Part shown: one piece after another, positions 1 through 64,000 of the stretch
How positions within the stretch are numbered: the first letter of the stretch is position 1
How the letters are laid out: each line of letters opens with the position of its first letter
NCBI RefSeq assembly: GCF_025612915.1
Contig: NC_069116.1
Span: 24,643,051-24,707,050 of the forward strand
Direction of reading: 5' to 3'
From: Crassostrea angulata
Taxonomy: Eukaryota
DNA: 64,000 nucleotides
Program-made: the position numbers and the translations under genes
The notes under the pieces: model-generated
Told to the model about the DNA's origin: nothing
The model's input: the letters and a program-made list of their open reading frames with translations, nothing else
The model's database searches: none

Positions 1-1665
1 TGGATACTTTGTCAGAGTGGGTTAAAAGCATCAGGTGTATATTAAAATCTCGTGTTAAACGACTGAGAGGTCACATGAAAACCATCTATCCTTCTGTTTT
101 CAATAAAGCAGACAGATTGCACGATCAGTATGTACTGGTTCCTGCTGATAAGGCAAATAACAACATTGCCTTTGTTTGTAAAGCACATTATATTAATTGC
201 ATTTTCAAAGAACTAGGTTTTGATTCTTTACATGGTAATCCTACTTACACCTATAGCAGCCTTTCCAAGCAGGAAATACTTCAAAATCATAAATCTGTAA
301 TGGATATCTTTAATATCCCCAATACACATAATGAATTTGATTTACCTTATTTGTACTGGATTCCAAAGCTTCACAAAAGTCCTTACAAACAGAGATATAT
401 AGCAGGTTCCAGTAAATGTTCTACCGAACCTCTCTCTTTACTAAAATTCTTAAGTAGTGAAGGAGAAACTTCAAGAGTACTGCACAACAATATACTCCAG
501 AAGTGGTGTGAATCAGATGTGGATATTAAAAAACTCTAAAGAATTATTAGAAACTTTGAGGTCACAAAATCTTACCAAAATCAATAGCATCAAAATGTAC
601 GATTTTTCAACGCTTTATACAACCATTCTTCATGACAAATTAAAATCTGGGCTTTTTGATGTCATCGACAGTTGTTTTTTCAATAAGAATGGAAGTCGTA
701 AAAATGCTTACCTTGTCATTGGAAATCTAAAAAATTATTTTCTTAAATACCATTCTGATTGTACACACAGGTACTCTGAAGTTGACATTAAAAAGATGCT
801 TGCGTTTCTGATAGACAACATCTATGTAGTTTTTGGAAATCAAGTTTTCCAACAATCTGTTGGAATTTTCATGGGTACCAATTGGGCCCCATTGTTAGCA
901 GATCTATTTTTGTATTCTTATGAAGCAGAATTTATTCAAAAACTTGTACGTGAAAAAAATAAATCACTCGCTGTGGCATTCAACTTAACATTCAGGTATA
1001 TCGACGACGTATTATCAATTAACAATTGTTATTTCCATACTTACGTGGACTCGATATATCCCAGTGAACTTGAAATAAAAGATACCACAGAGTCTGCGTC
1101 ATCTGTTTCATATTTGGATATTTTTATCTGGAAAACCATAGGAGTATATATGAATGTACATCGTAGGTAGTGTGCAAAGGTTACAAGGAATATTGTGATG
1201 TTGTTAGCAGATCTATTTTTTTATTCTTATGAAGCAGAATTTATTCAAAAACTTGTACGTGAAAAAAATAAATCACTCGCTGTGGCCTTCAACTTAACAT
1301 TCAGGTATATCGACGACGTATTATCAATTAACAATTGTTATTTCCATACTTACGTGGACTCGATATATCCCAGTGAACTTGAAATAAAAGATACCACAGA
1401 GTCTGCGTCATCTGTTTCATATTTGGATATTTTACTGGACATAGACATTCATGTTAACCTAACACCAAAACTCTATGATAAACGCGATGACTTCAATTTT
1501 TTTATAGTCAACTTTCCTTACTTATGTAGCAATATACCTTCATCACCTGCATATGGTGTTTTTGTCTCTCAGTTGATTCGATACGCAAAGGCATGCTCTT
1601 CTTATGAACAGTTTCTAAGACGAAGCAAGCTACTGACAAATAAGGTAATAAAACAGGACTCTTAA
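1..1665 (+). mobile_element. Retroelement reverse-transcriptase pseudogene fragment (family unresolved; truncated by window edge)
   Basis: Three consecutive + ORFs (9-539, 457-1170, 1195-1665) in two different frames. RT-like motifs include FRYIDDVLSI (YxDD box), LYWIPKLHK and MGTNWAPLLADLF. A frameshift lies around 457-539 and no intact ORF remains. Confidence 0.6.
893..1447 (+). repeat. Internal tandem duplication (~307 bp x2) inside the RT pseudogene
   Basis: Sequence ttgttagcagatctattttt...gtttcatatttggatatttt occurs at ~893-1140 and again at ~1200-1447 with >95% identity. It encodes the same LLADLF..YIDDVLSINN..SVSYLDI peptide twice. Confidence 0.8.
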
Positions 1666-3649
1666 CAGTCTCGTTTGAAGTCATCTTTTCGTAAGTTCTA
1701 TGGTCGATACAACGACCTTGTCAGCTAATACAATCTTCCACTTGGTCGCATGCTGACTGACGTTTTTCATACTAATTGTTAGACCATAATTAATCACCTA
1801 ATTGTCTACGGACTTTTCCATTTTTTTTCGATTACGACAAAGAGCACACGGCGGGTGTGACCGGTCGGCAGAGGATGCTCACTTCTCCTAGGCACCTGAT
1901 CGGACCTCTATCTATTTGGAGGTCCGTGTTGCTCTGCTTTGAATTTGTGTTTCGTTTAATGGATTTTTGAGATGGTTTACGGTTTGTTATCGTCATTTTT
2001 TCATTCTAGGCTATTAAAACTTGAACATTGACCGTCTCATAGATAGTCTCGATCAAGATATATTCTTGCAGTGAAATAATATAAAATGATCACGTAAAGA
2101 GTGAATATATTTACTGTGAGCCTTTTTATAGAATACAAAGAAGCTAATGTTTGACAAATGTTGAATAATTAAAATGAGTCAATTCGTTTCTTTAGTGGGC
2201 GATTTTAGATTTGATACTCATTCCCTTGCGAAGCACGACCTCTGGTGAAAGAATGGGATAGAACTTTCCAGAACGGGGTAACCAAGAATGCGGATTGACT
2301 AATTAGCGAAAATCATCATGCATCGCAGGCAGATACCTAGCATCAGACTTTGATAAATACAAAAAGTTAATAAATAAAATGGAACAATTAATGCGATTTT
2401 GGTATTCATGGAAAGAATTTTCCAGAACGGTGTGCCAAAAAACGGGTTGACTAATTGACATCATGGCGAAAAGTGTAGGGCAAGTTAACCATCGTAGAGT
2501 TGCTGTGACTGGCTCTGGTGGACGATTCCAGTCCCTCACCGATCGCGGAAAGAAGGAATTTTTGTATACCTCTTTGCTGGTCCGAGGCTGTCTGAGTCTG
2601 TGACTCCGTCTAGTTTGTCTGTCTCCGGGTATGTAATAATTCTCTACGTTTATGTCCAGACGCTGTTTTCTGACTCATTGGCGGAATGACCAGATAAGAA
2701 TGAGAAGCTGTGGTCTCTCTTTGTCGCACCTCACATGCAAGGAACACATCTTCAAAACATCTCGTTCCTTGTGGGACCATGATGTCTGCCCTTTCTAAAT
2801 GAACAATTTACACAACCGTAACTGTTTTATTCGTCCATCGACTTGTCTTTAAGCCTCTATCAGCTATAAGTATTCTTTCAGGTTATTACTCAAGGCTCTT
2901 TCCTATCTCATCTCAGCTCCATATATATATATATGAAGGCTTGGATTCAAGTCCAAGATTTTAAAGTATATCTCCGAAATAATAAAAATATTGTGATTAT
3001 TATTTCTCGGTTTGTCATTCTTGCCCTGGATTGGGCCAACTTCTCTGGTTTACGAATTACGAGCGTAGGATGTCATTGTCGTTCCTTTGCACTGAATCGA
3101 ATTCTACATGTAATTAAAACATTAGTATGATATCTTCCTTTGTTCTTTCGATATCCTCCAATGCTTGGAATGACAAACAGAATCAGATATCTTACCTGTG
3201 ACCGTCCAATAAGTTATAAAAAGCTGTCCATTATTCAAAAGTATTCGCTTTTTACAGCTTATTAATTGGACAGTTACGGGTAACATTGAACTTGAAATAA
3301 ACAATAACACCGACACAAAAGTGTATACTGACATAAGTAAAGGATTAAGGTTTTTAGCATTTGCACGCATGTACATAGTTTCCTCGCAATTTCAGCAAGT
3401 ACTCACACGGAGGTTGAAGTTTGAATATTTGTTATTCGTAAATGATGAAAAAAATAATTCCAATTTCAAAATTTAAAGAAGATGGGTGAATAAGGGTGTA
3501 AACTGACTATATGGGGATAGATAAGATACCATAAAATTAAAATATGAACAAATCCCATAATTTCTTTCTAAATTATTTAAAACAATGTATATTTACCATA
3601 ACATCGATTTATAACCTTTAAATATGTTAAATATGCAGAATAGGTTGAT

Positions 3650-3735
3650 TTAAACTGGGTATGCGAAAACCTAAAAACCCTAGCACTATAATGTCACCTA
3701 ATGTCTGATGCTCTAACCACTGAGCCATTCCGGTC
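3650..3735 (-). repeat. tRNA-derived SINE-like fragment
   Basis: The minus strand reads GGCTCAGTGGTTAGAGCATCAGAC (tRNA D-arm/box-A like). No complete cloverleaf or 3' acceptor is present. Confidence 0.3.
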
Positions 3736-4689
3736 ATAACAAACTACATGTACATTGTTAAATGCTAAATGCAACCACGAATTAACGGACTTGTAGTATT
3801 TCTCTAAAACGTTCAATTGTTGGGATACAACATGACATTTTTAAAGTATAGTGGGTCATCTCTCCACCTTTTTTGTTGATTTAAATCGGTTTGATTTCCT
3901 TTAAACCTTATATAGACTATGACAAAAATATGGAGCCCAGACCCACTCTATAAAAGGAAAGGCATTGAAGTTCTAAAAATGACACTATTTGGAGGTTTTG
4001 ACACGCATATATCTTATGGCTAGCAAAGATGCGGGTCAAGGGGAAGAACTTACCTGTAACTGTTCATTAAGTGAACAATTACAATTAATTCTATTAACTG
4101 TATTGAAAACAACCCCTTTACAATCCAATAAGAAGACGATGACAACTCAAAACAATTAATGTTTTCTTCATTGTCATTTGCAAGAGAGAAAACTTGAAAA
4201 AAGTACATTCTGAACACAAAGGAATAGATGTTTTAATTAGGTTACAAGCCTCAAATTGTCCATAATTCTGTGAGAAGAAACAACTACATGTATATATATT
4301 GTCGGGCCTAACGGCCCCTCAACAGTTCTTTCTTCTCATAGAATGGACATTTTTCGGCATGTAACCTTTACCTCGGGGAAGCTTTTAACTGAGAATTTTA
4401 TTTAATTTAACGATATTTTATATATAACAGTAAAAGAAAACAAAAAATACTGAATCTTAACTTGCTTCTTTGTTTAAACGTTTAAATTCATATTATTTAC
4501 AGTCGTATTACACCAGTATGTCAACTTATAACATAAATCTTCATAAAGGTAATGACTTTAATGTTCGATTTTATAAGCAACATTCAAAAAGCAAATTGAC
4601 CGCCTGTTGAAGGACTGAATCTTCCCCAACTCTTCATCCTATTGAACATCGTTGTTGTGAACCAACATGGTAAACAACTGGGATCGATC

Positions 4690-4905
4690 TCTTGCATGGT
4701 TTTTTTACAGCCAAATTGAGCCTGGTAGTCAGGCTTGGGGTAATGCTAAATGTAATGGTAATGCATTGCAATGCATTACATGTTTTCAAAGTAATGCTAG
4801 TAATGTGTAATGCCACAAATTTAGCATTACAAGTAATGCTAATGTAATGCATTACTTTCCAAAATCTAGTGTAATGCTGGCATTACAAGGCATTACTTTG
4901 CATTA
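4690..4905. repeat. Cluster of short palindromic GTAATGCATTAC / TAATGC motifs (possible hAT subterminal repeats)
   Basis: There are at least 12 copies of taatgc/gcatta, several forming the perfect 12-bp palindrome gtaatgcattac. The cluster lies ~450 bp upstream of the hAT transposase start. Confidence 0.45.
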
Positions 4906-5329
4906 CTATGCTTATTTATGTATATTCATCTTTAGAATTGTTGTGAATAAAAGAACTGAAAGTGTTCTTGATTTAAAATTATTTATCATAATAGAAGAGA
5001 AAAAGATTCAAAGAGATAAAAACATTTTAACTTGTTAGTTTAAAAAGTTTTTTTTTTTTAAATTGTCAATATTACTAGCTATTATAATAACACAATTGAA
5101 TAAATGTTTCAAGAGTGTTGTTATTAAAAGTTTAAAGTCTTAAAAAAATACTCTAATTAGCTGTGCATTCAATAAATCTTTACTGTGAAGAATGTGTCAA
5201 CAACACACAATGCCCTCAGGATAATCTAAACAATCTATTGTTTTGATAAGTGCTCAACACCCCAATCCCCTTCTCTTGGCTCTGTTCATGAACCATTCAC
5301 TGAACTGGTTTGCATGGAGCTGCTGAACA

Positions 5330-5470
5330 ATGTCTAATCCATTAGACCACTTCATCCTACCTAAAGGAATAGAAGACAGACATGCACCTTTTAAAGCCAA
5401 ATGCATGCACTGTCCTACCATGATTTCTGGAAGTTTGAAAGTAACTTCCAATTTTATAACCCATTTGAAG
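5330..5470 (+). CDS. hAT transposase exon 1 (BED-type zinc finger: C..C...SNFITHLK)
   Basis: ATG at 5330 gives MSNPLDHFILPKGIEDRHAPFKAKCMHCPTMISGSLKVTSNFITHLK, followed by GTAATT donor at 5471. The rest of the called ORF is a (CT)n read-through (SLSLSL). Confidence 0.5.
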
Positions 5471-5515
5471 GTAATTATTCTTTTTCACTCTCTAAACATA
5501 ATTATGTGTTGTATT

Positions 5516-5547
5516 CTCTCTCTCTCTCTCTCTCTTGCTCTCTCTCT

Positions 5548-5601
<54 letters not shown>
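5516..5601. repeat. (CT)n microsatellite (in hAT intron)
   Basis: Near-perfect CT dinucleotide run. Confidence 0.95.
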
Positions 5602-5605
<4 letters not shown>

Positions 5606-5663
5606 TATAGCTGTGTTAATAAATATCAGTTTTTTAAAATCAATTTTAAATATTCATTTATTA

Positions 5664-5667
<4 letters not shown>

Positions 5668-5696
<29 letters not shown>
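5668..5696. repeat. (CT)n microsatellite
   Basis: CT dinucleotide run. Confidence 0.9.
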
Positions 5697-5701
<5 letters not shown>

Positions 5702-5944
5702 CTCTGCTGTATAGTAAGTACATTGGACTGATAGAAAATACAAGGTTTCATTTATTTTTATATTATTTTTAGAGAAAACACAGAGGTGCGCTCTTAGGAT
5801 CAACAAAACCTGTGAAGGAGGGACAATCTACAATCAGAACATTTGTATCTTGTCCAATTGTGAAGTATAATGCAGCTGACCCGAAGCAAAAACAAGGTTT
5901 GGATTCTTTAATCATGTTTGTGGCTGTCCATTGTGGAAAGCAAG

Positions 5945-7422
5945 CATTTCTTAAAATTAACACATGACCTTGATCCGAAATTTCAAGTTCCCAGTCGTAA
6001 ACACTTGTCAACTAAACTACTGCAAGAAAAGGCCAGAGAAATCCAAAGTTTGCTGAAAGAGCAGTTAAATAATGCAGAACATATATGTCTTACTGTTGAC
6101 TTGTGGTCTAATAGATCAATGAAGGGATTTCTTGGCATCACAGCTCATTTCATTCTTGGTTGGGAGCTAAAATCAGCCAAGATTGCATGTAGAAGATTTA
6201 AGGGAAGACACACGGGAGAAAATATTTTGCACGAGTATGAGGAAATTATTTCAAACTTTGACATCAACAAAAAAATATTCTGTATTATAAGTGATAATGC
6301 CACAAACATGGTAAAGGCATTCAACTTTGGTGTCCCGGGGTTCGCTTCATCAGTGGTGAAAGACAATGAAGAGGAGCTCTTCACTGACAGTGATGTTGAA
6401 GACACTGGTGATGAAGAAGAACACCCATTTCCTTCTCACAAAAGATGTTATGCTCACTGTTTACAGTTGGTGATAAAAGATGCATTCGACAAATCTGATA
6501 ACAGCTTGAGAAAGATAATTGTCAAAGTGTCAAAACTTGTATCTCATGTTCGTAAATCGATTCATGCTTCTGAATTATTAGAAGAAGAGAAAAGAGTCCA
6601 AGCATCCAATGCCACTAGATGGAATAGCCAACTTCACATGATTCAGTCAGTTTTGAATATTCCTGAACAAAAGATGGAAAAAATAGATTGTCCAGGAATC
6701 TCCTCATATGATAGAGAGGTTTTATTGGAGGTGACAAAAATTCTAAAACCTTTTGAAGATGCTACATTACTGCTTCAAAGAGAAAAAAGTGTTAGTGGCA
6801 GCATGACCATTTCTATAACATTTGGTTTAAAAAAACACCTAGATGCCATAAAGTGCGACTACTCTTCTAAATTTCTTTCTGTTCTGAAGTCTTCTTTGAA
6901 TTCTCGTCTTTCTCATTTTGAGACCGATGAGACTTATCAACTTGCTTCAATGCTTGATCCTCGTTTCAAACTTCTCTGGGCTGCCCAAGAAAATACTGAT
7001 GAACTTGTTTCACTTCTGCAAAAGAATGCCTCTTCTTGTGATGCATCAATATCAGATGGAGAAGATTCAGATACCTCTCCTCCAAATAAAAAGCATAAAT
7101 CTGATGACTTCTTCAATTTTCTGCCAAAATCTACTCCAAAGCGACAAAGACACACATCTGAAAGATCACAACTTGTGCAACGTTATCTGGATGAACCAAC
7201 CTTGGAATCAAGTGCTGACCCCCTCCTTTTTTGGAAAACTAATGAACACGTGTATCCAACTTATCAAAGATTGCCAAAAAGTACCTTTCCGTCCCGGCTT
7301 CCTCTGCTCCTGTTGAACGCCTATTTAGTATAGCGGGGAAGATTTTCAAACCCGACAGGATGCAATTAAAAGATGACACTTTTGAAACCTTAATGATCAT
7401 TAAGTGCAACAGCACTTTATGA
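5945..7422 (+). pseudogene. hAT transposase exon 2 (DDE/RNaseH-like core + hAT dimerisation domain) with 1-bp frameshift
   Basis: A 471-aa ORF runs 5918-7333. Its C-terminus continues in the +1 frame as LPKKYLSVPASSAPVERLFSIAGKIFKPDRMQLKDDTFETLMIIKCNSTL* if one A is restored in the A5 run at 7275-7279. The acceptor at ~5944 is tentative. Confidence 0.55.
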
Positions 7423-9338
7423 TAATCTAATTATTAAATGTGAACCTGATAGTGAACATAGGCCTGTAGATATGTTGAAGTGTTTTCATTTATTAAAACA
7501 TTTGCAAGACTCTTATATATGTATTAGTTTTACTTTTTTAAAACTTCTTATTGCTTTAATTTACACAAAGTAATGGTAGTACATGTACTTTGAACACAGA
7601 CTACACAGTTTTTGCATCATGTCGTTTCAAATAAGCCTTAATTAAGTTTCTTCTTTGTCCGTCAAAAATTGCCGTGGCATACCTCTCAAAAGAATTGTCT
7701 TTTCCTTGTTAAGACGATACCCTGCCCCCACAACCAACTCTTTCGGTCCCCAGTGGTGCATCTTGACGGCCCATAGGATGCGAATTACCAAGATTGGTAT
7801 CCTTTGGAAATATTAGAAAGGGGTTTTAGGTGTTAAATCCTGGGACCATGGTGTGCTGGTGTCTCTGTTCAGTATGGTTACGTGTAACAAGTACTCGGTA
7901 TTTTGATGTTAACTGCGATTTCTTGGCTGGTTAGTTTTTGTTTAAATTCTTATTAGATGCGCGGGAATTTAACACTATACACCGCATTAATATTATACAA
8001 TGTTGAATGGTTGAATAGTTGAACCATATATATATTGTTCATTTTCTATATACTGTGTCCGAATTTTTTCTTAATTGCTTTCTTTACCTAAAATTAAAAA
8101 CAAGTAAAAACTGCATTGCTAGACTGCGTTTTACAAAAGAACTTACGACAAAGTCGTATATATATCTTGTGTCTCATGGATTGATCTTTCATATACAATT
8201 TTTTTAAAACCGCTAAATCACAAATTTTTTGATTTTTATAATTATATTTAAATGGCACTAAATTGAAACACTGATTAGTTTGTTATCAATAAGCATCCGT
8301 TCATTTGGTCGTAAATCGTAAGTTCTTTTGTAAAACGCAGCCATGACATTTAGAGAAGCGGGCAAAGTTGAAAAATCTAAACTGAAATGGATGGTAAAAA
8401 CATGTACTTGGCTTTAATTCTATTAATTGCATTTGGCTTGAAAAAAATAAACTTTTTAAAAATTCCAAACAAGTGAGTGAGTATTTATTTATAATATTAA
8501 ACGTTAGTGTGTAGGTATCTCTAAATTTTTCGCACAACACACTTGTGGAACCTTTCTTCGTATATTTTTTTTTCTGGTTTGTTTGTTTTGACACAGTTTG
8601 AGGTCTAAACTCATTAATGCCAATGTTAAACTACACGTTATGGGCTATATATAGACTAGCAGACGATGTCACACTTCCGGTTGACCCCCAAAATAATTTA
8701 TCGACATAATAGTTTTGATTGCAACTGATATAATTTGGAGAACATAATTATTATTATCTCAAAAAGTCGATGGCGCGTTGTTTTTTTTTTTTTGGTTTTT
8801 TTGGTGTTTTTTTTTATATATATAATAATAATTATAAGTTACATGTATCTATTTGAATAGTTTTTCTTTTCATTGCTAAAATTTCCCTAGAATAGACCAA
8901 ACTTTTAAAGTCTCAAAGGTCTAACATAACATTGGAATTACTAATACTTAAAGCAGAATACTTATTACAAACAAGGCAAATTTATCAACTATCTAAAAAT
9001 CATTTATGAAAATAGAGTCGAAAATTTTGAACTCAAATTATGTCCAAGACTTTTCAATATTCAATCAATACAAATAAAAGTAAGGGATCTATGTTATTTT
9101 AAAGATATTATTTATAAAATTTATATATACTAGTATTCCTCCATATTTATGCATTAAAATATGCATTATATTAGTATTTAAAGCTAATATTGACATGTCC
9201 AAATCCTTTAAATATTCAACCAATACATATAAAAGATTACTACTCTTTAATATATATATATCTATTCCTCCATATTTATGCAGCAAAAAAGTATTTAAAA
9301 CTTTTAAAAATTATGATTATAATTTTCATAGGGTACGT

Positions 9339-9452
9339 TTTCTCCAAGAGAAAACGTACCTGGGTACATTCTCTCTTGGAGAAAACGTACCCTAGGAAAT
9401 GGGTACGTTTTCTCCTGGGTACGTTTTCTCTTGGGTACGTTTTCTCCTGACA
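9339..9452. repeat. Direct and inverted copies of a 15-bp motif gggtacgttttctcc (hairpin-prone)
   Basis: At least 7 copies in both orientations within 115 bp. Confidence 0.7.
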
Positions 9453-9908
9453 CCTAATGTTAGACCGTCATAACTTTCAGTTTGCAAAATGAGATATTGT
9501 CATAGACCAAAATAAACACTGAAGACAGTGAAGCAAAGGAAGGAGGAGGTGTAACGTGTTACTCGTTTCACTATGAAAGTTTATTTGTTATGCTACATGT
9601 AGGTTTGCAAGATAGAAGTCACAACCCGTTAGATATGAGAAATTAAAACGATTGATAAATATTTATAGTAGTAGTTGACAGCTATAGGATATTCAGTCAG
9701 CTCTGATCAGACGACTGCAGTATGTTGTGTGCCACAGTGCAAGGTAGATGGACAAAATGACCTACGAATAGAGACTTTTTGCCAGGCTAATCAAGCTGAA
9801 ATATTCACATGTTAAGCCTCGGCCAAACTTAACAGCTGAACCAGCATGCATAAACCTTAAATATCTTGCACAATTTTTGGATGCTTATTAGTTATTACAC
9901 ACAGGGAA

Positions 9909-10043
9909 ATGGAAGACAACATTTTCCACAACTTTGTCTTTGTGTTGGAGTTTGATATTTTAACAAGATTTAAAGAAAAACAGTGTTGGAGAAGAAAGAT
10001 AACAGAGCATGGAGGGACAATATCCTATGTTTTTACTCCGAAG
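9909..10043 (+). CDS. PARP4: PARP4-like exon 1 (start codon; BRCT N-half: MEDNIFHNFVFVLEFDILTRFKEKQCWRRKITEHGGTISYVFTPK)
   Basis: ATG at 9909. It matches human MVMGIFANCIFCLKV...KKKL..I.ENGGKFSF. GTGAGT donor at 10044, phase 0. Confidence 0.7.
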
Positions 10044-10738
10044 GTGAGTGATTGAGTGAGTGTCTTTAGAAAGGCCTGTCTCTTCACACATCCTTGACAG
10101 ATTTATTTAAGAAAATTAAACATTTGGGTATTAAATGAGAGAATATAATCTCACCTAGATTTGTTGAAACTAAAAAACTTTGACAGGCATCTCTTCTGGA
10201 AGAAATGTCAGTTAAAATTTTCAGTCTTGATGAATCTAGCTGGTATGTATAAGCATATTAGATGATTGAGCAAGTAGATGATTAGACGCACTCTTGTTTT
10301 ACTTTACTCTGTCCCAAGTTTTTGCTTTCACCACTTTTCTCTTGATATTTTGATTTATCACATGTTTATCCCAATATACGGTGGATATCACTCATGGGAT
10401 AAATTTTTGATATTCCACTGTGTGTTCTTACGCCACGTGACGTCATAGTTAATCATTACGTAGGTTTAGACGGTTGATTGATGTAGAATGAAAAAGTAAA
10501 TAATTAATTCAGTTGAGGGGTGTTGAGATATAAATTTGAAACATTTAATGTTAAATTGTTTCAGTTATTTGTCATGAATTCATAAAAAAATGTTCTGTTT
10601 GTTAAACTTCAAGGAACTTTTTTTCCATGCGTAACGTTGTTGACGTGTTGTAAATAATGTGTTGTGCGGCTCACAATCACAATTTTTACAGCAAAAGTTG
10701 GGATTAACAAAATACTTGGTAAAACATGTGATAAAAAG

Positions 10739-10883
10739 AATCTCTCATGATTTGCGATGGTATTTGATTTTTATCCAACGAGTTGTGTGTTTTCTATCCC
10801 CTCGCCAAGGCTCGGGGATAGAAAACACACAACTCGTTGGATAAAAATCATATACCATCGCAAATCATGAGAGATCCTATATT
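10739..10883. repeat. Near-perfect foldback (arms ~65 bp, loop ~12 bp) in PARP4 intron 1
   Basis: aatctctcatgatttgcgatggtat...ctatcccc / ggggatag...ataccatcgcaaatcatgagagat. Confidence 0.85.
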
Positions 10884-11864
10884 TATACCTTTGTGCGCAA
10901 ACAATGTTCATCCACAAATATAAAAAATGTCCAGATTATCTGTTCTAAAACGCCCCCATTACTGCTTCAAGTTTCAATACACATCCCAAAATAGAAAGTC
11001 TACGGGATATTGCATTGCATCAGGCATGAAATAGCCCAGATGATAACGTTGAAAAATTGTGTGAGGTATTCCAAGCGATTTCTGAAGGTGAAAAGTTGTA
11101 AATATTTCCCATTAATAACCTCCATAAGAAATTTGTTTTTGTTCCTGTGAACTTTTATGAGTAAATGATTATATATAATGTACTATCAAAAAAGATATTT
11201 TCCCTTACATCAATTTCAACTGTATTTCTTTCACAGGTATTTGTATTTTAATCAAAAATCATAAAAAAGTGATGGAAGCAATATAGCTTGGGACATACAG
11301 TACTATGATTGCTTTACAAACAATGCATATAATTAATAGATCATCAGATTTTATCTGCTAGTAGCTAAATCTGTCAAAGGTTTGTGAGAAGATGAATGGA
11401 TCAGAAACACTGAGTTGGGAATATGGTACATAGGGGAATGTAATGAAAACATTTTGTAAATCTATAATCTATAACACCGAAAATAAGAGAGAGTGGAGAT
11501 CGAGGGAGAGAAATAGAAAAGAGACGTGTACGCAATAGCCATGTTTCTGGATGAAATCCTGATATTTTAAGGATTTTGGAAAAAATATAGTGTTCTTGAC
11601 ATGTTGTAAAAATATTGAGTCAGTTATTAACTTATTATGAACGTAGGATATTTATGTCTTTGATCTTGTTTACATTAAAGGTAACAAAATTATGGAAATA
11701 AAAAAATCTTATTTACCTGTAATTAGATTCAATATTTACTATATTAAAGTAATTCAAGATCTTGAAATACAATCTCAGGGATTATATGGAATAAATATGT
11801 ATTGCAAATACATACCGTGACAACCTATCATATGAACAGATACTGAATAACAAACATTTTTCAG

Positions 11865-12060
11865 GTAAACTTTGTGGTGCTATTTGGTGATATGTTGGAG
11901 AAATCATCGTATAAGCAAAGACAAGCTGTGAGACATAATGTTCCTGTTCTGCGCTGTGAATTCATCACTGATTGTATTGAACAGAAACAGATTTTGCCAA
12001 CAGCCACATATGCTGTTGGAGAACCAATATCTGGAAAGAATTTCAAAAAAGGACGAATAA
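11865..12060 (+). CDS. PARP4: PARP4-like exon 2 (BRCT C-half)
   Basis: Acceptor ttttcag at 11864. Peptide VNFVVLFGDM...VPVLRCEFITDCIEQKQILP. GTAAG donor at 12061. Confidence 0.7.
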
Positions 12061-12194
12061 GTAAGAGTTCTTGGAGAAATTTTTATGCATATATATAAGT
12101 CTCAATGTACCTGTATACTATATATGCCATGATACATACTATTTTGAATTCTCATTTAAGTAATTAACAACAGTACCGGTAACTTAATTTATAG

Positions 12195-12346
12195 CTAAAC
12201 AAGAAAAGACAAAAAGGTACCTCAGTGCTAGAAGACATGTGAAGAGTGTTAATTTGAATGCTATAAAGTCCTGGTCTCTGGATGATCCTGAAGCCCCATC
12301 ACACAATGATGATCAGTATGAGGTAGCCAAGTGGGTTTTGTTAAAG
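12195..12346 (+). CDS. PARP4: PARP4-like exon 3
   Basis: Acceptor tttatag. Peptide ...DDQYEVAKWVLLK matches human DFEVAKYNTLEK. Donor GTACAG. Confidence 0.6.
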
Positions 12347-12858
12347 GTACAGTGAAAATAATTGGACTTTGAAAAATTTCTTGCAATAATAGAATTATGG
12401 TACGTACTTCAAGTGACAGTGATCGATTTAATGTTTCAATGGAAAAGTGTGGTTCATAACTATTTCATAATTGCGTCACATTTTTTGAAATATGTAATGA
12501 CAGTGATTTAATGTTTAAATGGAAAAGTATGGTTCATAACTATTTCATGATTGCTTAACATTTTTAGAAATTTTAATGGTAAAATACTAAATTCAATGTT
12601 TGTATGTTATGTATATATACATGTACAATATAGGTCAGTTAATTTAATTGACAAGGATTAGTATTTTGAAACTTGAATTGAGACAGCTTATGTGCTATAT
12701 TAGAATTGACTCACCACAATGTTTGATTTCCACCCAATCCTAGTAATTCCCATATTTTATTTATATATATACATGTGATAATAAATTGATGTGCAAGATC
12801 ATAATGTTAATAAATGATATACAATTTAATTTATGATTTCTCATTATTCACTTTTCAG

Positions 12859-12951
12859 TCAACAAAAGTGATTCAGGTTATTGAGGTTCATGCGCTGACG
12901 TCATGTGACAAGTTCCGGCTATATCATCAGGAGGGACACTTGGATGGGGAG
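12859..12951 (+). CDS. PARP4: PARP4-like exon 4 (3' boundary uncertain, weak GTGATT donor)
   Basis: Acceptor cttttcag. Peptide STKVIQVIEVHALTSCDKFRLYHQEGHLDGE. An in-frame stop at 12968 forces a donor at or before 12952. Confidence 0.4.
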
Positions 12952-13164
12952 GTGATTACTGTGCTTCAATAGAACACAATCCTTCAATGATATTCCTCTA
13001 CAGGTTAAATGTAAAAATGACTCTTTTCTGTGAAGTTATGTTAAAATTAGTCCCCTTATCTTTTTTTTTTCCATTTCTATGGGAAAAAATTGATTTTTTT
13101 GTTGTTGTTTGTATAGCTGTAAGTTATTCATGAGCACTTAACTAAACATAAATTACTCTTGCAG

Positions 13165-13335
13165 CACATATTGGCTTCTGAAGGCCCTGTGGTCTGGTAT
13201 TTGGATACTGCTGATGAAGTTCTGGTTTGTTTTGAACAACTTTACAAGAAGTACACATCAGGCATGATGAATATGGAACCTTGGTACACACCTAGATTTG
13301 TCTCCAATCAAATAGGGTCACACAAACTCAAAATG
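13165..13335 (+). CDS. PARP4: PARP4-like exon 5
   Basis: Acceptor ctcttgcag. Peptide HILASEGPVVWYLDTADEVLVCFEQLYKKYTSG...KLKM. Donor GTAAAG. Confidence 0.7.
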
Positions 13336-13628
13336 GTAAAGAATTCACTACCAACAAACATTAATCAAAGTACTAAAAGTATTGATATACACTAGGCATG
13401 TTAATTTTGTATGATTCTATATCTCAAATGGTGTTTGATAAAAGCTCAAAATTTTCCTGTAATTCAATAATTCTACAACTAATTGACAATTAAACAATGT
13501 TTTAAATTCATGTTTACATTGATACATACTGTTGTAAAATGTCACAAAAGATAAGTGGAGTTTGATGTGAAATCACTCTGTACAACATTGTGGCAGAAAT
13601 TAAGGGCTATAGGTTCTTTTTTCTTCAG

Positions 13629-13766
13629 ACATTGGATGACCTTTGTTTGATGAACAGTTTCCTTGATCCAGATGTCGGACAGTTTGTGGAGATGATTTGG
13701 AAGGAAGCCACCCAAGAGGCTGAGAAAATGCTTACTATGTCTATGGAACATATCAGATCTGATAAG
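13629..13766 (+). CDS. PARP4: PARP4-like exon 6
   Basis: Peptide TLDDLCLMNSFLDPDVGQFVEMIWKEATQEAEKMLTMSMEHIRSDK matches human SDLVEMIWAEALGHLEHML. Donor GTATGC. Confidence 0.75.
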
Positions 13767-13961
13767 GTATGCATCTTAATTTATCATTGTTGCTTGTTTC
13801 AGGTAAAGCTTAAAAAAGCTGTTGTTAATGTGCAAAACAAAGTGTATGCATTTTTTTGCTCTTACAGGTAAGTATTTGTTCTTTTTACATGTAGTCCTTA
13901 TGTCAAATGGAAAATAAGTTATGAAAATGTGTAACGTAATCTTTTTAAATCTCATTTGTAG

Positions 13962-14141
13962 GTAGATGATGCCATGGTCATTTTGCAACAGATTAAGCAG
14001 ATGAAGAAAGAGAATCAAGGAGACAACCGCTTGGCTGGATTAGTGGAAGAGTTCTATAATGAGGCTCTCCCCCACAAACAACAGTACATATCACAAGATC
14101 TAGATCCACAAACCATCTCCCAGAAACTAGATTTGTGTCAG
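13962..14141 (+). CDS. PARP4: PARP4-like exon 7
   Basis: Peptide VDDAMVILQQIKQMKKENQGDNRLAGLVEEFYNEALPHKQQY...LDLCQ. Donor GTACTG. Confidence 0.75.
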
Positions 14142-14159
14142 GTACTGTGGTTTCATTAA

Positions 14160-14300
14160 TTTTCGTGGGTATCAATTTTCGTGGATTTTCTGAAAACCAC
14201 AGTTTCAAGGATGCGTAATTTCGTGGCTAATGATCCTATCAATACAAAATGTTAGTTGAAATTGAACTTCAATGAACATTTAATTTCGTGGGTTGCATTA
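14160..14300 (+). repeat. Dispersed ~140-bp repeat, copy 1 (second copy at 58425-58560)
   Basis: About 85% identity. Shared motif ccacagtttcaaggatgcgtaatttcgtggc.aatga.cctatcaatacaaaat.ttag. Confidence 0.6.
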
Positions 14301-14604
14301 AAATTTGACTGGCACACAGACAGGAAAACATGGTATACTATGAATGTTTTCTCCACATCTTGTGCAGATTTTTATTTGGGATACTGAAATGTTGCAGTAT
14401 GCTTTTATGTGTACTGAAAGTTATATATTATGGTGGCAATTAAAAATCATGGCTAGTTAACTATGTACCTGTTTTCTGAAGTCTTCTCAGTTTTTATTCA
14501 AGCTATTAAAAGCAGTTTGCAGTAAATTGCAGTTGGGCCATTTAACATGCTCATATTGATATTAATATTTTTCATGGTCTTGCATTTATATCTATCTTTT
14601 GCAG

Positions 14605-14765
14605 TTGATCTATGATGTTTTGGCTGTAAGTGAAGCCACAGATTTTTCTCCTGCTGCCAGCACTGTTGCTAAGTACAGGGCCCTAAGATGTCACATGACA
14701 AAATTGGACCTGTCTGCCAGCAAATATCAAGTCATACAAAATATTCTCAAGGACAGTGAACAAAG
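14605..14765 (+). CDS. PARP4: PARP4-like exon 8
   Basis: Peptide LIYDVLAVSEATDFSPAASTVAKYRALRCHMTKLD... matches human KYRALRCKIEHVEQ exactly. Confidence 0.8.
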
Positions 14766-14937
14766 GTGGTTTTTATTGTCTTGTTATTAAAGTAGTTGCC
14801 TTTATACTTTATACTCCATTTTAAAGAGAGTGTGTAAACAGTCATCCTGATAATCATGCACAATTGTATGTGTATGTTTTCTCAAAGTTTTGTTTTTCTT
14901 ATCATCATGTACAAGTGTTGCTTTTGTCTTTTTAAAG

Positions 14938-15075
14938 CATTGCAGTTTACAGTGTTTTTGAAGCTGGGAGAACCATGGAGGACATTTTGTTTGAGAGTAC
15001 TGCTGAATGTATTGGAAACACACAATTATTGATGCATGCTTCAGGACCCCATAATCTCTTGGGAATTCTATCAAG
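14938..15075 (+). CDS. PARP4: PARP4-like exon 9 (PARP catalytic, His of H-Y-E triad: LLMHASGPHNLLGILSR)
   Basis: Acceptor ctttttaaag. Matches human LLHGSPVQNIVGILCRG. Donor GTAAAC. Confidence 0.8.
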
Positions 15076-15298
15076 GTAAACTTGTCATTCATTGGTGAAT
15101 ACAAGCTAGGTTTCCATGATTGACATTTTTTCTATGTAAAGTACTTAAAGGCCATAACAAAATTTGTGTTTAATTCAATTCATATATTAAGTATAAAGAA
15201 TACATGTAGATAACACCTTTTGATTGATAATTTGAGACTATAAACACTGCAATAGTGTGCAATTACAGTTTGTGATTCAATGAATGATTTTCTCTTAG

Positions 15299-15397
15299 GG
15301 GACTACTTCTTCCTCAAAATGTAGTGGAGGAACACGGAGTGAACAGGACAGATGGGGGGAAACTGGGATATGGAATCTACTTCTCCAATTCATTCAA
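15299..15397 (+). CDS. PARP4: PARP4-like exon 10 (GLLLPQNVVEEHGVNRTDGGKLGYGIYFSNSF; catalytic Tyr)
   Basis: Matches human GLLLPKVVEDRGVQRTDVGNLGSGIYFSDS. Confidence 0.85.
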
Positions 15398-16087
15398 GTA
15401 AAAAAAAAATTGCATTCTTCTGAATGTTTAATTATACTGAATGTATTATATTTTCTTGACCTTCATATGATTTTTCAGTAGAAATATGATTTAATTTTCA
15501 AAATTATAAAATATATTCTTTTAAAACTTATACATATATTGGTCTGTATTCAGAGATTGTCATAGAAATATGATGAAAAAAATACAAGCACATGGATACA
15601 TGATCACATATCATACTTATAAATAATATATCAAATTGAATTCATAAAGTTGTATATATGTTCTCCAGTGTAATTCACAAGTTCATTGACGCTTTAGTTT
15701 TGTGCTCAGACTGGGTAATATTCCATTTCCTAACCTAACTTTTGATACCCAAAACGTTACCCAAACACCAAGATACATGCAGATGGACGAAATTGTCATT
15801 TATTAAAAAAGATGACAGGAAAATCAAATCAGTAAAGGGGAGATCACTCATACACAATACCATAATACATGATCTCCCCAGTGTATCAAATTACATTAAT
15901 ATTAAGAAAAAAAACCCAATAATCCAGTATCCAAATGATAAAAATGTGCAAAAAGGGTTGCAGACAAAAGCTGCCACAGTACAAACAGAATTTTTGTACC
16001 CACTCCCACCAATTCATAAAATTGGATTTGCATGTGCCTTTAGTATAAAAGTTATAACTTCTGACCTCTCTCTATATTGTAACCCAG

Positions 16088-16271
16088 CACATGCCTTCAG
16101 TATGCTGTACCAAGTGTTGTGACGGGAATGAGAATGCTGGTAGTCTGTGAAGTGGCGCTAGGAAATTGTATGGACTTCACCACCCTCCAGTCAGGTATAA
16201 CAGCACCACCTGGTGGCTACCACAGTTGCCACGGAGTGAAGACCACAGAGAACGATCCAACAGAGTTTTTG
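16088..16271 (+). CDS. PARP4: PARP4-like exon 11 (...RMLVVCEVALGNCMDF...APPGGYHSCHGVK...)
   Basis: Matches human TRLLLICDVALGKCMDL...APPGYDSVHGV. Donor GTAGGT. Confidence 0.8.
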
Positions 16272-16567
16272 GTAGGTCTCATGTTATTTAAGTTCTAACA
16301 GTTATTTTTATCATACACTTGCATGTATGTAGATGTAACTCTCATTCAGTCAAATCATAAAATATTAAAAATGTGTTTGAAGAAACTGTAATTAATTTCA
16401 TTTTTTTTTCATACTGTGTAAAAAAAGACTACCAGTACCTTTAAAGAAAAATGTGAATTAGACTTATTTTTAGTACTTGCTTTAAAGCTTCCTTGATACC
16501 CAATATAATTTTATATTTTTCCTCACAATAACAATAACAATGTATTTGTAATTCTTATCAATGACAG

Positions 16568-16715
16568 GATGATGAGTTTGTGATATACAGCACATCACAG
16601 CAGAGAGTGAAGTATGTAGTTCTGTTCACACTCCCCAGTGATCCACCCCTTCGACTGATCCAAACCACCCCCGAGGAGGAGGAGGAAAACATGGAGGTCA
16701 CTGCAAGCTCTGTTG
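16568..16715 (+). CDS. PARP4: PARP4-like exon 12 (DDEFVIYSTSQQRVKYVVLFTLP; catalytic Glu)
   Basis: Matches human DDEFVVYKTNQVKMKYIIKFSMP. Donor GTAAGA. Confidence 0.8.
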
Positions 16716-17007
16716 GTAAGAGTTCTGTTTCTCTCTTATAATTGAATTTAATTTTTAAAAAATAAACATATACATCAAATGTGATTGTTTTGTCTGTCTG
16801 TCTGTTTTAAACAAGAAATTTGTTGATTGTTATTAAAACAGTTTATCAAGAACATATATCATGGGCATTGAAGGAGATAATAAAGAAGTCTGTTACCAGT
16901 ATTTCATTTTCTTATTCTTTGAAATTCATGGTATGGTAAGAACTGGTATATACAATTAATATAATATAAATTTATTTTTGATGTACATGTACTTGTGTAT
17001 CTAATAG

Positions 17008-17141
17008 ATATAATGGAATTAAGGGACCTGCCTGACCCCTTCTCCAAAGTGACCAGCGGTTTGATCAGCCAGAATAAGTCTGTTCGAGTCCCACTGAAAG
17101 CAGTCCATATCCGGGCCAAGGTCATTGATATGGTGGCAAAG
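17008..17141 (+). CDS. PARP4: PARP4-like exon 13
   Basis: Peptide ...PLKAVHIRAKVIDMVAK matches human PLEDVHIKGRIIDTVAQ. Donor GTAAGA. Confidence 0.75.
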
Positions 17142-17391
17142 GTAAGACAGATACTGTGTGAAAATGCATGCTCCATGTGTTCATTGGAAAAATTTAAAGA
17201 TTGGATTGTTCATGTATGTCATAATGAATGTATAATCTGTCTTATCGGTAATCATGTCTTGATATGATATAGTAATTTGATTCTCCCATCCTTAATTTTT
17301 TTTTTTTTTCATCCTTCAAATTTGAGAGTGATACATGTAGCTAGCAAAAGCAAACTCTTTCAATTCATTTTTTTTTAAAAATTCTAACCAG

Positions 17392-17518
17392 GTTGTTGTC
17401 TTGCAATCTTACAAAAACAACATGACAGAGCCAATCGAGGCGAAGTATGTCTTCCCTCTGGACGAGAAAGCTGCTGTGTGTGGATTCGAAGCATTCATAA
17501 ATGGGAAACACATTATAG
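17392..17518 (+). CDS. PARP4: PARP4-like exon 14 (VIT domain; EAKYVFPLDEKAAVCGFEAFINGKHII); GC-AG intron follows
   Basis: Near-identical to human EAKYIFPLDDKAAVCGFEAFINGKHIVG. Only the donor AG|GCATGT at 17519 preserves frame into the next exon. Confidence 0.7.
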
Positions 17519-17733
17519 GCATGTACATTGAAGTTAATATTCCCTTCAAGTTTCGATTAAAAGCTAAGAAAAAGATGTCTTTTATAGGGATCAATACAAA
17601 AAAAATTTATCATCCGAAACCTTTTTTTAAACATGTGAGTTTCAATTCCTATAGTTCTTTGAAAAAATTGTGTTCTACGGATTTAAAGTGGTACATGTTT
17701 AAAAGTTTTACCATTGGTTGTGGGGATTTTTAG

Positions 17734-17825
17734 GAGAAATCAAGGAAAAGAAGACAGCACACCGCGAGTACAGAGAGGCCATCAGTAAAGGTCACGGTGC
17801 ATACTTAATGGACGAGGAGGAACCA
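17734..17825 (+). CDS. PARP4: PARP4-like exon 15 (EIKEKKTAHREYREAISKGHGAYLMDEEEP)
   Basis: Matches human EIKEKEEAQQEYLEAVTQGHGAYLMSQDAP. Perfect GTAAGT donor. Confidence 0.85.
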
Positions 17826-18600
17826 GTAAGTGTCAACTCAAGAGTCATGGAAGCTAGAAGAGATTAAAAGTTAAAAGAAAGTGTTTCAGTATGATGATGT
17901 GGATAAGTTTACATGTGTAATGCACATGCAATAATGCTATGGTGTAATATGAAAAAAAATTTATATACCTTGGGTGGAACACAGATAATACGGTATCTGC
18001 TTTGACTGTTCTTGATGTCTATTATTACTTATTAGGTTAGTTACTGACTGACTACAGAAATATATCGGGTTATATATTGGGTTACCTATATACATGTATA
18101 CAAGTTGCCTAACATCTCATCCAATTTAACTTATTTAAACTCTTCAAAATTATCAATCTCACCTTTCAAATACTCTTTGAAAATCTACACTAATGTTTAC
18201 TTATAATGTTTTGTTGCCATTCAATTTTAAACGCTTTCTCCCTTTCCTCTGCAGAGATTTGAGCAAATCTCAACACTGCTGTTTTATTCTGCTCCAGACA
18301 CAACAATGTGACGTCAATATTCAAAGGGCAACAAATCTAGTTTTAAAGAATTTCAAAGGGCAACTACTCCAAATATTTTAAGAACTTATGGCATGCGGAT
18401 TTTGTATTATATAACATGAAATTTTGAAATGAGAAGGCGAAGCGTTGGCCAATGACGGCCATTTTGCCTAATATTAATTCTCACAGAACAAACATAGAGA
18501 TATATTAGGCAGTCACGTGCTATGTTTAAACTAATGAAAGTATGACATTTCAGTCCGAGGGAAAACAAATAAATTTAATTTACCTGCTTATTGCTTTTAG

Positions 18601-18765
18601 GATGTATTCACTGTGAGTGTCGGAAATCTACCGCCCGATTCGGAGGTTCTGATAAAGGTGACCTACATCAGTGAGCTTGGGGTGGAGGGAGACGGCATAG
18701 CCTTGACCATCCCTGCCTCAGTGGCCCCGTGGGTCAGAGACACGGCCCTAGCTCAGCAGACCCAG
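18601..18765 (+). CDS. PARP4: PARP4-like exon 16 (DVFTVSVGNLPPDSEVLIKVTYISEL...)
   Basis: Matches human DVFTVSVGNLPPKAKVLIKITYITEL. Confidence 0.85.
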
Positions 18766-18907
18766 GTACTGATCCTAGGTGTATAAATTGCATTCATTGT
18801 CCTCATGCATCAGTTATTTCTTTGGAATGTGTACAGCTTCAATATAGATGGCAGGTAGTGAATATGGAAAGTTTTCATGCTGCTTAATTTTGACAAACTA
18901 TTTGCAG

Positions 18908-19030
18908 GCAGAGACATCAGTCCTTCAGATCAGTGACTTAATGGATTGTCAGATCTCTCTGCAAGCTGCCATAGAAATGCCTTTTGAAATAAGGGAATTG
19001 AATTCTGGAACTCATCGACTCAAGTACAAG
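18908..19030 (+). CDS. PARP4: PARP4-like exon 17
   Basis: Peptide ...SLQAAIEMPFEIRELNSGTHRLKYK matches human SLTMSIEMPYVIEF..THELKQK. Donor GTTCGA is weak. Confidence 0.65.
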
Positions 19031-19185
19031 GTTCGAGTTTATATCACTTTTTTTTTTTTTCTTCATGTCATTTATGATTTACACAAAGATTTATGATACA
19101 TGTTTTGTTAACGACATAAAGTACCAGATAACTCTTGATTGTCTTAAGGTTTTTTTTGGCTACAAAGTATTTTGTTTATTAATAG

Positions 19186-19320
19186 AAAACTGATACCAAG
19201 GCTGTGGTGGAGATACCAAAGAAGTCCAACTTTGCCGAAGGATTCCAGCTGCTGATTAAGTTGGCAGAAATTCATGTTCCGCGCATGTGGGTGGAATGTC
19301 ATCCAGAAAGAGATGTGCAG
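19186..19320 (+). CDS. PARP4: PARP4-like exon 18
   Basis: Peptide ...AEIHVPRMWVECHPERDVQ matches human AAYLPRMWVEKHPEKESE. Donor GTAAGA. Confidence 0.8.
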
Positions 19321-19476
19321 GTAAGAAGCATTGTAGAGGACAAAAATAACCAATTTTACTATTGCTTGAATAAAAAAAAAAATTAAAATTCATAGGGATT
19401 GAGAACTTAAATTGCTTAAGGACACAGGGTCTGAAATTTTTTGTATAAATTAATGGTTGACTTTGAATGATTACAG

Positions 19477-19596
19477 GCCTGTATGTTAGCTTTTTACCCT
19501 GAATTTGAGGCAGCAATCGATCCTAGCCCAGAGGTTGTATTCCTTATGGATTTATCCAACTCTATGAAAGGGGACGCATTTAGAGATTCCAGAAAG
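19477..19596 (+). CDS. PARP4: PARP4-like exon 19 (start of vWA: VVFLMDLSNSMKG)
   Basis: Matches human EACMLVFQPD...VIICLDCSSSMEG. Confidence 0.8.
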
Positions 19597-19940
19597 GTAT
19601 ATCTGTTATCCATTTATTGATATCTTTCAATATACATGTATGATAATTACAATTACATGCAGTTGATCTAGTATGCATTGGACATGAAGATTCGTCTGTT
19701 GAATGGTTTTGTAATTCTTTTATCTATTATTTGGTTATTCATGTATTAAATAAATTCCTTTTGTTAGCCAACAAAAATGAGCATATCAATTCTAGCTCCC
19801 AAATTACCTAACAAACAGTACTTTAATTTTTTCAAGGACTTATTTTTTTTATTGGGGGGGGGGGGGGGGGTAGGGGGGCCATTTTTATTTTTTCATGGTG
19901 ATTTAAAAATATTTAAAAAATTCTTTCATTCTTACATCAG

Positions 19941-20081
19941 GTCTTGCTGCTGGCACTAGAAAATCTTCCTGAGAAAGCTTGCTTTAACATCATGACATTT
20001 GGATCATCCTTTAGGGAGCTCTTCCAGTTTCCTCATAGAATTACAAAGAATTCAACTAATGAGGCCATGAAATATATCGAG
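19941..20081 (+). CDS. PARP4: PARP4-like exon 20 (vWA)
   Basis: Peptide ...FNIMTFGSSFRELFQFPHRITKN matches human VNIIQFGTGYKELFSYPKHITSN. Confidence 0.75.
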
Positions 20082-20361
20082 GTTTGTTTAGACTTGGTTG
20101 TACAAGGATAAAGGCTCAATTTTCTGACATGTTGAAAATGCATGTAACCATTGTCATGTACATGTATTTATGCATATAATGTTCATTACACATGTATGAG
20201 ATTTCTTAAACACATGTGCTATACCTAGTGTATAACAATTAAGTTTACACATCAAGTAACCGTAGAATTTTCTTTTTATATATGTATGTTTGTAATATAC
20301 ATGTATATTACATCTATTATTCATCTGATAAAATATTTGTATTATCATGTTATTATTTCAG

Positions 20362-20546
20362 AGAGCCAATCCTGTGATGGGCTGCAGTGATGTGTTATCT
20401 CCCCTGAAATCTCTGTACTTACTAAGTCCAGCAGAGGGCAGTAGAAGCATCTTCCTGATCTCTGATGGATTCGTAGGAAATGAGGGGCTTTTTGAAACTG
20501 TTGCCAAACATTCCTCCAAAAATAGGCTGTTCTGCATGGGTGTTGG
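20362..20546 (+). CDS. PARP4: PARP4-like exon 21 (vWA: IFLISDGFVGNEG...RLFCMGVG)
   Basis: Matches human ILLVSDGHLQDES...RLFACGIG. Donor GTAAGT. Confidence 0.85.
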
Positions 20547-20860
20547 GTAAGTAAACATGCTCTATGTTACAGACTGGTAAGTGTGTTTGTTCACCTGATA
20601 GAAATTATAAAATAATAGTGAAAATATTTGTATATTATACTTGTGTTTCTAAAACCTTTAGTTTGAATATGCTTGATGTTGCCAATAAAGATACACATCC
20701 CATAATTGCAAGATTTATCCTGAATATCTGAAAGATATTTCTGTGCTTTATTAAACATTCAATAACACCAGTAGTGAACATTGATAAAATGGTTGGAAAA
20801 TGGAACAATTTTAAAATGATCTTTTTATTAATCAAAAATGTTGTGGTGATATCATTTTAG

Positions 20861-20960
20861 AAGTAATAGGGACAGTCATACATTACGGAGTTTAGCTAAT
20901 TATGGAGGTGGGACATATGAATACTTCAACAGCAAAACCAAATCTAACTGGCAGTCAAAG
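20861..20960 (+). CDS. PARP4: PARP4-like exon 22 (SLANYGGGTYEYFNSKTKSNWQSK)
   Basis: Matches human ILSQCGAGVFEYFNAKSKHSWRKQ. Confidence 0.85.
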
Positions 20961-21062
20961 GTAAATAACAGGTGGAACTTTTTTTCATGTTAAAGTGTTT
21001 ATTGTAATGATTGGATTGGATTTGAAGAATATTGCTAACTTATTTTTATAGGTGCTTCTTAT

Positions 21063-21104
21063 AGAGAGAGAGAGAGAGAGTGAGAGAGAGAGAGAGAGAG
21101 AGAT
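21063..21104. repeat. (GA)n microsatellite
   Basis: agagagag...tgagagag run. Confidence 0.95.
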
Positions 21105-21154
21105 GGGTTTTTTCCAGGGTACATAAGTGTATGCTTCTGTGGGTGTATTTACAG

Positions 21155-21325
21155 ATTGCATTACAAATGGACCAAGCTACACGGCCTGGGATCTCCCAGG
21201 TGCAGGTGGAGTGGGGCCCGCTCACTGATAAACTAGATCCACCCCTTCAGGCTCCCTGTAGGATCCCCAGCCTGTTCAGTGCAAATAGGCTTGTGGTGTA
21301 TGGATTTGTCAAGAATAGCACACAG
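21155..21325 (+). CDS. PARP4: PARP4-like exon 23
   Basis: Peptide ...APCRIPSLFSANRLVVYGFVKNSTQ matches human APAQVPSLFLNDRLLVYGFIPHCTQ. Confidence 0.85.
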
Positions 21326-21627
21326 GTATGTTTTGAAAGAATGACATTTTTTGTTAATTTACATGTAGGTATGCACAGTGATTAAATTACTATGCAATTC
21401 GTTGTTGATTTAAAGTGGGGTTTTTTTTTCAAACCAAAATACATTGTACAGATTTCAAGGGGAGATAATTGTGAAGCAGTCTAGGAAATAAGTTTGATAT
21501 TTGATAAGTAAAAGTGCTTGTACATGTATATAAAAACTAATATAGGTTTATTATTTAGGAACTATAATCATTTGTGTTGATTTATTATATTTGAAAGATT
21601 ATTTCATTCATAGTTTATTCTTTATAG

Positions 21628-21708
21628 GCAATTTTAAAGGCAAAGGTTGATGAACAGGAATTTGAAACAATTGTTTCTACAACAGAGCTGAACTTCACAG
21701 AGGGAAAG
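21628..21708 (+). CDS. PARP4: PARP4-like exon 24
   Basis: Peptide AILKAKVDEQEFETIVSTTELNFTEGK matches human ATLCALIQEKEFRTMVSTTELQKTTG. Confidence 0.85.
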
Positions 21709-22160
21709 GTAAAGAAGCATTAATATGACAAATGGTATCAAATTTTCTGTTTAATCACCATGCAAAACTACAGTATTAAGGTAATAATATACAGGGCAAA
21801 TATAGACTGACCTTGCTCCACTGTCACCAAAATATTTTCTAATCACTCAACTCATTCCTCGGCTCAAGTACTTTAAAGAAATTAAAGCACATAAAAATTT
21901 GAGGTAAAACCTCAGATTTGAGGCTGAGTATTGACTTGAGGAAAGTGACGACGGAGCCGTAGATTTACAGGTTGAAAAGGAAGTTTCATAAGTGTAAATA
22001 GATGATTATTGACCAATACCTACAAACTGCTATGATTCTTGAAATAGTCAATGTTAAGATTGGTAGAGTTTTGAGTATTTCAAATGTCATTTAATTTCAT
22101 CTATGAACATGAACTGAAAGATTTAACATTTGCTATGCACTTTCTGTTCTGTACCGTTAG

Positions 22161-22241
22161 ATGCTGCATCAGTTGGCGGCCAGGGCTGTTATAAGGGATT
22201 ATGAGGACGGGGTTCTGAGTGACAGCAAACTTCACCACAAG
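22161..22241 (+). CDS. PARP4: PARP4-like exon 25
   Basis: Peptide MLHQLAARAVIRDYEDGVLSD matches human MIHKLAARALIRDYEDGILHE. Confidence 0.85.
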
Positions 22242-22485
22242 GTATGGCACTGATCATGCACACTGTAATTCTTCATATCTACATCTTATATACATTAAAA
22301 TAAATCACACATGTTAAAATTATTCAGGATCCCCAATTCTCTCTGTTAAAATCATCTTGCATGTTAGTGAAACATCAAAATAATTTGGTTTGTAAAAGTA
22401 AAATTTGAAATTTGACCAGAGTTCTTGTCAAATAAATCAAGATCTGGAATTCGATTTTACTGATGAACTGGGTTTTTTCTTTCAG

Positions 22486-22587
22486 TTAATTAAACAAGAA
22501 AGAAAGCAGCATATCATTGAGCTCAGCAAAGAGTTTGGAATTGTGACTCCATACACCAGTTTTGTAGCCATAGAAGAGAGGACAGAG
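22486..22587 (+). CDS. PARP4: PARP4-like exon 26
   Basis: Peptide ...GIVTPYTSFVAIEERTE matches human SLITQFTSFVAVEKRDE. Confidence 0.8.
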
Positions 22588-22848
22588 GTAGAATATAAGG
22601 GATCTTTCACTGGGTCATGTTTGATATTTTGAAATTGCAAAAATTGTACCAGAGCAGTTTGTGGCAATTGTATGGAACATTGCAAAGTTCCTGAACACCT
22701 GATATTTTATATTTTAAGTACTGATATATGTACTTTTGTATTTGCAAATATGGTTTATGATGAATATACATTTTAAAAACAATGTACATGTATGATCATG
22801 TGTATTACCTGTAACTAAAAAAATATAGAAAATGATTTATTATTTTAG

Positions 22849-22953
22849 GGGGAAACAACTGAGGGCCCAAGTATTGAAGAGCTAGTAAACAATGAATCTG
22901 TGGATAATCTTACCTACATGGGATGGATCAATGCGGATAATATGGATGAAAAG
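22849..22953 (+). CDS. PARP4: PARP4-like exon 27
   Basis: Peptide ...VDNLTYMGWINADNMDEK matches human VDFLPYMSWQGEPQEA. Confidence 0.65.
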
Positions 22954-23398
22954 GTACAAATAGATAGAAAAACACCTGTACTATTTTAGTAACCCTGATA
23001 GCAAAGCGTCCAATTTGTATTCTTTCCTCTGAGAGTACATGTATCAGTATATTGTTAAGTGAACTGAAGGGAGAATTGTGATAGAACATACATGTATCAA
23101 TCCACTTATTTAGTACTTTGTGCTTAGATAAAGGCTTATTTCTAAGAAAATATTGTCTTTGATGAATATATGCCGGTAAATATATGATAAGGGAAATTTT
23201 CAGAAAGAGCAGTCAATTTTAAACAACGAAATGCTTTCTTAGGGGATTCATGTAGGAAATTGATTGTTAAAAGTAGGTTAAATTAACTAAGTTACTGTTA
23301 ATTTACATCAGTACGTTAGCTAAAAGAAACGGCCAAATCGTCTCCTATGAGAATTTGAGTCTGACATTGTCATGATTATTTTGTGCAGTCTGTAATTT

Positions 23399-23520
23399 TT
23401 CTTAGGTTGCTGTAGGTTTCAACCAATCGATAAACAGGGCGTGTAGATTTCAGTCCTGTCAGTTTCAGTTGTAGGTTTCAACCAATCAATGAATGGGCGT
23501 GTAGATTTCAGTTGTGTCAG
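23399..23520. repeat. Two tandem copies of a ~60-bp unit
   Basis: gtaggtttcaaccaatc.ataaa...gcgtgtagatttcag...gtcagtttc occurs twice. Confidence 0.7.
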
Positions 23521-23819
23521 TTTCTACAGAGCAATGAATTAACAATCTGTAAGAAATAGAGGGATTTAGACTCGGTAGATGTAAATATATGGTTTTGTTG
23601 TGGAAAAAAGGAAGAAATATAATGTTACAATAAAAAAGCATTAATTTGCCAGTGATTCACTTAAAACATTGCCGAATGACTTATCCCGCCATATCATCAA
23701 AGATGTTCAAATGAATGATAAAGAGTATATCAATAAAAATCATTGAAATTTTGAATGGGTTATATGCAAGGTAATTAATGTGCAATCAATATTTTAACCC
23801 AAATACTAAATACTGGTAG

Positions 23820-23966
23820 GATCCATTGGAGTGTGTAGAGGAACTACTACATAGGGCAAGCATTGCTGAGAGCTTCTCGCAGCTGGAGGTGGAGAGGTGC
23901 TACCTGTCTGTGCTGGATTACAGAAAGGATCTGATGCAGGAAGACAACAGGGACATGCTACAAAAG
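23820..23966 (+). CDS. PARP4: PARP4-like exon 28 (lineage-specific linker)
   Basis: Open frame with good acceptor and donor. Phase-consistent. Confidence 0.55.
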
Positions 23967-24270
23967 GTCAGGTGGTGGATCCAAAGACAGGGATTTCTTT
24001 ACAAATTAAATACAGTTGGTGGAGCCAAATTGAAGACAGAGATTTCTTTATAAATGAAATAACAACAATATTATTTCGGGACAATTTTTTATCTTTATAA
24101 ATTCTTCATAATTGATAAATTATGTTTTCATTGCTTGCTTAGTTAAGTACTTTTTTGCCATGCAGCCAAGGGTTTATTATCCGCTGTGATTATAAATCCC
24201 TTGGCTAGCAATTAAGATGGGTTTGGTATATAAACCTTTACATATTTTGTTGTGTTCATGTTTGTCACAG

Positions 24271-24358
24271 GTCTTGGAGAGGTCAGACAAGTTTTTCAGC
24301 AGTCAGCACTCAGAAAAAGCTCGAACACTTCAGCAACAGTTCCATAAATATTTATCCA
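24271..24358 (+). CDS. PARP4: PARP4-like exon 29 (linker)
   Basis: Acceptor ttgtcacag, donor GTAGGT. Phase-consistent. Confidence 0.5.
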
Positions 24359-24749
24359 GTAGGTCTTAAGTTGAATTATCTTAGACACACATCTTACCTG
24401 AATAAATTTATGATTTTCTGTCAGTATTCAATGGGATATTTTTTGGGGATTGGGGTACCAATGAAATCCATAAACATTTTGATCCTTTCATAAAATCTGA
24501 TGAACTACTGTAAATGTTTCACATTTGGCAGCTAGTGTATTCTATTTAACATTTTTTCGCCAGAAAGCCACTTCACTAAAATTAAATACTGTACATTGCA
24601 AATACCATGCATACATTAATATAAATAGTTTATCCAAATATACACTAAATCAAATCTATGCTAACCTGTTGAATAAATCAATTTTCACCTAATATCACTA
24701 TCGTACATTTACAGTACTGTATTTCAATATAATGTAATTTTCCTCCCAG

Positions 24750-24914
24750 TTCCTAAACAGCTTGAGGTGCGAACTCTGACTGGGAGGTCCATTCCTGTTG
24801 TGGCCGGCACAATGGCTCAATTAAAGTTAGAAATCATGGAGAAAGAGGGTCTGCCTGAGAGCAGCATACGATTAATTCATCATGGAAAACAACTAGAGGA
24901 CACAGACAATTTAG
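24750..24914 (+). CDS. PARP4: Ubiquitin-like domain, N-part (KQLEVRTLTGRSIPVVAGTMAQLKLEIMEKEGLPESSIRLIHHGKQLEDTDNL)
   Basis: Clear ubiquitin-fold signature (compare MQIFVKTLTGKTITLEV...[24 protein letters not shown]). It is in frame with the upstream PARP4 exons. Confidence 0.65.
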
Positions 24915-25653
24915 GTCATCTATTAATTTGTGATTTTTGTGTGTATTAAGTAACGTTTATTTATGCCAGATAAATGCCTGTAGAAACATGATTAGATTAA
25001 TCAAAAACTGAAACTTTGAAATAATTATTTGACAATTAAGTCTGAAAAAACCCAAAATATGTACTGTATCAAGAGATTGTTTGTTTATCATTATTCATAT
25101 ATGAAGCTTGAAATACGGTACATAGAATTCAAGAGCATTAAATATAAAAAAAAAAGTATTTGATCATTGTTAGTAACAATATAGTACATGTACTGCATAT
25201 ACCTCACTATACAATTTGGGCATTTGTTGTGATTTAATATTATACCAAAGTATATGCATGTTCACTGCAGCATTGTTCATGTATATAAACTGAACATATG
25301 TACATGCATATGTACTGTAAACTAACTTTTATTCGCATGCGAGAAAATCCCGCTGTTCGCAACAGCCTTGTTGAAGCAAGTATTTCTCACCGCCGACCAG
25401 CTATTTCTCTGGTGTATATTTTTTTAAGTAATCTGTGACTTGAATGCAAAAATTAGTTGCTGCAAAAGGTTTTATCTTTGGTAAATCGCGAAATAAAGTT
25501 GTCGCGAATAAAAGGTGGTTTCAGTATTTCATATAAATACACTGTACTAAGATTATGAGGAATATGATAATGTTGAGCAACATCACAATATTCCTTGTAA
25601 CCTTTGCAGGCTACCTACAATGTACATTCATTTATACTCCTATGGTTTTCCAG

Positions 25654-25772
25654 ATATGAGAGAACATTCCATTATTTTTATGGTTCAACGTTTGAGAGGA
25701 GGTGCACCTCCTCCTACTATGCATCACCAGGCAAGCTCTAGTCCAAGTGATACCCCGATCTACAGTGTAACG
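25654..25772 (+). CDS. PARP4: Ubiquitin-like domain, C-part ending RLRGG (DMREHSIIFMVQRLRGGAPPP...)
   Basis: Compare ubiquitin KESTLHLVLRLRGG. Perfect GTAAGT donor at 25773. Confidence 0.65.
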
Positions 25773-26418
25773 GTAAGTAGAATCAAATATAGGTACCGGT
25801 AAGATCGAAAAGTCACTGTTCACTAGCTAGAGCAAACAGTGCTTTGAAATTGCATGAATAAGAGTACCATTTTTCCATGACAGTCCAAATTTCACCAGTT
25901 TGTGAGGATGTAGTTTTATAAACAAATGATTTTTCTTGAATGGAAAACTATTCCAGTTCAATTTTTTTTTTTTTTTAATGACTTTGTAATCCATGAATAG
26001 TAATTACAACAGCATACTATGCTTGTTCAATATCTGCATGCATTAAAATTGTGTTTTCAGTGTGAAAGGACACAAAGACCTCTGTAGATGACCTTTATGT
26101 TTGAAAAGAAATTCAAAGCAGATTAATGCTGAACTTGAATTGTTAAAAAATTCAAGCTGCATTACATTTTGTGATTTTAATTAACTTCAAAGTTTACAAG
26201 AGTTTGAGATGTAATATATTTTATTAAGATTTTGGTATCTGAGGAATAATTATCTTGAATTGTAATAAATAAAGGAATGATTTAGTATTTGCTATTAGAT
26301 ACATTTTAGCTTGTGAATAATTTAATAACCTTAGTTACTAGTATATACTTATATACATATGTACTATGAGTAAATGCATGCATGAAGAATTCTATGATGG
26401 AGTTTTTGTTTTGTTTAG

Positions 26419-26467
26419 CTGCCTGTAGAAGATCTGACATCTGGTGAACTTCAATCATGTTTTAAAA
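26419..26467 (+). CDS. PARP4: PARP4-like exon 32 (small)
   Basis: Acceptor ttgtttag, donor GTAAGT. Phase-consistent. Confidence 0.4.
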
Positions 26468-26649
26468 GTAAGTAGCAATTTTTAACTAAAACAGATATAC
26501 ATGTACTACATGTATCTCTCTCAACAAAAAGGAAGGCCTTTTCAGTTTATAATTCTTAAATCTCTCATAATTTTGATACTGAAAGTTAAAGGTTCTTTAT
26601 TGAATTATGTTGCAACCAAACTAAACATTTATGGAAATTTAGACTCCCT

Positions 26650-26757
26650 GTCCAAGCCATCTTCGCTAGCCAAGGGTGACGATCCACTCTGCTACTCTTT
26701 TCACCCAAGGGTGAAAAGAGTAGCAGAGTGGATTGTCACCCTTGGCTAGCGAAGATG
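26650..26757. repeat. Foldback / inverted repeat (arms ~47 bp)
   Basis: tcttcgctagccaagggtgacgatccactctgctactcttttcaccc aa gggtgaaaagagtagcagagtggattgtcacccttggctagcgaagat. Confidence 0.85.
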
Positions 26758-27500
26758 TGTCCAAGGAATGATTTCAATTTACTGACTGTTTAAACTAGGA
26801 AACTTTGATTATAGCTGCATGTTATTGTAGTAACCTCGAAGAAGATTTGTTTATCAGCAAAAAATAGGGTTACTGAGTATAAGTATGATACATGTACAGT
26901 TATGGATTATATAAGCTGTTTAGTTCAAATTTTTAGTGGGGATTGAGACATCACAGATTTTGTGTCATACTGTTAAAATTTATCCCAGTGTATCTTGGTG
27001 AATGCTAGCAAGAAACAATTTTAATCTTTTACCTTCAACAATCTAAAAAATCATCTCTTGAAAGTAACAATTTACCAAAAAGAAAGAATCTAATGATTAT
27101 TGAATTAGATTCCATTTGAATAGATGGTAGTATATAAAGCTTGATTAAAAAGGTTGATCTGCCACTTACCAATTCTAAAGGCATTGTTATCATACTGTAG
27201 GTTCCTAATTAAATATGAGGAATTAACCCTCACCGATTTTAAAGTCTCGCTTTAATTTTTCAGACAGTTTTGATCGCGATTTTTTATTCTCGCGATTTGA
27301 TACAAAACAGCGGAATCGCAGAATTAAGTACTCCCATAAAATAAGGAATTTACAGTATTTGACATTAAAACTACAAGCTGTGCCTTTAAAAGAAAACGTA
27401 GCTTTTTACAGAAGTTTATTAATGACACAACAAGCAGTAGTTTGTGTAGATTTTTCAAAGAGGACATAACTGTATCTTGGTATCATTTAATTCATTGAAG

Positions 27501-27592
27501 AAAAAAAGAAAAAGAAGAAATGTTTAAGTGAAAAAGAGGCAGAAGAGCTGGGATTTCTGGAGAAAATGGATAAAGTTCATACAAATCAAAAG
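27501..27592 (+). CDS. PARP4: Candidate Lys-rich exon bridging into the low-complexity exon
   Basis: Acceptor ttgaag, donor GTACAT. It converts phase 1 to phase 0 exactly as required to enter the exon at 41922. Confidence 0.3.
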
Positions 27593-28939
27593 GTACATTT
27601 AATTTTTGTTAAATGAAAATTAATATAATGAGGAGATATATCTACAAGTATTAACCTTGCTCAAGTATTACATGTATATGCAAATAAAACTTGACAAACA
27701 AAAGTCCCATGAGAATTATTGGGGTTGAAGTGATCTAATAGCTGTGGAAATAAACATTATTTTTAATACATACATGTTACGGTATACAGGGTTATTTTCA
27801 CCCTTCTACACTTGCAAACGGTTTTGCCCTGTCTTATGGAGGCCGACTGTAGTTTTAATTACACTTTTTTTTGCACATTCTAGTATAATACGATGGATTG
27901 ATATTTTTATGAAATTTTCACGATGTCATTTATAAAATTGAACACGATAAACAAAATACAGATATAAATATTTAGATTTTTAAGAATTTTTTTTTTTTAA
28001 ACGATTTTTCCGTTGTGCGGTAGGGGAGCATTGCCATTGCGCTTATGACGTAATGATAAAATGAAGCTTTGTAGGAGTATGTTATAAGAAATAACATAAA
28101 AGAAAAAGTAAAAATTGTACAACGTTGAAATTTTATACACAGAATTATGCTATCTTCAGGGACATTTTTATAATTTTTGGAATAAATCCATTTTACCAAT
28201 CTTCATTCGTAATGCTCCAAATATATAGCAAACTTTGATGCATTTTAATATTTTGAGATGGCCCCCACTAAAAACAAGACGGTAGAATTTAGTATTTTTC
28301 ACATATAAGGTAGGAAATGATATTACCATCATATAACAATTTGAGAAAAAAAGCTATTGTAGTATTTTTTTTAATCTGCTTCGAAATGCTGAAAATGACA
28401 GTTTCCTATATATTCCTATTGTAAATGTACCTCTAATTTGAGATGGTCCCTAAAAAGAACCAGACGGTCGTTTTTCTTGAAACTTTGCAAAGTAACTAGA
28501 ATTGGTTTAAATGACATATGGTTAAAAAATGAAGAGTTTTGCTATTGTAGTTTTTCCGCAAAAAACCCCAAATCGACCTCCATAAATTCAACCAGACTCG
28601 CTTGTGTACTAAAGAAATAACTTGGAAAATTGGAATTCACCCAGTCTTAATTCGCCCACTGACAGCAAGGGCAAAAGGGGCAAAAATTAAATGGGGGCGA
28701 ATATTTCCCTGTATACAGTAATTCTTTTTCAAATAATTTTTTTACTTAATCTATGCATCTCTGAATTTTTTTTTAATCATGCTTTATAATTGACATATTT
28801 GAACACGTATGTACTTTAAAAAGTATCGTGGAGGACATTGCATTTTAGAATCTTTTAACTCTAAATAATAATTCAGTTACTTTGACCCTAAAGATAGTGT
28901 GAATATCAAAGAAGTTAAAAGTAACAGCAACAATGTCCA

Positions 28940-28942
<3 letters not shown>

Positions 28943-28975
<33 letters not shown>

Positions 28976-29081
28976 ATTCTGATCACATTTTGTCCGTCGT
29001 CCGTCTGTCCGTCTGTCTTACCGTCCGTCTGTCCGTCTGTAAACTTTTTACATTTTGAACTTCTTCTCCAAAACTGCTTAT

Positions 29082-29113
<32 letters not shown>

Positions 29114-29300
29114 TTATGGGAGGGCAAATATAAATTGCAAAAATTAAAGTCCGATCTGTATTCAAAGCGGAGAAAACCTTGAAAGTGTAGAAAAAGGGGG
29201 GTGCATTTGTAAAAATCTTCTTCTCAAGAACTACCGAGGCAAATTCAACGTACTTTAGCATAAATTATCCTTATGGGAAGGAAAATATAAATTGCAAAAA
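28943..29300 (+). mobile_element. Pearl-like TIR element, 5' portion only
   Basis: It shares the first ~150 bp (ttagctcacctgagctgaaagctcaagtgagctattctg + (GTCCGTCT)n) with the element at 50214. No matching 3' TIR is found. Confidence 0.5.
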
Positions 29301-30289
29301 TTAAGGGGTAATTTTGTTTCAAATCGAAGTTATTACGAAAATAATAATAAAGGAAAGGCGTGTTTCAATCGGGCTCGGCATCCGGTAAAATGGGTAGGCA
29401 AGACTTGGAGGTATAGAATAGGGTACTTTTTATATCCCATAACCAGGCACTATAACCAGGATGTGCGCATGCGTGAATCAACTTTCCATCGGGATCGGTA
29501 AACGATTGGGAGGAAATTCGAAAGCTATTTGGAGGAACTTCGAACTGATATATGTGCAATTTAAAAATGCGATTTTTATATGAAAAATATGATCAGAAGT
29601 GATTAAAATGTTATGTACATTAGATTTTACACCAAAAAATTAAATAAATAATTGAGAGAACAATCAAAATCAATGTTACAGGAAAACAACAGGCACTTAG
29701 CATCGGAGGGGGGGGGGGGGTTGGAATGGGGGCAGGGACAGGGGGACGGGACTGCCCCCCCCCTCCAGCACACTTTTTTCTCGCAGCAAATATTTTTCTT
29801 GGATTTACTTATAAAAAAGGAAATTAACATACAGTTGCACCCCCCCCCCCCCAATGTTTTTGGGACCATGTAAAATTTGAAATGAAAGAGAGGAAATAAA
29901 CTGTGAAATTGAAGTTAAAGGTACACTTAGCCCCCTACCCCCACGGATTAGGATTTTCAATTATTTAAAAAGAATTTTTGAGTTGGTTTTTTTTTTCAAG
30001 GCAAGATTGGATGAGTCTGCCCTCAACCCACTTTGCTACGATGCTAGGTGCCTGAACAAAATATCATGGTTTCATTACATACATGTATGCTAGTATAAAG
30101 ACTTTATGTAAACCAATATTATCTCGTGCATTGTTCCATTCACCAGGTTCTACAAATACCTTAGTCCAAAATAAATAAAAAATCCAAGACTAAGAGGGGA
30201 AGAAAGAGGAAATCTATTTTCCTTTTTTTCTTTTTACTCAGGAGCTATTTTGTTGGGGGGGGGGGGGGTATTAGGGGTGAACAGGTCAC

Positions 30290-33200
30290 TGACCCCTTGT
30301 AGATCTACACATGACCTATCACCAGGGTCTGTATACACATAACCAGGGTCAGTATACCCATCACCAGGGTCAGAGTACGTATCACCAGAGTCTGTGTGCC
30401 AATCACCAGAGTCTGTACACCCATAACCAGGGCTAGTATACCCATCACCAGGGTCTCCATACCTATCACCAGGGTCAGAGTACGTATCACCAGAGTCTGT
30501 GTGCCCATCACCAGAGTCTGTACACCCATAACCAGGGTCAGTATACCAATCACCAGGGTCTCCATACCTATCACCAGGGTCAGAGAACGTATCACCAGGG
30601 TCTGTGTGCCCTTCACCAGAGTCTGTACACCCATAACCAGGGCCAGTATACCCATCACCAGGGTCTTCATACCTATCACCAGGGTCAGAGTACGTATCAC
30701 CAGAGTCTGTGTGCCCATCACCAGAGTCTGTACACCCATAACCAGGGTCAGTATACCCATCACCAGGGTCTTCATACCTATCACCAGGGTCAGAGAACGT
30801 ATCACCAGAGTCTGTGTGCCCATCACAAGTGTCAGTATACACATAACCAGGGCCAGTATACCCATCACCAGGGTCTTCATACCTATCACCAGGGTCAGAG
30901 TACGTATCACCAGAGTCTGTGTGCCCATCACCAGAGTCTGTACACCCATAACCAGGGTCAGTATACCCATCACCAGGGTCTTCATACCTATCACCAGGGT
31001 CAGAGAACGTATCACCAGAGTCTGTGTGCCCATCACAAGTGTCAGTATACACATAACCAGGGCCAGTATACCCATCACCAGGGTCTTCATACCTATCACC
31101 AGGGTCAGAGTACGTATCACCAGAGTCTGTGTGCCCATCACCAGGGTCTGTATACCCATAACAGGGCCAGTATACCTATCACCAGGGTCTCCATACCTAT
31201 CACCAGGGTCAGAGTACGTATCACCAGAGTCTGTGTGCCCATCACCAGAGTCTGTACACCCATAACCAGGGCCAGTATACCCATCACCAGGGTCTCCATA
31301 CCTATCACCAGGGTCAGAGTATGTGTCACCAGAGTTTGTGTGCCCTTCACCAGGGTCTGGATACCCATAACCAGGGTCAGTATACCCATCACCAGGGTCT
31401 TCATACCTATCACCAGGGTCAGAGTACGTATCACCAGAGTCTGTGTGCCCATCACAAGTGTCAGTATACACATAACCAGGGCCTCCATACCTATCACCAG
31501 GGTCAGAGTACGTATCACCAGAGTCTGTGTGCCCTTCACCAGAGTCTGTACACCCATAACCAGGGCCAGTATACCCATCACCAGGGTCTTCATACCCATC
31601 ACCAGGGTCAAAGTACGTATCACCAGAGTCTGTGTGCCCATCACCAGGGTCTGTATACCCATAACAGGGCCAGTATACCCATCACCAGGGTCTCCATACC
31701 TATCACCAGGGTCAGAGTACGTATCACCAGAGTCTGTGTGCCCATCACCAGAGTCTGTACACCCATAACCAGGGCCAGTATACCCATCACCAGGGTCTCC
31801 ATACCTATCACCAGGGTCAGAGTATGTGTCACCAGAGTTTGTGTGCCCATCACCAGGGTCTGGATACCCATAACCAGGGTCAGTATACCCATCACCAGGG
31901 TCTTCATACCTATCACCAGGGTCAGAGTACGTATCACCAGAGTCTGTGTGCCCATCACCAGGGTCTGTACACCCATAACCAGGGCCAGTATACCCATCAC
32001 CAGGGCCTCCATACCTATCAGCAGGGTCAGAGTACGTATCACCAGAGTCTGTGTGCCCATCACCAGAGTCTGTACACCCATAACCAGGGCCAGTATACCC
32101 ATCACCAGGGTCTCCATACCTATCACCAGGGTCAGAGTATGTGTCACCAGAGTTTGTGTGCCCATCACCAGGGTCTGGATACCCATAACCAGGGTCAGTA
32201 TACCCATCACCAGGGTCTCCATACCTATCACCAGGGTCAGAGTACGTATCACCAGAGTCTGTGTGCCCATCACCAGAGTCTGTACACCCATAACCAGGGC
32301 CAGTATACCCATCACCAGGGTCTCCATACCTATCAGCAGGGTCAGAGTACGTATCACCAGAGTCTGTGTGCCCTTCACCAGAGTCTGTACACCCATAACC
32401 AGGGCCAGTATACCCATCACCAGGGTCTTCATACCTATCACCAGGGTCAGAGTACGTGTCACCAGAGTTTGTGTGCCCATCACCAGGGTATGGATACCCA
32501 TAACCAGGGTCAGTATACCCATCACCAGGGTCTTCATACCTATCACCAGGGTCAGAGTACGTATCACCAGAGTCTGTGTGCCCATCACAAGTGTCAGTAT
32601 ACACATAACCAGGGTCTCCATACCTATCACCAGGGTCAGAGTACGTATCACCAGAGTCTGTGTGCCCTTCACCAGAGTCTGTACACCCATAACCAGGGCC
32701 AGAATACCCATCACCAGGGTCTTCATACCCATCACCAGGGTCAAAGTACGTATCACCAGAGTCTGTGTGCCCATCACCAGGGTCTGTATACCCATAACAG
32801 GGCCAGTATACCCATCACCAGGGTCTCCATACCTATCACCAGGGTCAGAGTACGTATCACCAGAGTCTGTGTGCCCTTCACCAGAGTCTGTACACCCATA
32901 ACCAGGGCCAGTATACCCATCACCAGGGTCTCCATACCTATCACCAGGGTCAAAGTACGTGTCACCAGAGTTTGTGTGCCCATCACCAGGGTCTGGATAC
33001 CCATAACCAGGGTCAGTATACCTATCACCAGGGTCTCCATACCTATCACCAGGGTCAGAGTACGTATCACCAGAGTCTGTGTGCCCATCACCAAAGTCTG
33101 TACACCCATAACCAGGGCCAGTATACCCATCACCAGGGTCTCCATACCTATCACCAGGGTCAGAGTACGTATCACCAGAGTTTGTGTGCCCATCACCAGG

Positions 33201-34295
33201 GTCTGTACACCCATAACCAGGGTCTGTATACCCATCACCAGGGTCTCCATACCTATCACCAGGGTCAGCGTGCGTATCACCAGAGTCTGTGTGCCCATCA
33301 CCAGGGTCTGTACACCCATATCCAGGGTTGGTATACCCATCACGAGGGTCTCCATACCTATCACCAGTGACTGAGTGCGTGTCACCAGAGTCTGTGTGCC
33401 CATCACCAGGGTCTGTACGCCAATAACCAGGGTCAGTATACCCATCATCAGGGTCTCAATACCTATCACCAGGGTCATAGTACGTGTCACCAGAGTCTGT
33501 GTGCCTATCACCAGGGTCTGTACATCCATAACCAGGGCCAGTATACCCATCACCAGGGTCTCCATACCTATCACCAGGGTCATCATATCCATCACTAGAG
33601 TTTGTGTGCCCAACAATGGGGTCTGTATACCCATCACCAGGGTCAGTATACCAATCATCCGGGTCTGTACACCCATAACCAGGGTCAGTATACCCATCAC
33701 CAGGGTCTTCATATCTATCACCAGGATCAGAGTACGTATCACCAGAGTCTGTACACCCATAACCAGGGTCAGTATACCCATCACCAGGGTATGTACACCC
33801 ATAACCAGGGTTATTATACCCATCACCAGGGTATGTACACCCATAACCAGGGTCAGTATATCCATCACCAGGGTCTCAATACCTATTACCAGGGTCAGAG
33901 TACGTATCACCAGAGTCTGTGTGCTCATAACCAGGGTCTGTACATCCATAGCCAAAGTCAGTATACCCATCACCCGGGTCTCAATACCTATCACCAGGGT
34001 CATAATGCCTATCACCAGAGTCAGAGTACGTATCACCAGAACTGTAAACATATCACCTGGGTCATTATACCTTTTAGTAGGGTCAGTGTTCGTAGTACTA
34101 GGGTCTGTGTGCCCATCATCATGGTCTGTATATTCATAACAAAGGTCAGTTTACCCTTCACCAGGGTCTTAATACTTTTCACCAGGATAGTGTACGCATG
34201 CATCAATAGGGTCTGTGTGCCCATCACCAGGGTCAGTATACCTAACACAACAGTCAGTGCACTTATCATTAGGGTTTGTATATCCATTACCTGAG
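30290..34295 (-). repeat. Satellite array, left arm (21-bp subunit, 105-bp higher-order unit; reverse orientation)
   Basis: Unit rc(ggtgatgggtatactggccct ggttatgggtgtacagactct ggtgatgggcacacagactct ggtgatacgtactctgaccct ggtgataggtatggagaccct). Copies are more degenerate toward the centre. The unit has no stop codon in any of the six frames. Confidence 0.9.
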
Positions 34296-37200
34296 TCAGG
34301 TAATACTGACCCTGTTGATAAGTAGAGTGACCCTGGTGATAGGTATACTGATCATGGTGAAGAGCACACATACCTTGGTGATACGTACACTCATGATCCT
34401 TGTGATAGGTATACTGTCTCAGGTGATGGTTATACTTACCCTGGTTATAGATTTTGAGATTCTGGTGTTACGTAAGCTGACCTTATAATATCTACACTTT
34501 TGTGTATACCGACTCTGGTGATGGATACATACTGACCCCTGTGATTGGCTACAGACCCTTGTGATACGTACACTGACTCTGTCGATAGGTATACTGACCC
34601 TGGTGATAGAGAATGTGATAGATATACCGGTGATAAATGTACTGACTCTTGTGATAGGTATACTGACCTTGGAGATGGGCCCTCAGACCCACGGATGCGT
34701 ACACTGACACGGCCGTTAGGTAAACTAACTCTGGTGATAGGTAATAGGTACAGTTATCCTGGTGAAAGTCTACTGATCAAGGTAATGGATGTACAAACCC
34801 TGAAGATAAGTGCACTGACTGTTGTGATAGATATACTGACTCTAATGATGGGCACACAGACCCTATTGATTCGTAAACTATTCCTGGTGATAAGTATTTA
34901 GACCCTGGTGATGGGCATACTGGCCCTGGTTATGGGTGTACAGACTCTGGTGATGGGCACACAGACTCTGGTGATACGTAGTCTGACCCTGGTGACTGGT
35001 ATGATGACACTGGTGATGGGTATACTGACACTGGTTATGGGTGTACAGACTCTGGTGATGGGCACACAGACTCTGGTGATACGTACTCTGACCTTGGTGA
35101 TAGGTATGGAGACCCTGGTGATAGGTATACTGACCCTGGTTATGGGTATCCAGACCCTGGTGATGGGCACACAAACTCTGGTGACACGTACTCTGACCCT
35201 GGTGATAGGTATGGATACCCTGGTGATGGGTATACTGACCCTGGTTATGGGTCTACAGACTCTGGTGATGGGCATACAGACTCTGGTGATACGTACTCTG
35301 ACCCTGGTGATAGGTATGGAGACCCTGGTGATGGGTATACTGGCCCTGTTATGGGTATACAGACTCTGGTGATACGTACTTTGACCCTGGTGATGGGTAT
35401 GAAGACCCTGGTGATGGGTATACTGGCCCTGGTTATGGGTGTACAGACTCTGGTGAAGGGCACACAGATTCTGGTGATACGTACTCTGACCCTGTTGATA
35501 GGTATGGAGACCTTGGTGATGGGTATACTGGCCCTGGTTATGTGTATACTGACACTTGTGATGGACACACAGACTCTGGTGATACGTACTCTGACCCTGG
35601 TGATAGGTATGAAGACCCTGGTGATGGGTATACTGACCCTGGTTATGGGTATCCAGACCCTGGTAATGGATACACAAACTCTGGTGACACGTACTCTGAC
35701 CCTTGTGATAGGTATGAAGACCCTTGTGATCGGTATACTGGCCCTGGTTATGGGTGTACAGACTCTGGTGAAGGGCACACAGACTCTGGTGATACGTACT
35801 CTGACCCTGGTGATAAGTATGAAGACCCTGGTGATGGGTATACTGGCCCTGGTTATGGGTATACATACCCTGGTGATGGGCACACAGACTCTGGTGATAC
35901 GTACTCTGACCCTGGTGATAGGTATGGAGACCCTGGTGATGGGTATACTGACCATGGTTATGGGTATCCAGACCCTGGTGATGGGCACACAAACTCTGGT
36001 GACACATACTCTGACCCTGGTGATAGGTATGGAGACCCTGGTGATGGGTATACTGGCCCTGGTTATGGGTGTACAGACTCTGGTGATGGGCACACAGACT
36101 CTGGTGATACGTACTCTGATCCTGCTGATAGGTATGGAGACCCTGGTGATGGGTATACTGACCCTGGTTATGGGTATCCAGACCCTGGTGATGGGCACAC
36201 AGACTCTGGTGACACGCACTCTGACCCTGGTGATAGGTATGGAGACCCTGGTGATTGGTATACTGGCCCTGGTTATGGGTGTACAGACCCTGGTGATGGG
36301 CACACAGACTCTGGTGATAAGCACGCTGACCCTGGTGATAGGTATGGAGACCCTGGTGATGGGTATACTGACCCTGGTTATGGGTGTACAGACCCTGGTG
36401 AAGGGCACACAGACTCTAGTGATACGTACTCTGACCCTGGTGATAGGTATGGAGACCCTGGTGATGGGTATACTGGCCCTGGTTATGGGTGTACAGACTT
36501 TGGTGATGGGCACACAGACTCTGGTGATACGTACTCTGACCCTGGTGTTAGGTATGGAGACCCTGGTGATAGGTATACTGACCCTGGTTATGGGTATCCA
36601 GACCCTGGTGATGGGCACACAAACTCTGGTGACACGTACTCTGACCCTGGTGATAGGTATGGAGACCCTGGTGATGGGTATACTGGCCCTGGTTATGGGT
36701 GTACAGACTCTGGTGAAGGGCACACAGACTCTGGTGATACGTACTCTGACCCTGGTGATAGGTATGGAGACCCTGGTGATGGGTATACTGGCCCTGTTAT
36801 GGGTATCCAGACCCTGGTGATGGGCACACAGACTCTGGTGATACGTACTTTGACCCTGGTGATGGGTATGAAGACCCTGGTGATGGGTATACTGGCCCTG
36901 GTTATGGGTGTACAGACTCTGGTGATGGGCACACAGACTCTGGTGATACGTACTCTGACCCTGCTGATAGGTATGGAGGCCCTGGTGATGGGTATACTGG
37001 CCCTGGTTATGGGTATACAGACCCTGGTGATGGGCACACAGACTCTGGTGATACGTACTCTGACCCTGGTGATAGGTATGGAGACCCTGGTGATGGGTAT
37101 ACTGACCCTGGTTATGGGTATCCAGACCCTGGTGATGGGCACACAAACTCTGGTGACACATACTCTGACCCTGGTAATAGGTATGGAGACCCTGGTGATG

Positions 37201-38290
37201 GGTATACTGGCCCTGGTTATGGGTGTACAGACTCTGATGATGGGCACACAGACTCTGGTGATACGTACTCTGACCCTGGTGATAGGTATGGAGACCCTGG
37301 TGATGGGTATACTGACCCTGGTTATGGGTATCCAGACCCTGGTGATGGGCACACAGACTCTGGTGACACATACTCTGACCCTGGTGATAGGTATGGAGAC
37401 CCTGGTGATGGGTATACTGGCCCTGGTTATGGGTGTACAGACTCTGGTGATGGGCACACAGACTCTGGTGATACGTACTCTGACCCTGGTGATAGGTATG
37501 GAGACCCTGGTGATGGGTATACTGGCCCTGTTATGGGTATACAGACCCTGGTGATGGGCACACAGACTCTGGTGATACGTACTCTGACCCTGGTGATAGG
37601 TATGGAGACCCTGGTGATAGGTATACTGGCCCTGTTATGGGTATACAGACCCTGGTGATGGGCACACAGACTCTGGTGATACGTACTCTGACCCTGGTGA
37701 TAGGTATGAAGACCCTGGTGATGGGTATACTGGCCCTGGTTATGTGTATACTGACACTTGTGATGGGCACACAGACTCTGGTGATACGTTCTCTGACCCT
37801 GGTGATAGGTATGAAGACCCTGGTGATGGGTATACTGACCCTGGTTATGGGTATCCAGACCCTGGTGATGGGCACACAGACTCTGGTGATACGTACTCTG
37901 ACCCTGGTGATAGGTATGAAGACCCTGGTGATGGGTATACTGGCCCTGGTTATGGGTGTACAGACTCTGGTGAAGGGCACACAGACCCTGGTGATACGTT
38001 CTCTGACCCTGGTGATAGGTATGGAGACCCTGGTGATTGGTATACTGACCCTGGTTATGGGTGTACAGACTCTGGTGATGGGCACACAGACTCTGGTTAT
38101 ACGTACTCTGACCCTGGTGATAGGTATGGAGACCCTGGTGATGGGTATACTAGCCCTGGTTATGGGTGTACAGACTCTGGTGATGGGCACACAGACTCTG
38201 GTGATACGTACTCTGACCCTGGAGACCCTGGTGATGGGTATACTGACCCTGGTTATGTGTATACAGACCCTGGTGATAGGTCATGTGTAG
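34296..38290 (+). repeat. Satellite array, right arm (same 21/105-bp unit, forward orientation)
   Basis: As above. Called ORFs up to 708 aa in all frames (GDGYTDP..., TLVMGIQ..., PITRVCT..., YHQGQST...) are artefacts of a stop-free unit. Recurrent 1-bp indels (ggccctgttatggg) switch frames. Confidence 0.9.
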
Positions 38291-39927
38291 ATCTACAAGG
38301 GGTCAGTGACCTGTTCACCCCTAATACCCCCCGCCCCCCCAACAAAATAGCTCCTGAGTAAAAAAAAAAGGATAATAGATTTCCTCTTTCTTCCCCTCCT
38401 AGTCTTGGATTTTTTATTTATTTTGGACTAAGGTATTTGTAGAACCTGGTGAATGGAACAATGCACGAGATAATATTGGTTTACATAAAGTCTTTATACT
38501 AGCATACATGTATGTACTGAAACCATGATATTTTGTTTAGGCACCTAGCATCGTAGCAAAGTGGGTTGAGGGCAGACTCATCCAATCTTGCCTTGAAAAA
38601 AAAAACCAACTCAAAAATACTTTTTAAATAATTGAAAATCCTAATCCGTGGGGGTAGGGGGCTAAGTGTACCTTTAACTTCAATTTCACAATTTATTTCC
38701 TCTCTTTCATTTCAAATTTTACATGGTCCCAAAAACATTGGGGGGGGGGGGGTGCAACTGTATGTTAATTTCCTTTTTTATAAGTAAATCCAAGAAAAAT
38801 ATTTGCTGCGAGAAAACGTGTGCTGGAGGGGGGGCAGTCCCGTCCCCCTGTCCCTGCCCCCATTCCAACCCCCCCCCCCCCCTCCGATGCTAAGTGCCTG
38901 TTGTTTTCCTGTAACATTGATTTTGATTGTTCTCTCAATTATTTATTTAATTTTTTGGTGTAAAATCTAATGCACATAACATTTTAATCACTTCTGATCA
39001 TATTTTTCATATAAAAATCGCATTTTTAAATTGCACATATATCAGTTCGAAGTTCCTCCAAATAGCTTTCGAATTTCCTCCCAATCGTTTACCGATCCCG
39101 ATGGAAAGTTGATTCACGCATGCGCACATCCTGGTTATAGTGCCTGGTTATGGGATATAAAAAGTACCCTATTCTATACCTCAGACTTGGCCTGGGCAAA
39201 ACAAAAGGTTGGCAGTTATTAATCTGCCAATCTCATTAAAATTTCGGGATATTTGATGGACTAGTATATTTGTATTCGCTGTAGATATTGCTGCAAAATA
39301 ATGCGTATTTGGAATTGACGATTGCAGATCTGCCCCGGCATTTATTTTGCCACGGCCCGGGTTTGCATACCCATTTTACCAAGACTCGTATTCCATACTT
39401 CTAAAACGAGGTTCTTTGTTTAAAGCAGCCATGATATTATACGAAAAAGGGTCGATCTGACTATGATGAATTTGCTTGTTGTGCAACAGTTTGCATATGA
39501 AGGGAAGTTTTGAAACATGAAAAATATATTGGTGCCGATTTTGTGAAGTAAATTGAGGCTAAATATTTCAATGCGTTGACAGTTTTCACACATGACGTTG
39601 GTGTTAGCTTGTTCTGATTTTCGTTTCGTTTTCATTATTTATGCTTTGTAACCTGGAAACTATCGTCTGTATTTCGTGATTTTTCGTATCAAATCAATCA
39701 GAGACTTCGGTAAATCAAACAGTTACGTTAACTGTTTACCTGCGCAAATTAAGCAAAATCTGATGTAGGGGTACTGAAATACAATTCATTCTATCGGTAA
39801 TTCGGCATTATCTTTTGCATAATGGTAGATTAATGCAATAGGTTTTGTTGAGATGCTCGGCATTTTCTCTAGTTTATTCAGTTTAAATAGAGTTTGATAT
39901 CGCTTACGGAAACATATAGGTATATCC

Positions 39928-39930
<3 letters not shown>

Positions 39931-39987
<57 letters not shown>
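39931..39987. repeat. (TA)n microsatellite
   Basis: About 28 TA repeats. Confidence 0.95.
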
Positions 39988-39990
<3 letters not shown>

Positions 39991-40255
39991 TCATTTCGAA
40001 AAAATAAATTGTGTTCATTATTTGTTATACATGTAGTGCATGTTGTTTACAATTTCTATTTACTAACCATATTTGAGTGTTAAGCTTCGAATTATAAGCA
40101 AGATACAGAGATTTGCTCATAATTCTATGTTTGTACACAGATCTTTAAAGCTAAAGATTAAAAAAGTATAAAAAAAAATTGTCAATATTTATTACGAAAG
40201 TTTTCAAAATCTGTTCTTCCAGAAACCCACTTATTGAATTGTAAACTTAACCTTT

Positions 40256-41671
40256 TTAGCTCACCTGAGGATGGGGCAACAATGGGGGGGTCGAAGTTTA
40301 ACATGAATATATAGAGTAACTCTTAAGAAATCTTCTTCTCAGAAACTAATCGGCCAGGAAAGCTGAAACTTGTGTGGAAGCATCTTCAGGTAGTGTAGAT
40401 TCAAAGATGTGAAAATCATGACCCCTGGGGGTAGGGTGGGGCCACAATGGAGGGTTCAATTTTTTTTACATATGAATATAAAAAGTAAATCTTTAAAAAT
40501 CTTCTTCTCAGAAACTAATCGGCCAGGAAAGCTGACACTTGTGTGGATGCATCCTTAGGTAGTGAAGATTCAAATTTGTGAAAATCATGACCCCCGAGGG
40601 TAGGGTGGGGCCACAATAGGGGATCGACGTTTTACATAGGAATATATACAGTAAATCTTTAAAAATCTTCTTCTCAAAAACTAATCAGACAGGAAAGCTG
40701 ACACATGTGTGGATGCATCCTCAGGTAGTGTAAATTTTAAAGTTGTGAAAATCATGACCCCCGGGGGTAGGGTGGGGCCACAATGTGGGATCGAAATTTA
40801 ACATAAGAATATATAGAGTAAATCTTTAAAAATCTTCTTCTCAGAAACTAATTCGCCGGCAAAGCTGGAACTTGTGTGGAAGCATCCTCAGGTAGTGTAG
40901 ATTTTAAGTTGTGAAAATCATGACCCCTGGGGGTAGGTTGGGGCCACAATGGGGGATCGAAGTTTAACATATGATTATATACAAAAAAAATTTTAAAAAT
41001 CTTCTTCTCAGAAACTAATTAGCCAGGAAAGCTAAAACTTTTGTGGAAGCATACTCAGGTAGTGTAGATTCAAATTTGTGAAAACCATGACCCCTGGGGG
41101 TAGGTTTGGGCCATATTGGGAGGTCGATGTTTTACATAGGAATAAACAGAGTTATTCTTTAAAAATCTTCTTCCCAGAAACTAATCGGCCAGGAAAGCTG
41201 AAACTTGTGCGAAAGCATCCTCAGGTAGTGTAGATTCAAAGTTGTGAAAATAATGATCCCCAGGGTTAGGGTGGGGCCACAAGGGGGGGGGGGGGTCAAA
41301 GTTTAACAAAGGAATATATAGGGTAAATCTTTAAAAATCTTCTCAGAAACTAATCAGCCGGATGATTCTTTATAATTGTTAAGACTTTGGCCCCAGGACA
41401 ATTCTTTGGCCTCACGAGAAGGTTCAGAGTTTGATGTACGTTTATATCCCATATATAAACTATTGTTAGGGATCTTTTTTAGATCTGCAATACTCAACAT
41501 ATGATATGACTATAAAATCATCCTGTTAGAAAAGGGACTAATGATTATAAACATAAGAATATCCAGGGGAAAATGGATTTTATTTATACAGGATTTACAT
41601 GAATTATTGTACATTGTCCAGATAGTTTGTATTATGACTCCATTGAGATGATTTTATCATACCTCTTGTTC

Positions 41672-41686
<15 letters not shown>
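40256..41686 (+). mobile_element. Pearl-like non-autonomous TIR element with internal ~165-bp tandem repeats (Cg170-satellite-like)
   Basis: 5' end ttagctcacctgagg and 3' end cctcaggtgagcgat form 12-bp TIRs (gctcacctgagg). About 6.5 internal repeats of ...aatcttcttctcagaaactaatc.gccaggaaagctgaaacttgtgtggaagcatcctcaggtagtgtagattcaaagttgtgaaaatcatgaccccc.ggggtagggtggggccacaatgg... There is no long ORF. Confidence 0.65.
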
Positions 41687-41708
<22 letters not shown>

Positions 41709-41921
41709 ATAGTTTGTGTTTAATAGAGACGAAAGCAAACTGTACAATTGAAGTAGTAAATACCTATACCAGAAATGAGGATTTTTTCAAAAAATGAAAT
41801 AAAAATATGACTTTATTTGGATGGCAAATAAAAAGGACATTTTGAGAAATACGTGTCTGTTTACACCAAGAAATGTGATTAAAATCTTATAAAAATTTCG
41901 GCTATCTCTGTTATATTATAG

Positions 41922-44636
41922 GAATACAAGAAAAGTTTGGTGGATCAGCAAGAAGGACCAAATGTAATAGCTGAACAGTTGAATGATGTTGGCAACATCG
42001 CAGGTGTGTCAATAACAGCAGTACTCAATGAATCAAACTTAGATAATGTAGAGTTTGACATCGATGTGACACAAATGGAAAATGAGCCAGATGAAGTTGT
42101 AGAAACTTCCTCTCTTAAGGAATTAAATCAGATTTCAAAACCAACAATTCAAAGTTCCAGTGCTTCTAAGAAATGGGGGTTTTCCTTAGAAGCTGCTTTA
42201 AGTCCTACCCTTCAGACATACAGTTCCACCTCACCAGTCTTCAGTCCTGCTTCACCAGCATATGGTTCTACCTCTGCAGGATTTTGCCCCACCTCACCAG
42301 CATACAATCCCACCTCACCAGCATACAGTCCCACCTCACCAGCATACAATCTCACCTCACCAGCATACAGTCCCACCTCACCAGCATACAATCCCACCTC
42401 ACTAGCATTTAGACCTACCTCACCAATCTTAAAAGTGTCAAAAGCATTCAATCCCACTTCACCAGCTTATCTTTCTCCATCTATCACTCTCCGTCCCACT
42501 TTTCCAGCAATCTGTCTTAACTCCATATCACAAACATACTTCTCCACTACAGCAGCAGTCTCTCAAACCGTGCCACCACAAAGTTTCACTGGCAACATAG
42601 ATCAGAAAGCAGACCAAGAATATTCAGATGATGATATTCATGTTGAATCTGACAGTGAAGATGATGATTTTGAGGTGAATGATGACAGGGGAAGTAGTTT
42701 AGAGAGAAGACCTAGACCAATAGACAAATGCTTTGATGAAAATGAAGATATTGAGGAGAATGAGAGTAGTGCTAATATAATTAAGAGATATGGAGAACAA
42801 GAAAAATCTAATTATTCAGAAGGCAGGGGTTCAGAAAAAAGAAATAGATATTTGCAAAGTGAAGATCAAAGTTTTAAAAGTAGTAACAGTCCAGTTTTAA
42901 AGAGAAGAGGAAGGAGTAGAAACAGGATATATAACAGTAGACAAGAAGAAAGAGGAGTCAGAAGTTGTGATAGGAGCTGGAATAGAAGAGACAGAAATAG
43001 TGATAGAAGCGGAGATAGTAGCACCAAAAATATGGATAGAAGCTGGGATAGTATAACCAGAAGCAGAGATAGTAGCACCGAAAGTAGGAATAGGAGCTTG
43101 GATAGAAGATCCAGAAGTAGGGATAGAATCAGGGTTTCTAGATCCAGAATAAGGGATAGAAACTGGGATAGTATAACAAGAAGCAGGGAAAGTAGCACCA
43201 AAAGTAGGAATAGAAGAGACAGAAGTCATAATGGGACCTTTGATAGAAGATCAAGAAGTGGGGATAGAAGCTGGGATAGTATAACCGGAAGCCGGGATAG
43301 TAGCACCAAAAGAAGGGATAACAGCTCCAGAAGTAGGGATAGAAGCTGTGATAGTATAACCAGAAGCAGGGATAGTAGCACCAACAGTAGGGATAGAAGC
43401 TTGGATAGTAAAACCAAAAGCAAGGATATTAGCACCAAAAGAAGGGATAGAAACTTTGGTAGAAGGGACAGAAGTAGGGTTAGAAACTTTGATAGTATAA
43501 CCAGAAGCAGGGATAGTAGCTTGGGTAGAAGGGACAGAAGTAGAGATATGAACTTGGATAGTAGAACCAGCAGTAGGGATAAAAGATCCAGTAGAGATAG
43601 CAGCAGTGATTGCAGCACCAAAAGTAGGGATAGAAGCTTGGATAGAAGAGACAGAAAATGTGATAGAAGCTCGGATAGTAGAACCAGAAGTAGGGATAGA
43701 AGCAGGGATAGTAGAACCAGAAGTAGGGATAGAAGCAGATATACAAGAACCAAAAGTAGAGACTGGAGCTGGTATAGAAGAGACAGAAGTTATGATAGGA
43801 GCTGGGATAGAAGAGACCGAAGTAGGGATAGGAGCTTGGAGAGTAGAGACAGAAGTTATGATGGGAGCTGTACTAGGAAATCAAGAAGTACGGATAGAAG
43901 CTGGGAGAGAAGAGACAGAAGCTGGGATAGGGAAAATAGAAGAAGAGAAAGAAGAGACAGAAGTAGAGATAGATGCATGGATAGCAGTAGAGATAGAAGC
44001 TGGGATAGAAGAGACAGAAGATGTGATAGAAGCTGGGATGGAAGAAGCAGAAGTAGGGATAGAAGCAGGGATATTAGAACCAGAAGTAGGGATAGAAGCA
44101 GAGATACTAGAACCAAAAGTAGAGATTGGAGCTGGTATAGAAGAGACAGAAGTTATGATAGGAGCTGGGATAGAAGAGACCAAAGTAGGGATAGGAGCTG
44201 GGAGAGTAGAGACGGAAGTAGGAACAGAAGCTGGGATAGAGAAAACAGAAGAGATAGAAGAGACAGAAGAAGGGATCAAAGCTGGGGTAGAAGAGACAGA
44301 AGCAGGAACAAAAGCTGGGATAGTAGAGTCAGACGCCGCAATAAAAGCTGGGATGAAAGAGAAAATAGAAGAGATAGAAACATTTACAGAAAATCCAAAA
44401 GAAGAGATTGGAATTGGGAAAGTAGTAAAATAGGTAGTGATAGAAGCTGGGATAGAGACAGAAGCATTAAAGATAGGAGTAAAAAATTGTATGGAAAGAA
44501 AACAAGAGGCAGGAAAAGAAAAACAAGTAAGAAAAGTGATGATAGTAAGATGCCACAGAGAACCAAAGAACCGTATAATCTGAAGGGAACTCAGTTTGAA
44601 CTAGAGCTATCAGAAGAAGGTGAGATAATGGATTAA
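41922..44636 (+). CDS. Large low-complexity exon (acidic N-part, ~10 Pol II CTD-like heptads, ~600-aa RS/RD/W region) ending in stop
   Basis: The 899-aa ORF opens immediately after an acceptor (ttatattatag|GAA) at 41921. It carries ~10 Pol II CTD-like heptads ([18 protein letters not shown]) and a long RSRDRS/DRSW-repeat region. The in-frame TAA at 44634 is followed by AATAAA at 44649. An alternative GTGAGA donor at 44620 would continue into downstream PARP4 exons. Confidence 0.6.
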
Positions 44637-44648
44637 ATATTTAAACAG

Positions 44649-44654
44649 AATAAA
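44649..44654 (+). promoter_or_regulatory. Putative polyadenylation signal AATAAA
   Basis: It lies 13 nt after the stop codon of the low-complexity ORF. Confidence 0.35.
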
Positions 44655-45230
44655 CTATATTTGAAGAAATAAACATGATTTCTGTCCTATTATGTATTTT
44701 GTATATATATGCATTGATTTATTGCAATTGCCTCTTTGTAGAACTTTTGAATTCCTTGTGCCTTTATGAAAGTCAGTTTGAGGCACCTGTTGGAAATGGA
44801 GATATTGAAGTCCACTGCTGGACAGGTATAGATGTACACTCTTATAACAAAGATATATGAATCAAGTTTGTTATGAAGAATGTCAGAGTATTGGTAAATG
44901 ATAATGATTAATTCCATATTTGTAACTGAGTGGAATGGATCTAATTAAGGATTGTTAATAACATTAACAATTTTGTATTCATGCAATTTATATTGTTTTA
45001 ATGTTTGAGATTTGACTTATGTCTGACATGGTTAAAGTAATTAGTTTAAAACAATTTTTTTTAGAAATTTAATACACAATTTGTGCTTTCTTGAATTGGA
45101 GGACAAAATAAAATTTTTAGTAGAAACTGAGACATTAATCTGAGATTTGAAGTTTTTTAAATGAGAAATCCAAGACAGAACTCTGCCACTATATTTAACC
45201 TGAACTCAAGTTATGATTTTCTTACTTCAG

Positions 45231-45315
45231 GGAATTTGCACTATCAAAAGATTAGTACCAGGGAAAACATAAATTATGAAATTGACGTTTATGTTAATCC
45301 ACAGAGAAAAGAGAG
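45231..45315 (+). CDS. PARP4: Candidate small exon (phase-bridging)
   Basis: Acceptor cttacttcag, donor GTGAGA. It converts phase 1 to phase 2. Confidence 0.3.
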
Positions 45316-45418
45316 GTGAGAAACATTTGAGAGTGACTTTCATTGATAAGTATGCCTTATAAGAGCAAGTACAAAGGTATACACAGATTTGCCGTCATTT
45401 TCAGCTCACTGAGCATAT

Positions 45419-46760
45419 GGTGCACATTGGCGGATCCAGAGGGGGGGTTCCGGGGGTCGGAACCCCCCCTTTCTCTAGGACATATGAATTTTTTTTAAAA
45501 CGTTTAATGCCTATTTAAAGGCAATTTTTCCCATTTATAAAAAAAAAACTGTAATTATCTCAAATAAATGCTTTTAAATTTGCTTATTTAAAGAATTTCG
45601 TACTAAGTCCCATAATTTTGTTCTTATATGTTAAAACCCTATCGATTTTTTTATCGAAATAAAGTATATTGTACTCCCCTTCAGCATCCGGTGTTTACAA
45701 CACTGAGTAAATATGTGGAAAATTAAAGAATAAATACATAAAATTAAGCAGTATCACAGATTTATAATAACATCTACAATGTATTTTCTACTCTATTTCT
45801 TTAAAAAAAAAAATCGAATATAGTTCATACAGTTTTGAACTCACAAGCCATCGAGTAAAGCCGCTTTTAAATGTATTGTTTAGTTAATTAACCTAAATAA
45901 TCATAAAAGATGAGTTTTACTTCGTTTCATACGAAAAATACAAAGAAAACTACATGACCTGCTTATGCAGATTATGCTATTTTTCTGGAATGCTAGCTAC
46001 CTTCATACCCACTTTTAAACACAAAAGAAAGCTTTTTTGGTTTGTTTCCAAGAATCGAAAATTCTGTTACAAATATACCTTGTAAAGGGTTTATATGTAA
46101 ACCATTATGAAAATGCACGCTTTTTCAAAACTTTTTTAAAATATGCTCGCATCTGTACCAGTCCGGATGATGTAGATTACCCATTACAGAGGTCACATCA
46201 AGTTCCTTGGGACGACAATTGCTTTTACCATTGTATTACACACGTACCATCTTTTCAGCAGATAAATTATCCCCATTCTTTTGTCATATCCTATCATTTA
46301 GACCTTTATTCAAGAAGGCAATCAATAGAAATCAAAATCGATAAATAGTTCAGAATTAAAAAACATCAAAGACATAAAAAAAATTACCAAAATATCCATT
46401 TTTATAATAGTTTCTCGTAATTAGTCTGAGTTATTTTTTGTTTCTTAGTGTTTCTTTTCTATCAAGCATAGACGCACTTTCTCATTGCTGGAAACATGGG
46501 TTTCTTAAGGCTAGATATTATGCAAATCTTCCTTACCTAAACCAAAACGGCAAAACACTCAAAAATGCAGTGCACTCTGATGTTGATATAGATGTAAAAT
46601 AGATAGTGATGAGATAAATGTTTATTAAATACAGTTGTATACGCAGGAAAACGTTCAAAAAGCCCTTGTTTATTGACAAATGATGAATTTTGCACATATT
46701 GATTTTCATCAAATGGAACCCCCCCTTTTCCAAATTGCTGGATCCGCCTCTGGTGCATCT
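45419..46760. repeat. Segment flanked by inverted ggcggatccag / ggggggttcc motifs (possible small TIR element); left end forms hairpin gggggggttccgggggtcggaaccccccc
   Basis: 45425 attggcggatccagagggggggttcc pairs with rc(46700-46750) ggaacccccccttttccaaattgctggatccgcc. The internal 103-aa ORF (46037-46348) has no recognisable similarity. Confidence 0.3.
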
Positions 46761-47752
46761 AGGGACATTTCAGGAATAAAAAATTGGATGCTGAATCTAA
46801 GCTATAGGTATCAAATGCTAAAGGAGGTTACAGTTAAGGAGCAGGCTAAGTCTTTGGTGCATTTTCCCTTTGATGGCCATATTCACGTTAATAATAGCCT
46901 TATTCCTGTCTTCACCAAACTTTCATAGAGTGTGCATGTAATGATACTTCAGCACTTGACAAACTTGATTTCTGAATCTAAGCCATAGGTATTGAATGCT
47001 GAAGGAGGTTACAGGTTTAAAACCAGGTTAAACAATTATAGAGCATTAATTGCCTTTTGATGATCACATCTATGTTATTTTTGGTCCTATCTTTACTTAG
47101 ATGGATGATGCATCTTTTAATACTTATCTAATGCACTCTTCAAGCTTTGATGAGCATTAGGTGATGCTGGATGAGTTTAAAGTTTTTCGAGCAGGTCACA
47201 TACCTGGGTTAATGATGGTCCTTACTTATTCAAACATGCATGGTTGATTTAACTACATGTATGTAAATGAAGTACAAAGCAAAACTAGCTTCAAATACAG
47301 AGTGTGACCTTGATTTTTTAGATGCTCAGGCAGGTTTAAGTTTAAAAGCAATTCAAAGTGTGTTAGAGTTTTTAATTATAAAGAAACACATATTTTGGTT
47401 GGGTTGAAATTTTGTTGTTTTAAACCAAATAAAATTTTGTTGGCAATTAATTTCGTCATATTGCTATTTCTAAATTGTATCACCTATCAACTTTGTATTT
47501 ATAATACTTGGATTAAATATTTTTTGTGGATTTAATTTCGTTGATTTATTCTGCCAACGAAAATAACGAAATTTTTTAAATCCTGAACGAATATTTCTGC
47601 TTCTACAGAATAATAATCTCTTCGTGAAAAGCAAGGAACAAACTATATTGATTTATTATTAATAATATTTGCTTTATTAAATTTTATAATAAATTTTTGG
47701 AGTAAGGTTTCATGGTGTATGCAATTTGTATTCTAATTATTTAAACTTGTAG

Positions 47753-47924
47753 GGTACAAAATGTATTGTTGCCAAAAACATTATACATGACCTTTGTGCC
47801 AAGTTATCTGCTGAGAATGTTGAGCCTGCAGCAATTTCTGGAGAATGCAGTGCAAGCAACTATGAAAGTGCAAGATGCTCCAGAAGAATTCTTACCAATA
47901 GGAGAATTCTTACCGATAGGACTG
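47753..47924 (+). CDS. PARP4: Candidate exon (phase-bridging)
   Basis: Acceptor aaacttgtag, donor GTAAGA. It converts phase 2 to phase 0 as required by the exon at 49863. Confidence 0.35.
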
Positions 47925-47934
47925 GTAAGAACAA

Positions 47935-49700
47935 ATCATCATCGGCAAAAGAACATCTCACATTTCTCATCACTATGATTAAAAACATCTCATGTTCATC
48001 ATCAGGAACATATCACATTTCTTATCACTGTCACAGGAACATCTCACATTTCACAGGAATGTATCACATTTCACAGGAACATCTCACACATTTCTCATTA
48101 CTGTAACAGTAACATCTAACATTTCTCACCACTGTTACAGGAACATATGTCACATTTCTCATCACTGTCACAGGAACATATCTCACATTTCTCATAACTA
48201 TCACAGGAACATCTCACATTTCTCACCACTGTTACAGGAACATATCTCACATTTCCCATCACTGTCACAGGAACATATCTCACATCTTCATCACTGTGAC
48301 AGGAACATCTCTCACATTTCTCATCACTGTCACAGGAACATATCTCACAAATCTCATCACTATCAAAGGAACATATCTCACATTTCTCATCACTGTAACA
48401 GGAACATCTCACTTTTTTCACCACTGTCACAGGAACATATCTCACATTTCTCGTCACTGTGACAGGAATATATCTCTTATTACTGTCATGGGAACATCTC
48501 ACATTTCTCATCACTGTCACAAAAACATCTCACATTTCTAATCACTGTCACAGAAACACATCTCACATTTCTCTTCACTGTCACAGGAACATATCACACA
48601 TTTCATGTTACTGTCACAAGGACATCTCACATTTCTCATGACTGTCACAGAAATATCTCACATTTTTCATGACCGTCATAAGAGTGTCTCACATCCCTCA
48701 TGTTATTTTTTTTATACAGTTTCTACTACACAGAACTTGAGGGAACAAATCAATATCATTGCTGCAACAAAAGCATTATATTCTTAGTTTTTACATGCAT
48801 ATTCTTAAGCAGTGGTAATAGGTCATCATGTGAAAGTGATATTGGTGAGGGATCAGTACACAGAAAGTTCATACTTTGCGTTATTCAAACATGCATGTGT
48901 ATATTTATCATATGGGTCCCTTTTGGCACTCTCACTTTCACAGGAACATATCTCACATTTCTTATCACTGTCACAGAAACATCTTTTTCTTGTTACTGTC
49001 ACAGTAACATAACGCACATTTCTTATCATTGTAACATCACTGTAACAGGAACATCTCACATTTTTCACCACTGTCACAGTAACATATCTCACATTTTTCA
49101 TTACTCACAGGAACATCTCACATTTCTCATCACTATCACAGGATCATATCTTTCATTACTGTCATGGGAAAATCTCACATTTCTCGTCACTGTCACAAAA
49201 ACGTCTCTCATTTCTCGTCACTGTCCCATTAAAGCATCTCACATTTCTCGTCACTGTCACAAAAACATCTCTCATTTCTTGTCACTGTCACAGGAACATA
49301 TCACACATTTCTCATCACTGTCACAGGAACATCTCACATTTCTCATCACTGTCACAGGAACATATCTCACATTTCATGTCACTGTCACAAGAACATCTCA
49401 CATTCCTCATGACTGTCACAGAAATATTTCACATTTTTCATCACCGTCATAAGAGTGTCTCACATTCCTCATGTTGTTTTTTTATACAGTTTCTACTACA
49501 CAGAACTTCAGAAAACAAATCAATATCATTGCTGCAACAAAAGCAATACATTCTTATTTTTTACCTGCATTTTCTTTACTTTATACTACTTAAGCAGTTG
49601 TGAATAAGTCATCATGTGAAATTGATATTGGTGAGGGATCATGCAGTACACAGAAATGTCATACTTTGCGTTATTCAAACATGCATGTGAATGTTTATCA
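47935..49700. repeat. ~33-bp minisatellite (cacaggaacatatctcacatttctcatcactgt) in two arrays, each followed by a duplicated ~230-bp unique segment
   Basis: Arrays at ~47935-48690 and ~48935-49460. Segments 48700-48930 and 49470-49700 are ~85% identical. ORFs 47992-49452 are repeat artefacts. Confidence 0.85.
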
Positions 49701-49862
49701 TATGGGTCACTTTTGGCCATGCAAAATGTTAATTTGTTGAGCCAACACATTCACTGGATATATATGTTTCTGGTTTTTGGATTTCAAGAATTTAGCATCT
49801 TTTTCTTGAATAAGTATTGCTTGAATTGTCGGAAACTGTTAGAATGCTCTTGTTCTTTGTAG

Positions 49863-50018
49863 ATTGGATGCATTCAAATCGAGGAACCTAAGGGACATTT
49901 TGAACTTGTTTTAGCAATTCCACATTCTATGAGTGAGACAGTATTGTTCCTTATCCCAGAATATGGAAAGGCTGTGGCTGAACAGCTTGAAGAGTTTGTG
50001 AAGGAACATAAAATGCAG
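49863..50018 (+). CDS. PARP4: PARP4-like exon (IGCIQIEEPKGHFELVLAIP...)
   Basis: Acceptor tctttgtag, donor GTATGT. Matches human ...DEIVCIQHWQDAVPWTELL. Confidence 0.6.
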
Positions 50019-50210
50019 GTATGTGTTTGACAAAATCATATTATGTTTATATTGTTCAAAATTCACCTGTGGATTAGGAGCATAAATGTACAATTTCATA
50101 TGAATAGCCGTTATAAACAGAATATCTATCTAATTAATTATTAAAATTGTTATGAATGTACAATTCAGACAACATCCACACTTTCAACTAAGAAATATAA
50201 ATGACCATCA

Positions 50211-50213
<3 letters not shown>

Positions 50214-50246
<33 letters not shown>

Positions 50247-50338
50247 ATTCTGATCACATTTTGTCTGTCGTCCGTCCGTCTGTCCGTCCGTCCGTCTGTC
50301 CGTAAACTTTTCACATTTTCAACATCTTCTCAAGAACT

Positions 50339-50370
<32 letters not shown>

Positions 50371-52086
50371 TCATCCTTAGGCAAAGGGGATTCAAAGTTG
50401 TGAACATTAAGGGTCACACCCGTTTTCAAGGGGAGATAATTAGAATTTAATGAAAAATTTCGAGAAATTTTCAAAAATCTTCTTCTCAAGAACCAGAAAG
50501 CCAGGAAAGCTGAAACTTGTGTGGAAGCATCCTCAGGTAGTGTAGATTCAAAGTTGTGAAATTCATGACCCCCGGGGGTAGGGTGGGCCCACAATGGGGG
50601 GTCGAAGTTTTACATAGGAATATATAGAGTAAATCTTTAAAAATCTTCTTCTCAGAAACTAAACAGCCAGGAAAGCTGAAACTTGTGTGGAAGCATCCTC
50701 AGGTAGTGTAGATTCAAAGTTGTGAAAATCATGACCCCCAGGGGTAGGGTGGGGCCACAATGGGGGGTTGAAGTTTTACATAGGAATATATAGAGTAAAT
50801 CTTTAAAAATCTTCTTCTCAGAAACTAAACAGCCAGGAAAGCTGAAACTTGTGTGGAAGCATCCTCAGGTAGTGTAGATTCAAAGTTGTGAAAATCATGA
50901 CCCCCGGGGGTAGGGTGGGGCCACAATGGGGGGTCGAAGTTTTACATAGGAATATATAGAGTAAATCTTTAAAAATCTTCTTCTCAGAAACTAATCAGCC
51001 AGGAAAGCTGAAACTTGTGTGGAAACATCCTCAGGTAGTGTAGATTCAAAGTTGTGAAAATCATGACCCCTGGGGGTGAGGCCACATGGGGGGGGTGTTA
51101 AAGTTTTACATAGGAATAAAGAGTAAATCTTTAAAAATCTTCTTCTCAGAAACTAATCAGCAAGATGATTCTTTATAATTGTTAAGACTTTGGCTCCAGG
51201 ACAATTCTTCGGCCTCACAAGAAGGTTCAGAGTTTGATGTAGCAAAATATCCCATATATAAACAATTGTAAAGGATCTTTTTGAGAACTGCAATACTCAA
51301 CATGTGATACGACTATAAAATTGAAGCAGGCAGCTATTTTTTCATTAGAATCTTTTTGTATTTCTGTTTTGGGTTATTGCCCTTGATTTATTGATTCTTG
51401 ATTATTTTAATTAATGCATCCACTGTTAACCAATTATTGTGATGATTATTTTTATACAATAATAAATATTCAATGTATATAAGTTGTTTTGCATAAGTAG
51501 TTTTGGGTTAGGCTGGATTAGTTTGTTTATTTTTGATTTCCAATTTTTAGATACTATGAATTATTTTAGGCCGGCACATATATAGGGACAGTGTCTATTG
51601 CTTTGTACCGAGCGACTGTTTGGGGTTAAACTTGAACAGATACGGAGAGATTGAGGGTGTTAACATCCCTGGTCTATCTAATCTTCGTGTTTTTCTAACC
51701 AACGATACAGAATGTGTGGTCATTTCTGCCCTGTATCGCATTAATACAAATGTGCAGTCATACCTGCTTGCATTGGTGGTGATTGCGGCGCCTGCGTTAG
51801 GTTGAGCTGTTGGCACAAGTGTGCGGTCATCCCTGCTTGCGTTAACGTTGGTACCTGTTGAGTTGCGTAGGTGTGCGGTCATCCCTGCCTGCGTAACGTT
51901 GAGTCCCTATATATGTGCAGGAGCGGTGATTAAAGTCTGCTCTTGTAAATATTGGCAGCAATCAGGGCTATCCGAGTTCCAAGGGGGAAAAATGGATTTT
52001 ATTTATACAGGATCTACATGTATTAATGTACATTGTCCAGATTGTATTATGACTCCATTAAGCTGACTTTATCATACCTGTTGTTC

Positions 52087-52100
<14 letters not shown>
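50214..52100 (+). mobile_element. Pearl-like TIR element, second full copy with internal ~165-bp tandem repeats
   Basis: It has the same termini as 40256-41686 (ttagctcacctgag ... cctcaggtgagcgat at 52086-52100). A (GTCCGTCT)n run at 50262-50302 precedes ~4.5 internal 165-bp repeats. Confidence 0.65.
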
Positions 52101-52122
<22 letters not shown>

Positions 52123-52287
52123 AGCCTTTTCCTATCAGAGATTGTTGCATTAATTTTTCGAGTTTATTCTCTCTCTTGATTTGTAATCTGGTTGGTTGCT
52201 TTTGCTGGTATACATATAGGATATACATGTTTTTAAAAAATGTTAATGGTTTGTTCAATAAGAAATCATCAATTACTTGATTTGTAG

Positions 52288-52330
52288 GTTAAAGAATACA
52301 GGAACAAACTGAATGAGACACTTTCTACAG
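52288..52330 (+). CDS. PARP4: PARP4-like small exon
   Basis: Acceptor tttgtag, donor GTCTGT. Phase-consistent. Confidence 0.5.
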
Positions 52331-52471
52331 GTCTGTATATCTAACTCTTCAATTATTGCACCTTTCTAGTTTTGTTTTGGAAAGATATACTTCTCTTATT
52401 TCTTGTGATTTACTTCTTACTTTATTTCAAATGAAAGTATTTTTGTGTCATTTCTTTTTCTTTAATTTAAG

Positions 52472-52554
52472 ATGCACCTTACATCGACATGTGGAAGAGT
52501 GTGTGGGACAAAGATGGCACAATGAACTTTAAATATCTGCCACCTTTGAACGAG
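52472..52554 (+). CDS. PARP4: PARP4-like exon
   Basis: Peptide DAPYIDMWKSVWDKDGTMNFKYLPPLNE. Donor GTACAT. Confidence 0.55.
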
Positions 52555-52798
52555 GTACATGTATAAGTCATGCAAACTCAATTTATAGAAGATTATTGCT
52601 TTTAAGAGAGTTTGTCATTTAATGAACCTTTAATAAATATTCTTGGCAAGAACTGACTGCGTTTATTTTTGTTATTACTAGTATTTGTAGACAGAAAAGT
52701 GCAACTTGCTAGAGCTAAGTGATAATATTCTTGTCCTTACAAATCATAAGAATTAGAAATGTGATAGTCATTTAATAATTTAAATTGCATTTATGCAG

Positions 52799-52898
52799 GA
52801 TGGACTGTGGAGACTTGATAAGGATCTCGCTGAGGGATTAGCAATCAGTGCCGAAAAACTGGAACAGTTACTGAAGAATCAAGGCTTTCTGTCACTAT
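52799..52898 (+). CDS. PARP4: PARP4-like exon (MVP-binding region: DGLWRLDKDLAEGLAISAEKLEQLLKNQG)
   Basis: Matches human DGFWKLTPELGLILNLNTNGLHSFLKQKG. Donor GTAAGA. Confidence 0.7.
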
Positions 52899-53228
52899 GT
52901 AAGATAATACATGCAACATATTAACATTGTGGAAGTAATATCCTGCTAGCTATTTTAGACCATTACCTGCCTGTGACATTCAACACAGAAATATTTGATA
53001 GAATATTTGCAAAGGAAAAAATGTTAAATTATTTAGAATTTTTTCTCAAAATTATGGTACTTTTGATATCAAATTATTTCCCGGTACATGTACTACCTCT
53101 GATACAGAAAATGACGTAAAACAGAGGAACAAAACACAATGCATTGTTCTTGCATGTGTTTTAGGACCATCAATAATCATAATTCAAACTTTTTGTACAT
53201 TGAAGATAAAATTATTTTTCTTTCTTAG

Positions 53229-53554
53229 CAAAATCCATTCAGAGTGAGCTGTTACCTGTGATGGCCACTTTTCTTGTTGGTATAATCAAGTTTATGCATG
53301 AATTCAAAGAAAGAAAACTTCCAAAGTGGCTGTGTTGCTGCGAACATCTTCTTGACATATCCCCAAACATTTCTTCGGTGGTAGTCAGTTTTAAATGTAT
53401 GAAAGAAGTTGTCAGCATTGGGTTTGATTTTCCACTGGAGGCATCCATTCAGTTGGGAAATCGTAAACCAATATCGACTCCTTACATCAGAGATTTGGAT
53501 CTTGGGAAAAACCTGACACACCTTGTGGATTGCCTGTTACAGTCACTGTTCTAA
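53229..53554 (+). CDS. PARP4: PARP4-like terminal exon (MVP-binding domain) with stop
   Basis: Peptide ...LLPVMATFLVGIIKFMHEFKERKLPKW...ASIQLGNRKPISTPYIRDLDLGKN... matches the human PARP4 C-terminus. TAA at 53552-53554. Confidence 0.75.
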
Positions 53555-53608
53555 TTTTATGATACTATTGAAAAAGGACTAAGTTAAGAATGTAGAGCAA
53601 TATAATGG

Positions 53609-53670
53609 AACACACGGCTCAGTGGCCACTAAGTAAAAGGTCGCTGGTTCAAATCTCACCGTGGACATAT
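53609..53670 (+). repeat. tRNA-like / SINE fragment in the PARP4 3' flank
   Basis: ggctcagtgg...aggtcgctggttcaaatctcaccgtgg has box-A and box-B-like motifs. No complete cloverleaf is present. Confidence 0.3.
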
Positions 53671-55445
53671 GATGTGTTTGTGTGATTTTGAACAGAGTAC
53701 TTCTGTATCTGCATTTCCTCAACCCAGCCAGCTAAATCAACTGAAAGTTACCCTGCCATTGGCTAGTGTCCCATCTAAGAGGAGTTGATCATTCTCTTCT
53801 TCTAGACTAGATGACAACAGAGCAAGGGCTCAAAACCTAACAACCTTCTGGCTTGGAATGAATTTTATCAACTATCCAGTGCAATTTTTAAATTTGATCT
53901 CTATGTCAAACTGCAAAAGTTTAATTTGTTTCTTACAAAGCCAATGAAGTGATAGCAAATGTAGTTTATATTTGAGCTGTGATAGATTTGTATAACAGTG
54001 TCATATATTTTTATATTTCATATACATTGTATCTTTATTTGTCTGTGATATTGTCTGCAACATTCTTTATCCCATTCAAAAATGAAATTTATGGTCTACA
54101 GGTTAACTACATAAATTTAATTCTTATCATTGCAAAGTTAAATGATAGTAGATTTTAGTGGAGTTGTTTGGCTGCAATACATTAAGACGTTGATTTTTTA
54201 AAACCATAGTTGGAAATCCATGGTCAATTTAATGCAGATTGTTTTGCAACACTTTGTATTTATCATCTTTTGGGGGGGATCAATAATTCATTCATGTTTA
54301 CTTTTGTTTTGCAACTTCTATTTTTATTTTAATCTTGTCAACGACTTCCACATTTGTGTTTTAGTTTATCTCTAAATTTTTTAAATTCTTCAGTCTAGGC
54401 AACTTATCAATTCTTAATATTTTCTTTAATCTTGGATAATACTTTTTCATCAGTATTTTTTTTTACATGTGTAATGCTGATCTGTTTCTGAACATTCTTC
54501 TTAGACTAATACATAGTAAATAATTGGTTTTCCGTGCAATATTTTGTTTGAACATTCTTGTAATAGAAAATGATTGGTTTGCAATATTGTAATAAGCTTG
54601 TACTAAATTTATTGTTTTACAAATTAGAAATAAACTTTAAAATTCAATGTTGCTTTTGAAAATTGTTAACCAGGTGGAGTACAAAAATTTATTCTGCTTA
54701 TTCCTATATATTTTCATTTTCAACTGTCTTTGTCTGTAATAACATTACAAATCTCTTGGCTCTACATGTAGGTTTGTATGTTGAAATGCTACCCAGAGGA
54801 ATAATTGTTTGAAATTTATGCCTGCTACTTACAATTTTTACCCAGGCTCTGCTAAAAGCAGAGTCCTGGCAGTAGGCAGACAAATCGCCAATGTTACTAT
54901 AAATAGCACAACTTCAAAAGTAAACAAAAAACCAAACAGCGTCAAAGTAAAAGCTTCCGTTATACCAAATAGTTACAAAAAGAGCCATGTTTTGTCAAAA
55001 GTGTTGGCATTTTGTCTCTTTTCTTTTTTTTAAATTCCAGAGGAGAATTGTTTATCTTTTTAAGTTTTCTTATTAATAACATGTTTAAACAAGACTATGC
55101 ATTTTGGACACATACGATGCGCATGAATTTCCATGAACTACCTTGCTGCACATTGATGAAATGGGGATTGAATATATAATGCTTGTTGCAAAATTCAAGG
55201 CAGCAACTGTTGAACTTTTTTCTATTAGACAAACATATTTTTGTTTATAGTCGCTTACAAAATTTGGTCGCTCTCCAACGCTTTGCCAACATTAAAAGCA
55301 TGAGAGAGAGAGAGAGATTTTCAGTCTTTACCACACAATATGCATAAAGACACACCAAAAGAGCCCGGCTTTCAGTACTTTGATTGATCTTGTAGCTACA
55401 TGTAATTCAAACCACTTTGGAGAAAATAAAGATAAAAAAAATCAG

Positions 55446-55601
55446 TTAACAGTATAATTTAATGAGTTCATCACTGACAGCTGAGGGGGTGAGTACGCCC
55501 AGGTCGGTGAACAGTAGAGTGATGTAGGAAGGAGGAGTGTAGTCCACCAGGGGGTGCTCCTTCATCAGATCCGGACTAGACTTCAACACTTTTGCGTGGT
55601 A
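55446..55601 (-). CDS. EIF2B1: eIF2B alpha exon 9 (terminal; [51 protein letters not shown])
   Basis: Near-identical to the human EIF2B1 C-terminus ...[36 protein letters not shown]. Acceptor cag at 55602-55604(-). Confidence 0.85.
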
Positions 55602-56262
55602 CTGAAACCAAACAAATAATAACATGGTACATGATCTGTGACACCGACACTGTGTCAATGTTGTTGTTTTTTTTAAATATGATACTGAGTAAATGTATAT
55701 TCAGTAAATTTGTCATGCACAACCACACATGGTCTGTCAAAATTCATGGAGACATTTTTCAGAAAGGAATATAACCTAGAGAATATGAACACATCCAAAT
55801 AAATGCCAAAGGGCTGATTTAGAGTTGAAGGATTTAGAAATGAATTATATTTTCTGTTATATTAATGATCATATATGTATTTGCTATCATAATATGCAAA
55901 TGGGTTTCAGACCTAAGTGCATCATTGATACATGGTAATGTGACATCATAAGTGCTGAACAAGGAGATGCTGTGTATTTTTCTACATGCAATATAGAATA
56001 CAAATAACCCAAAAATCCACCAATCAGTGGTGTCGGAAGCAAATTGAAAGTGGGGGGGGGGGGGGGGGGTGGGGGGCTATACTTCTCAAATAATCTTGAC
56101 AAGCATTAAAAAAAAGTTTTGCTAATAGTTATGTCTAACTTTGCACCCAAAAAAAAGGGGGGGGGTATAATTATACTCTATTTTAAATACAATACTCTTT
56201 CAAAAATGGAGCTGTCATGTTTTCATTTATTTTCCAGCTGCTTTAACAAATAATACGGGTAC

Positions 56263-56388
56263 CTTGAATTGATTGGGAAGATCCTGTTGGTTGAGTGGAT
56301 ATAAACGGGCAAATTTAAAACTCTCAGCCACTACATAGAATGGTTTATTCATGGCCTTTGCTGTAAGTCCCAATGTGTATGTTCCAAT
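56263..56388 (-). CDS. EIF2B1: eIF2B alpha exon 8 ([42 protein letters not shown])
   Basis: Matches human [43 protein letters not shown]. Confidence 0.85.
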
Positions 56389-57029
56389 CTACAAAAAAAC
56401 CAAAGTGAATTTAAAAGTTGATAATGTACAAGTACATTGTATAATAAAGCTGACATAAAGTTTTACATACTGGTAGACTTAGGCTCTTGACTTACTTTTA
56501 CAGTGGCATAGATTCAAGTATAATTTGTGAAGCAAGAGAAATGGATAAACAATTTTGAAAATCCTAGGTTTTTTTGTATGGTATAAAATAACATGAGGGT
56601 TGCATTTAAATTATGCATTTATACTTTATATAAATTTCAAAAGATGTTCTCTTATAGCTGAACATGACTCGTGAAAAAGCATTTTCTGCCGTGCTTCTCT
56701 TTCCTTGTTGCTATCCCTACAACCCCTATATAAGCTGCAGACCTCTGAACATTTCTCATCTATGTGGATGAACATCTTGCATCAGTTTGTTACAGTAACT
56801 GCTTTAAAATGACATGATCTTACCTTTTGCATTTATTTGAGCCAGGAGAATAGTTATATCAAAAGCATGGGTCAAATGCATTATATAAAAAAAAAATTTG
56901 CAGAAAACAAGAAATGAAAAAGCAAAGCTAAGACAACATTAAGGGTTAATACACTGTATACCAATGTGCTGGTGCTTATTTATTGACACATTCAAATTCA
57001 ATAGCAAGTGTAATTCAGACTGTAACTGC

Positions 57030-57276
57030 ACACGACGTACACTGATAACCTATAGGTTTATATGAATCACCTTGTTAATGATTCCCCCACACGACATATA
57101 AGATTCATATAAATCACCTTGTTAATGATTCCCCCACACGGTGTATAACCTATAGATTTATATAAATCACCTTGTTAATGATTCCCCCACACGGTGTATA
57201 ACCTATAGATTTATATAAATCACCTTGTTAATGATTCCCCCACATGGCGTATAACCTATAGATTTATATGAATCAC
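57030..57276 (-). repeat. Tandem array (~53-bp unit x ~4.5) at the start of EIF2B1 intron 7
   Basis: Each unit repeats the last ~20 nt of exon 7 (ggaatcattaacaag) plus the donor GTGATT. This gives ~4 pseudo-5'-splice sites directly downstream of the real one. Confidence 0.8.
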
Positions 57277-57352
57277 CTTGTTAATGATTCCTCCACTCTC
57301 TACAACACCTTCTGCTCCCACCAGCACCATGTCCACTTTCTCCATCACATAT
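57277..57352 (-). CDS. EIF2B1: eIF2B alpha exon 7 ([26 protein letters not shown])
   Basis: Matches human [27 protein letters not shown]. Donor aag|gtgatt on the minus strand. Confidence 0.8.
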
Positions 57353-57516
57353 CTTTATATCAAAATAGAAAAGAAACTTTGTTCAATCTCTGGAACTAGC
57401 ATGATTAAACATGTACATTCATTTACAAGAAACATTTAAATTTTGGAAATCTTTTACAATCTTAGAATTTCGAAGATTTGTTTGATATGTAAAAGCATTA
57501 ATCAACAAATGTTTAC

Positions 57517-57585
57517 CCAACTGCAGCATCTAGTATCAATGTTGCCGGGATCTCCATGTCTTGAAGTTCATTATATGTTTCCAAA
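57517..57585 (-). CDS. EIF2B1: eIF2B alpha exon 6 (LETYNELQDMEIPATLILDAAVG)
   Basis: Matches human LCHLNVPVTVVLDAAVG. Donor GTAAAC. Confidence 0.75.
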
Positions 57586-57788
57586 CTAATAAAAAAAGAA
57601 AGAACTTGTATAAATAATTTTATATGATTAATAATAATCTGTTAGTAAATAACCATTTTTTGCTTTTTTATGCCCTAAAAATTGATTGCAAGAAAATGGC
57701 CATGGAGTTACTTATCAATAAAAACAACAATATCAGGCATGATAAACTCTTGTACATAATGGTAGACAACGAACTAGTTGCACTGACC

Positions 57789-58217
57789 CTGACTTGTTTG
57801 GTAGAGATTCTGTCACATACACATACGGACCCTGACTTGTTTGGTAGAGATTCTGTCACATACACAAACTGACCCAGACTTGTTTGGTAGAGATTCTGTC
57901 ACATACACATACTGACCCAGACTTGTTTGGTAGAGATTCTGTCACATACACATACTGACCCTGACTTGTTTGGTAGAGATTCTGTCACATACACAAACTG
58001 ACCCTGACTTGTTTGGTAGAGATTCTGTCACATACACATACTGACCCTGACTTGTTTGGTAGAGATTCTGTCACATACACATACTGACCCTGACTTGTTT
58101 GGTAGAGATTCTGTCACATACACATACAGACCCTGACTTGTTTGGTAGAGATTCTGTCACATACAGACACTGACCCTGACTTGTTTGGTAGAGATTCTGT
58201 CACATACACATACTGAC
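57789..58217 (-). repeat. Tandem array (41-bp unit x ~10.5) at the start of EIF2B1 intron 5
   Basis: Unit gtgacagaatctctaccaaacaagtc(a/g)gg|gtcagtatgtgtat is the last 28 nt of exon 5 ([10 protein letters not shown]) plus the first 13 nt of the intron. ORF 57668-57865(-) is a read-through of these copies. Confidence 0.85.
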
Positions 58218-58330
58218 CCCGACTTGTTTGGTAGAGATTCTGTCACATACACATGGAACCGTTTGTTGGATTGCTGAGCCTCTTTCAAAACTTGAAGGAC
58301 AACTCTGGACTTTGAGTGAGTCAATATTGT
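58218..58330 (-). CDS. EIF2B1: eIF2B alpha exon 5 ([38 protein letters not shown])
   Basis: Matches human [38 protein letters not shown]. Acceptor ttttcag. Confidence 0.8.
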
Positions 58331-58742
58331 CTGAAAAGGAAATAAAACTTTGTACGATTATTCACGATAAAATATGTCTGACAGTCATTCATACTGTGGT
58401 TTCATTGATATTAAAGGATATCAATTTTTGTGGATAAAATCACAGTTTCAAGGATACGTAAATTTGTGGCCAATGACCCTATCAATACAAAATATTAGTA
58501 GATGATATTTGCAGTTCAATGAATATTTAATTTCATGGATAAACTTAAAATCGAAATCAACGAAAATTGGTATTCAACGAATATTGATGAAACCACAGTA
58601 AAACGATAGATTTCATGAAAATCACTATTGTAGAAGTGAATTGGGTCCATCGTCCTTATTATAATAACCAAAATTATTGGCACTTCTAAATCGATCACTC
58701 AAAGTATAGACTGTTAGTACATGGAATATAACTTCCTCTTAC

Positions 58743-58859
58743 TGTGCCATCTCTAATGAACTGTTGAGCTTGTTTGCCAATTTTCTGACGAGAGTTCTTG
58801 ATCTTGTTTAAGAAGACATTTCCTCTTTCTACCAATATTCGCTGACAGTCCTGAATATC
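58743..58859 (-). CDS. EIF2B1: eIF2B alpha exon 4 (DIQDCQRILVERGNVFLNKIKNSRQKIGKQAQQFIRDGT)
   Basis: Matches human [37 protein letters not shown]. Donor GTAAGA. Confidence 0.8.
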
Positions 58860-59070
58860 CTGAAAACAATAAACGATACCCCACTGATTGCTTTTATGTC
58901 ATTTTTCACCAATATATTAAATATATCAATTAACCCTGCAAGGATTAGTACTTCTTTTAATGTAAAGGGGTTTATTCCTCATCTGCAGTCCCCTAATAAT
59001 CATTAAATCTATAACTAATTGACATCATCAATATAAATCTACTAATTAGAAGAACATTAGTGATATTTAC

Positions 59071-59210
59071 AGGGTGTTCTAAACTTGTGAGGGTGATGAA
59101 GCGAAGGAAAAGCTCTCCAGCAGAGGAGATAGAAGTAGTACTGCTGTCTGTTTCTGTAAGAATCTGAATTGCCTCCTTGAGTCTGTCTCGCAATTCAGCT
59201 AATGTTTCAA
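59071..59210 (-). CDS. EIF2B1: eIF2B alpha exon 3 (...[30 protein letters not shown])
   Basis: Matches human [30 protein letters not shown]. Donor GTAAAT. Confidence 0.8.
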
Positions 59211-59331
59211 CTACAAAATAAAAAGAATGGAATAATTTATGTCATCTTATTTTGAGCTTGCACGTTACGATTGACATTTTCTCTTTAAATAATTTTCTTT
59301 TCCGAAATTTATTTTTAAACATTTGACTTAC

Positions 59332-59433
59332 TCTTATTATTCTCTAGAAAATGCAGTAATGTCTTAATGGCTGCAACAGCTACTGATAGACTTGGATCCT
59401 CTTTGACAAGTGAATTGAAGTAAGATAAAATAC
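59332..59433 (-). CDS. EIF2B1: eIF2B alpha exon 2 (GILSYFNSLVKEDPSLSVAVAAIKTLLHFLENNK)
   Basis: Matches human [34 protein letters not shown]. Donor GTAAGT. Confidence 0.8.
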
Positions 59434-59864
59434 CTGGAAAAAAAATAAATATAAAAACATACATAAAGTAAGCATGGCAAGCACTGGGTTTTCTAAATTA
59501 ATGTAAAGTCCAGTTTTATCAGATACATAATATGTCTCTAGTTTTATACAGTATACTGTGGATTGTACAAAATATATCAATACAAGAATAGTCTTAAATA
59601 CATCTATAAAGGCTTTAATATACAGTTCATGTGATGAAAATGATGCCACATATACACTATAAATGTGTTGAACATATTATATGGTCAGGTGTACATTTCA
59701 TCACCAGACTGAGACATATTTTAAAAAAAATACATTTACTTATGTTAAGTTATTCATTATAAGTATCTTAACAGTTTATAGCTATATTAGTTAACATATC
59801 TACAATTATAATCACTCTAAAATATATTTTACATAGGGCTATAAAGCACATTTGTAATATTTAC

Positions 59865-59877
59865 CGTCTCTGTCCAT
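59865..59877 (-). CDS. EIF2B1: eIF2B alpha exon 1 (ATG; MDRD + 1 nt), donor GTAAAT
   Basis: ATG is at 59877-59875 on the minus strand and the phase matches exon 2. The nine exons total 912 nt (303 aa), against 305 aa for human EIF2B1. Confidence 0.6.
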
Positions 59878-60145
59878 GTTTGCATCAGCTGTGAAATTGA
59901 AAGTATAGAATTTTGTTAGCCCGTACTTAAAATATCAGTTTAAATCTATTAATGTGTTAGTTTTTCACATAGGCTATTCAAAATATGACAAAATCTGATT
60001 CAAAAAATGTATCTTAAAAAATACTGTATCACATTCATTGACGTTTTCTGTAACTAGGAATTTAAAATATTAATACGAATAAAAATTGAATGCTTTAACT
60101 TTTTTGTTGTAAAATGAAAGTGTAACATGCGAGCTCAGAGTCAAA
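59878..60145. promoter_or_regulatory. Putative bidirectional promoter between EIF2B1 (-) and GTF2H3 (+)
   Basis: A ~270-bp intergenic gap separates the two divergent start codons. The same head-to-head pairing is known in vertebrates. Confidence 0.5.
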
Positions 60146-60152
60146 ATGACAG
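60146..60152 (+). CDS. GTF2H3: GTF2H3 candidate first coding exon (ATG ACA G, GC donor)
   Basis: Only a phase-1 mini-exon ending in G can supply the Asp codon completed by exon 2 (G|AT). The donor GCATGA is non-canonical. Confidence 0.25.
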
Positions 60153-60245
60153 GCATGATATAATTTACACACACACTATTTGTAAAGAATTGTAGACCAT
60201 TTATAATGCATGCAGCAGCTGTAAAGTGATTTTTTATTTCTTCAG

Positions 60246-60337
60246 ATAATGTGAAAAGCCAACTAATCATCATCCTTGACACAAACCCAGTATGGTGGGG
60301 CCACAAACCATCATCTCATACAAAGGCACAGCAAAAG
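60246..60337 (+). CDS. GTF2H3: TFIIH p34 exon 2 (DNVKSQLIIILDTNPVWWGHKPSSHTKAQQK)
   Basis: Matches human [28 protein letters not shown]. Donor GTAATA. Confidence 0.75.
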
Positions 60338-60457
60338 GTAATACATGTATTCCCTTGCAACAATTGTCTCCATTACTCCTTCAGTAGAATGTTTACTGGT
60401 ATATTTTGTAAGCACTGATCTGAAATGGATTTATTTTATGCAAATTTCATTACCTAG

Positions 60458-60564
60458 ATGACTTTGACAGAATGCCTGAATTCTGTAATGGTTTTTGCCC
60501 ACTCTCACTTAATGATGAACCATTCCAACAAGTTGGCCATTATTGCTGCTCACTCAGACCAAAG
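60458..60564 (+). CDS. GTF2H3: TFIIH p34 exon 3 (MTLTECLNSVMVFAHSHLMMNHSNKLAIIAAHSDQ)
   Basis: Matches human [35 protein letters not shown]. Confidence 0.8.
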
Positions 60565-61964
60565 GTATTTATGATACAATTCTTAAACTTCTAGTTGTGA
60601 CTGTTTGACTTACAGACTTGGTTGGATATTATAGATTAATGAAGCTGATCTGAAGACTGATTTATTTATTAAAAACCAGAATGCTAGAATTCAGAGAAAT
60701 CTAGATTAAAATGTGTTCTAGGTTTGCTCTTGCTGAGTCTACTTATCAATCATCTGCACATAAAAAAATGTAACTCTATGGACTATCAGCCTTATTAGTG
60801 TGCGATTTTCTCGTCTATGCTTTGTTACATCATTTTCCTTACAAATGATGATTTAGTGTGTTGATGAAACGACGTAAAATGCACTGGTCAGTGGACCTTG
60901 GCAAGAATTGGTCATATGCCAGTAGTATTTTGAGCTTTGCAATGGAAAAATTAGATTCAAAATAAAAATAATCAACTGCTAGTGGTAGCTGAATACCTAA
61001 AATGGCATCTTACAATAGTGATGATAAAGCAAAAGAAATTCTTTTTGGGTAAGCGTTGGATAGAAATCATATGATGTTTTTTAATACATAGCCAAACTAT
61101 ATCTTAAAAATCGAAACAAAATGACTTTCCCGAATTGCTACTGTGTCTTTAGTTGGAAACATCTTACATTCTTGGAAGCTATTGTTTTCAAACTTACGGT
61201 GGGCCGCGGGTTTACCCCATAAAAAATCTCGAGAGGAAACATGTCCTGAAAATTTGTTAAATCATTATTTAGGATATACAGTTCATTATATAAATTTTTT
61301 TTCAAATTTGCCTATGCAATTTTCCTACGCTATTAGTATACAATGCCGCTCTAAACTTAGTATTGTTTGTGGTGCTGTTTTGACGCTTTTCTAAGGAAAC
61401 AGATAAGAAAATGAGCATATTTCTCTTTACATCCAAGATGGGAGTTATTTTGAGAAATTGCAAATAGCTTCTAAACAATTTACACAAATTATCAACTGTT
61501 TCTATGTTTAAAGAAAACGCGATTTATAAATTATTTATGTAAAAAAAAAAAATATGAGTTCTTGCTAGATATTTTGGTATTTTATTTTATGTTTCTGATT
61601 ATTCTACCAAAAATTGTCGCATTTTCATGAGCACAACGTCAAAAAATGTTAAACCTGTTCCACTTACTCAGTCATAGCAATCATTTAAAAACTAAATTCA
61701 GGACTGCTAAAGCTACAACTTTTACAGATTTAAGGTTCAAAGGACAATGCAGATTCTTTTTACATAAATATTGTCCACAAAAATACAGAAAAGAGAAATT
61801 ATTGTACATATGCGATTAGTCATAAACAAATGTGCACAAATCAGCTTGTGCTTTTTAATAGGGCATCCTGAAGATCTATATTAAATTTATTTAATGTTTT
61901 AAAGTAGTTTTTTGTCATATTTGTTTTCTGTGCATAGATCTACTTTTGTGAATTTTGTTTTCAG

Positions 61965-62110
61965 TGTGTTTTTGTATCCAAAGAATGATCCCACAGTTCA
62001 TGTGATATCAGAAGCAGACGAAGTGACAGAAGGGAATGATGGGAAATACGAGCTCTTTAATCAGGTGGACAAGCAAATCAAAGAGGGAATTAAAAACCTG
62101 ATAGACAATT
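61965..62110 (+). CDS. GTF2H3: TFIIH p34 exon 4 (SVFLYPKNDP...GNDGKYELFNQVDKQIKEGIKNLIDN)
   Basis: Matches human SRFLYPGKNG...[27 protein letters not shown]. Donor GTAAGT. Confidence 0.75.
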
Positions 62111-62416
62111 GTAAGTTTTCTGATGGATATTGGATAAAGATTTGTATAAATTCATTACACTTATTTTGTTTTAAAACCTTCAATGTGATTATCTTACAAT
62201 GAACAACTTATTTCCCTGAATAAAATATTATCTTGTTACATTATTGTATTTAGGTCTGTTTTGATATTATAAGAGCTGGCATTTTTTAGTGCTTGCTGAA
62301 CAATCAATTGAATATTGAGTCAAAATCAACGTTCATTTTATTCTGAATAATAGCAGGTACATGTATGCTATAAAAACAGAATTGCATTTAAAAAGACGTA
62401 TGTTCATTTTTTTCAG

Positions 62417-62539
62417 GTATGAATGGACAACTCTATCCAGACTCGCTTGTTGCTGGTGCTTTGGCCATGGCTCTGTGTCGTATCCTTGGAATATTTTCAG
62501 CAAAGTTGCAATATTGTTTTGAGCATAATATTAATTACT
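62417..62539 (+). CDS. GTF2H3: TFIIH p34 exon 5a (CMNGQLYPDSLVAGALAMALCRIL...); 3' end uncertain
   Basis: Matches human [20 protein letters not shown]. The first usable GT donor (GTAAAT at 62540) adds ~18 aa absent in vertebrates. Confidence 0.4.
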
Positions 62540-62601
62540 GTAAATGCAATTACACATGTACATTTTACTTGCTAGGACATTGTGATTCTTAACTTAAAAA
62601 G

Positions 62602-62660
62602 ATATCAACAAGACAGAGAGGAGTCATGAAGAAGTGGGGATTCTTTCCAGTCGAATTCTG
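62602..62660 (+). CDS. GTF2H3: TFIIH p34 exon 5b (INKTERSHEEVGILSSRIL)
   Basis: Matches human MNKEVKDNQEMKSRIL. Donor GTAAGT. Confidence 0.6.
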
Positions 62661-62810
62661 GTAAGTTTCAGAACATGAACTTTTAAAAAAAATATCTTAT
62701 ACATGTACTGTTTTCATTGAAACAATGACTGATTACCATCAAAACCTAAATTGTTTACACTCCAAATTATATATATGCATAAGAAATCTAAGATTATTTT
62801 TGTGTTCTAG

Positions 62811-62885
62811 GTGATCAAAGGGTCTGAGGACAACACAGAGCAATATATGAATTTAATGAATGCCGTTTTTACAGCCCAGAAACAG
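62811..62885 (+). CDS. GTF2H3: TFIIH p34 exon 6 (VIKGSEDNTEQYMNLMNAVFTAQKQ); GC-AG intron follows
   Basis: Matches human [25 protein letters not shown]. Only the donor CAG|GCATGT at 62886 keeps frame into exon 7. Confidence 0.75.
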
Positions 62886-62982
62886 GCATGTACCATACAT
62901 ATTCACATAACTTACAACCTAAATGCATTGAGATTGATAAAAGAATTGTTTTGAACAAGTGGTGTTTCTTTTCTCTCTGTAG

Positions 62983-63036
62983 AATGTGGTAATCGATGCC
63001 TGTGTTTTGGATAATGAATCAGGACTCCTGCAACAG
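62983..63036 (+). CDS. GTF2H3: TFIIH p34 exon 7 (NVVIDACVLDNESGLLQQ)
   Basis: Matches human NILIDACVLDSDSGLLQQ. Confidence 0.85.
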
Positions 63037-63138
63037 GTTAAGAAAAGCTGGCTCATATTTGAAAAATTGTTTTGTAAAAATGCAGTGATTTATTACTTTT
63101 TTGTAGAATTTACTTAGTGAACACCAGTATCATTTCAG

Positions 63139-63207
63139 GCTTGTGATATAACAGGGGGCATATATTTGAAGATTCCTCAAATGAAAGGACTGTTGCAGTA
63201 CTTGATG
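63139..63207 (+). CDS. GTF2H3: TFIIH p34 exon 8 ([23 protein letters not shown])
   Basis: Matches human [23 protein letters not shown]. Confidence 0.85.
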
Positions 63208-63579
63208 GTTTGTTAGATTTTTTTCTTTATTTGCTTTATGATTTTAAGACTGCAACTTAAATCTCTAATAAACGATGAACCTCCATGCACATGTTGCCCA
63301 AAAAATTTTAATTACACATCAGTCACCAGTAATTTTCTTATTTGACCACTGAAAAAATGTAAAGAAATTGTAAGCAAACTTTAATTTTGCATCGTTATAC
63401 TCTTTTCTTCTAATGTTAAAAGCACCAAATATTGAAATTTTTATCATACTCTCTTTGAATTTGTCAATTTTTTTTTTTAATATCCACATATGATACAATC
63501 TTAATCTACATCAACATGATTATGTGTTTTGAAATAGCATGATTGCAGAAATAGATAATGAATAAATTACATTTTTCAG

Positions 63580-63715
63580 TGGGTTTTCCTTCCCGACCCC
63601 CTTGAGAGAGCAAAGCTGACCCTTCCTCCCAAAGTCCAGGTGGACTACAGAGCTGCATGCTTCTGTCACCGCAACCTCATAGATATCGGATACGTGTGTT
63701 CTGTCTGTCTCTCAA
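63580..63715 (+). CDS. GTF2H3: TFIIH p34 exon 9 ([45 protein letters not shown]; zinc-binding)
   Basis: Matches human [45 protein letters not shown]. Confidence 0.9.
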
Positions 63716-63720
63716 GTAAG

Positions 63721-63723
<3 letters not shown>

Positions 63724-63779
<56 letters not shown>
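63724..63779. repeat. (CT)n microsatellite in GTF2H3 intron
   Basis: About 28 CT repeats. Confidence 0.95.
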
Positions 63780-63783
<4 letters not shown>

Positions 63784-63870
63784 CCAATTTAAATGATATG
63801 TAGTATAATTGGGTTTAAATACTTTGTCCAGTATATTAACATAAGAATTATTTAAATCCATTTATTGTAG

Positions 63871-63907
63871 TATTTTGTGCCTTCAGCCCAATTTGTGGAA
63901 CATGTCA
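63871..63907 (+). CDS. GTF2H3: TFIIH p34 exon 10 (IFCAFSPICGTCQ), gene continues beyond window
   Basis: Matches human IFCNFSPICTTCE. Donor GTAAGT. Confidence 0.8.
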
Positions 63908-64000
63908 GTAAGTAATTAGTAGTTTATATCTAAGATCTTCATTTATTAACGATAAGATACATGTACATGTAACTCTGACTATACATAGAAGACCCCCCTT

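Follow-up and report, generated by a model that had tools for sequence, protein, structure and literature searches.

We found that a ubiquitin-like domain (UBL) carrying an intact but internal RLRGG tail is built into a predicted PARP4-like gene of Crassostrea angulata, within the stretch of 64,000 nucleotides that was analysed (the window). The two exons that encode it form part of the predicted gene, in frame with the upstream vWA and linker exons and with the downstream exon 32, and for annotators this means that they should be assigned to the PARP4-like gene and not to a separate ubiquitin-like gene. Comparisons of the predicted proteins demonstrate that the BRCT-PARP-VIT-vWA-UBL arrangement is inherited and is not a local accident, being common to gastropod, unionid-mussel and euglenozoan PARP4-like proteins.

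The gene model was obtained from a search for compatible splice sites and phases followed by assembly; it has 32 exons from 9909 to 44619 on the plus strand, without a stop, and its top database matches are PARP4 proteins with E values down to 1e-213. The gene model scanned with Pfam (1420 aa) carries BRCT (residues 3-94), PARP (395-568), VIT (628-738), VWA (876-1030) and ubiquitin domains. By eye, the putative catalytic H-Y-E region reads ...LLMHASGP..., ...GYGIYFSNS... and ...DDEFVIY..., and the same motifs align in the Solemya and Pomacea proteins. The features of the model are the following.

9909..22953, plus strand: exons 1-27, starting with the ATG at 9909 and encoding the BRCT, PARP catalytic domain, VIT, vWA and remaining ITIH-like module, up to ...TSFVAIEERTE / ...LTYMGWINADNMDEK
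23820..23966, plus strand: exon 28, helical linker (DPLECVEELLHRASIAESF...), both junctions in phase 0
24271..24358, plus strand: exon 29, linker (VLERSDKFFSSQHSEKARTLQQQFHKYLS), phase 1 at its end and directly 5' of the UBL
24750..24914, plus strand: exon 30, N-terminal three quarters of the UBL (IPKQLEVRTLTG...GKQLEDTDNL), about ubiquitin residues 1-56
24915..25653, plus strand: intra-UBL intron with a weak donor (TAG, then GTCATC); alternative donors at 24929 and 24938
25654..25772, plus strand: exon 31, last UBL strand and tail (DMREHSIIFMVQRLRGG), then APPPTMHHQASSSPSDTPIYSVT; donor GTAAGT, phase 0
25689..25703, plus strand: RLRGG codons, a ubiquitin-type C-terminal tail that is internal here; the next residue is Ala
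25773..41921, plus strand: 16-kb intron; Tandem Repeats Finder places in it two arrays of a 21-bp satellite, inverted relative to each other and each about 4 kb long
41922..44619, plus strand: exon 32, about 899 codons, disordered tether; phase 1 at its end, donor GTGAGA

With the Solemya, Batillaria and Acropora proteins, tblastn gives matches that run colinear with exons 1-27. The region of exon 28 is matched by the Sinanodonta protein P0141 (tblastn) and is also covered by the alignment to the Nematostella PARP4, which reaches model residue 1297 and stops exactly at the end of exon 29. Exon 32 runs from an acidic stretch through about 10 YSPTSPA heptads, resembling the RNA polymerase II C-terminal domain, to an Arg/Ser/Asp-rich region. 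The intron that begins after 17518 is of the GC-AG type, and the consensus units of the two satellite arrays in the 16-kb intron are mutual reverse complements.

The first-pass annotation of this DNA had placed the two UBL exons in phase with the vWA and downstream exons, and in the stop-free model this holds at all three junctions: 24358 (phase 1) to 24750, 24914 (phase 1) to 25654, and 25772 (phase 0) to 41922, the last of these being the only strong junction compatible in phase. The donors at 24929 and 24938 are in frame and score equal to 24914, and they were set aside for giving a loop longer than that of ubiquitin; 24914 was preferred because in the closest (bivalve) orthologue the loop is likewise shortened and the domain length agrees.

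Translation of 24750-24914 joined to 25654-25772 gave exactly the peptide quoted in that annotation (...PKQLEVRTLTGRSIPVVAGTMAQLKLEIMEKEGLPESSIRLIHHGKQLEDTDNLDMREHSIIFMVQRLRGGAPPPTMHHQ...), and the claim that it encodes a ubiquitin domain was borne out by Pfam PF00240, against which the isolated peptide scored 36.4 bits (E=4.4e-9; gathering cutoff 25.4 bits), while the score within the 1420-aa model was 30.5 bits, still above the cutoff. The closest sequence matches with a solved structure are ubiquitin itself (mono-ubiquitin at about 42 bits, E about 5e-10), in an alignment that covers the entire domain with two 3-residue gaps and in which 31/70 residues (44%) were counted as identical. The QRLRGG codons lie at 25686-25703, with R72, L73 and R74 as in ubiquitin, and they run on into APPP, so that the tail was rightly described as internal; the sequence across the GG junction is ...LRGGAPPPTMHH..., also given as ...LRGGAPPPTMHHQASSSPSDTPIYSVTEYK. 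Alignment to ubiquitin further showed that the recognition patch L8/I44/V70 is kept together with K27, K33 and K48, and that H68 is replaced by Phe, K29 by Glu, and L71 is also changed. Modelled with AlphaFold2, the Sinanodonta UBL, which is 45% identical and has the shortened loops in common, adopts a beta-grasp; block means of pLDDT exceed 90 across residues 21-90 and fall to about 57 in the low-confidence tail past RLRGG. Foldseek matched this model to ubiquitin (target-normalised TM-score about 0.8, rmsd 1.5-2 A). From the model of this orthologue we infer that the Crassostrea UBL probably takes the same fold.

That the exons lie outside the mature PARP4-like mRNA, as a nested ubiquitin-like gene, a captured pseudo-exon or over-read open frames, is very improbable. 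The weak donor at 24914 would speak for it, as would a first protein search with the spliced post-vWA and UBL peptide, which returned polyubiquitins only; but that search was blind to full-length PARP4s, because its database seems to stop at about 1207 aa. Against it, exon 30 has no upstream ATG in frame, the phases are compatible at both sides of the UBL, and skipping both exons produces a frameshift and a stop after 17 codons. A single BLASTP alignment joins model residues 5-1369 to residues 12-1385 of Sinanodonta P0141 (46.6% over 1382 aa), starting in the BRCT domain and ending at RLRGG, and the Biomphalaria protein aligns likewise, so that colinear full-length alignments with two independent mollusc gene models cross the UBL. 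The phase-1 intron that precedes TLTG by 8 residues has a counterpart of identical position and phase in the sea slug Plakobranchus, where the UBL exon likewise ends in a splice donor; the intron inside the UBL is missing from Plakobranchus. Transcript-derived ORFs of Euglena and Diplonema show the identical domain order; these two supply the transcriptome sequences of the comparison, the animal UBL-PARP4 orthologues all being gene predictions.

BRCT, PARP, VIT, VWA and ubiquitin domains were found by Pfam in the Sinanodonta, Biomphalaria, Euglena and Diplonema proteins, and the partial Batillaria and Plakobranchus models are consistent with the same order. The entries that bear the UBL are Sinanodonta woodiana KAL3858028.1, Biomphalaria glabrata A0A2C9KRG3, Batillaria BaRGS_008286, Plakobranchus GFO43316.1, Euglena gracilis EG_transcript_154 and the Diplonema transcriptome ORFs. 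Among molluscan orthologues, with which the first-pass annotation had proposed to compare the gene, the domain is present in Biomphalaria, Batillaria, Plakobranchus and Sinanodonta, and the order is absent from the oyster, mussel and scallop PARP4 sequences sampled. The order was also absent among the sampled PARP4 of cnidarians, echinoderms, sponges and nemerteans. The first-pass annotation had stated that vertebrate PARP4 is not known to carry a UBL, and indeed none occurs in any vertebrate PARP4 sequence sampled, nor is one placed in the linker on the domain map published for the human protein (PMC10450202). 'Ubiquitin-related domains' have been described in Acanthamoeba clade-5 PARPs (Perina et al. 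2014), and in the literature searched we found no published description of a UBL in mollusc PARP4. The UBL-PARP4 architecture is little noticed, but it exists already in public-database predictions and is not peculiar to the Crassostrea gene. The mollusc and protist UBLs may share a single origin, and an old module may have been lost in vertebrates.

Among the DNA-damage-type PARPs, PARP4 is to our knowledge the one that is understood least. The linker that joins its ITIH-like module to the vault-binding domain is fast-evolving in primates and is a suggested viral target (PMC10450202), and it is at exactly this position that a PARP4-like lineage, found in molluscs and also among euglenozoan proteins, carries a near-complete ubiquitin, which offers a concrete link of the vault PARP with the ubiquitin system, open to testing.

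The residues that bear on possible roles of the domain were compared across 15 PARP4-linked UBLs. GG is kept in 11 of these and lost in the other four (RLRAEE in Batillaria, RLRGS in P0179 and P0238, RLRSA in P0206). Pro directly follows GG in 7/11, namely in Sinanodonta and six other relatives, and a different residue is found in Biomphalaria (GG-L), Plakobranchus (GG-G) and P0239 (GG-R). K29 is mostly lost among the relatives, and K48, kept here and in Sinanodonta, is Arg in Batillaria, P0187, P0203, Euglena, P0206 and both Diplonema sequences. Linear Ub-Pro fusions resist cleavage, Pro being the one residue known to block the removal of ubiquitin (PMC9703124).

The reading that we prefer, and to which we give about even confidence, is that an integral and mostly uncleaved UBL serves as a built-in ubiquitin mimic of the PARP4-like protein at the start of its disordered tether. 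The domain would occupy residues ~1299-1369 of a vault PARP of more than 2300 residues, directly following the ITIH-like VIT/vWA module and a short helical linker and opening the long tether that leads to the MVP-interacting domain. There it would mostly remain in the chain, as a mimic and not mainly as a processing site, and could bring ubiquitin readers (proteasome/p97 adaptors, UIM/UBA proteins) to the PARP4 enzyme module; alternatively, it could take ubiquitin chains at K48. Since the L8/I44/V70 patch, K27, K33, K48 and an exposed RLRGG are all kept, either docking of readers or acceptance of chains is conceivable. That the relatives have mostly lost K29 and often replaced K48 by Arg is in keeping with a ubiquitin moiety which, being left uncleaved, has to be prevented from working as a ubiquitin-fusion degron. 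Of the two roles that the first-pass annotation had offered, a mimic that would link a PARP to ubiquitin signalling thus fits the comparative data better than cleavage by deubiquitinases.

It is rather unlikely that the RLRGG is instead a processing site, after which deubiquitinases or viral LXGG proteases cut, so that a BRCT-PARP-ITIH-like-UBL half, ending in a free GG, would come away from the tether and the MVP-interacting domain. UBA52, RPS27A and FAU are examples of natural ubiquitin fusions that undergo such processing. In the Crassostrea protein QRLRGG is intact, with its ubiquitin-like R72, L73 and R74, and the recognition patch is kept. Deubiquitinases might cut this protein because the residue after GG is the permissive Ala and not Pro; Biomphalaria, Plakobranchus and P0239 also have a permissive residue there, and for the Sinanodonta orthologue a disordered, accessible tail is predicted. 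Viral cleavage or modification of the linker has been suggested for human PARP4 (PMC10450202). However, GG-Pro is seen in the closest full-length orthologue, that of Sinanodonta, and in six further relatives, the tail reads RLRAEE in Batillaria and RLRGS or RLRSA in three more, the body of the UBL is just 44% identical to ubiquitin with H68 and L71 changed, and the three prolines after Ala may hinder cleavage. Because GG-Pro is common (7/11) and GG is lost in four relatives (4/15), cleavage cannot be the conserved role. The deubiquitinase-like cleavage site suggested by the first reading of this DNA therefore falls as a general explanation and survives as a possibility for the Crassostrea protein, with its Ala.

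Distinctly less probable is a built-in degron, in which Ufd4/TRIP12-like E3 ligases would extend chains from K48 of the uncleaved UBL and thereby give the protein a regulated short half-life. Where a fused ubiquitin cannot be removed, its K29 and K48 do lead to degradation of the fusion (PMC9703124), and K48 is present both here and in Sinanodonta. But K29 is Glu here, the Arg that takes the place of K48 in many relatives looks like avoidance of chain building, and the ubiquitin-fusion-degradation pathway is defined for an N-terminal and not for an internal ubiquitin.

A slightly longer shot again is that RLRGG-Ala is a regulated breakpoint, or 'tripwire', at which a host deubiquitinase or a viral LXGG-specific protease severs the catalytic PARP4/ITIH-like module from the vault-tethering tail. 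If so, a 150-kDa fragment with a GG end would result, which could in principle be activated and conjugated to targets as a giant, enzyme-bearing ubiquitin-like modifier, and the frequent GG-Pro of the relatives would represent this switch in its 'locked' form.

Compared with human-type PARP4 (vault PARP, clade 5), the order of BRCT, PARP, VIT and vWA is identical, with about 38-40% identity over about 1200 aa, and a long disordered linker is likewise followed by a C-terminal MVP-interacting domain, which is tentative and weakly detectable here; the tether of the Crassostrea protein differs in adding the YSPTSPA heptads and an RS/RD-rich region. The UBL-bearing PARP4-like relatives have the same domain order with the UBL about 130-190 residues past the TSFVAIE motif, and they usually keep RLRGG or KLRGG. 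Sinanodonta P0141 in particular has the shortened UBL loops, and after the UBL a disordered region, YSPTSPSYSPLSP (CTD-like heptads), an RS-rich region and a C-terminal domain, in this order. These relatives differ in that most have Pro after GG as against Ala here, and the extra intron within the UBL is found here; even the closest is only 46-47% identical to the Crassostrea protein, and they are known from sequence alone.

Integral UBLs of the kind found in Rad23, ubiquilin/Dsk2, parkin and OASL are usually terminal and as a rule no longer carry the RLRGG tail; OASL, an enzyme-like protein of innate immunity with UBLs, is a comparable case. The built-in mimic proposed here resembles these in keeping a ubiquitin fold within a larger protein, with the L8/I44/V70 patch available to ubiquitin receptors, and is unlike them in being internal with an intact tail. 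In polyubiquitin, UBA52, RPS27A, FAU/FUBI-eS30 and the ubiquitin insertions in polyproteins of cytopathic pestiviruses, RLRGG runs straight into the next polypeptide, as it does here with no Pro next. However, the ubiquitin of such precursors is N-terminal or tandem and near-canonical, whereas here about 1300 residues precede a UBL of 44% identity whose relatives mostly have GG-Pro. ISG15 (tail LRLRGG) has the RLRGG tail in common, but it consists of two tandem UBLs with a free or processed C-terminus, and the single internal UBL found here best matches ubiquitin and not ISG15.

Beyond exon 32, the chain of exons between 44619 and 52784 was left out of the model, splice signals alone being insufficient to define it. 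A crude profile built from a mixed set of PARP4 tails did not detect the downstream exons, the Sinanodonta C-terminus used alone as a query did not detect the MVP-interacting domain in the window, and the ribosomal P-stalk-like C-terminal motif (DMGFxLFD) present in other PARP4 tails was absent on a search of the window. When the profile for the MVP-interacting domain was iterated, two tentative exons could be placed, though weakly.

52784..52921, plus strand: tentative exon, start of the MVP-interacting domain (QDGLWRLDKDLAEGLAISAEKLEQLLKNQGFLSL), with approximate boundaries; iterated profile E=0.0012
53229..53551, plus strand: tentative last coding exon (…LLPVMATFLVGIIKF…DLDLGKNLTHLVDCLLQSLF, then stop), with an acceptor compatible with phase 1

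The first of these is the best six-frame ORF across the whole window for the iterated profile, and joining the second to it gave a weak alignment to the profile of the domain (21.2 bits). On vertebrate PARP4 proteins, the families PF26156 and PF26166 are listed.

Using the PARP4-like proteins of Solemya, Batillaria and Acropora as tblastn queries on the window, which is AT-rich and intron-rich eukaryotic DNA, we found colinear + strand exons from ~9921 onward. The ubiquitin-like domain (UBL) of Batillaria matched 24767-24901, downstream of the post-vWA exons. A model built from these anchors and a splice-site and reading-phase search starts at the ATG at 9909 and runs stop-free through 32 exons to 44619. 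The join at an apparent GC-AG intron after 17518 is the sole one restoring the conserved VIT-domain sequence ...GKHIIGEIKEKK... / ...FINGKHIIGEIKEKK..., and the splice sites of both UBL exons (30 and 31) were found by reading window 24200-26000. A Pfam scan took the first 1420 residues of the model.

Splice sites and Pfam domains of the PARP4-like model
17519-17733, + strand: GC-AG intron, apparent; donor ATAG then GCATGT
24750, + strand: exon 30 acceptor, ...ttcctcccag then TTCCTAAACAG
24914, + strand: exon 30 donor, TTTAG then gtcatc
25654, + strand: exon 31 acceptor, ttttccag then ATATGAGA
25772, + strand: exon 31 donor, strong, ACG then gtaagt
Residues 3-94: BRCT
Residues 395-568: PARP catalytic
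Residues 628-738: VIT
Residues 876-1030: VWA
Residues 1305-1366: ubiquitin

The first-pass annotation had placed the UBL exons in the phase chain of a PARP4-like gene, and the stop-free model, its phase-compatible junctions and its BRCT, PARP, VIT, VWA and ubiquitin domains bear this out. The UBL is internal to the predicted protein, where the ITIH-like module meets the disordered tether. Splicing exon 29 straight to exon 32 (41922-44619) gives a frameshift and a stop after 17 codons, and the only strong phase-compatible junction is 25772-to-41922 (donor at 6/7 consensus positions, acceptor pyrimidine-rich). Provided that this junction is correct, exon 32 can thus be read only with the UBL exons in place.

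The peptide first quoted for this domain is the exact translation of 24750-24914 spliced to 25654-25772, and its assignment to ubiquitin was upheld by a Pfam PF00240 match (E=4.4e-9, 36.4 bits, above the cutoff of 25.4). Ubiquitin was also the top solved-structure match by sequence (mono-ubiquitin ~42 bits), with the entire domain covered, an identity of 31/70 (44%) counted on that alignment, and two gaps of 3 residues each, located where strand 2 ends and at the 3/10 helix. Exons 30-31 encode a ubiquitin-family domain whose tail and recognition patch resemble those of ubiquitin: L8, I44, V70, K27, K33, K48, R72, L73, R74, G75 and G76 are kept, and K6, K11, K29 and K63 are substituted. The internal RLRGG followed by APPP is present as described, with codons at 25689-25703. 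The fold was modelled on the Sinanodonta UBL segment, using 13 aligned PARP4-linked UBLs. This gave a beta-grasp with block-mean pLDDT >90 over residues 21-90 and ~57 after RLRGG, matching ubiquitin structures in Foldseek at a target-normalised TM-score of ~0.8 and rmsd of 1.5-2 A.

Among the 120 matches listed from a word-indexed protein database, where PARP4 entries are fragments of at most ~1207 aa, PF00240 was present in one (Batillaria attramentaria BaRGS_008286). The stretch of that protein from VIT to its end then served as query for an exhaustive HMMER search over 1.84 billion cluster representatives, which yielded full-length PARP4-like proteins. A local scan found 14 UBL-bearing proteins, most with one UBL ~130-190 residues past the TSFVAIE motif; one (P0189) has two UBLs, and a few had no regex match to the motif.

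UBL-bearing PARP4-like proteins
Biomphalaria glabrata A0A2C9KRG3: gene prediction
Plakobranchus ocellatus GFO43316.1: gene prediction
Batillaria attramentaria BaRGS_008286: gene prediction
Sinanodonta woodiana KAL3858028.1, 2293 aa: gene prediction
Euglena gracilis
Diplonema japonicum and D. ambulator: transcriptome ORFs

The suggested comparison with mollusc orthologues thus found the UBL in four predictions, and Pfam detected BRCT, PARP, VIT, VWA and ubiquitin together in the Sinanodonta, Biomphalaria, Euglena and Diplonema proteins. The BRCT-PARP-VIT-vWA-UBL architecture recurs in euglenozoans and in predicted proteins of further molluscs. We detected no UBL in the sampled PARP4 of Branchiostoma, Nematostella, Lytechinus, Antedon, Apostichopus, Sycon and Tubulanus, in that of the bivalves Magallana, Saccostrea, Mytilus, Ylistrum and Potamilus, or, in agreement with what had been said of vertebrates, in a shark and several teleosts sampled. 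Two further proteins were observed. P0187 (GCA_041445565.1, 29-kb contig) is a PARP-VIT-vWA-UBL protein of 1455 aa whose UBL ends KLRGG-P; its gene is intronless, with neighbouring genes tightly packed and slightly overlapping, and its source genome does not look animal-like. P0189 (ENA contig, 930 aa) is a VIT/vWA protein with tandem UBLs, the first with a degenerate tail (LKSRPSS) and the second near-canonical ubiquitin ending RLRGG-P.

The model is mollusc-like, and by identity the closest relatives are Solemya (47%) and Sinanodonta (46.6%). The latter aligned in one BLASTP segment of 1382 aa (model 5-1369 against 12-1385) that terminates at RLRGG; Biomphalaria gave the same kind of alignment at 39.8%, and that with Nematostella halts at model residue 1297, the exon 29/30 boundary. 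Since the Sinanodonta UBL shares the shortened loops of the window UBL, donor 24914 was favoured over 24929 and 24938. After the UBL, Sinanodonta follows the order seen in the window, from a disordered region through YSPTSPSYSPLSP and an RS-rich region to a C-terminal domain. In genomic DNA of Plakobranchus a single exon encodes the UBL, followed by a GTAAAA donor and an assembly gap; Plakobranchus and the window share a phase-1 intron that lies exactly 8 residues ahead of TLTG. In a rough neighbour-joining tree (no bootstrap) the window groups with Solemya and Sinanodonta, and the bivalve PARP4s lacking a UBL stand apart from this group, adjoining the UBL-bearing gastropod proteins. From this separation, bivalves would seem to have two lineages of the gene, with the UBL lost at least once.

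GG is retained in 11 of 15 PARP4-linked UBLs, and Pro directly follows it in seven of the 11 (Sinanodonta, Euglena, Diplonema japonicum, and the relatives' proteins P0187, P0189b, P0203 and P0218). GG is lost in the other four (RLRAEE in Batillaria, RLRGS in P0179 and Diplonema ambulator, RLRSA in P0206). K29 is mostly absent and K48 frequently Arg. Linear Ub-Pro fusions are the classical exception to deubiquitinase cleavage, and non-removable ubiquitin acts as a degron via K29 and K48 (PMC9703124). On these patterns, the surface and tail look selected to stay attached without triggering degradation. Because of this apparent selection we favour, with about even confidence, a form of the alternative raised at first pass, a mimic linking a PARP to ubiquitin signalling: the UBL would be an integral ubiquitin mimic onto which ubiquitin-binding partners of the enzyme module of PARP4 may be recruited; the role itself we infer from the comparison.

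The deubiquitinase cleavage site first proposed fares less well: GG-Pro and lost GG among the relatives argue against it as a conserved role, but the window protein reads GG-Ala-Pro-Pro-Pro, so processing at the UBL tail stays live as a lesser possibility. For a K48 chain acceptor or degron, K48 is kept in the window UBL, which leaves this reading live too, although the K29 and K48 substitutions in PARP4-linked UBLs make it distinctly unlikely. A nested gene or pseudo-exon is very improbable; no ATG was found in the open frame upstream of exon 30.

The human PARP4 map (BRCT-WGR-HD-ART-ITIH-like-disordered linker-MVP-interacting domain) has no UBL (PMC10450202), whereas the window protein carries one at the start of the tether. 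In primates this linker shows positive selection, and it is a proposed viral cleavage or modification site (PMC10450202). Clade 5 PARPs are defined by BRCT/PARP/VIT/vWA (Citarelli et al. 2010), and two from Acanthamoeba are said to have 'ubiquitin-related domains' (Perina et al. 2014). In the literature searched we found no description of a mollusc PARP4 UBL; such proteins are already public as automatic predictions, a kind that exists but is barely described.

Exon 32 encodes an acidic stretch, heptads resembling the RNA polymerase II C-terminal domain (CTD), and a long Arg/Ser/Asp-rich region. The tail of this vault PARP is both CTD-like and SR-like.

Features of exon 32 and downstream
42217-42425, + strand: ~10 heptads YSPTSPA / YNPTSPA, within exon 32; Pfam RNA_pol_Rpb1_R, E=1.7e-10
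63562-63700, + strand: Tfb4 (TFIIH p34-type) exon; Pfam Tfb4, E=1e-16

The ~500 residues after the heptads are rich in RS, RD and RSW repeats built from 33/66/99-bp DNA repeats; the heptad motif YSPTSPSYSPLSP and an RS-rich region also occur in the Sinanodonta protein. With an MVP-interacting domain profile seeded on fish PARP4 and iterated over 79 PARP4 sequences, the + strand ORF 52784-52921 ranked top among the window's six-frame ORFs (E=0.0012), and its join to 53229-53551, with a stop at the end, scored 21.2 bits. These weak but colinear matches hint at a gene end close to 53.55 kb, with tentative C-terminal exons. The Tfb4 gene, probably spanning 61.9-63.8 kb, is the next one downstream on the same strand.

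Several PARP4 linkers contain an acidic ...DMGF(x)LFD... motif resembling the ribosomal P-stalk protein C-terminal tail (Batillaria P0075 residue ~1158; Saccostrea P0120 residue ~799; fish P0020, P0068 and P0087; Euglena P0204 residues 1611-1650, where Pfam Ribosomal_60s matches at E=1.3e-8); a strict regex did not find it in the six-frame translation of the window.

Repeats and mobile elements in the window
3-1662 and 5912-7330, + strand: transposon remnants upstream of the PARP4-like gene
28903-29179 and 50244-50447: repeated short ORF …SVRLSVCKLFTFS…
30314-34242 and 34883-38222: satellite arrays, 21-bp unit, ~4 kb each, in the 16-kb intron that follows the UBL exons
40268-41359 and 50465-51161: ~167 bp tandem repeat, same at both places, flanking exon 32
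48003-49472: intronic imperfect 31-33-bp tandem repeat arrays, units such as CACAGGAACATATCTCACATTTCTCATCACTGT

One transposon remnant has an ORF of 473 aa that weakly matches DUF659 and hAT-dimerisation; other long ORFs upstream look reverse transcriptase-like by eye, with no Pfam match in the pieces tested. The ~167 bp repeats and the short-ORF copies are probably one interspersed intronic element family. The satellite consensus units are exact reverse complements, forming a head-to-head palindromic pair with a ~640 bp spacer and GC of ~50% against a 33% background; the second array also has a 105-bp higher-order period, and all three + frames are open across it. All + frames are likewise open in the 48003-49472 arrays, where GC skew is strongly negative.

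Follow-up and report, generated by a model that had tools for sequence, protein, structure and literature searches.

A 9.77-kb inverted structure within PARP4 of Crassostrea angulata as a probable foldback-type DNA transposon with satellite-filled arms

Introduction

Foldback-type elements are known chiefly from Drosophila, with further examples in nematodes, sea urchins, plants and a small number of other arthropods. Within the searchable literature, papers on bivalves mention foldback elements only when citing work on Drosophila. Among the described systems, Tetris, a foldback transposon of Drosophila virilis, is organized as a flank (at most 866 bp), a domain of tandem repeats and a middle domain, generates a target-site duplication (TSD) of 8-9 bp and contains no open reading frame (ORF; PMC4079207). 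In Galileo, a foldback-like element of the P superfamily in Drosophila, a transposase site near the end recurs within the tandem repeats of the terminal inverted repeats (TIRs; PMC3688188), and the number of repeats differs between the two TIRs of a single copy (PMC3573991).

Here, we analyzed a 64-kb stretch of Crassostrea angulata DNA (the window), in which an original prediction had described a 9.8-kb perfect palindrome built from inverted satellite arrays. We report that region 29409-39182 is probably one copy of a non-autonomous, foldback-type (foldback-like) DNA transposon residing within PARP4, most likely in an intron.

Results

Architecture of the inverted structure

The features of the locus are listed below, with positions counted from the first nucleotide of the window.

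16083..25800, forward strand: host exons upstream of the insertion, with PARP catalytic, VIT, VWA and ubiquitin-like domains (Pfam)
29401..29408, no strand: direct repeat AGACTTGG at the left end, putative target-site duplication; same 8 bases at the right end
29409..30313, forward strand: left flanking domain, the outer unique part of the left TIR; matches 38278-39181, reverse-complemented, at 98.3% identity
29439-29447 and 29452-29460, forward strand: the repeat core ATMACCAGG, present twice near the terminus (31-52 nt inward)
30314..34299, reverse strand: left array, built of 21-bp units grouped into 105-bp higher-order repeats, ~180 monomers; regular to ~33200, then increasingly degenerate to 34299
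34300..34772, forward strand: middle domain, whose 21-bp repeats are degenerate, follow the right-arm orientation and lack a left-arm partner; ~0.75 identity to the unit types
34773..38277, forward strand: right array, built of 21-bp units grouped into 105-bp higher-order repeats; degenerate to ~34900, regular thereafter
38278..39182, reverse strand: right flanking domain, the outer unique part of the right TIR; terminal 19-mer GAGGTATAGAATAGGGTAC
39183..39190, no strand: direct repeat AGACTTGG at the right end; same 8 bases at the left end

Inverted arms of 4.9 kb (left, limits used 29409-34299) and 4.4 kb (right, 34773-39181) account for most of the 9.77-kb structure, whose inverted organization is far beyond chance expectation. 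A gapped alignment of the arms (29408-33708 against 39182-34858) gave 92.5% identity with 90 gaps. The outer flanks are unique, ~905 bp long and mutually reverse-complementary at 98.3% identity, with ~9 substitutions (~1%) and several changes in homopolymer length between them. Inverted homology ends abruptly at 29408/9 and 39181/2, and the sequences outside are unrelated between the two sides. Array orientation flips at ~34296-34300; position 34299 on the left partners 34773 on the right, and the 473 bp between them (34300-34772) are one-sided and unpaired. No copies of the unit or the flanks were found elsewhere in the 64-kb window, and no N gaps were present. These observations agree with the original prediction regarding unique reverse-complementary flanks of ~900 bp and a meeting point near 34295. 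Of its perfect palindrome, the inverted structure is retained and the perfection is not: the best ungapped symmetry is just 70%, and with the 90 gaps, the 473-bp unpaired stretch and the degenerate inner arms the locus lacks the exact two-fold symmetry, with little or no spacer, that defines a perfect palindrome.

Satellite arrays

As had been described, the two tandem arrays (30314-34242 and 34883-38205) repeat every 21 bp and, at a higher order, every 105 bp, and are inverted relative to each other. Shifting the array sequence against itself gives an identity of 0.73 for a 21-bp offset and 0.82-0.84 for a 105-bp offset. Blocks of 95-99% identity follow one another in the same order in both arrays and are separated by indels of 1 or 5 monomers, so that the arms differ by gain or loss of whole 21-bp or 105-bp units, and the left arm carries ~40 additional inner monomers. 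The progressive decay toward the center noted previously holds for the left arm, in which identity climbs from 0.74 to 0.93, but not for the right arm, in which the change is sudden, at ~34900. Within the regular arrays, the sole indels are one recurring 1-bp deletion (CCCTG-TTATGG) and one in-frame truncated unit. Four copies of the deletion reside in the right array (35344, 36792, 37526 and 37630), matching the four that had been noticed, and three in the left array (32802, 31669 and 31166), where they are the only indels of the regular part; all seven are copies of one inherited deletion. Inside the element, a 12-nt core is clearly more conserved than the remaining 9-nt variable block. This contrast is not clear in the degenerate arrays of related copies (0.63 vs 0.56), where it is too slight for cross-lineage constraint on the core to be claimed.

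Termini and target site

The direct repeat AGACTTGG adjoins both ends of the structure, with an empirical chance of 6.5e-4 (within the window, allowing 2 nt of slack per boundary). Alternative readings are a 7-bp TSD (AGACTTG), with the TIR beginning GAGGTATAG, or a 9-bp TSD with one mismatch; TSDs of these lengths (7, 8 or 9 bp) are compatible with P/Galileo, hAT or Mutator/FB. In the window, the terminal 19-mer is confined to the two element ends. The two subterminal ATMACCAGG copies on the left are mirrored in the right flank (39130-39138 and 39143-39151), giving two per terminus against an expected count of 0.017 for both flanking domains together. In addition, a 12-mer of the subterminal region, CCCATAACCAGG, is identical to array sequence. 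The core motif at the termini is no more than suggestive of a transposase site. A discrete insertion, a flanking TSD and the core motif at the termini together point to a foldback-type element with satellite DNA inside long TIRs. Under insertion, an empty-site allele would read ...GGTAGGCAAGACTTGGCCTGGGCAAAAC... / ...GGTAAAATGGGTAGGCAAGACTTGGCCTGGGCAAAACAAAAGG..., with a single AGACTTG(G). No paralogous empty site was found within the window, the sole flank homology (28938-29231 vs 50209-50493) stopping 177 bp short of the insertion point.

Host gene and neighborhood

Exons at 16.0-21.0 kb match PF00644, PF08487 and PF13768/PF00092 on one strand, in the order PARP catalytic, VIT and VWA. The best homologue among the matches listed is PARP4 of Solemya velum (49% identity, E 1e-177), the PARP4 matches listed all being shorter than ~1,200 aa, such that a full-length orthologue may be absent from that database. 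The presence of PARP4 exons upstream of the insertion supports the genomic setting proposed in the original prediction, and the insertion site is most likely a PARP4 intron, an assignment that hinges on the downstream ORF being part of the same gene. A satellite-like array family with a period of 166-167 bp, of the kind carried by bivalve mobile elements (see Discussion), lies just downstream of the element (40268-41359 and 50465-51161); a literature text match for a fragment of this neighboring 167-bp repeat returned nothing useful. Rfam and tRNA scans of the window gave no match.

Coding potential of the arrays

One frame of the array reads as an acidic heptad repeat (GDGYTDP, the GDG frame). 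It is open for up to 489 codons and, as predicted, closes with a stop in a unique C-terminal tail, ...DRSCVDLQGVSDLFTPNTP(P/R)PPNKIAPE*. The unit had been thought to lack stop codons in all six frames; in the consensus unit only four of the six are open, with TGA present in nearly every monomer in sense frame 2 and TAA once or twice per 105 bp in one antisense frame. The GDG frame itself is broken by the seven 1-bp-deletion copies and by in-frame stops in the inner arms, and no start codon, signal peptide or upstream exon was found for it. Some copy variants are synonymous in this frame, as noted previously (GAT/GAC and ACG/ACA), but a check for synonymous excess found none: 16 synonymous changes were observed among unit variants vs 20.5 expected (P 0.96) and 9 between arms vs 15.6 expected (P 0.99). 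Third codon positions vary least.

Searches of 5.8 billion and 1.8 billion proteins retrieved no true homologues of the GDG protein, the top matches being unrelated low-complexity proteins with DPG-type heptads. Other protein matches to the array frames were ORFs from other copies of the element, and a combined query of all open array frames gave no match in a word-indexed protein search. Two further signals were set aside. Synonymous excess among unit variants in the antisense frame RVCIPIT (P 0.001), and weakly in the sense frame LVMGIQT (P 0.05), was absent between arms and was attributed to exchange between unit types. The LVMGIQT-frame ORF was also assigned by Pfam to a grass antifreeze beta-roll, at 79 bits with no single significant stretch, and this match was judged a period-7 artefact. 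The 9.8-kb structure is most likely non-coding rather than a gene for an acidic shell protein, and the broken frames and lack of synonymous excess support the preference for a non-coding satellite already expressed in the original prediction.

Related copies

The module formed by flank and array is also present, at 71-79% identity, on Logan contigs belonging to several unrelated public sequencing runs; homologues of the left flank lie on contigs L001-L009 and L020-L022. Run SRR6063026 contains two lineages of the module that are 74.6% identical to each other. The presence of the module in several runs, and of two lineages in one of them, indicates, as judged from these contigs, that the family is old and multicopy. 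Identity between the other lineages is 67-78%, compared to 98.3% for the arms described here, which are hence each other's nearest relatives by far. The related contigs are 1-2.8 kb long and end before a terminus; none of them supplied another complete copy bounded by termini and a TSD of its own, and related copies such as L003 and L010 show the array in a single orientation within 1-2 kb. A Crassostrea gigas gene model, P0001, reads through antisense unit frames and then the sense frame, implying that related repeats are present there in both orientations. This single protein model is the sole outside hint of an inverted arrangement; the contig bearing it was not located. DNA scans of a metagenome collection with a terminal 23-mer and a repeat 29-mer gave no match.

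Hairpin potential

When folded as a single strand, the central 1.4 kb gives a long, imperfect hairpin (-397 kcal/mol). Hairpin formation and fragility had been proposed for the locus, and for single strands this proposal is plausible. Extrusion of a cruciform from duplex DNA would probably be disfavored by the asymmetric, degenerate 473-bp center.

Discussion

The locus displays the structural features of foldback elements: very long TIRs, TIRs composed of tandem repeats whose copy number varies between arms, and a TSD at both ends. Its domain plan corresponds to that of Tetris, with which it shares long three-part TIRs, an outer flank of similar size (up to 866 bp in Tetris vs ~905 bp here), a short non-coding middle, a TSD compatible with 8-9 bp and no ORF. 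In both, a short segment of the flank also occurs in the tandem repeat, and the repeats are a potential seed of satellite DNA (PMC4079207). The two differ in repeat length (~220 bp in Tetris vs 21 bp in 105-bp higher-order repeats here), TIR length (up to 1.7 kb vs 4.4-4.9 kb) and host (insect vs mollusc), and have no sequence similarity. Galileo likewise has long, internally repetitive TIRs, unequal repeat numbers per arm and an end motif repeated in the array; many of its copies are two-TIR forms without transposase, and its 7-bp TSD matches the AGACTTG reading. In contrast, autonomous copies and a THAP transposase are known for Galileo and none was found here, and its TIRs (at most ~1.2 kb) hold repeats of ~136-210 bp. 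By analogy, the 21-bp unit here is a putative binding site.

In Drosophila FB and in Mutator/Foldback elements such as Tm1 (PMC3169594), arms consist almost entirely of short tandem repeats, vary in length and snap back as single strands, as the arms described here may do. Their 9-bp TSD matches the one-mismatch reading. In FB, repeats become more regular inward, whereas in the oyster structure homogeneity is highest among the outer units and the inner ones are degenerate, and no MULE transposase was detected. Among elements of bivalve-type genomes, pearl/CvA and the Helentron derivatives Cg_HINE are also dispersed and carry an internal satellite-like array (PMC7492417, PMC11136912). In these, a central array lies between non-inverted conserved ends with subterminal hairpins and without long TIRs, unlike the kilobase TIRs and direct repeat observed here. 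Helitron-type elements are not known to make a TSD; a Helitron/Helentron-derived satellite carrier was rejected because both the kilobase TIRs and the flanking direct repeat argue against it.

Three other explanations were weighed against a foldback-type insertion. One is a non-mobile local rearrangement: a dispersed repeat of flank plus 21-bp array was inverted and duplicated in place, through a process such as template switching or hairpin-primed repair, or else two such copies came to lie head to head, and the 8-bp repeat is coincidental. This reading is consistent with the single orientation of related copies over 1-2.8 kb and with an asymmetric, degenerate center such as an old junction would give. 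We consider it fairly unlikely: it leaves the exact 8-base direct repeat at both ends to chance, and the arms are more similar to each other than other lineages are and carry the core motif in symmetric termini. An assembly artefact is very unlikely. Bivalve genomes are highly heterozygous, long tandem arrays are prone to assembly error, and the arms differ chiefly in unit copy number and homopolymer lengths. In this scenario, a chimeric read that folds back, or the wrong joining of two haplotypes, would have produced a spurious inverted duplication of a single flank-plus-array locus. However, a fold-back would have mirrored the outside flank too, and beyond 29408 and 39183 the sequences are unrelated and putatively belong to one gene continuing on one strand; the flanking direct repeat, the ~1% of flank positions substituted between arms, the absence of N gaps and the independent oyster gene model with repeats in both orientations also speak against it.

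Head-to-head divergent genes, or recent pseudogenes, for a secreted acidic heptad-repeat protein of the shell-matrix or adhesive type might account for the long GDG frame with its unique tail and stop, for the strictly held 21-bp period with its few indels, and for some synonymous variants. Such genes are highly improbable, given the frame-breaking deletions and inner stops, the lack of synonymous excess with third positions varying least, the missing start codon, signal peptide, upstream exon and true homologues, and the TSD and TIR architecture.

If the structure is a foldback-type transposon, it may have been mobilized in trans by a transposase encoded elsewhere, as Galileo, Tetris and FB suggest. 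By the same analogy, the transposase would recognize a terminal or subterminal motif (candidate site CCCATMACCAGGG), and the numerous motif copies in the array would serve as extra binding sites. After insertion, the flanks may have diverged by ~1% substitution and the arrays by unequal exchange of whole units, again by analogy with these elements; the acidic heptad "protein" would be a by-product of a 21-bp period that chanced to be open in four frames. No transposase or autonomous partner was identified, the middle domain having no ORF and the related contigs no Pfam domain. A hAT-like element at 5.3-7.3 kb (ORF 5918-7333) was considered as a partner and rejected, having no terminal sequence in common.

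A broader proposal is that the element represents an apparently undescribed foldback family of oysters and other bivalves, in which the 21-bp units act as a multi-site platform for transposase binding and as a satellite nursery. The copy in PARP4 would then be transcribed as part of the pre-mRNA, and the resulting hairpin RNA of >4 kb would enter small-RNA or A-to-I editing pathways. Taken in full, this proposal is unlikely; the existence of the family and its architecture are the parts that have support.

For annotators, long open heptad frames in such arrays are a caution, as they are not genes, and the locus may be flagged as one where assemblies are likely to be unreliable. If true, a bivalve family with 4-kb satellite-filled arms would provide a concrete case of transposons seeding and spreading satellite DNA in genomes whose satellites are scattered to an unusual degree, and would be a candidate source of inversions and breakage.

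Structure and termini of the inverted element

Tandem Repeats Finder placed two extensive 21-bp-period arrays, opposite in orientation, at 30314-34242 and 34883-38205; for the second it also reported a 105-bp period (31.7 copies, 91% matches). In both, self-identity was 0.73 at a lag of 21 and 0.82-0.84 at a lag of 105, and five monomer types follow one another in the order A-B-C-D-E. Each unit combines 12 near-invariant positions (GACYCTGGTKAT) with a variable 9-nt block. GC content rises from approximately 0.33 to 0.50-0.53, and the GC skew reverses sign at about 34 kb.

The structure described in the original prediction is real but was overstated, as the element is not a perfect palindrome. 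Ungapped symmetry reached only 70% complementarity at the top axis, and gapped alignment of the arms (29408-33708 versus 39182-34858) gave 92.5% identity with 90 gaps. The innermost base of the left arm, 34299, is partnered by 34773 on the right, leaving a 473-bp middle (34300-34772) without a partner, whose degenerate units are oriented as in the right arm. The outer unique flanks share 98.3% identity (29409-30313 against 39181-38278) and differ by about nine substitutions and several homopolymer lengths. Monomer-by-monomer alignment of the arms revealed colinear blocks at 95-99% identity, separated by indels of exactly 1 or 5 monomers, and approximately 40 additional inner monomers in the left arm. 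The degeneracy toward the centre, previously considered progressive, is indeed gradual in the left arm but sets in abruptly in the right arm, at about 34900.

The inverted homology ends sharply, and the sequences outside the left and right ends are unrelated. The identical 8 bases AGACTTGG lie directly outside both ends, at 29401-29408 and 39183-39190; the chance of such a flanking repeat, taken as the fraction of random position pairs in the window with 2 nt of slack per boundary, was 6.5e-4. These bases can be read in three ways. With an inverted repeat beginning GAGGTATAG, the duplication is perfect and 7 bp long; with one beginning AGGTATAG, it spans 9 bp and has a single mismatch; the third reading is 8 bp with a one-base asymmetry. 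A target-site duplication (TSD) of 7-9 bp would be compatible with more than one superfamily, and none can be assigned from it. The window held no further copy of the element's terminal 19-mer. The 21-bp unit has a conserved core, ATMACCAGG, which was present twice at 31-52 nt from each end (0.017 expected), and the 12-mer CCCATAACCAGG near the ends was identical to array sequence.

Coding potential of the arrays

The possibility that the arms are a pair of genes coding for an acidic repeat protein is rejected, with the frame data arguing against it, and the original leaning toward a non-coding repeat was right. The array consensus is open in only four of the six frames, not in all six as had been proposed. 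The GDGYTDP frame is broken by one identical 1-bp deletion (CCCTG-TTATGG), four times in the right arm and three times in the left, and in-frame stops are also present in the inner arms. Units bearing the deletion share long near-identical contexts between arms (up to 97-99%), so the deletion is an inherited variant rather than random sequencing error. The originally noted synonymous copy variants are present, but ACG to ACA is a CpG transition. In the GDG frame, the 87 distinct unit variants showed no enrichment of synonymous changes against a base-matched null (16 observed, 20.5 expected, P 0.96). Across the 71 between-arm substitutions they were depleted (9 versus 15.6, P 0.99), third codon positions of this frame varied least (14 of 71), and no frame had a synonymous excess. 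A search of 5.8 billion proteins returned a single weak match, and a query joining all frames returned none. Exhaustive HMMER searching of 1.8 billion representatives yielded 215 matches, the best of which were unrelated proteins with other DPG-type heptads, including MSDPGVE, GYSSPGS and QQPGEGS.

The LVMGIQT frame (35351-36817, plus strand) scored 79 bits against Pfam LbR_Ice_bind, a grass antifreeze beta-roll, but no stretch of it was significant by itself; this match is almost certainly an artefact of shared seven-residue periodicity. A weak synonymous excess was seen among units in this frame and the antisense RVCIPIT frame, and was not replicated between arms.

Host gene and neighbouring repeats

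Features of the window outside the element
9-1665, plus strand: ORFs resembling reverse-transcriptase fragments, without Pfam match
5330-7333, plus strand: hAT-like transposase remnant (DUF659, weak hAT dimerisation domain)
~24677-25800, plus strand: exon-like segments downstream of the PARP4 VWA exons, with a ubiquitin-family domain (Pfam PF00240, E 2.4e-9)
40268-41359: 166-167-bp tandem repeat family, array 1 (6.5 copies, 83%)
41937-44636, plus strand: 899-codon open frame downstream of the element, on the same strand as the PARP4 exons
48003-49472: tandem array, periods 31-33/64/97 bp
50465-51161: 166-167-bp tandem repeat family, array 2 (4.2 copies, 94%)
57045-57296: tandem array, period 53 bp
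57782-58254: tandem array, period 43 bp (11 copies, 96%)

Upstream of the element, plus-strand exons encode PARP catalytic, VIT and VWA domains, and their best matches are PARP4 proteins, headed by that of the bivalve Solemya velum (49% identity). Given these exons and the large downstream ORF on one strand, the previously proposed location in a PARP4 intron is likely, though not proven. This ORF opens with some ten heptads resembling those of the RNA polymerase II CTD, YSPTSPA (Pfam PF05001, E 1.6e-10), encoded by a tenfold 21-bp repeat at 42217-42425, and continues into an arginine/serine/aspartate-rich tail of 33/66/99-bp repeats; the frame could be the final PARP4 exon or belong to a different gene. 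The ubiquitin-family domain is not known from vertebrate PARP4.

In single-stranded form, the central 1.4 kb of the element is predicted to fold into a long imperfect hairpin (-397 kcal/mol) with a multibranched loop of about 400 nt, which makes snap-back during replication or in pre-mRNA plausible. The long asymmetric centre would disfavour cruciform extrusion from duplex DNA.

Short satellite-like arrays are unusually abundant in the 64-kb window. The stretch 28938-29231, immediately left of the element, matches 50209-50493, which leads into the second 166-167-bp array, at 78.6% identity; the two arrays of this family may represent copies of a satellite-bearing element like those reported from oysters. 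Neither the hAT-like remnant, ahead of which a possible BED-type zinc-finger ORF was assigned by eye, nor the reverse-transcriptase-like ORFs shared termini with the inverted element. Each flanking domain (29690-30054, mirrored at 38536-38900) holds a 19-bp inverted repeat pair, CAGGCACTTAGCATCGGAG / CTACGATGCTAGGTGCCTG, with AACAA at its borders and long G and C runs enclosed; this segment may be a nested miniature element.

Relatives in other data

Weaker HMMER matches included short ORFs from public read assemblies, in which a few degenerate heptads precede a ...DPGDxSxVDLQGVxDLxTPNTPPPP... tail, the array-to-flank junction of the element. Over this junction, related Logan contigs (L001-L009 and L020-L022; runs ERR13986114, ERR13913659, SRR6063173, SRR6063026, ERR3721505 and others) were 71-79% identical to the window for 0.9-1.1 kb, including several hundred bases of flanking domain. 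They represent at least three lineages with 67-75% mutual identity, two of them in run SRR6063026, so the flank-plus-array module is an old, multicopy, dispersed repeat. None of these short contigs reached a terminus, and neither a second complete copy nor a second TSD was recovered. A 162-bp piece of the flanking domain (38605-38766) was missing from L007-L009.

In addition, one 1.8-kb contig (L010-L019; e.g., SRR6063097) recurred across many sequencing runs (85 index blocks), carrying a 900-bp degenerate array with the identical 21-mer consensus but lacking a flanking domain; it resembles an old relic, or a solo array, fixed in its species. The sole match in the 5.8-billion-protein search was a Crassostrea gigas model protein in which residues 3-62 correspond to two antisense frames of the unit and residues 62-107 to the sense frame, so that related repeats occur there in both orientations.

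Identity of the element

The original prediction of a satellite palindrome overlooked what the element appears to be. A non-autonomous foldback-type DNA transposon fits the combined evidence: the insertion is discrete and bordered by a duplication; its kilobase inverted arms join a unique outer domain to tandem repeats and differ in repeat number; the short middle is non-coding; the termini carry the repeat motif; and relatives are dispersed. The TSD at the ends argues against a non-mobile local inverted duplication, and the unrelated sequences outside the two ends argue against an assembly artefact.

In Tetris of Drosophila virilis, the closest described plan, the flanking domain reaches 866 bp and is accompanied by tandem-repeat and middle domains, the duplications are 8-9 bp long, there is no ORF, and the flank has a stretch in common with the tandem repeat (PMC4079207). 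We found no description of a foldback-type element of this kind in molluscs in the searchable literature. Independent change of repeat number in the two arms is common to this element and Galileo, in which THAP transposase binding sites lie near the end and within the arm repeats (PMC3573991, PMC3688188). By analogy, the 21-bp units are candidate transposase-binding sites, which would serve as reiterated targets for a transposase supplied in trans.

Follow-up and report, generated by a model that had tools for sequence, protein, structure and literature searches.

A large coding exon of an oyster PARP4 gene, probably its linker, encodes RNA polymerase II CTD-like heptads and an RS/RD mixed-charge array

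To our knowledge, no other PARP is as poorly understood as PARP4, and in no species has a function been assigned to its long disordered linker; we also know of no ubiquitin-like or PTOV/ACID-like domain in the human protein. RS domains and arginine-rich mixed-charge (RD/RE) domains, such as those of U1-70K, SRRM2 and SON, drive partitioning into nuclear speckles. The RPB1 CTD is made of YSPTSPS heptads. In human PARP4, the place equivalent to the exon described here holds a disordered, fast-evolving ITIHL-to-MVPID linker, and an AF2 survey of the human protein lists neither a ubiquitin-like nor a PTOV/ACID-like domain (PMC10450202). In human cells, PARP4 has been reported to work together with hnRNPM, a regulator of splicing, in a vault-independent manner (PMC11265163). 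We found no account in the literature of a PARP4 with CTD-like, RS or PTOV modules. In this study, we analysed a stretch of 64,000 nt from Crassostrea angulata (the window). Judged from its sequence, the PARP4 linker appears to have been rebuilt in this lineage as two interaction grammars, one of Pol II CTD heptads and one of RS/RD mixed-charge type, an unusual feature in a PARP.

The oyster linker lies at the same protein position as that of vertebrate PARP4, and both are long, disordered and fast-evolving (PMC10450202). In tblastn fragments of fish PARP4, tandem acidic low-complexity repeats were also found at the linker position. The oyster linker differs from the human one in that its roughly 900 aa come from a single exon and resemble, in composition, an RS/RD domain as well as the Pol II CTD. 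A ubiquitin-like and a probable Med25 PTOV/ACID-like domain flank it, and the C-terminal domain beyond it has no significant sequence match to human MINT (MVP-interacting).

The host gene was identified through its upstream exons. A Pfam search of these exons, joined, returned VIT (4.7e-36), VWA_3 (4.2e-22) and PARP (PF00644, 2.2e-17), and BRCT_2 reached 19.8 bits (E=9.6e-4), under the cut-off of 27.3, in a query that did not contain the first exons. Full-length human PARP4 (PDB 9bw6 chain) matched these exons with E=3.3e-230, query residues 177-1141 being collinear with human 209-1183, and the human catalytic-region structures 8sx1 and 8swy matched the upstream exons with E=2e-59 and 1e-43. 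Since the upstream exons are collinear with human PARP4, the large exon sits where the human disordered linker sits. The ubiquitin-like domain adjoining the linker was detected by Pfam (E=1.8e-8). Med25 ACID/PTOV (PF11232) matched the window exons with 29.0 bits against a GA of 25 (E=1.1e-6, profile 5-153/154) and three related oyster sequences with 22.4-23.7 bits, which is under the GA. The C-terminal exons matched neither Med25 ACID among PDB sequences nor, in BLASTP and phmmer searches, fish PARP4 or any entry of the whole PDB, the 1724-aa human PARP4 chain included. With hhalign, the C-terminal domain aligned with the point where the C-terminal region of fish PARP4 begins, a positionally right and weak match (E=0.007, probability 5%), and an AF2 model built from a 3-sequence alignment for the C-terminus deduced from transcripts (421 aa) was not usable (mean pLDDT 35). 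Word-indexed protein searches returned mollusc PARP4 as short fragments only, none full-length, and did not recover the oyster's own RPB1; a metagenome scan found no genomic relatives.

We then turn to the large exon itself (Table 1). The ORF listing of the window has an 899-aa ORF at 41937-44636, and translation from 41922 to 44636 gave 904 codons followed by a stop. The polypyrimidine-AG acceptor reads ttatattatag/GAATAC at 41922, and the three intron bases in front of it are an in-frame TAG; therefore, the ORF opens exactly at the acceptor. The first ATG comes only at codon 52, and a donor, AAG/GTGAGA, lies at 44619/44620. The frame, the TAG-preceded acceptor and the donor thus agree with the sequence-only reading, which had proposed a single-exon 899-aa ORF starting at an acceptor; the acidic N-terminal part and DE-rich stretch that it described were both seen by composition. 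The probability that the first 330 non-repetitive codons stay open by chance is ~9e-10 at the local base composition, and each of the five other frames of the region contains 17-173 stops. These results indicate that the ORF is real and non-random.

The 5' junction of the exon was taken from the C. gigas RefSeq models XP_034299736.1 and XP_034299737.1, whose chain runs through 21167-21325, ~21628-21711, 22161-22226, 25731-25775, 26419-26472 and 27497-27592 to 41922. These models, the RefSeq "fray2-like" X1/X2, begin at an internal Met past the VWA domain, and they skip the first UBL exon and exons conserved in other animals (22483-22620 and 22855-22968). A phase-based search also gave a consistent chain from 21167 to 27592, again without the conserved exon 22855-22968. 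The 3' junction was taken from two RNA-seq-derived Logan contigs of a related oyster, L002 (SRR22371049_20504) and L004 (SRR22371050_14091), both ~90% identical to the window. Their match to the exon stops at 44619, and they align as spliced transcripts from there through each downstream exon of Table 1 in turn, the last from 53229 onward. In the window, the nine exons from 41922 to 53554 all have GT-AG junctions and share one frame of 1248 codons up to the stop at 53552. The segment 41922-44619 is a real internal protein-coding exon, and it is expressed, as seen in a relative.

The splice chain proposed earlier (27501-27592, 41922-44619, 45231-45315, 47753-47924, 49863) was right in how the large exon is entered and left, and it missed the 84-nt exon at 44742-44825. 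As the length of this exon is a multiple of 3, that chain was phase-consistent even without it. The earlier idea that this exon represents an expanded PARP4 linker of low complexity was borne out by the RefSeq junction from 27592 to 41922, the contigs leading out of 44619 and the PARP4 identity of the upstream exons. The exon very probably encodes most of the PARP4 linker between the VIT/VWA half, with the ubiquitin-like domain, and the PTOV/ACID-like and terminal domains, the RefSeq models linking its 5' side and the contigs its 3' side.

The second suggestion of the sequence-only reading was a separate nested gene, lying within an intron of PARP4, which would agree with a separate RefSeq locus name, "serine/threonine-protein kinase fray2-like", that is unrelated to PARP4, and with C. 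gigas models that start at an internal Met. However, those models begin in exons homologous to post-VWA PARP4 of brachiopod, annelid and fish, and the exon lacks its own start, with a TAG directly 5', an acceptor at its edge and a late first ATG. Splicing at both ends of the exon contradicts this suggestion, and we regard a nested gene as hardly credible. The sequence aligned to the model so named contains no kinase domain. This corrects the annotation of the product.

Table 1. Positions in the window of the large exon, its segments and the surrounding features
Feature	Coordinates	Strand	Basis and details
Upstream PARP4 exons (BRCT-like, PARP catalytic, VIT, VWA, post-VWA)	11847..22620	+	Pfam; human PARP4 match; tblastn of invertebrate and fish PARP4 fragments
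Upstream PARP4 exon (…KKKKKKCLSEKEAEELGFLEKMDKVHTNQK), phase-0 donor AAG/gtacat joined to 41922	27501..27592	+	tblastn of C. gigas XP_034299736.1 (P0001); splice-site listing
Large internal coding exon	41922..44619	+	2698 nt = 899 codons + 1 nt; entry phase 0, exit phase 1
Acidic non-repetitive head, aa 1-97	41922..42212	+	Composition
In-frame internal intron (exitron), CAG/GTGTGT … CTACAG/CAG	42004..42552	+	549 nt, 183 codons; C. gigas isoform X2
Pol II CTD-like heptad array, aa 98-200	42213..42521	+	TRF; Pfam PF05001; codon-by-codon listing
D/E/S-rich acidic block, aa 228-330	42603..42911	+	Composition; conserved in C. gigas and L003
Arg/Ser/Asp/Trp array, aa 331-845	42912..44456	+	TRF; composition and dipeptide counts
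Lys/Arg-rich tail (…ELELSEE)	44457..44619	+	Conserved in L002 and L004
Intron, 122 nt, with in-frame stop 44634-44636 and AATAAA at 44649 and 44668	44620..44741	+	Spliced out in L002 and L004
84-nt exon (ELLNSLCLYESQFEAPVGNGDIEVHCWT)	44742..44825	+	L002/L004 spliced alignment; canonical sites, continuous frame
Exon, part of Med25 PTOV/ACID-like region	45231..45315	+	L002/L004; frame
Exon, part of PTOV/ACID-like region	47753..47924	+	L002/L004; frame
Exon, end of PTOV/ACID-like region	49863..50018	+	L002/L004; frame
Linker exon	52288..52330	+	L002/L004; frame
Linker exon	52472..52554	+	L002/L004; frame
Exon, start of C-terminal domain (DGLWRLDKDL…)	52799..52898	+	L002/L004; frame
Last coding exon, stop 53552-53554	53229..53554	+	Transcript contig; 3' UTR to at least ~54228

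The exon could also serve as an alternative terminal exon. Retention of 44620-44741 would add GEIMD and a stop, and cleavage after AATAAA would give a PARP4 without the PTOV-like and C-terminal domains. The signals on which this earlier proposal was based are present, the stop at 44634 being 5 codons past the donor and the two AATAAA copies (44649/44668) lying within 50 nt. However, the 122-nt intron has been removed by splicing in both transcript contigs, and no read or contig ends at the AATAAA site. AT-rich intron sequence can be expected to hold a stop no more than 5 codons past a donor, AATAAA is found once per ~820 nt (821) on this strand, and the two copies here are one 20-nt tandem duplication. 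Such a short form is quite unlikely.

We examined the repeats of the exon, beginning with the heptad array. TRF reported a 21-nt unit in 10.0 copies at 42217-42425, the core of the array, and the Pfam family RNA_pol_Rpb1_R (PF05001) matched with 41 bits (cut-off 20.3; E=1.7e-10). Eleven consecutive units of the form [YF]xx[TA]S[PLA] are in register, and there are 14 SP motifs. An exact Y[SN][PL]TSPA is found in 4 of the ~11 heptads, and YSPTSPA in two only. The ~10 CTD-type heptads noted beforehand are therefore present as ~11 in-register units with PF05001 above its cut-off. Like the RPB1 CTD, the oyster array consists of tandem 7-aa units with Tyr1, Pro3, Thr4, Ser5 and Pro6. It differs from the RPB1 CTD in having Ala at position 7 and often Asn at position 2, so that Ser2 is missing in half of the clean heptads, and in comprising ~11 units only, which are mostly degenerate, removable by splicing and weakly constrained. 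No RPB1 core (Pfam RNA_pol_Rpb1_1-7) was found in the exon and the flanking exons are those of PARP4; thus, the block is CTD-like but not an RPB1 CTD. PF05001 repeats without an RPB1 core also occur among the database matches, for example in a diatom TPR and RRM protein (P0060) and in oomycete and metagenomic hypothetical proteins (P0026, P0080). In contrast to the oyster protein, these are unrelated to PARP4, and none pairs heptads with an RS array.

The Pfam match, together with the finding that the best non-oyster matches are RPB1 CTDs of many eukaryotes, would fit an origin from the RPB1 CTD of the organism itself, by retroposition or transduplication. However, the repeat unit alone matches, and the core, linker and tail of RPB1 are all missing from its flanks. 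Its consensus reads Y(S/N)PTSPA, the codon sets of neighbouring heptads (copies 5-9) differ by 0-2 nt, and the copy number varies between close relatives, C. gigas having 4 heptads fewer than the window and the related genomic contig L003 fewer still. We consider this origin highly improbable, although one or two RPB1 heptads may have seeded the block. As copies 5-9 are nearly identical, they point to recent local amplification. We propose that two in-frame minisatellites expanded in place by slippage-type growth. The 21-nt unit would have given ~11 SPAY(S/N)PT heptads that copy the Pol II CTD motif, and a 33-nt unit would have given the ~515-aa mixed-charge Arg/Ser/Asp array that is followed by the Lys/Arg tail.

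The heptads can be removed by splicing. The C. gigas isoform X2 (P0121) reads …NDVGNIS/AAVSQT…, that is, without exactly the 42004-42552 segment, and removing this segment deletes the whole heptad array. The segment has GT-AG ends, lies wholly inside a coding exon, has a length divisible by 3 and leaves both forms coding, as is typical of an exitron. Its splice sites are also kept in L003. As in other exitrons, it encodes a disordered segment that is removed in one annotated isoform; its use is taken from a Gnomon isoform model in C. gigas only. An in-frame GT-AG intron takes out exactly the heptads in one annotated isoform, so this module is optional. In L003, a TAA stands in frame within the heptad/exitron segment, which also argues that the CTD-like module is dispensable.

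The second repeat region is the Arg/Ser/Asp/Trp array, which contains R 32%, S 22%, D 16% and W 4% and has a net charge of +86. In ~515 aa, RS occurs 51 times, SR 46, RD 47 and DR 49. Equal numbers of RS/SR and RD/DR dipeptides are interleaved, which makes the array a mixed RS/RD domain. Trp is a regular feature of it (22 W, 11 RSW[DEY]). The RS/RD/W repeat domain described from sequence alone is thus present, with a length of ~515 aa and not ~600. Its building unit had been given as a ~84-nt coding tandem repeat; TRF instead found that a period of 33 nt (11 aa) dominates, together with its 66-nt and 99-nt multiples, at 43590-44251, the 84-nt period being local to 44169-44323 (1.8 copies). The RS frame is open up to the 5' end of both transcript contigs. 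The Lys/Arg tail is a candidate classical nuclear localisation signal by its pattern. Like SR-related proteins, the oyster protein is rich in RS/SR and RD/DR, encoded by one large exon of coding tandem repeats. It differs from them in that its RS runs are broken by Asp (RSRDRS) with no long RS tracts, Trp is regular, and the host protein is an ADP-ribosyltransferase. Pfam scans, which covered the exon and neighbouring exons, detected no RRM, and no other RNA-binding fold in the exon. Therefore, this is at most an SR-related, RS-domain-containing protein and not a classical SR protein.

We investigated the constraint on the exon by comparison with relatives. The acidic head is 93-95% identical to C. 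gigas and L003, and all indels of the exon relative to related sequences are multiples of 3. Calculated from few substitutions, dN/dS was ~0.86 over the head plus heptads, ~1.2 in the acidic block (19 substitutions) and 0.46-0.64 in the tail; the flanking folded domains gave 0.42-0.63. Constraint on the exon therefore appears weak (dN/dS about 0.5-1.2), and compared with L003 the exon has diverged at least as fast as the adjacent intron. With the same gene structure, the exon might be a neutrally drifting, slippage-made disordered tether that needs only to stay in frame. Its likeness to CTD and RS sequences would then be a by-product of the expansion of S/P/T/Y-rich and AGA/GAT-rich units. A dN/dS near 1 in the head and acidic parts, heptad counts that differ among close relatives, the stop of L003 inside the exitron and a divergence no slower than that of intron sequence all agree with this, as does the disordered and fast-evolving human linker (PMC10450202). 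However, the 2.7-kb frame is open in at least 3 taxa or haplotypes with in-frame indels only, and the RS/RD composition and K/R tail are kept in a ~90%-identical relative. The dN/dS of the tail is no higher than that of the flanking folded domains, and neither the net charge nor the regular Trp is required of random slippage products. Neutral drift of this kind is a genuine possibility that we nevertheless do not favour. The explanation as a whole, namely a PARP4 linker exon with in-place repeat expansion, optional heptads and a presumed address or tether role, is likely to be correct.

On the reading as a PARP4 linker exon, the array may be multivalent and phosphorylatable and work as an address and tether. 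Partitioning into the nucleus or nuclear speckles, and RNA binding, could follow from domains of mixed RS/RD charge and from K/R-rich signals, and the CTD-like heptads could be written by CTD kinases and read by CTD-binding domains. RNA or the compartments of transcription and splicing might then attract the long oyster PARP4 isoforms, with the C-terminus docking elsewhere, presumably in the vault. By analogy with known systems, we put forward this address or tether role, with nuclear or speckle targeting and CTD-type reading, tentatively and with some doubt. A bolder and rather unlikely extension is that the long isoforms would be nuclear and would couple ADP-ribosyltransferase activity to transcription and splicing. 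The enzyme would combine three modules that resemble parts of the Pol II machinery, namely a CTD decoy switchable through the exitron, a speckle-targeting RS/RD domain and a Med25-ACID-like activator-binding domain, in addition to the ubiquitin-like domain. Acidic/hydrophobic blocks (…DNVEFDIDV…, …DDDFEVNDD…) might bind the PTOV-like domain intramolecularly, and the vault PARP would be a condensate-resident regulator in this lineage; in a variant, the +86 array would package RNA inside vaults.

The linker adjoins a ubiquitin-like domain and probably one of Med25-ACID-like type, and its CTD-like part can be included or left out by splicing. If the modules are used, they would suggest a nuclear RNA-processing role for PARP4, in line with the human report on hnRNPM and splicing (PMC11265163), and would provide a natural experiment on low-complexity address labels arising from coding minisatellites. 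Otherwise, the locus would still be a clean case of neutral repeat expansion within an essential reading frame.

A further contig, L005, which had seemed to be an 88%-identical relative, was rejected as a bisulfite-converted contig of the same genome, since 136 of its 145 mismatches are C>T. It was left out of the divergence figures, and P0275 was rejected as a translation artefact of L005. In the bisulfite-derived contig, which covers 44151-45452, the C was kept at 8/8 CpG sites and 136/136 non-CpG C were converted, a pattern of gene-body CpG methylation.

The plus-strand segment 41922-44636 was translated and gave 904 codons followed by a stop. In the ORF listing, its 899-aa ORF was by far the longest non-satellite ORF of the window. 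The three intron bases preceding 41922 form an in-frame TAG and are themselves preceded by a pyrimidine-rich tract (ctatctctgttatattatag|GAATAC). The frame therefore opens exactly at the splice acceptor, as the sequence-only reading had described. The ORF exceeds chance expectation: given the base composition of the region, the probability that the first 330 non-repetitive codons lack a stop by chance is ~9e-10, and the remaining five frames of the exon contain 17-173 stops. The roughly ten heptads of the RNA polymerase II C-terminal domain (CTD) type noted earlier were borne out. Eleven consecutive units were found in register, of which four read as clean Y(S/N)(P/L)TSPA, and the Pfam RPB1 C-terminal repeat scored 41 bits on the exon (cut-off 20.3, E=1.7e-10). 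TRF detected the 21-nt unit in 10 copies at 42217-42425. In the Arg/Ser/Asp/Trp array, the dipeptides RS, SR, RD and DR occur ~50 times each, and the net charge is +86. An ~84-nt tandem unit had been proposed for this array; instead, a 33-nt unit with 66- and 99-nt multiples was dominant at 43590-44251, and the 84-nt period was local, with 1.8 copies (TRF). Trp is regularly spaced in the array (22 W and 11 RSW[DEY], roughly one for every one or two 11-aa units), a feature not known to us from any other RS or mixed-charge domain.

Features of the large exon, the exons upstream of it and the transcript blocks downstream of it (window coordinates)
Feature	Position	Strand	Residues	Basis or composition
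Upstream exons of the C. gigas model	21167-21325, ~21628-21711, 22161-22226, 25731-25775, 26419-26472, 27497-27592	+		alignment of XP_034299736.1
Acidic head	41922-42212	+	1-97	non-repetitive
CTD-like heptads	42213-42521	+	98-200	21-nt unit
S/T stretch	42522-42602	+	201-227	S 19%, T 19%
D/E/S block	42603-42911	+	228-330	acidic
Arg/Ser/Asp/Trp array	42912-44456	+	331-845	R 32%, S 22%, D 16%, W 4%
Lys/Arg tail	44457-44618	+	846-899	composition
L002/L004 blocks after 44619	44740-44826, 45228-45316, 47751-47903, 49862-50020	+		contig alignment
Further L002/L004 blocks	52283-52330, 52470-52555, 52797-52898, 53217-54228	+		contig alignment

An all-protein HMMER search with the exon returned P0269, a 420-aa protein whose first 78 residues correspond to the exon tail. 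P0269 and its two cluster mates came from the Logan assemblies of runs SRR22371049 and SRR22371050. Their contigs, L002 (2092 nt) and L004 (2695 nt) from a related oyster, were ~90% identical to the window and aligned in blocks, and their match to the exon stopped exactly at 44619. L002 and L004 represent spliced mRNAs, and in each the main frame runs without a stop to the contig's 5' end, where it encodes RS-type sequence. After boundary refinement in the window, GT-AG sites were found at nine of nine exons, and a single frame of 1248 codons runs from 41922 to a stop at 53552-53554. The exon order of the splice chain in the sequence-only reading agreed with these transcripts, but an 84-nt exon at 44742-44825 had been missed and the last four exons had not been reached. 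The phases had still closed because the length of the missed exon is a multiple of three.

A truncated isoform ending at the stop at 44634 is possible but unlikely, and an alternative terminal exon had been suggested from this stop and the AATAAA at 44649. Both signals are present, as is the donor AAG|GTGAGA at 44619|44620, and a second AATAAA lies at 44668, beside the first. However, the stop and both AATAAA copies fall in a 122-nt intron that is removed in both transcripts. In addition, the AATAAA pair belongs to a 20-nt tandem duplication, and AATAAA occurs once per 821 nt on the plus strand. The other earlier proposal, an independent nested gene, did not hold either, as the exon is joined upstream in the C. 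gigas model and downstream in the transcript contigs. The exon is therefore internal, neither terminal nor a separate gene. A 31-33-nt tandem repeat (CAGGAACATATCTCACATTTCTCATCACTGTCA) forms two arrays (48003-48678 and 48932-49472) in the intron that separates exon 47753-47924 from exon 49863-50018; several of their frames lack stops ('HCHRNISHIS…'), but the transcripts do not contain them.

The Logan contig L005 (run SRR22963499) matched 44151-45452, with C>T changes at 136 of its 145 mismatches, which marks it as a bisulfite-converted copy of the window's own genome. CpG cytosines were retained at 8/8 sites and non-CpG cytosines converted at 136/136, which indicates full, dense gene-body CpG methylation across the exon tail and neighbouring introns. 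Gene-body CpG methylation in oysters accompanies broadly expressed genes, and this pattern was therefore taken as further support for expression. The 42-aa 'protein' P0275 was rejected as an artefact of bisulfite conversion in L005.

The best database match of the exon was C. gigas XP_034299736.1, 'serine/threonine-protein kinase fray2-like isoform X1' (609 bits, 74% identity), with gap lengths in multiples of seven residues, which places the window in an oyster close to C. gigas. The remaining strong matches were RPB1 CTDs from unrelated eukaryotes, aligned over the heptads only. The 161 residues of XP_034299736.1 upstream of the exon map to window exons at 83-98% identity, and the model runs on at 41922 after its exon 27497-27592. 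Pfam found no kinase domain in the window exon aligning to this model. RefSeq thus already includes the exon, within a protein that was predicted automatically and misnamed. On the plus strand between ~11.8 and 22.6 kb, Pfam detected PARP catalytic (E=2.2e-17), VIT (4.7e-36) and VWA (4.2e-22) domains and a weak BRCT match. The concatenated upstream exons matched the full-length human PARP4 chain in PDB (E=3.3e-230), collinear with human residues 209-1183, and PARP4 fragments of brachiopod, annelid, tunicate and fish aligned to them, including at 21152-21343 and 22161-22244. These comparisons assign the upstream exons to PARP4, and by catalytic, VIT and VWA criteria the gene is a PARP4 orthologue. 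Two further plus-strand exons, 22483-22620 and 22855-22968, are conserved in brachiopod, annelid and fish PARP4 (…ELSKEFGIVTPYTSFVAIEE…) and are skipped by both C. gigas RefSeq models that include the large exon. No phase-consistent chain through 22855-22968 was found, and the gene model between 22.2 and 24.7 kb is therefore provisional.

Upstream of the large exon, Pfam ubiquitin scored 34.4 bits (cut-off 25.4, E=1.8e-8) on two plus-strand PARP4 exons, ~24750-24914 and 25654-25772, whose ubiquitin-like domain terminates in LRGG. In the C. gigas RefSeq 'fray2-like' models the first exon is left out, and the second is entered at an internal acceptor, 25731. Directly downstream, four plus-strand exons (44742-50018) matched Pfam Med25 PTOV/ACID over profile positions 5-153 of 154, at 29 bits in the window (gathering score 25, E=1.1e-6) and at 22-24 bits in three related sequences. 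Neither the sequence nor a small profile from this region matched Med25 in PDB, and its AF2 model had a pLDDT of 35. We regard it as a candidate Med25 PTOV/ACID-like domain. The last ~140 residues gave a weak but correctly placed hhalign match (E=0.007, probability 5%) to the beginning of the C-terminal region of fish PARP4 and had no similarity to the human PARP4 chain; an MVP-interacting domain is at most a candidate here. Human PARP4 has a long disordered linker between its ITIH-like region and C-terminal MVP-interacting domain, and one patch of it is positively selected in primates (PMC10450202); the MVP-interacting domain is helical (PMC12280208). Judged by its flanks, the large exon lies at the position of this linker. 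These results show it to be expressed and internal to PARP4, and its product to be a disordered linker built from repeats.

C. gigas isoform X2 (XP_034299737.1) reads …NDVGNIS|AAVSQT… and lacks the segment carrying all heptads. The matching window sites are CAG|GTGTGT at 42004 and CTACAG|CAG at 42552; the segment between them is 549 nt (183 codons), so its removal keeps the frame. Both splice sites are kept in the related genomic contig L003. The segment is a predicted in-frame intron within a coding exon (exitron), whose use is known only from the Gnomon isoform model, and the CTD-like part is shown to be optional in the annotated isoform. L003 has an in-frame TAA (…KKRG*SLRATL…) inside this segment at ~650-660 (window ~42175-42185), which could be a real allele or an assembly error. 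If it is real, only the exitron-spliced form would be translatable in that genome.

Heptad copies 5-9 differ from one another by 0-2 nt. C. gigas has four heptads fewer than the window (gaps of 21 and 7 residues), and L003 (run SRR6063042; another taxon or haplotype) has fewer still, although short-read assembly can collapse such repeats. Pfam found no RPB1 core or flanking sequence around the heptads, and the resemblance is restricted to the repeat unit. The near-identical copies, the copy-number variation and the lack of RPB1 core or flank disfavour a retroposed RPB1 fragment; a heptad or two from RPB1 may have seeded the array. The sequence evidence points to in-place minisatellite expansion as the origin of the exon. 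By the Nei-Gojobori method, dN/dS against L003 was 0.86 for the head and first heptads and about 1.2 for the acidic block (19 substitutions). Against L002/L004 it was 0.46-0.64 for the exon tail, 0.42-0.63 for the PTOV-like domain and 0.43-0.46 for the C-terminal domain. All indels between taxa are in frame, which indicates that the reading frame is preserved even as the residues drift. Such a pattern is expected if selection acts on the composition or length of a disordered region, or simply against breakage of the protein.

Nuclear import, partitioning into nuclear speckles, RNA binding and phosphorylation by SRPK/CLK are promoted by RS domains, by arginine-rich mixed-charge domains and by K/R-rich signals. 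CTD-type heptads can serve as substrates of CTD kinases and as binding sites for CTD-interaction, WW and capping-enzyme domains. From these properties we infer that the long isoform may carry a multivalent address label for transcription/splicing compartments or RNA, which would be placed between the catalytic half and the C-terminal docking part. The chief competing view sees the linker as a passive spacer that expands neutrally; weak constraint, heptad copy-number variation and the L003 stop favour this view particularly for the heptads. A nuclear role is conceivable given that human PARP4 was reported to act with hnRNPM on splicing, independently of vaults (PMC11265163). The oyster heptads are CTD-like but are not an RPB1 CTD because the RPB1 core is missing, and the lack of an RRM makes the exon product SR-related rather than a classical SR protein. 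CTD-type heptads outside RPB1 exist in databases, for example in the diatom TPR/RRM protein P0060. Our literature search found no paper on PARP4 with CTD-like, RS, ubiquitin-like or PTOV modules. The oyster linker is of interest for PARP4 biology and the evolution of low-complexity domains, with putative roles read from its sequence.

Within the 14.3-kb intron before the large exon, a 12,757-bp segment (28945-41701) is absent from L003, which joins 28944 to 41702. Its core consists of two inverted arrays (30314-34242 and 34883-38222) of a 21-nt (105-nt higher-order) minisatellite, in 187 and 158 copies, with arms of up to 2 kb that are 86-92% complementary. The segment has a GC content of 0.5 against a background of 0.33 and contains many open frames. 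The inverted GCTCACCTGAG-type sequence at its ends is suggestive of a composite mobile element with satellite DNA as cargo. Upstream of PARP4, a 471-aa plus-strand ORF (5918-7333) weakly resembles hAT transposases (DUF659 E=4e-7; hAT dimerisation domain E=0.007). A 43-nt tandem repeat at ~57800-58270 (+) is open in three of three plus-strand frames. The next gene downstream, at 60230-63790 (+), is that of the TFIIH subunit Tfb4/p34 (GTF2H3), and Pfam Tfb4 matched two exon-sized ORF segments there (E=1.4e-21 and 2.2e-7).

Follow-up and report, generated by a model that had tools for sequence, protein, structure and literature searches.

The window, that is, the whole stretch of 64,000 nucleotides of Crassostrea angulata DNA that was analysed, carries on its minus strand the gene EIF2B1, two introns of which open with tandem arrays. 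The exons were first located by tblastn with human EIF2B1 (an approximate query sequence that served only as a seed), which yielded eight colinear minus-strand exons, and the identity of the gene was settled with database proteins: the 298 residues encoded by exons 2-9 are 100% identical to the Crassostrea (Magallana) gigas / C. angulata eIF2B-alpha XP_011448627.2, and the exon model is clean under canonical splice sites. When the ATG exon is counted, the array-bearing exons are coding exons 5 and 7, in agreement with the gene assignment and the numbering of a preliminary description of this DNA. The gene model is as follows (in donor sites, here and below, the slash separates exon and intron).

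55446..59888, minus strand, EIF2B1 coding region, nine coding exons
~60246-62113, minus strand, alternative 5'UTR exons, upstream of the ATG exon
59888-59865, minus strand, ATG exon, 24 nt
59433-59332, minus strand, coding exon 2
59210-59071, minus strand, coding exon 3
58859-58743, minus strand, coding exon 4
58218..58330, minus strand, coding exon 5, 113 nt, authentic donor GGG/GTCAGT with intron base 1 at 58217
57586..58217, minus strand, intron 5, 632 nt, 430 nt (68%) of which belong to intronic copies of array 1
57517..57585, minus strand, exon 6, also backed by transcript junctions
57277..57352, minus strand, coding exon 7, 76 nt, authentic donor AAG/GTGATT, from gene model and transcripts
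56389..57276, minus strand, intron 7, 888 nt, array 2 being its first ~232 nt
56388-56263, minus strand, exon 8
55601-55446, minus strand, exon 9

Upstream, EIF2B1 is arranged head-to-head with a Tfb4/GTF2H3 gene (exons 61963-63907, plus strand; region 59888-64000). Ten Logan contigs (L009-L018) contain EIF2B1 and Tfb4/GTF2H3 mRNAs that are fused via the upstream exons 60579-60456 and 60337-60246 and join exon 2 at 59423, 10 nt within this exon, which points to divergent transcripts that overlap or to alternative 5'UTR exons.

Both arrays are present where the preliminary description had placed them, and they are far above chance. According to TRF, array 1 (57782-58254) has a period of 43, 11.0 copies, 96% matches and a score of 883, and array 2 (57045-57296) has a period of 53, 4.9 copies, 90% matches and a score of 399. 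TRF and an in-register print of the copies agree that both introns open with tandem copies of the preceding exon end plus its 5' splice site, and that the genuine full exon is located at the upstream edge of the array, as had been proposed. The dimensions of array 1 had to be corrected: instead of about 10.5 copies of a 41-bp unit composed of 28 exonic and 13 intronic nucleotides, the in-register print of the minus strand gives a unit of 43 nt, in which 37 nt from the end of exon 5 (36/37 identical) are combined with the six intron nucleotides GTCAGT, and 10 intronic copies. The exonic part, ATGTGTATGTGACAGAATCTCTACCAAACAAGTCGGG, is followed by GTCAGT and includes a TG-rich run, ATGTGTATGTG; after the exon copy and the 10 full intronic copies, a terminal GTCAGT enters the unique intron sequence GCAACTAG..., so that array 1 contains 11 donor-like sites. 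The unit of array 2 was confirmed as described, with 53 nt, of which 20 come from the end of exon 7 (19/20 identical) and 33 from the intron, starting from GTGATT. Its intronic part consists of three full copies, a fourth copy of 47 nt and a partial copy of 26 nt, and it has five AAG/GTGATT donors. The positions of the copies and donors are:

58254-58218, minus strand, array 1, exon copy (last 37 nt of exon 5)
58217-57788, minus strand, array 1, ten intronic copies
57787-57782, minus strand, array 1, terminal GTCAGT
58217 - 43 x (k - 1) for k = 1 to 11, minus strand, array 1, intron base 1 of donor k
57296-57277, minus strand, array 2, exon copy (last 20 nt of exon 7)
57276-57224, 57223-57171, 57170-57118 and 57117-57071 (47 nt), minus strand, array 2, intronic copies
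57070-57045, minus strand, array 2, partial copy
57276, 57223, 57170, 57117 and 57070, minus strand, array 2, intron base 1 of the donors

The strings of identical decoy donors that had been reported thus do exist as strings of pseudo-donors; in array 1, however, they are only near-identical, as its 10 decoys comprise six AGG/GTCAGT, two TGG/GTCAGT, one GTCTGT and one GTCCGT. A transposon or dispersed satellite was considered as a source of the arrays and was rejected: the exon end itself forms the unit, and elsewhere in the window only 12-nt chance matches to it were found.

A second haplotype is available in the independent M. gigas assembly GCA_963853765.1 (locus L001), which is 93-95% identical to the window in the introns, and the comparison of array lengths is thus one between two haplotypes. 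Both arrays were found in L001, in states other than those of the window. Array 1 has 10 extra copies in the window and one in L001, that is, 11 versus two donor-like sites, and the single extra copy of L001 is 51 nt long, has an 8-nt insertion of its own and is followed by a deletion of about 100 nt. Array 2 has four extra copies in the window versus five, of different variants, in L001. Some adjacent copies are identical within a haplotype (copies 2 and 3 in the window, copies 4 and 5 in L001), indicating that turnover is ongoing. The differences in copy number between the haplotypes, together with the identical neighbours, are what slippage or unequal exchange predicts, and the proposal of the preliminary description that the arrays originated by local tandem amplification, via slippage or unequal crossing-over, is thereby supported. 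A metagenome search with the sequence of the exon-5 end and unit for further oyster haplotypes returned 0 matches. It should also be mentioned that, compared to the window, an additional segment of about 1.36 kb is present in intron 6 of L001 (L001 3878-5239); it includes a 121-bp repeat in two copies and is probably an insertion polymorphism.

In Crassostrea virginica, Ostrea edulis and the two Saccostrea species S. echinata and S. cucullata, both introns occur at the same positions with a single donor each, and repeats like those of array 1 or array 2 were absent from the matching intron positions in all four of these other oysters; the comparison with related species had been recommended from the outset. 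The occurrence of both arrays in L001 and their absence from the four other oysters argue that they are young polymorphic minisatellites and not artefacts. The arrays are therefore real, lineage-specific and polymorphic in copy number, and we consider it very probable that they are young minisatellites (VNTRs) with a first monomer that extends over the exon/intron boundary. It could be objected that a short duplication was spuriously expanded during assembly, since tandem repeats are error-prone in assemblies and the copy number of array 1 is 5-fold different between the two assemblies. However, the independent assembly, in which both arrays recur, clearly represents another haplotype (flanks 93-95% identical), and the absence of the arrays from such an assembly was what had been named as the sign of an artefact. 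In addition, the copies are not all identical and bear their own distinct substitutions and indels, and the 8-nt insertion and the flanking deletion show that L001 carries a different allele instead of a collapsed version of the window array. An assembly artefact is thus hardly credible.

Each of the two minisatellites would go back to a short tandem duplication in which the exon end and the 5' splice site were included by chance. The founding duplication would have comprised 37 nt of exon and 6 nt of intron in array 1, and about 20 nt of exon and 33 nt of intron in array 2. At the founding junction of array 2 there is a microhomology of three nucleotides, GTG, between intron (...CGTCGTGTG/CAG) and exon (...GAGAGTG/GAGG; here the slash marks the junction), and no microhomology was found at the founding junction of array 1. 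Replication slippage or unequal exchange would then have amplified both arrays and would keep turning them over. The gain of new introns by tandem duplication was rejected as an explanation, because introns 5 and 7 are ancestral, being located at the same positions in the four other oysters. Intron gain via the duplication of AGGT-containing exon sequence (Hellsten 2011, PMC3265369; PMC4974935) resembles the oyster case in that extra splice signals are generated and a copy of exon sequence lies inside an intron, but in the oyster no intron was gained and an existing one was only lengthened.

The exon copy itself also varies. Position 58220 of the window (minus strand), which is position -3 of the exon-5 donor and the third base of a Ser codon, is triallelic among individuals: 11 transcripts and all outgroups have A (TCA), the window and contig L009 have G (TCG), and contig L015 has T (TCT). 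The T is also present in the intronic copies 7-8 of array 1 in the window. This pattern may have arisen by exchange of sequence between exonic and intronic copies, but it could equally well be due to ordinary polymorphism, as the site is four-fold degenerate and the species very diverse. The exon-derived portion of the unit is probably involved in array turnover.

Which donors are used was studied with 14 Logan contigs from separate sequencing runs, assembled contigs that reveal the dominant isoform only, beside which minor decoy use with subsequent NMD may occur. Thirteen of the 14 are spliced mRNAs that are 98.1-98.7% identical to the coding sequence of the window without gaps, and the remaining contig (95.4% identical) is probably derived from a sister species. 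Without exception (14/14), the first donor is used both for the exon 5/exon 6 junction and for the exon 7/exon 8 junction, and every contig contains a single copy of each unit. Contig L009, which carries the window-type G at position -3 and matches the window in exons 4-5 with 100% identity, also uses the first donor.

The choice of the first donor cannot be attributed to its strength. With approximate consensus weights, the authentic exon-5 donor GGG/GTCAGT scores 1.27 bits versus 2.14 bits for the six AGG/GTCAGT decoys, the exon-7 donor and its decoys do not differ between -20 and +33, and the pseudo-donors of both arrays score at least as high as the authentic site; donor strength as discriminator was therefore rejected, the authentic site being not stronger at exon 5 and equal at exon 7. 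Masking of the decoys by RNA structure was rejected as well, as the RNA of the exon-5 end and the array folds worse than 100/100 shuffled sequences (z = +4.6), that is, the region is less structured than every one of them. With strength and structure ruled out, position is left as the explanation. As the upstream copy keeps the entire exon, a correct mRNA would require only that the most upstream donor is used, and this is exactly what the assembled transcripts show; the downstream copies would then be silent pseudo-donors within the intron. The first site might win by a 5'-to-3' positional rule (oriented scanning, first-come commitment), to which exon definition may contribute.

The consequences of decoy use were deduced by splicing each donor-like site of the window allele in silico to the next exon. 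Premature stops resulted from 10/10 decoys of array 1 and 4/4 decoys of array 2. With donors 3-11 of array 1 the product ends in ...KQVRVSVCM before the stop, the product of donor 2 has a different stop-terminated tail, and donors 2-5 of array 2 all lead to one shared tail with a premature stop. The earlier suggestion that use of the third intron-5 copy would add 123 nt in frame did not hold, because three units amount to 129 nt and contain an in-frame TGA. No functional protein is possible from any decoy of the window allele. Because every decoy leads to a premature stop, decoy-spliced transcripts of this allele would be expected to be removed by NMD, and the arrays would therefore be near-neutral intron expansions. 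The situation is different in L001, in which the 51-nt extra unit (L001 3656-3706) is in frame and stop-free, and its donor AGG/GTAGGG would insert 17 amino acids. This insertion isoform was absent among the 14 assembled transcripts and in protein searches. An alternative 5' splice-site module for the production of protein isoforms was thus rejected, as the window decoys all give stops and the in-frame form of L001 is unseen in transcripts and proteins. Proteins derived from read-through or decoy use were also searched for in a protein collection with a 181-aa query, and no truncated or tail-bearing cluster was found, a weak negative, as NMD and graph pruning would hide such products. A further query of 96 aa (exons 4-5 plus the read-through tail) gave 10 index candidates and missed the known oyster protein itself.

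The arrays belong to a known class, namely minisatellites with a first monomer across an exon-intron boundary, which is represented by the human genes F7, CBS, IFI6, LMNB2 and PDGF; new are the phylum and the presence of two arrays in one gene. [quoted passage not shown] Oyster literature on minisatellites at splice sites was not found.

The nearest system is the 37-bp VNTR in IVS7 of human F7, for which 50 constructs have shown that the most upstream donor is chosen and the pseudo-sites are silent, a result that was explained by 'oriented scanning' and exon definition (Borensztajn et al. 2006, PMC1557585). As in F7, the first monomer of the oyster arrays spans the boundary, identical pseudo-donors come after the authentic donor, splicing takes place at the most upstream site, no masking RNA structure was found, and the copy number is polymorphic, with 5-9 repeats in F7 (PMC1557585). 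In contrast, the F7 unit contains 4 nt of exon and 33 nt of intron, whereas the oyster units contain 37+6 and 20+33 nt, and F7 was tested experimentally, while donor choice in the oyster, a mollusc with two such arrays in one gene, was deduced from assembled transcripts. From the transcripts and the analogy with F7 we infer that the positional rule demonstrated in mammalian cells would also govern oyster EIF2B1.

Human CBS offers a second parallel. Its VNTR c.1444_1467+7(16_21) at exon 13/intron 13 has a unit of 31 bp with 24 nt of exon and 7 nt of intron (PMC2630376) and thus resembles array 1 in that the unit consists mainly of the exon end with a few intron bases (24+7 versus 37+6), each unit contains a donor, and the copy number is polymorphic, with 15-21 copies. 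Like oyster EIF2B1, CBS contains two junction duplications, the second one being 844ins68 at intron 7/exon 8 (PMC2630376). Unlike in the oyster transcripts, two pseudo-sites are reported to be used in CBS IVS13 (15-20 repeats; PMC1557585). As cited in PMC2630376, the CBS VNTR has been associated with enzyme activity (Lievers 2001). In IFI6/6-16 two of 25 pseudo-sites are used, and LMNB2 and PDGF share this architecture (PMC1557585). IFI6 intron 2, LMNB2 and PDGF intron 4 are like the oyster introns in having a reiterated donor within the intron and in using the first site alone or the first and the next two, but they are vertebrate genes with units of up to 81-100 bp and different copy numbers.

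Junction-spanning arrays were then sought in EIF2B1 of eight bivalves, considering arrays with a period of at least 10 and at least 2.5 copies, 16 of which were found. A third independent junction-spanning case is present in O. edulis at intron 8/exon 9 (L006 24509-25058), where a 55-bp unit is repeated 10 times. In this unit, ~23 nt from the end of intron 8 (...TTACAG; acceptor tgtttatataatatctgttacag) precede the first 32 nt of exon 9, and the genuine exon 9 lies at the downstream edge of the array. Like the M. gigas arrays, it is a junction-spanning minisatellite in EIF2B1 with the genuine exon at its edge and decoys that give stops; unlike them, it is a mirror image that contains the acceptor and the exon start, its exon lies downstream, and one decoy is part of an annotated isoform. 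The C-terminus of the RefSeq isoform X2 XP_056019972.1, ...SSPDVYIISVTVPRQYSDV followed by the stop, is obtained only by splicing to decoy acceptor 2 (L006 24587-24667), and according to the gene model exon 8 would run into CCTGATGTTTATAT in this annotated isoform. Decoys in such arrays may thus not always be silent. Two further arrays were rejected as junction-spanning: a 30-bp array in three copies beside exon 5 of O. edulis lies entirely within intron 4, and an 88-bp GT-rich array in four copies in C. virginica (TGTGGGGTTGTTGTTG...; L005 5979-6348) stops exactly at the polypyrimidine tract/acceptor of exon 9 and contains no exon sequence.

The occurrence of two arrays in one gene had been taken as a sign of something special at junctions, and it might be argued that exon/5' splice-site junctions are hot spots of tandem duplication in oysters, for example because of breaks associated with transcription or splicing, or because of slippage-prone GT-rich sequence. 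The only two sizeable arrays of the gene both begin exactly at a donor junction; under random placement in M. gigas alone, the probability that both arrays lie on a junction is about 0.07, and that both lie on the donor side about 0.02. The third junction-spanning array in O. edulis EIF2B1 and the TG-rich run at the exon-5 end are also in line with hot spots. However, when the eight bivalve orthologues with their 16 arrays were pooled, 2.58 junction-spanning arrays were expected between exon 2 and exon 9 under random placement versus three observed (P(>=3) = 0.50), so that random placement suffices. In addition, the units bear no relation to each other in their geometry (37+6, 20+33, and 23+32 at the acceptor), as random breakpoints would yield, and the case was chosen from a scan of many windows, to which multiple testing applies. 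Compact genes, a minisatellite-rich genome and the selection of the case from such a scan make a special mechanism at junctions unnecessary, and we consider the existence of hot spots highly improbable.

Alternatively, the arrays could be functional: the pseudo-donors could send a copy-number-dependent share of EIF2B1 transcripts to NMD or to an insertion isoform, so that the VNTR length would tune eIF2B-alpha. Several observations would fit with this: every decoy of the window yields a premature stop, the second donor of L001 is in frame and stop-free (+17 aa), the copy numbers of the two alleles are strongly different (11 versus two donor-like sites), two pseudo-sites are used in human IFI6 and CBS (PMC1557585), and a decoy acceptor is part of the annotated isoform X2 of O. 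edulis. Nevertheless, the extra unit was found in 0/14 assembled transcripts, truncated or tail-bearing protein forms no cluster of its own in the collection (a weak negative), the pseudo-sites of F7 are silent (PMC1557585), and the absence of the arrays from four other oysters is not what would be expected of a conserved regulatory device. Functional arrays are therefore very unlikely, and the reading as young minisatellites that are near-neutral within their introns is preferred. A more general form would be that junction-spanning minisatellites are systematic in oyster genes, that their length sets the loss of pre-mRNA to decoys and NMD, and that their turnover reaches the coding sequence. 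This leans on the three independent EIF2B1 cases in two species, on donor as well as acceptor sides, while the reach into coding sequence is drawn from the triallelic -3 site with its T that is also present in intronic copies. We regard this generalization as very unlikely; if it were true, the VNTR length would be a heritable expression-level variant of a core translation and stress-response factor.

The current understanding of splicing or of repeats is unchanged by the EIF2B1 arrays. They are of interest in several other respects: they offer a natural, non-mammalian test of how the spliceosome chooses among as many as 11 equivalent donors; the authentic exon-5 site of the window allele is slightly weaker than most decoys and yet the matching transcript is correctly spliced, which would extend the upstream-first behaviour of F7 to a mollusc; they provide two adjacent, highly polymorphic VNTR markers for a commercially important oyster; and they indicate that exon ends can enter minisatellite turnover. 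In addition, they call for caution in annotation and RNA-seq alignment, as reads are ambiguous over identical units and a RefSeq isoform of O. edulis was built on a decoy acceptor.

Other repeats and genes are present in the window. A giant inverted duplication of 21-bp satellite arrays extends over 30234-38361, with the unique flanks mirrored too; about 187 copies (30314-34242) are followed by about 158 inverted ones (34883-38281), the latter with a higher-order period of 105 bp, and the satellite has several stop-free frames on both strands with a YTDPGDG-like heptad. A satellite of 166/167 bp forms two arrays in the same orientation that are ~88% identical (40268-41359, 6.5 copies; 50465-51161, 4.2 copies), and by its unit length and its occurrence in a bivalve it may be compared to the Cg170/HindIII oyster satellite. 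Two long arrays at 48003-49472 have a 31-33-bp unit, CAGGAACATATCTCACATTTCTCATCACTGTCA, with higher-order periods of 64 and 97 bp. EIF2B1 is neighboured by a large PARP-like gene, and at 41937-44636 (plus strand) there is an open frame of 899 aa with RNA polymerase II CTD-like heptads (Pfam PF05001, E = 1.6e-10) that continues into a long Arg/Ser/Asp-rich region of 33-bp repeats (TRF 42626-44379) and probably corresponds to a large coding exon from a neighbouring gene.
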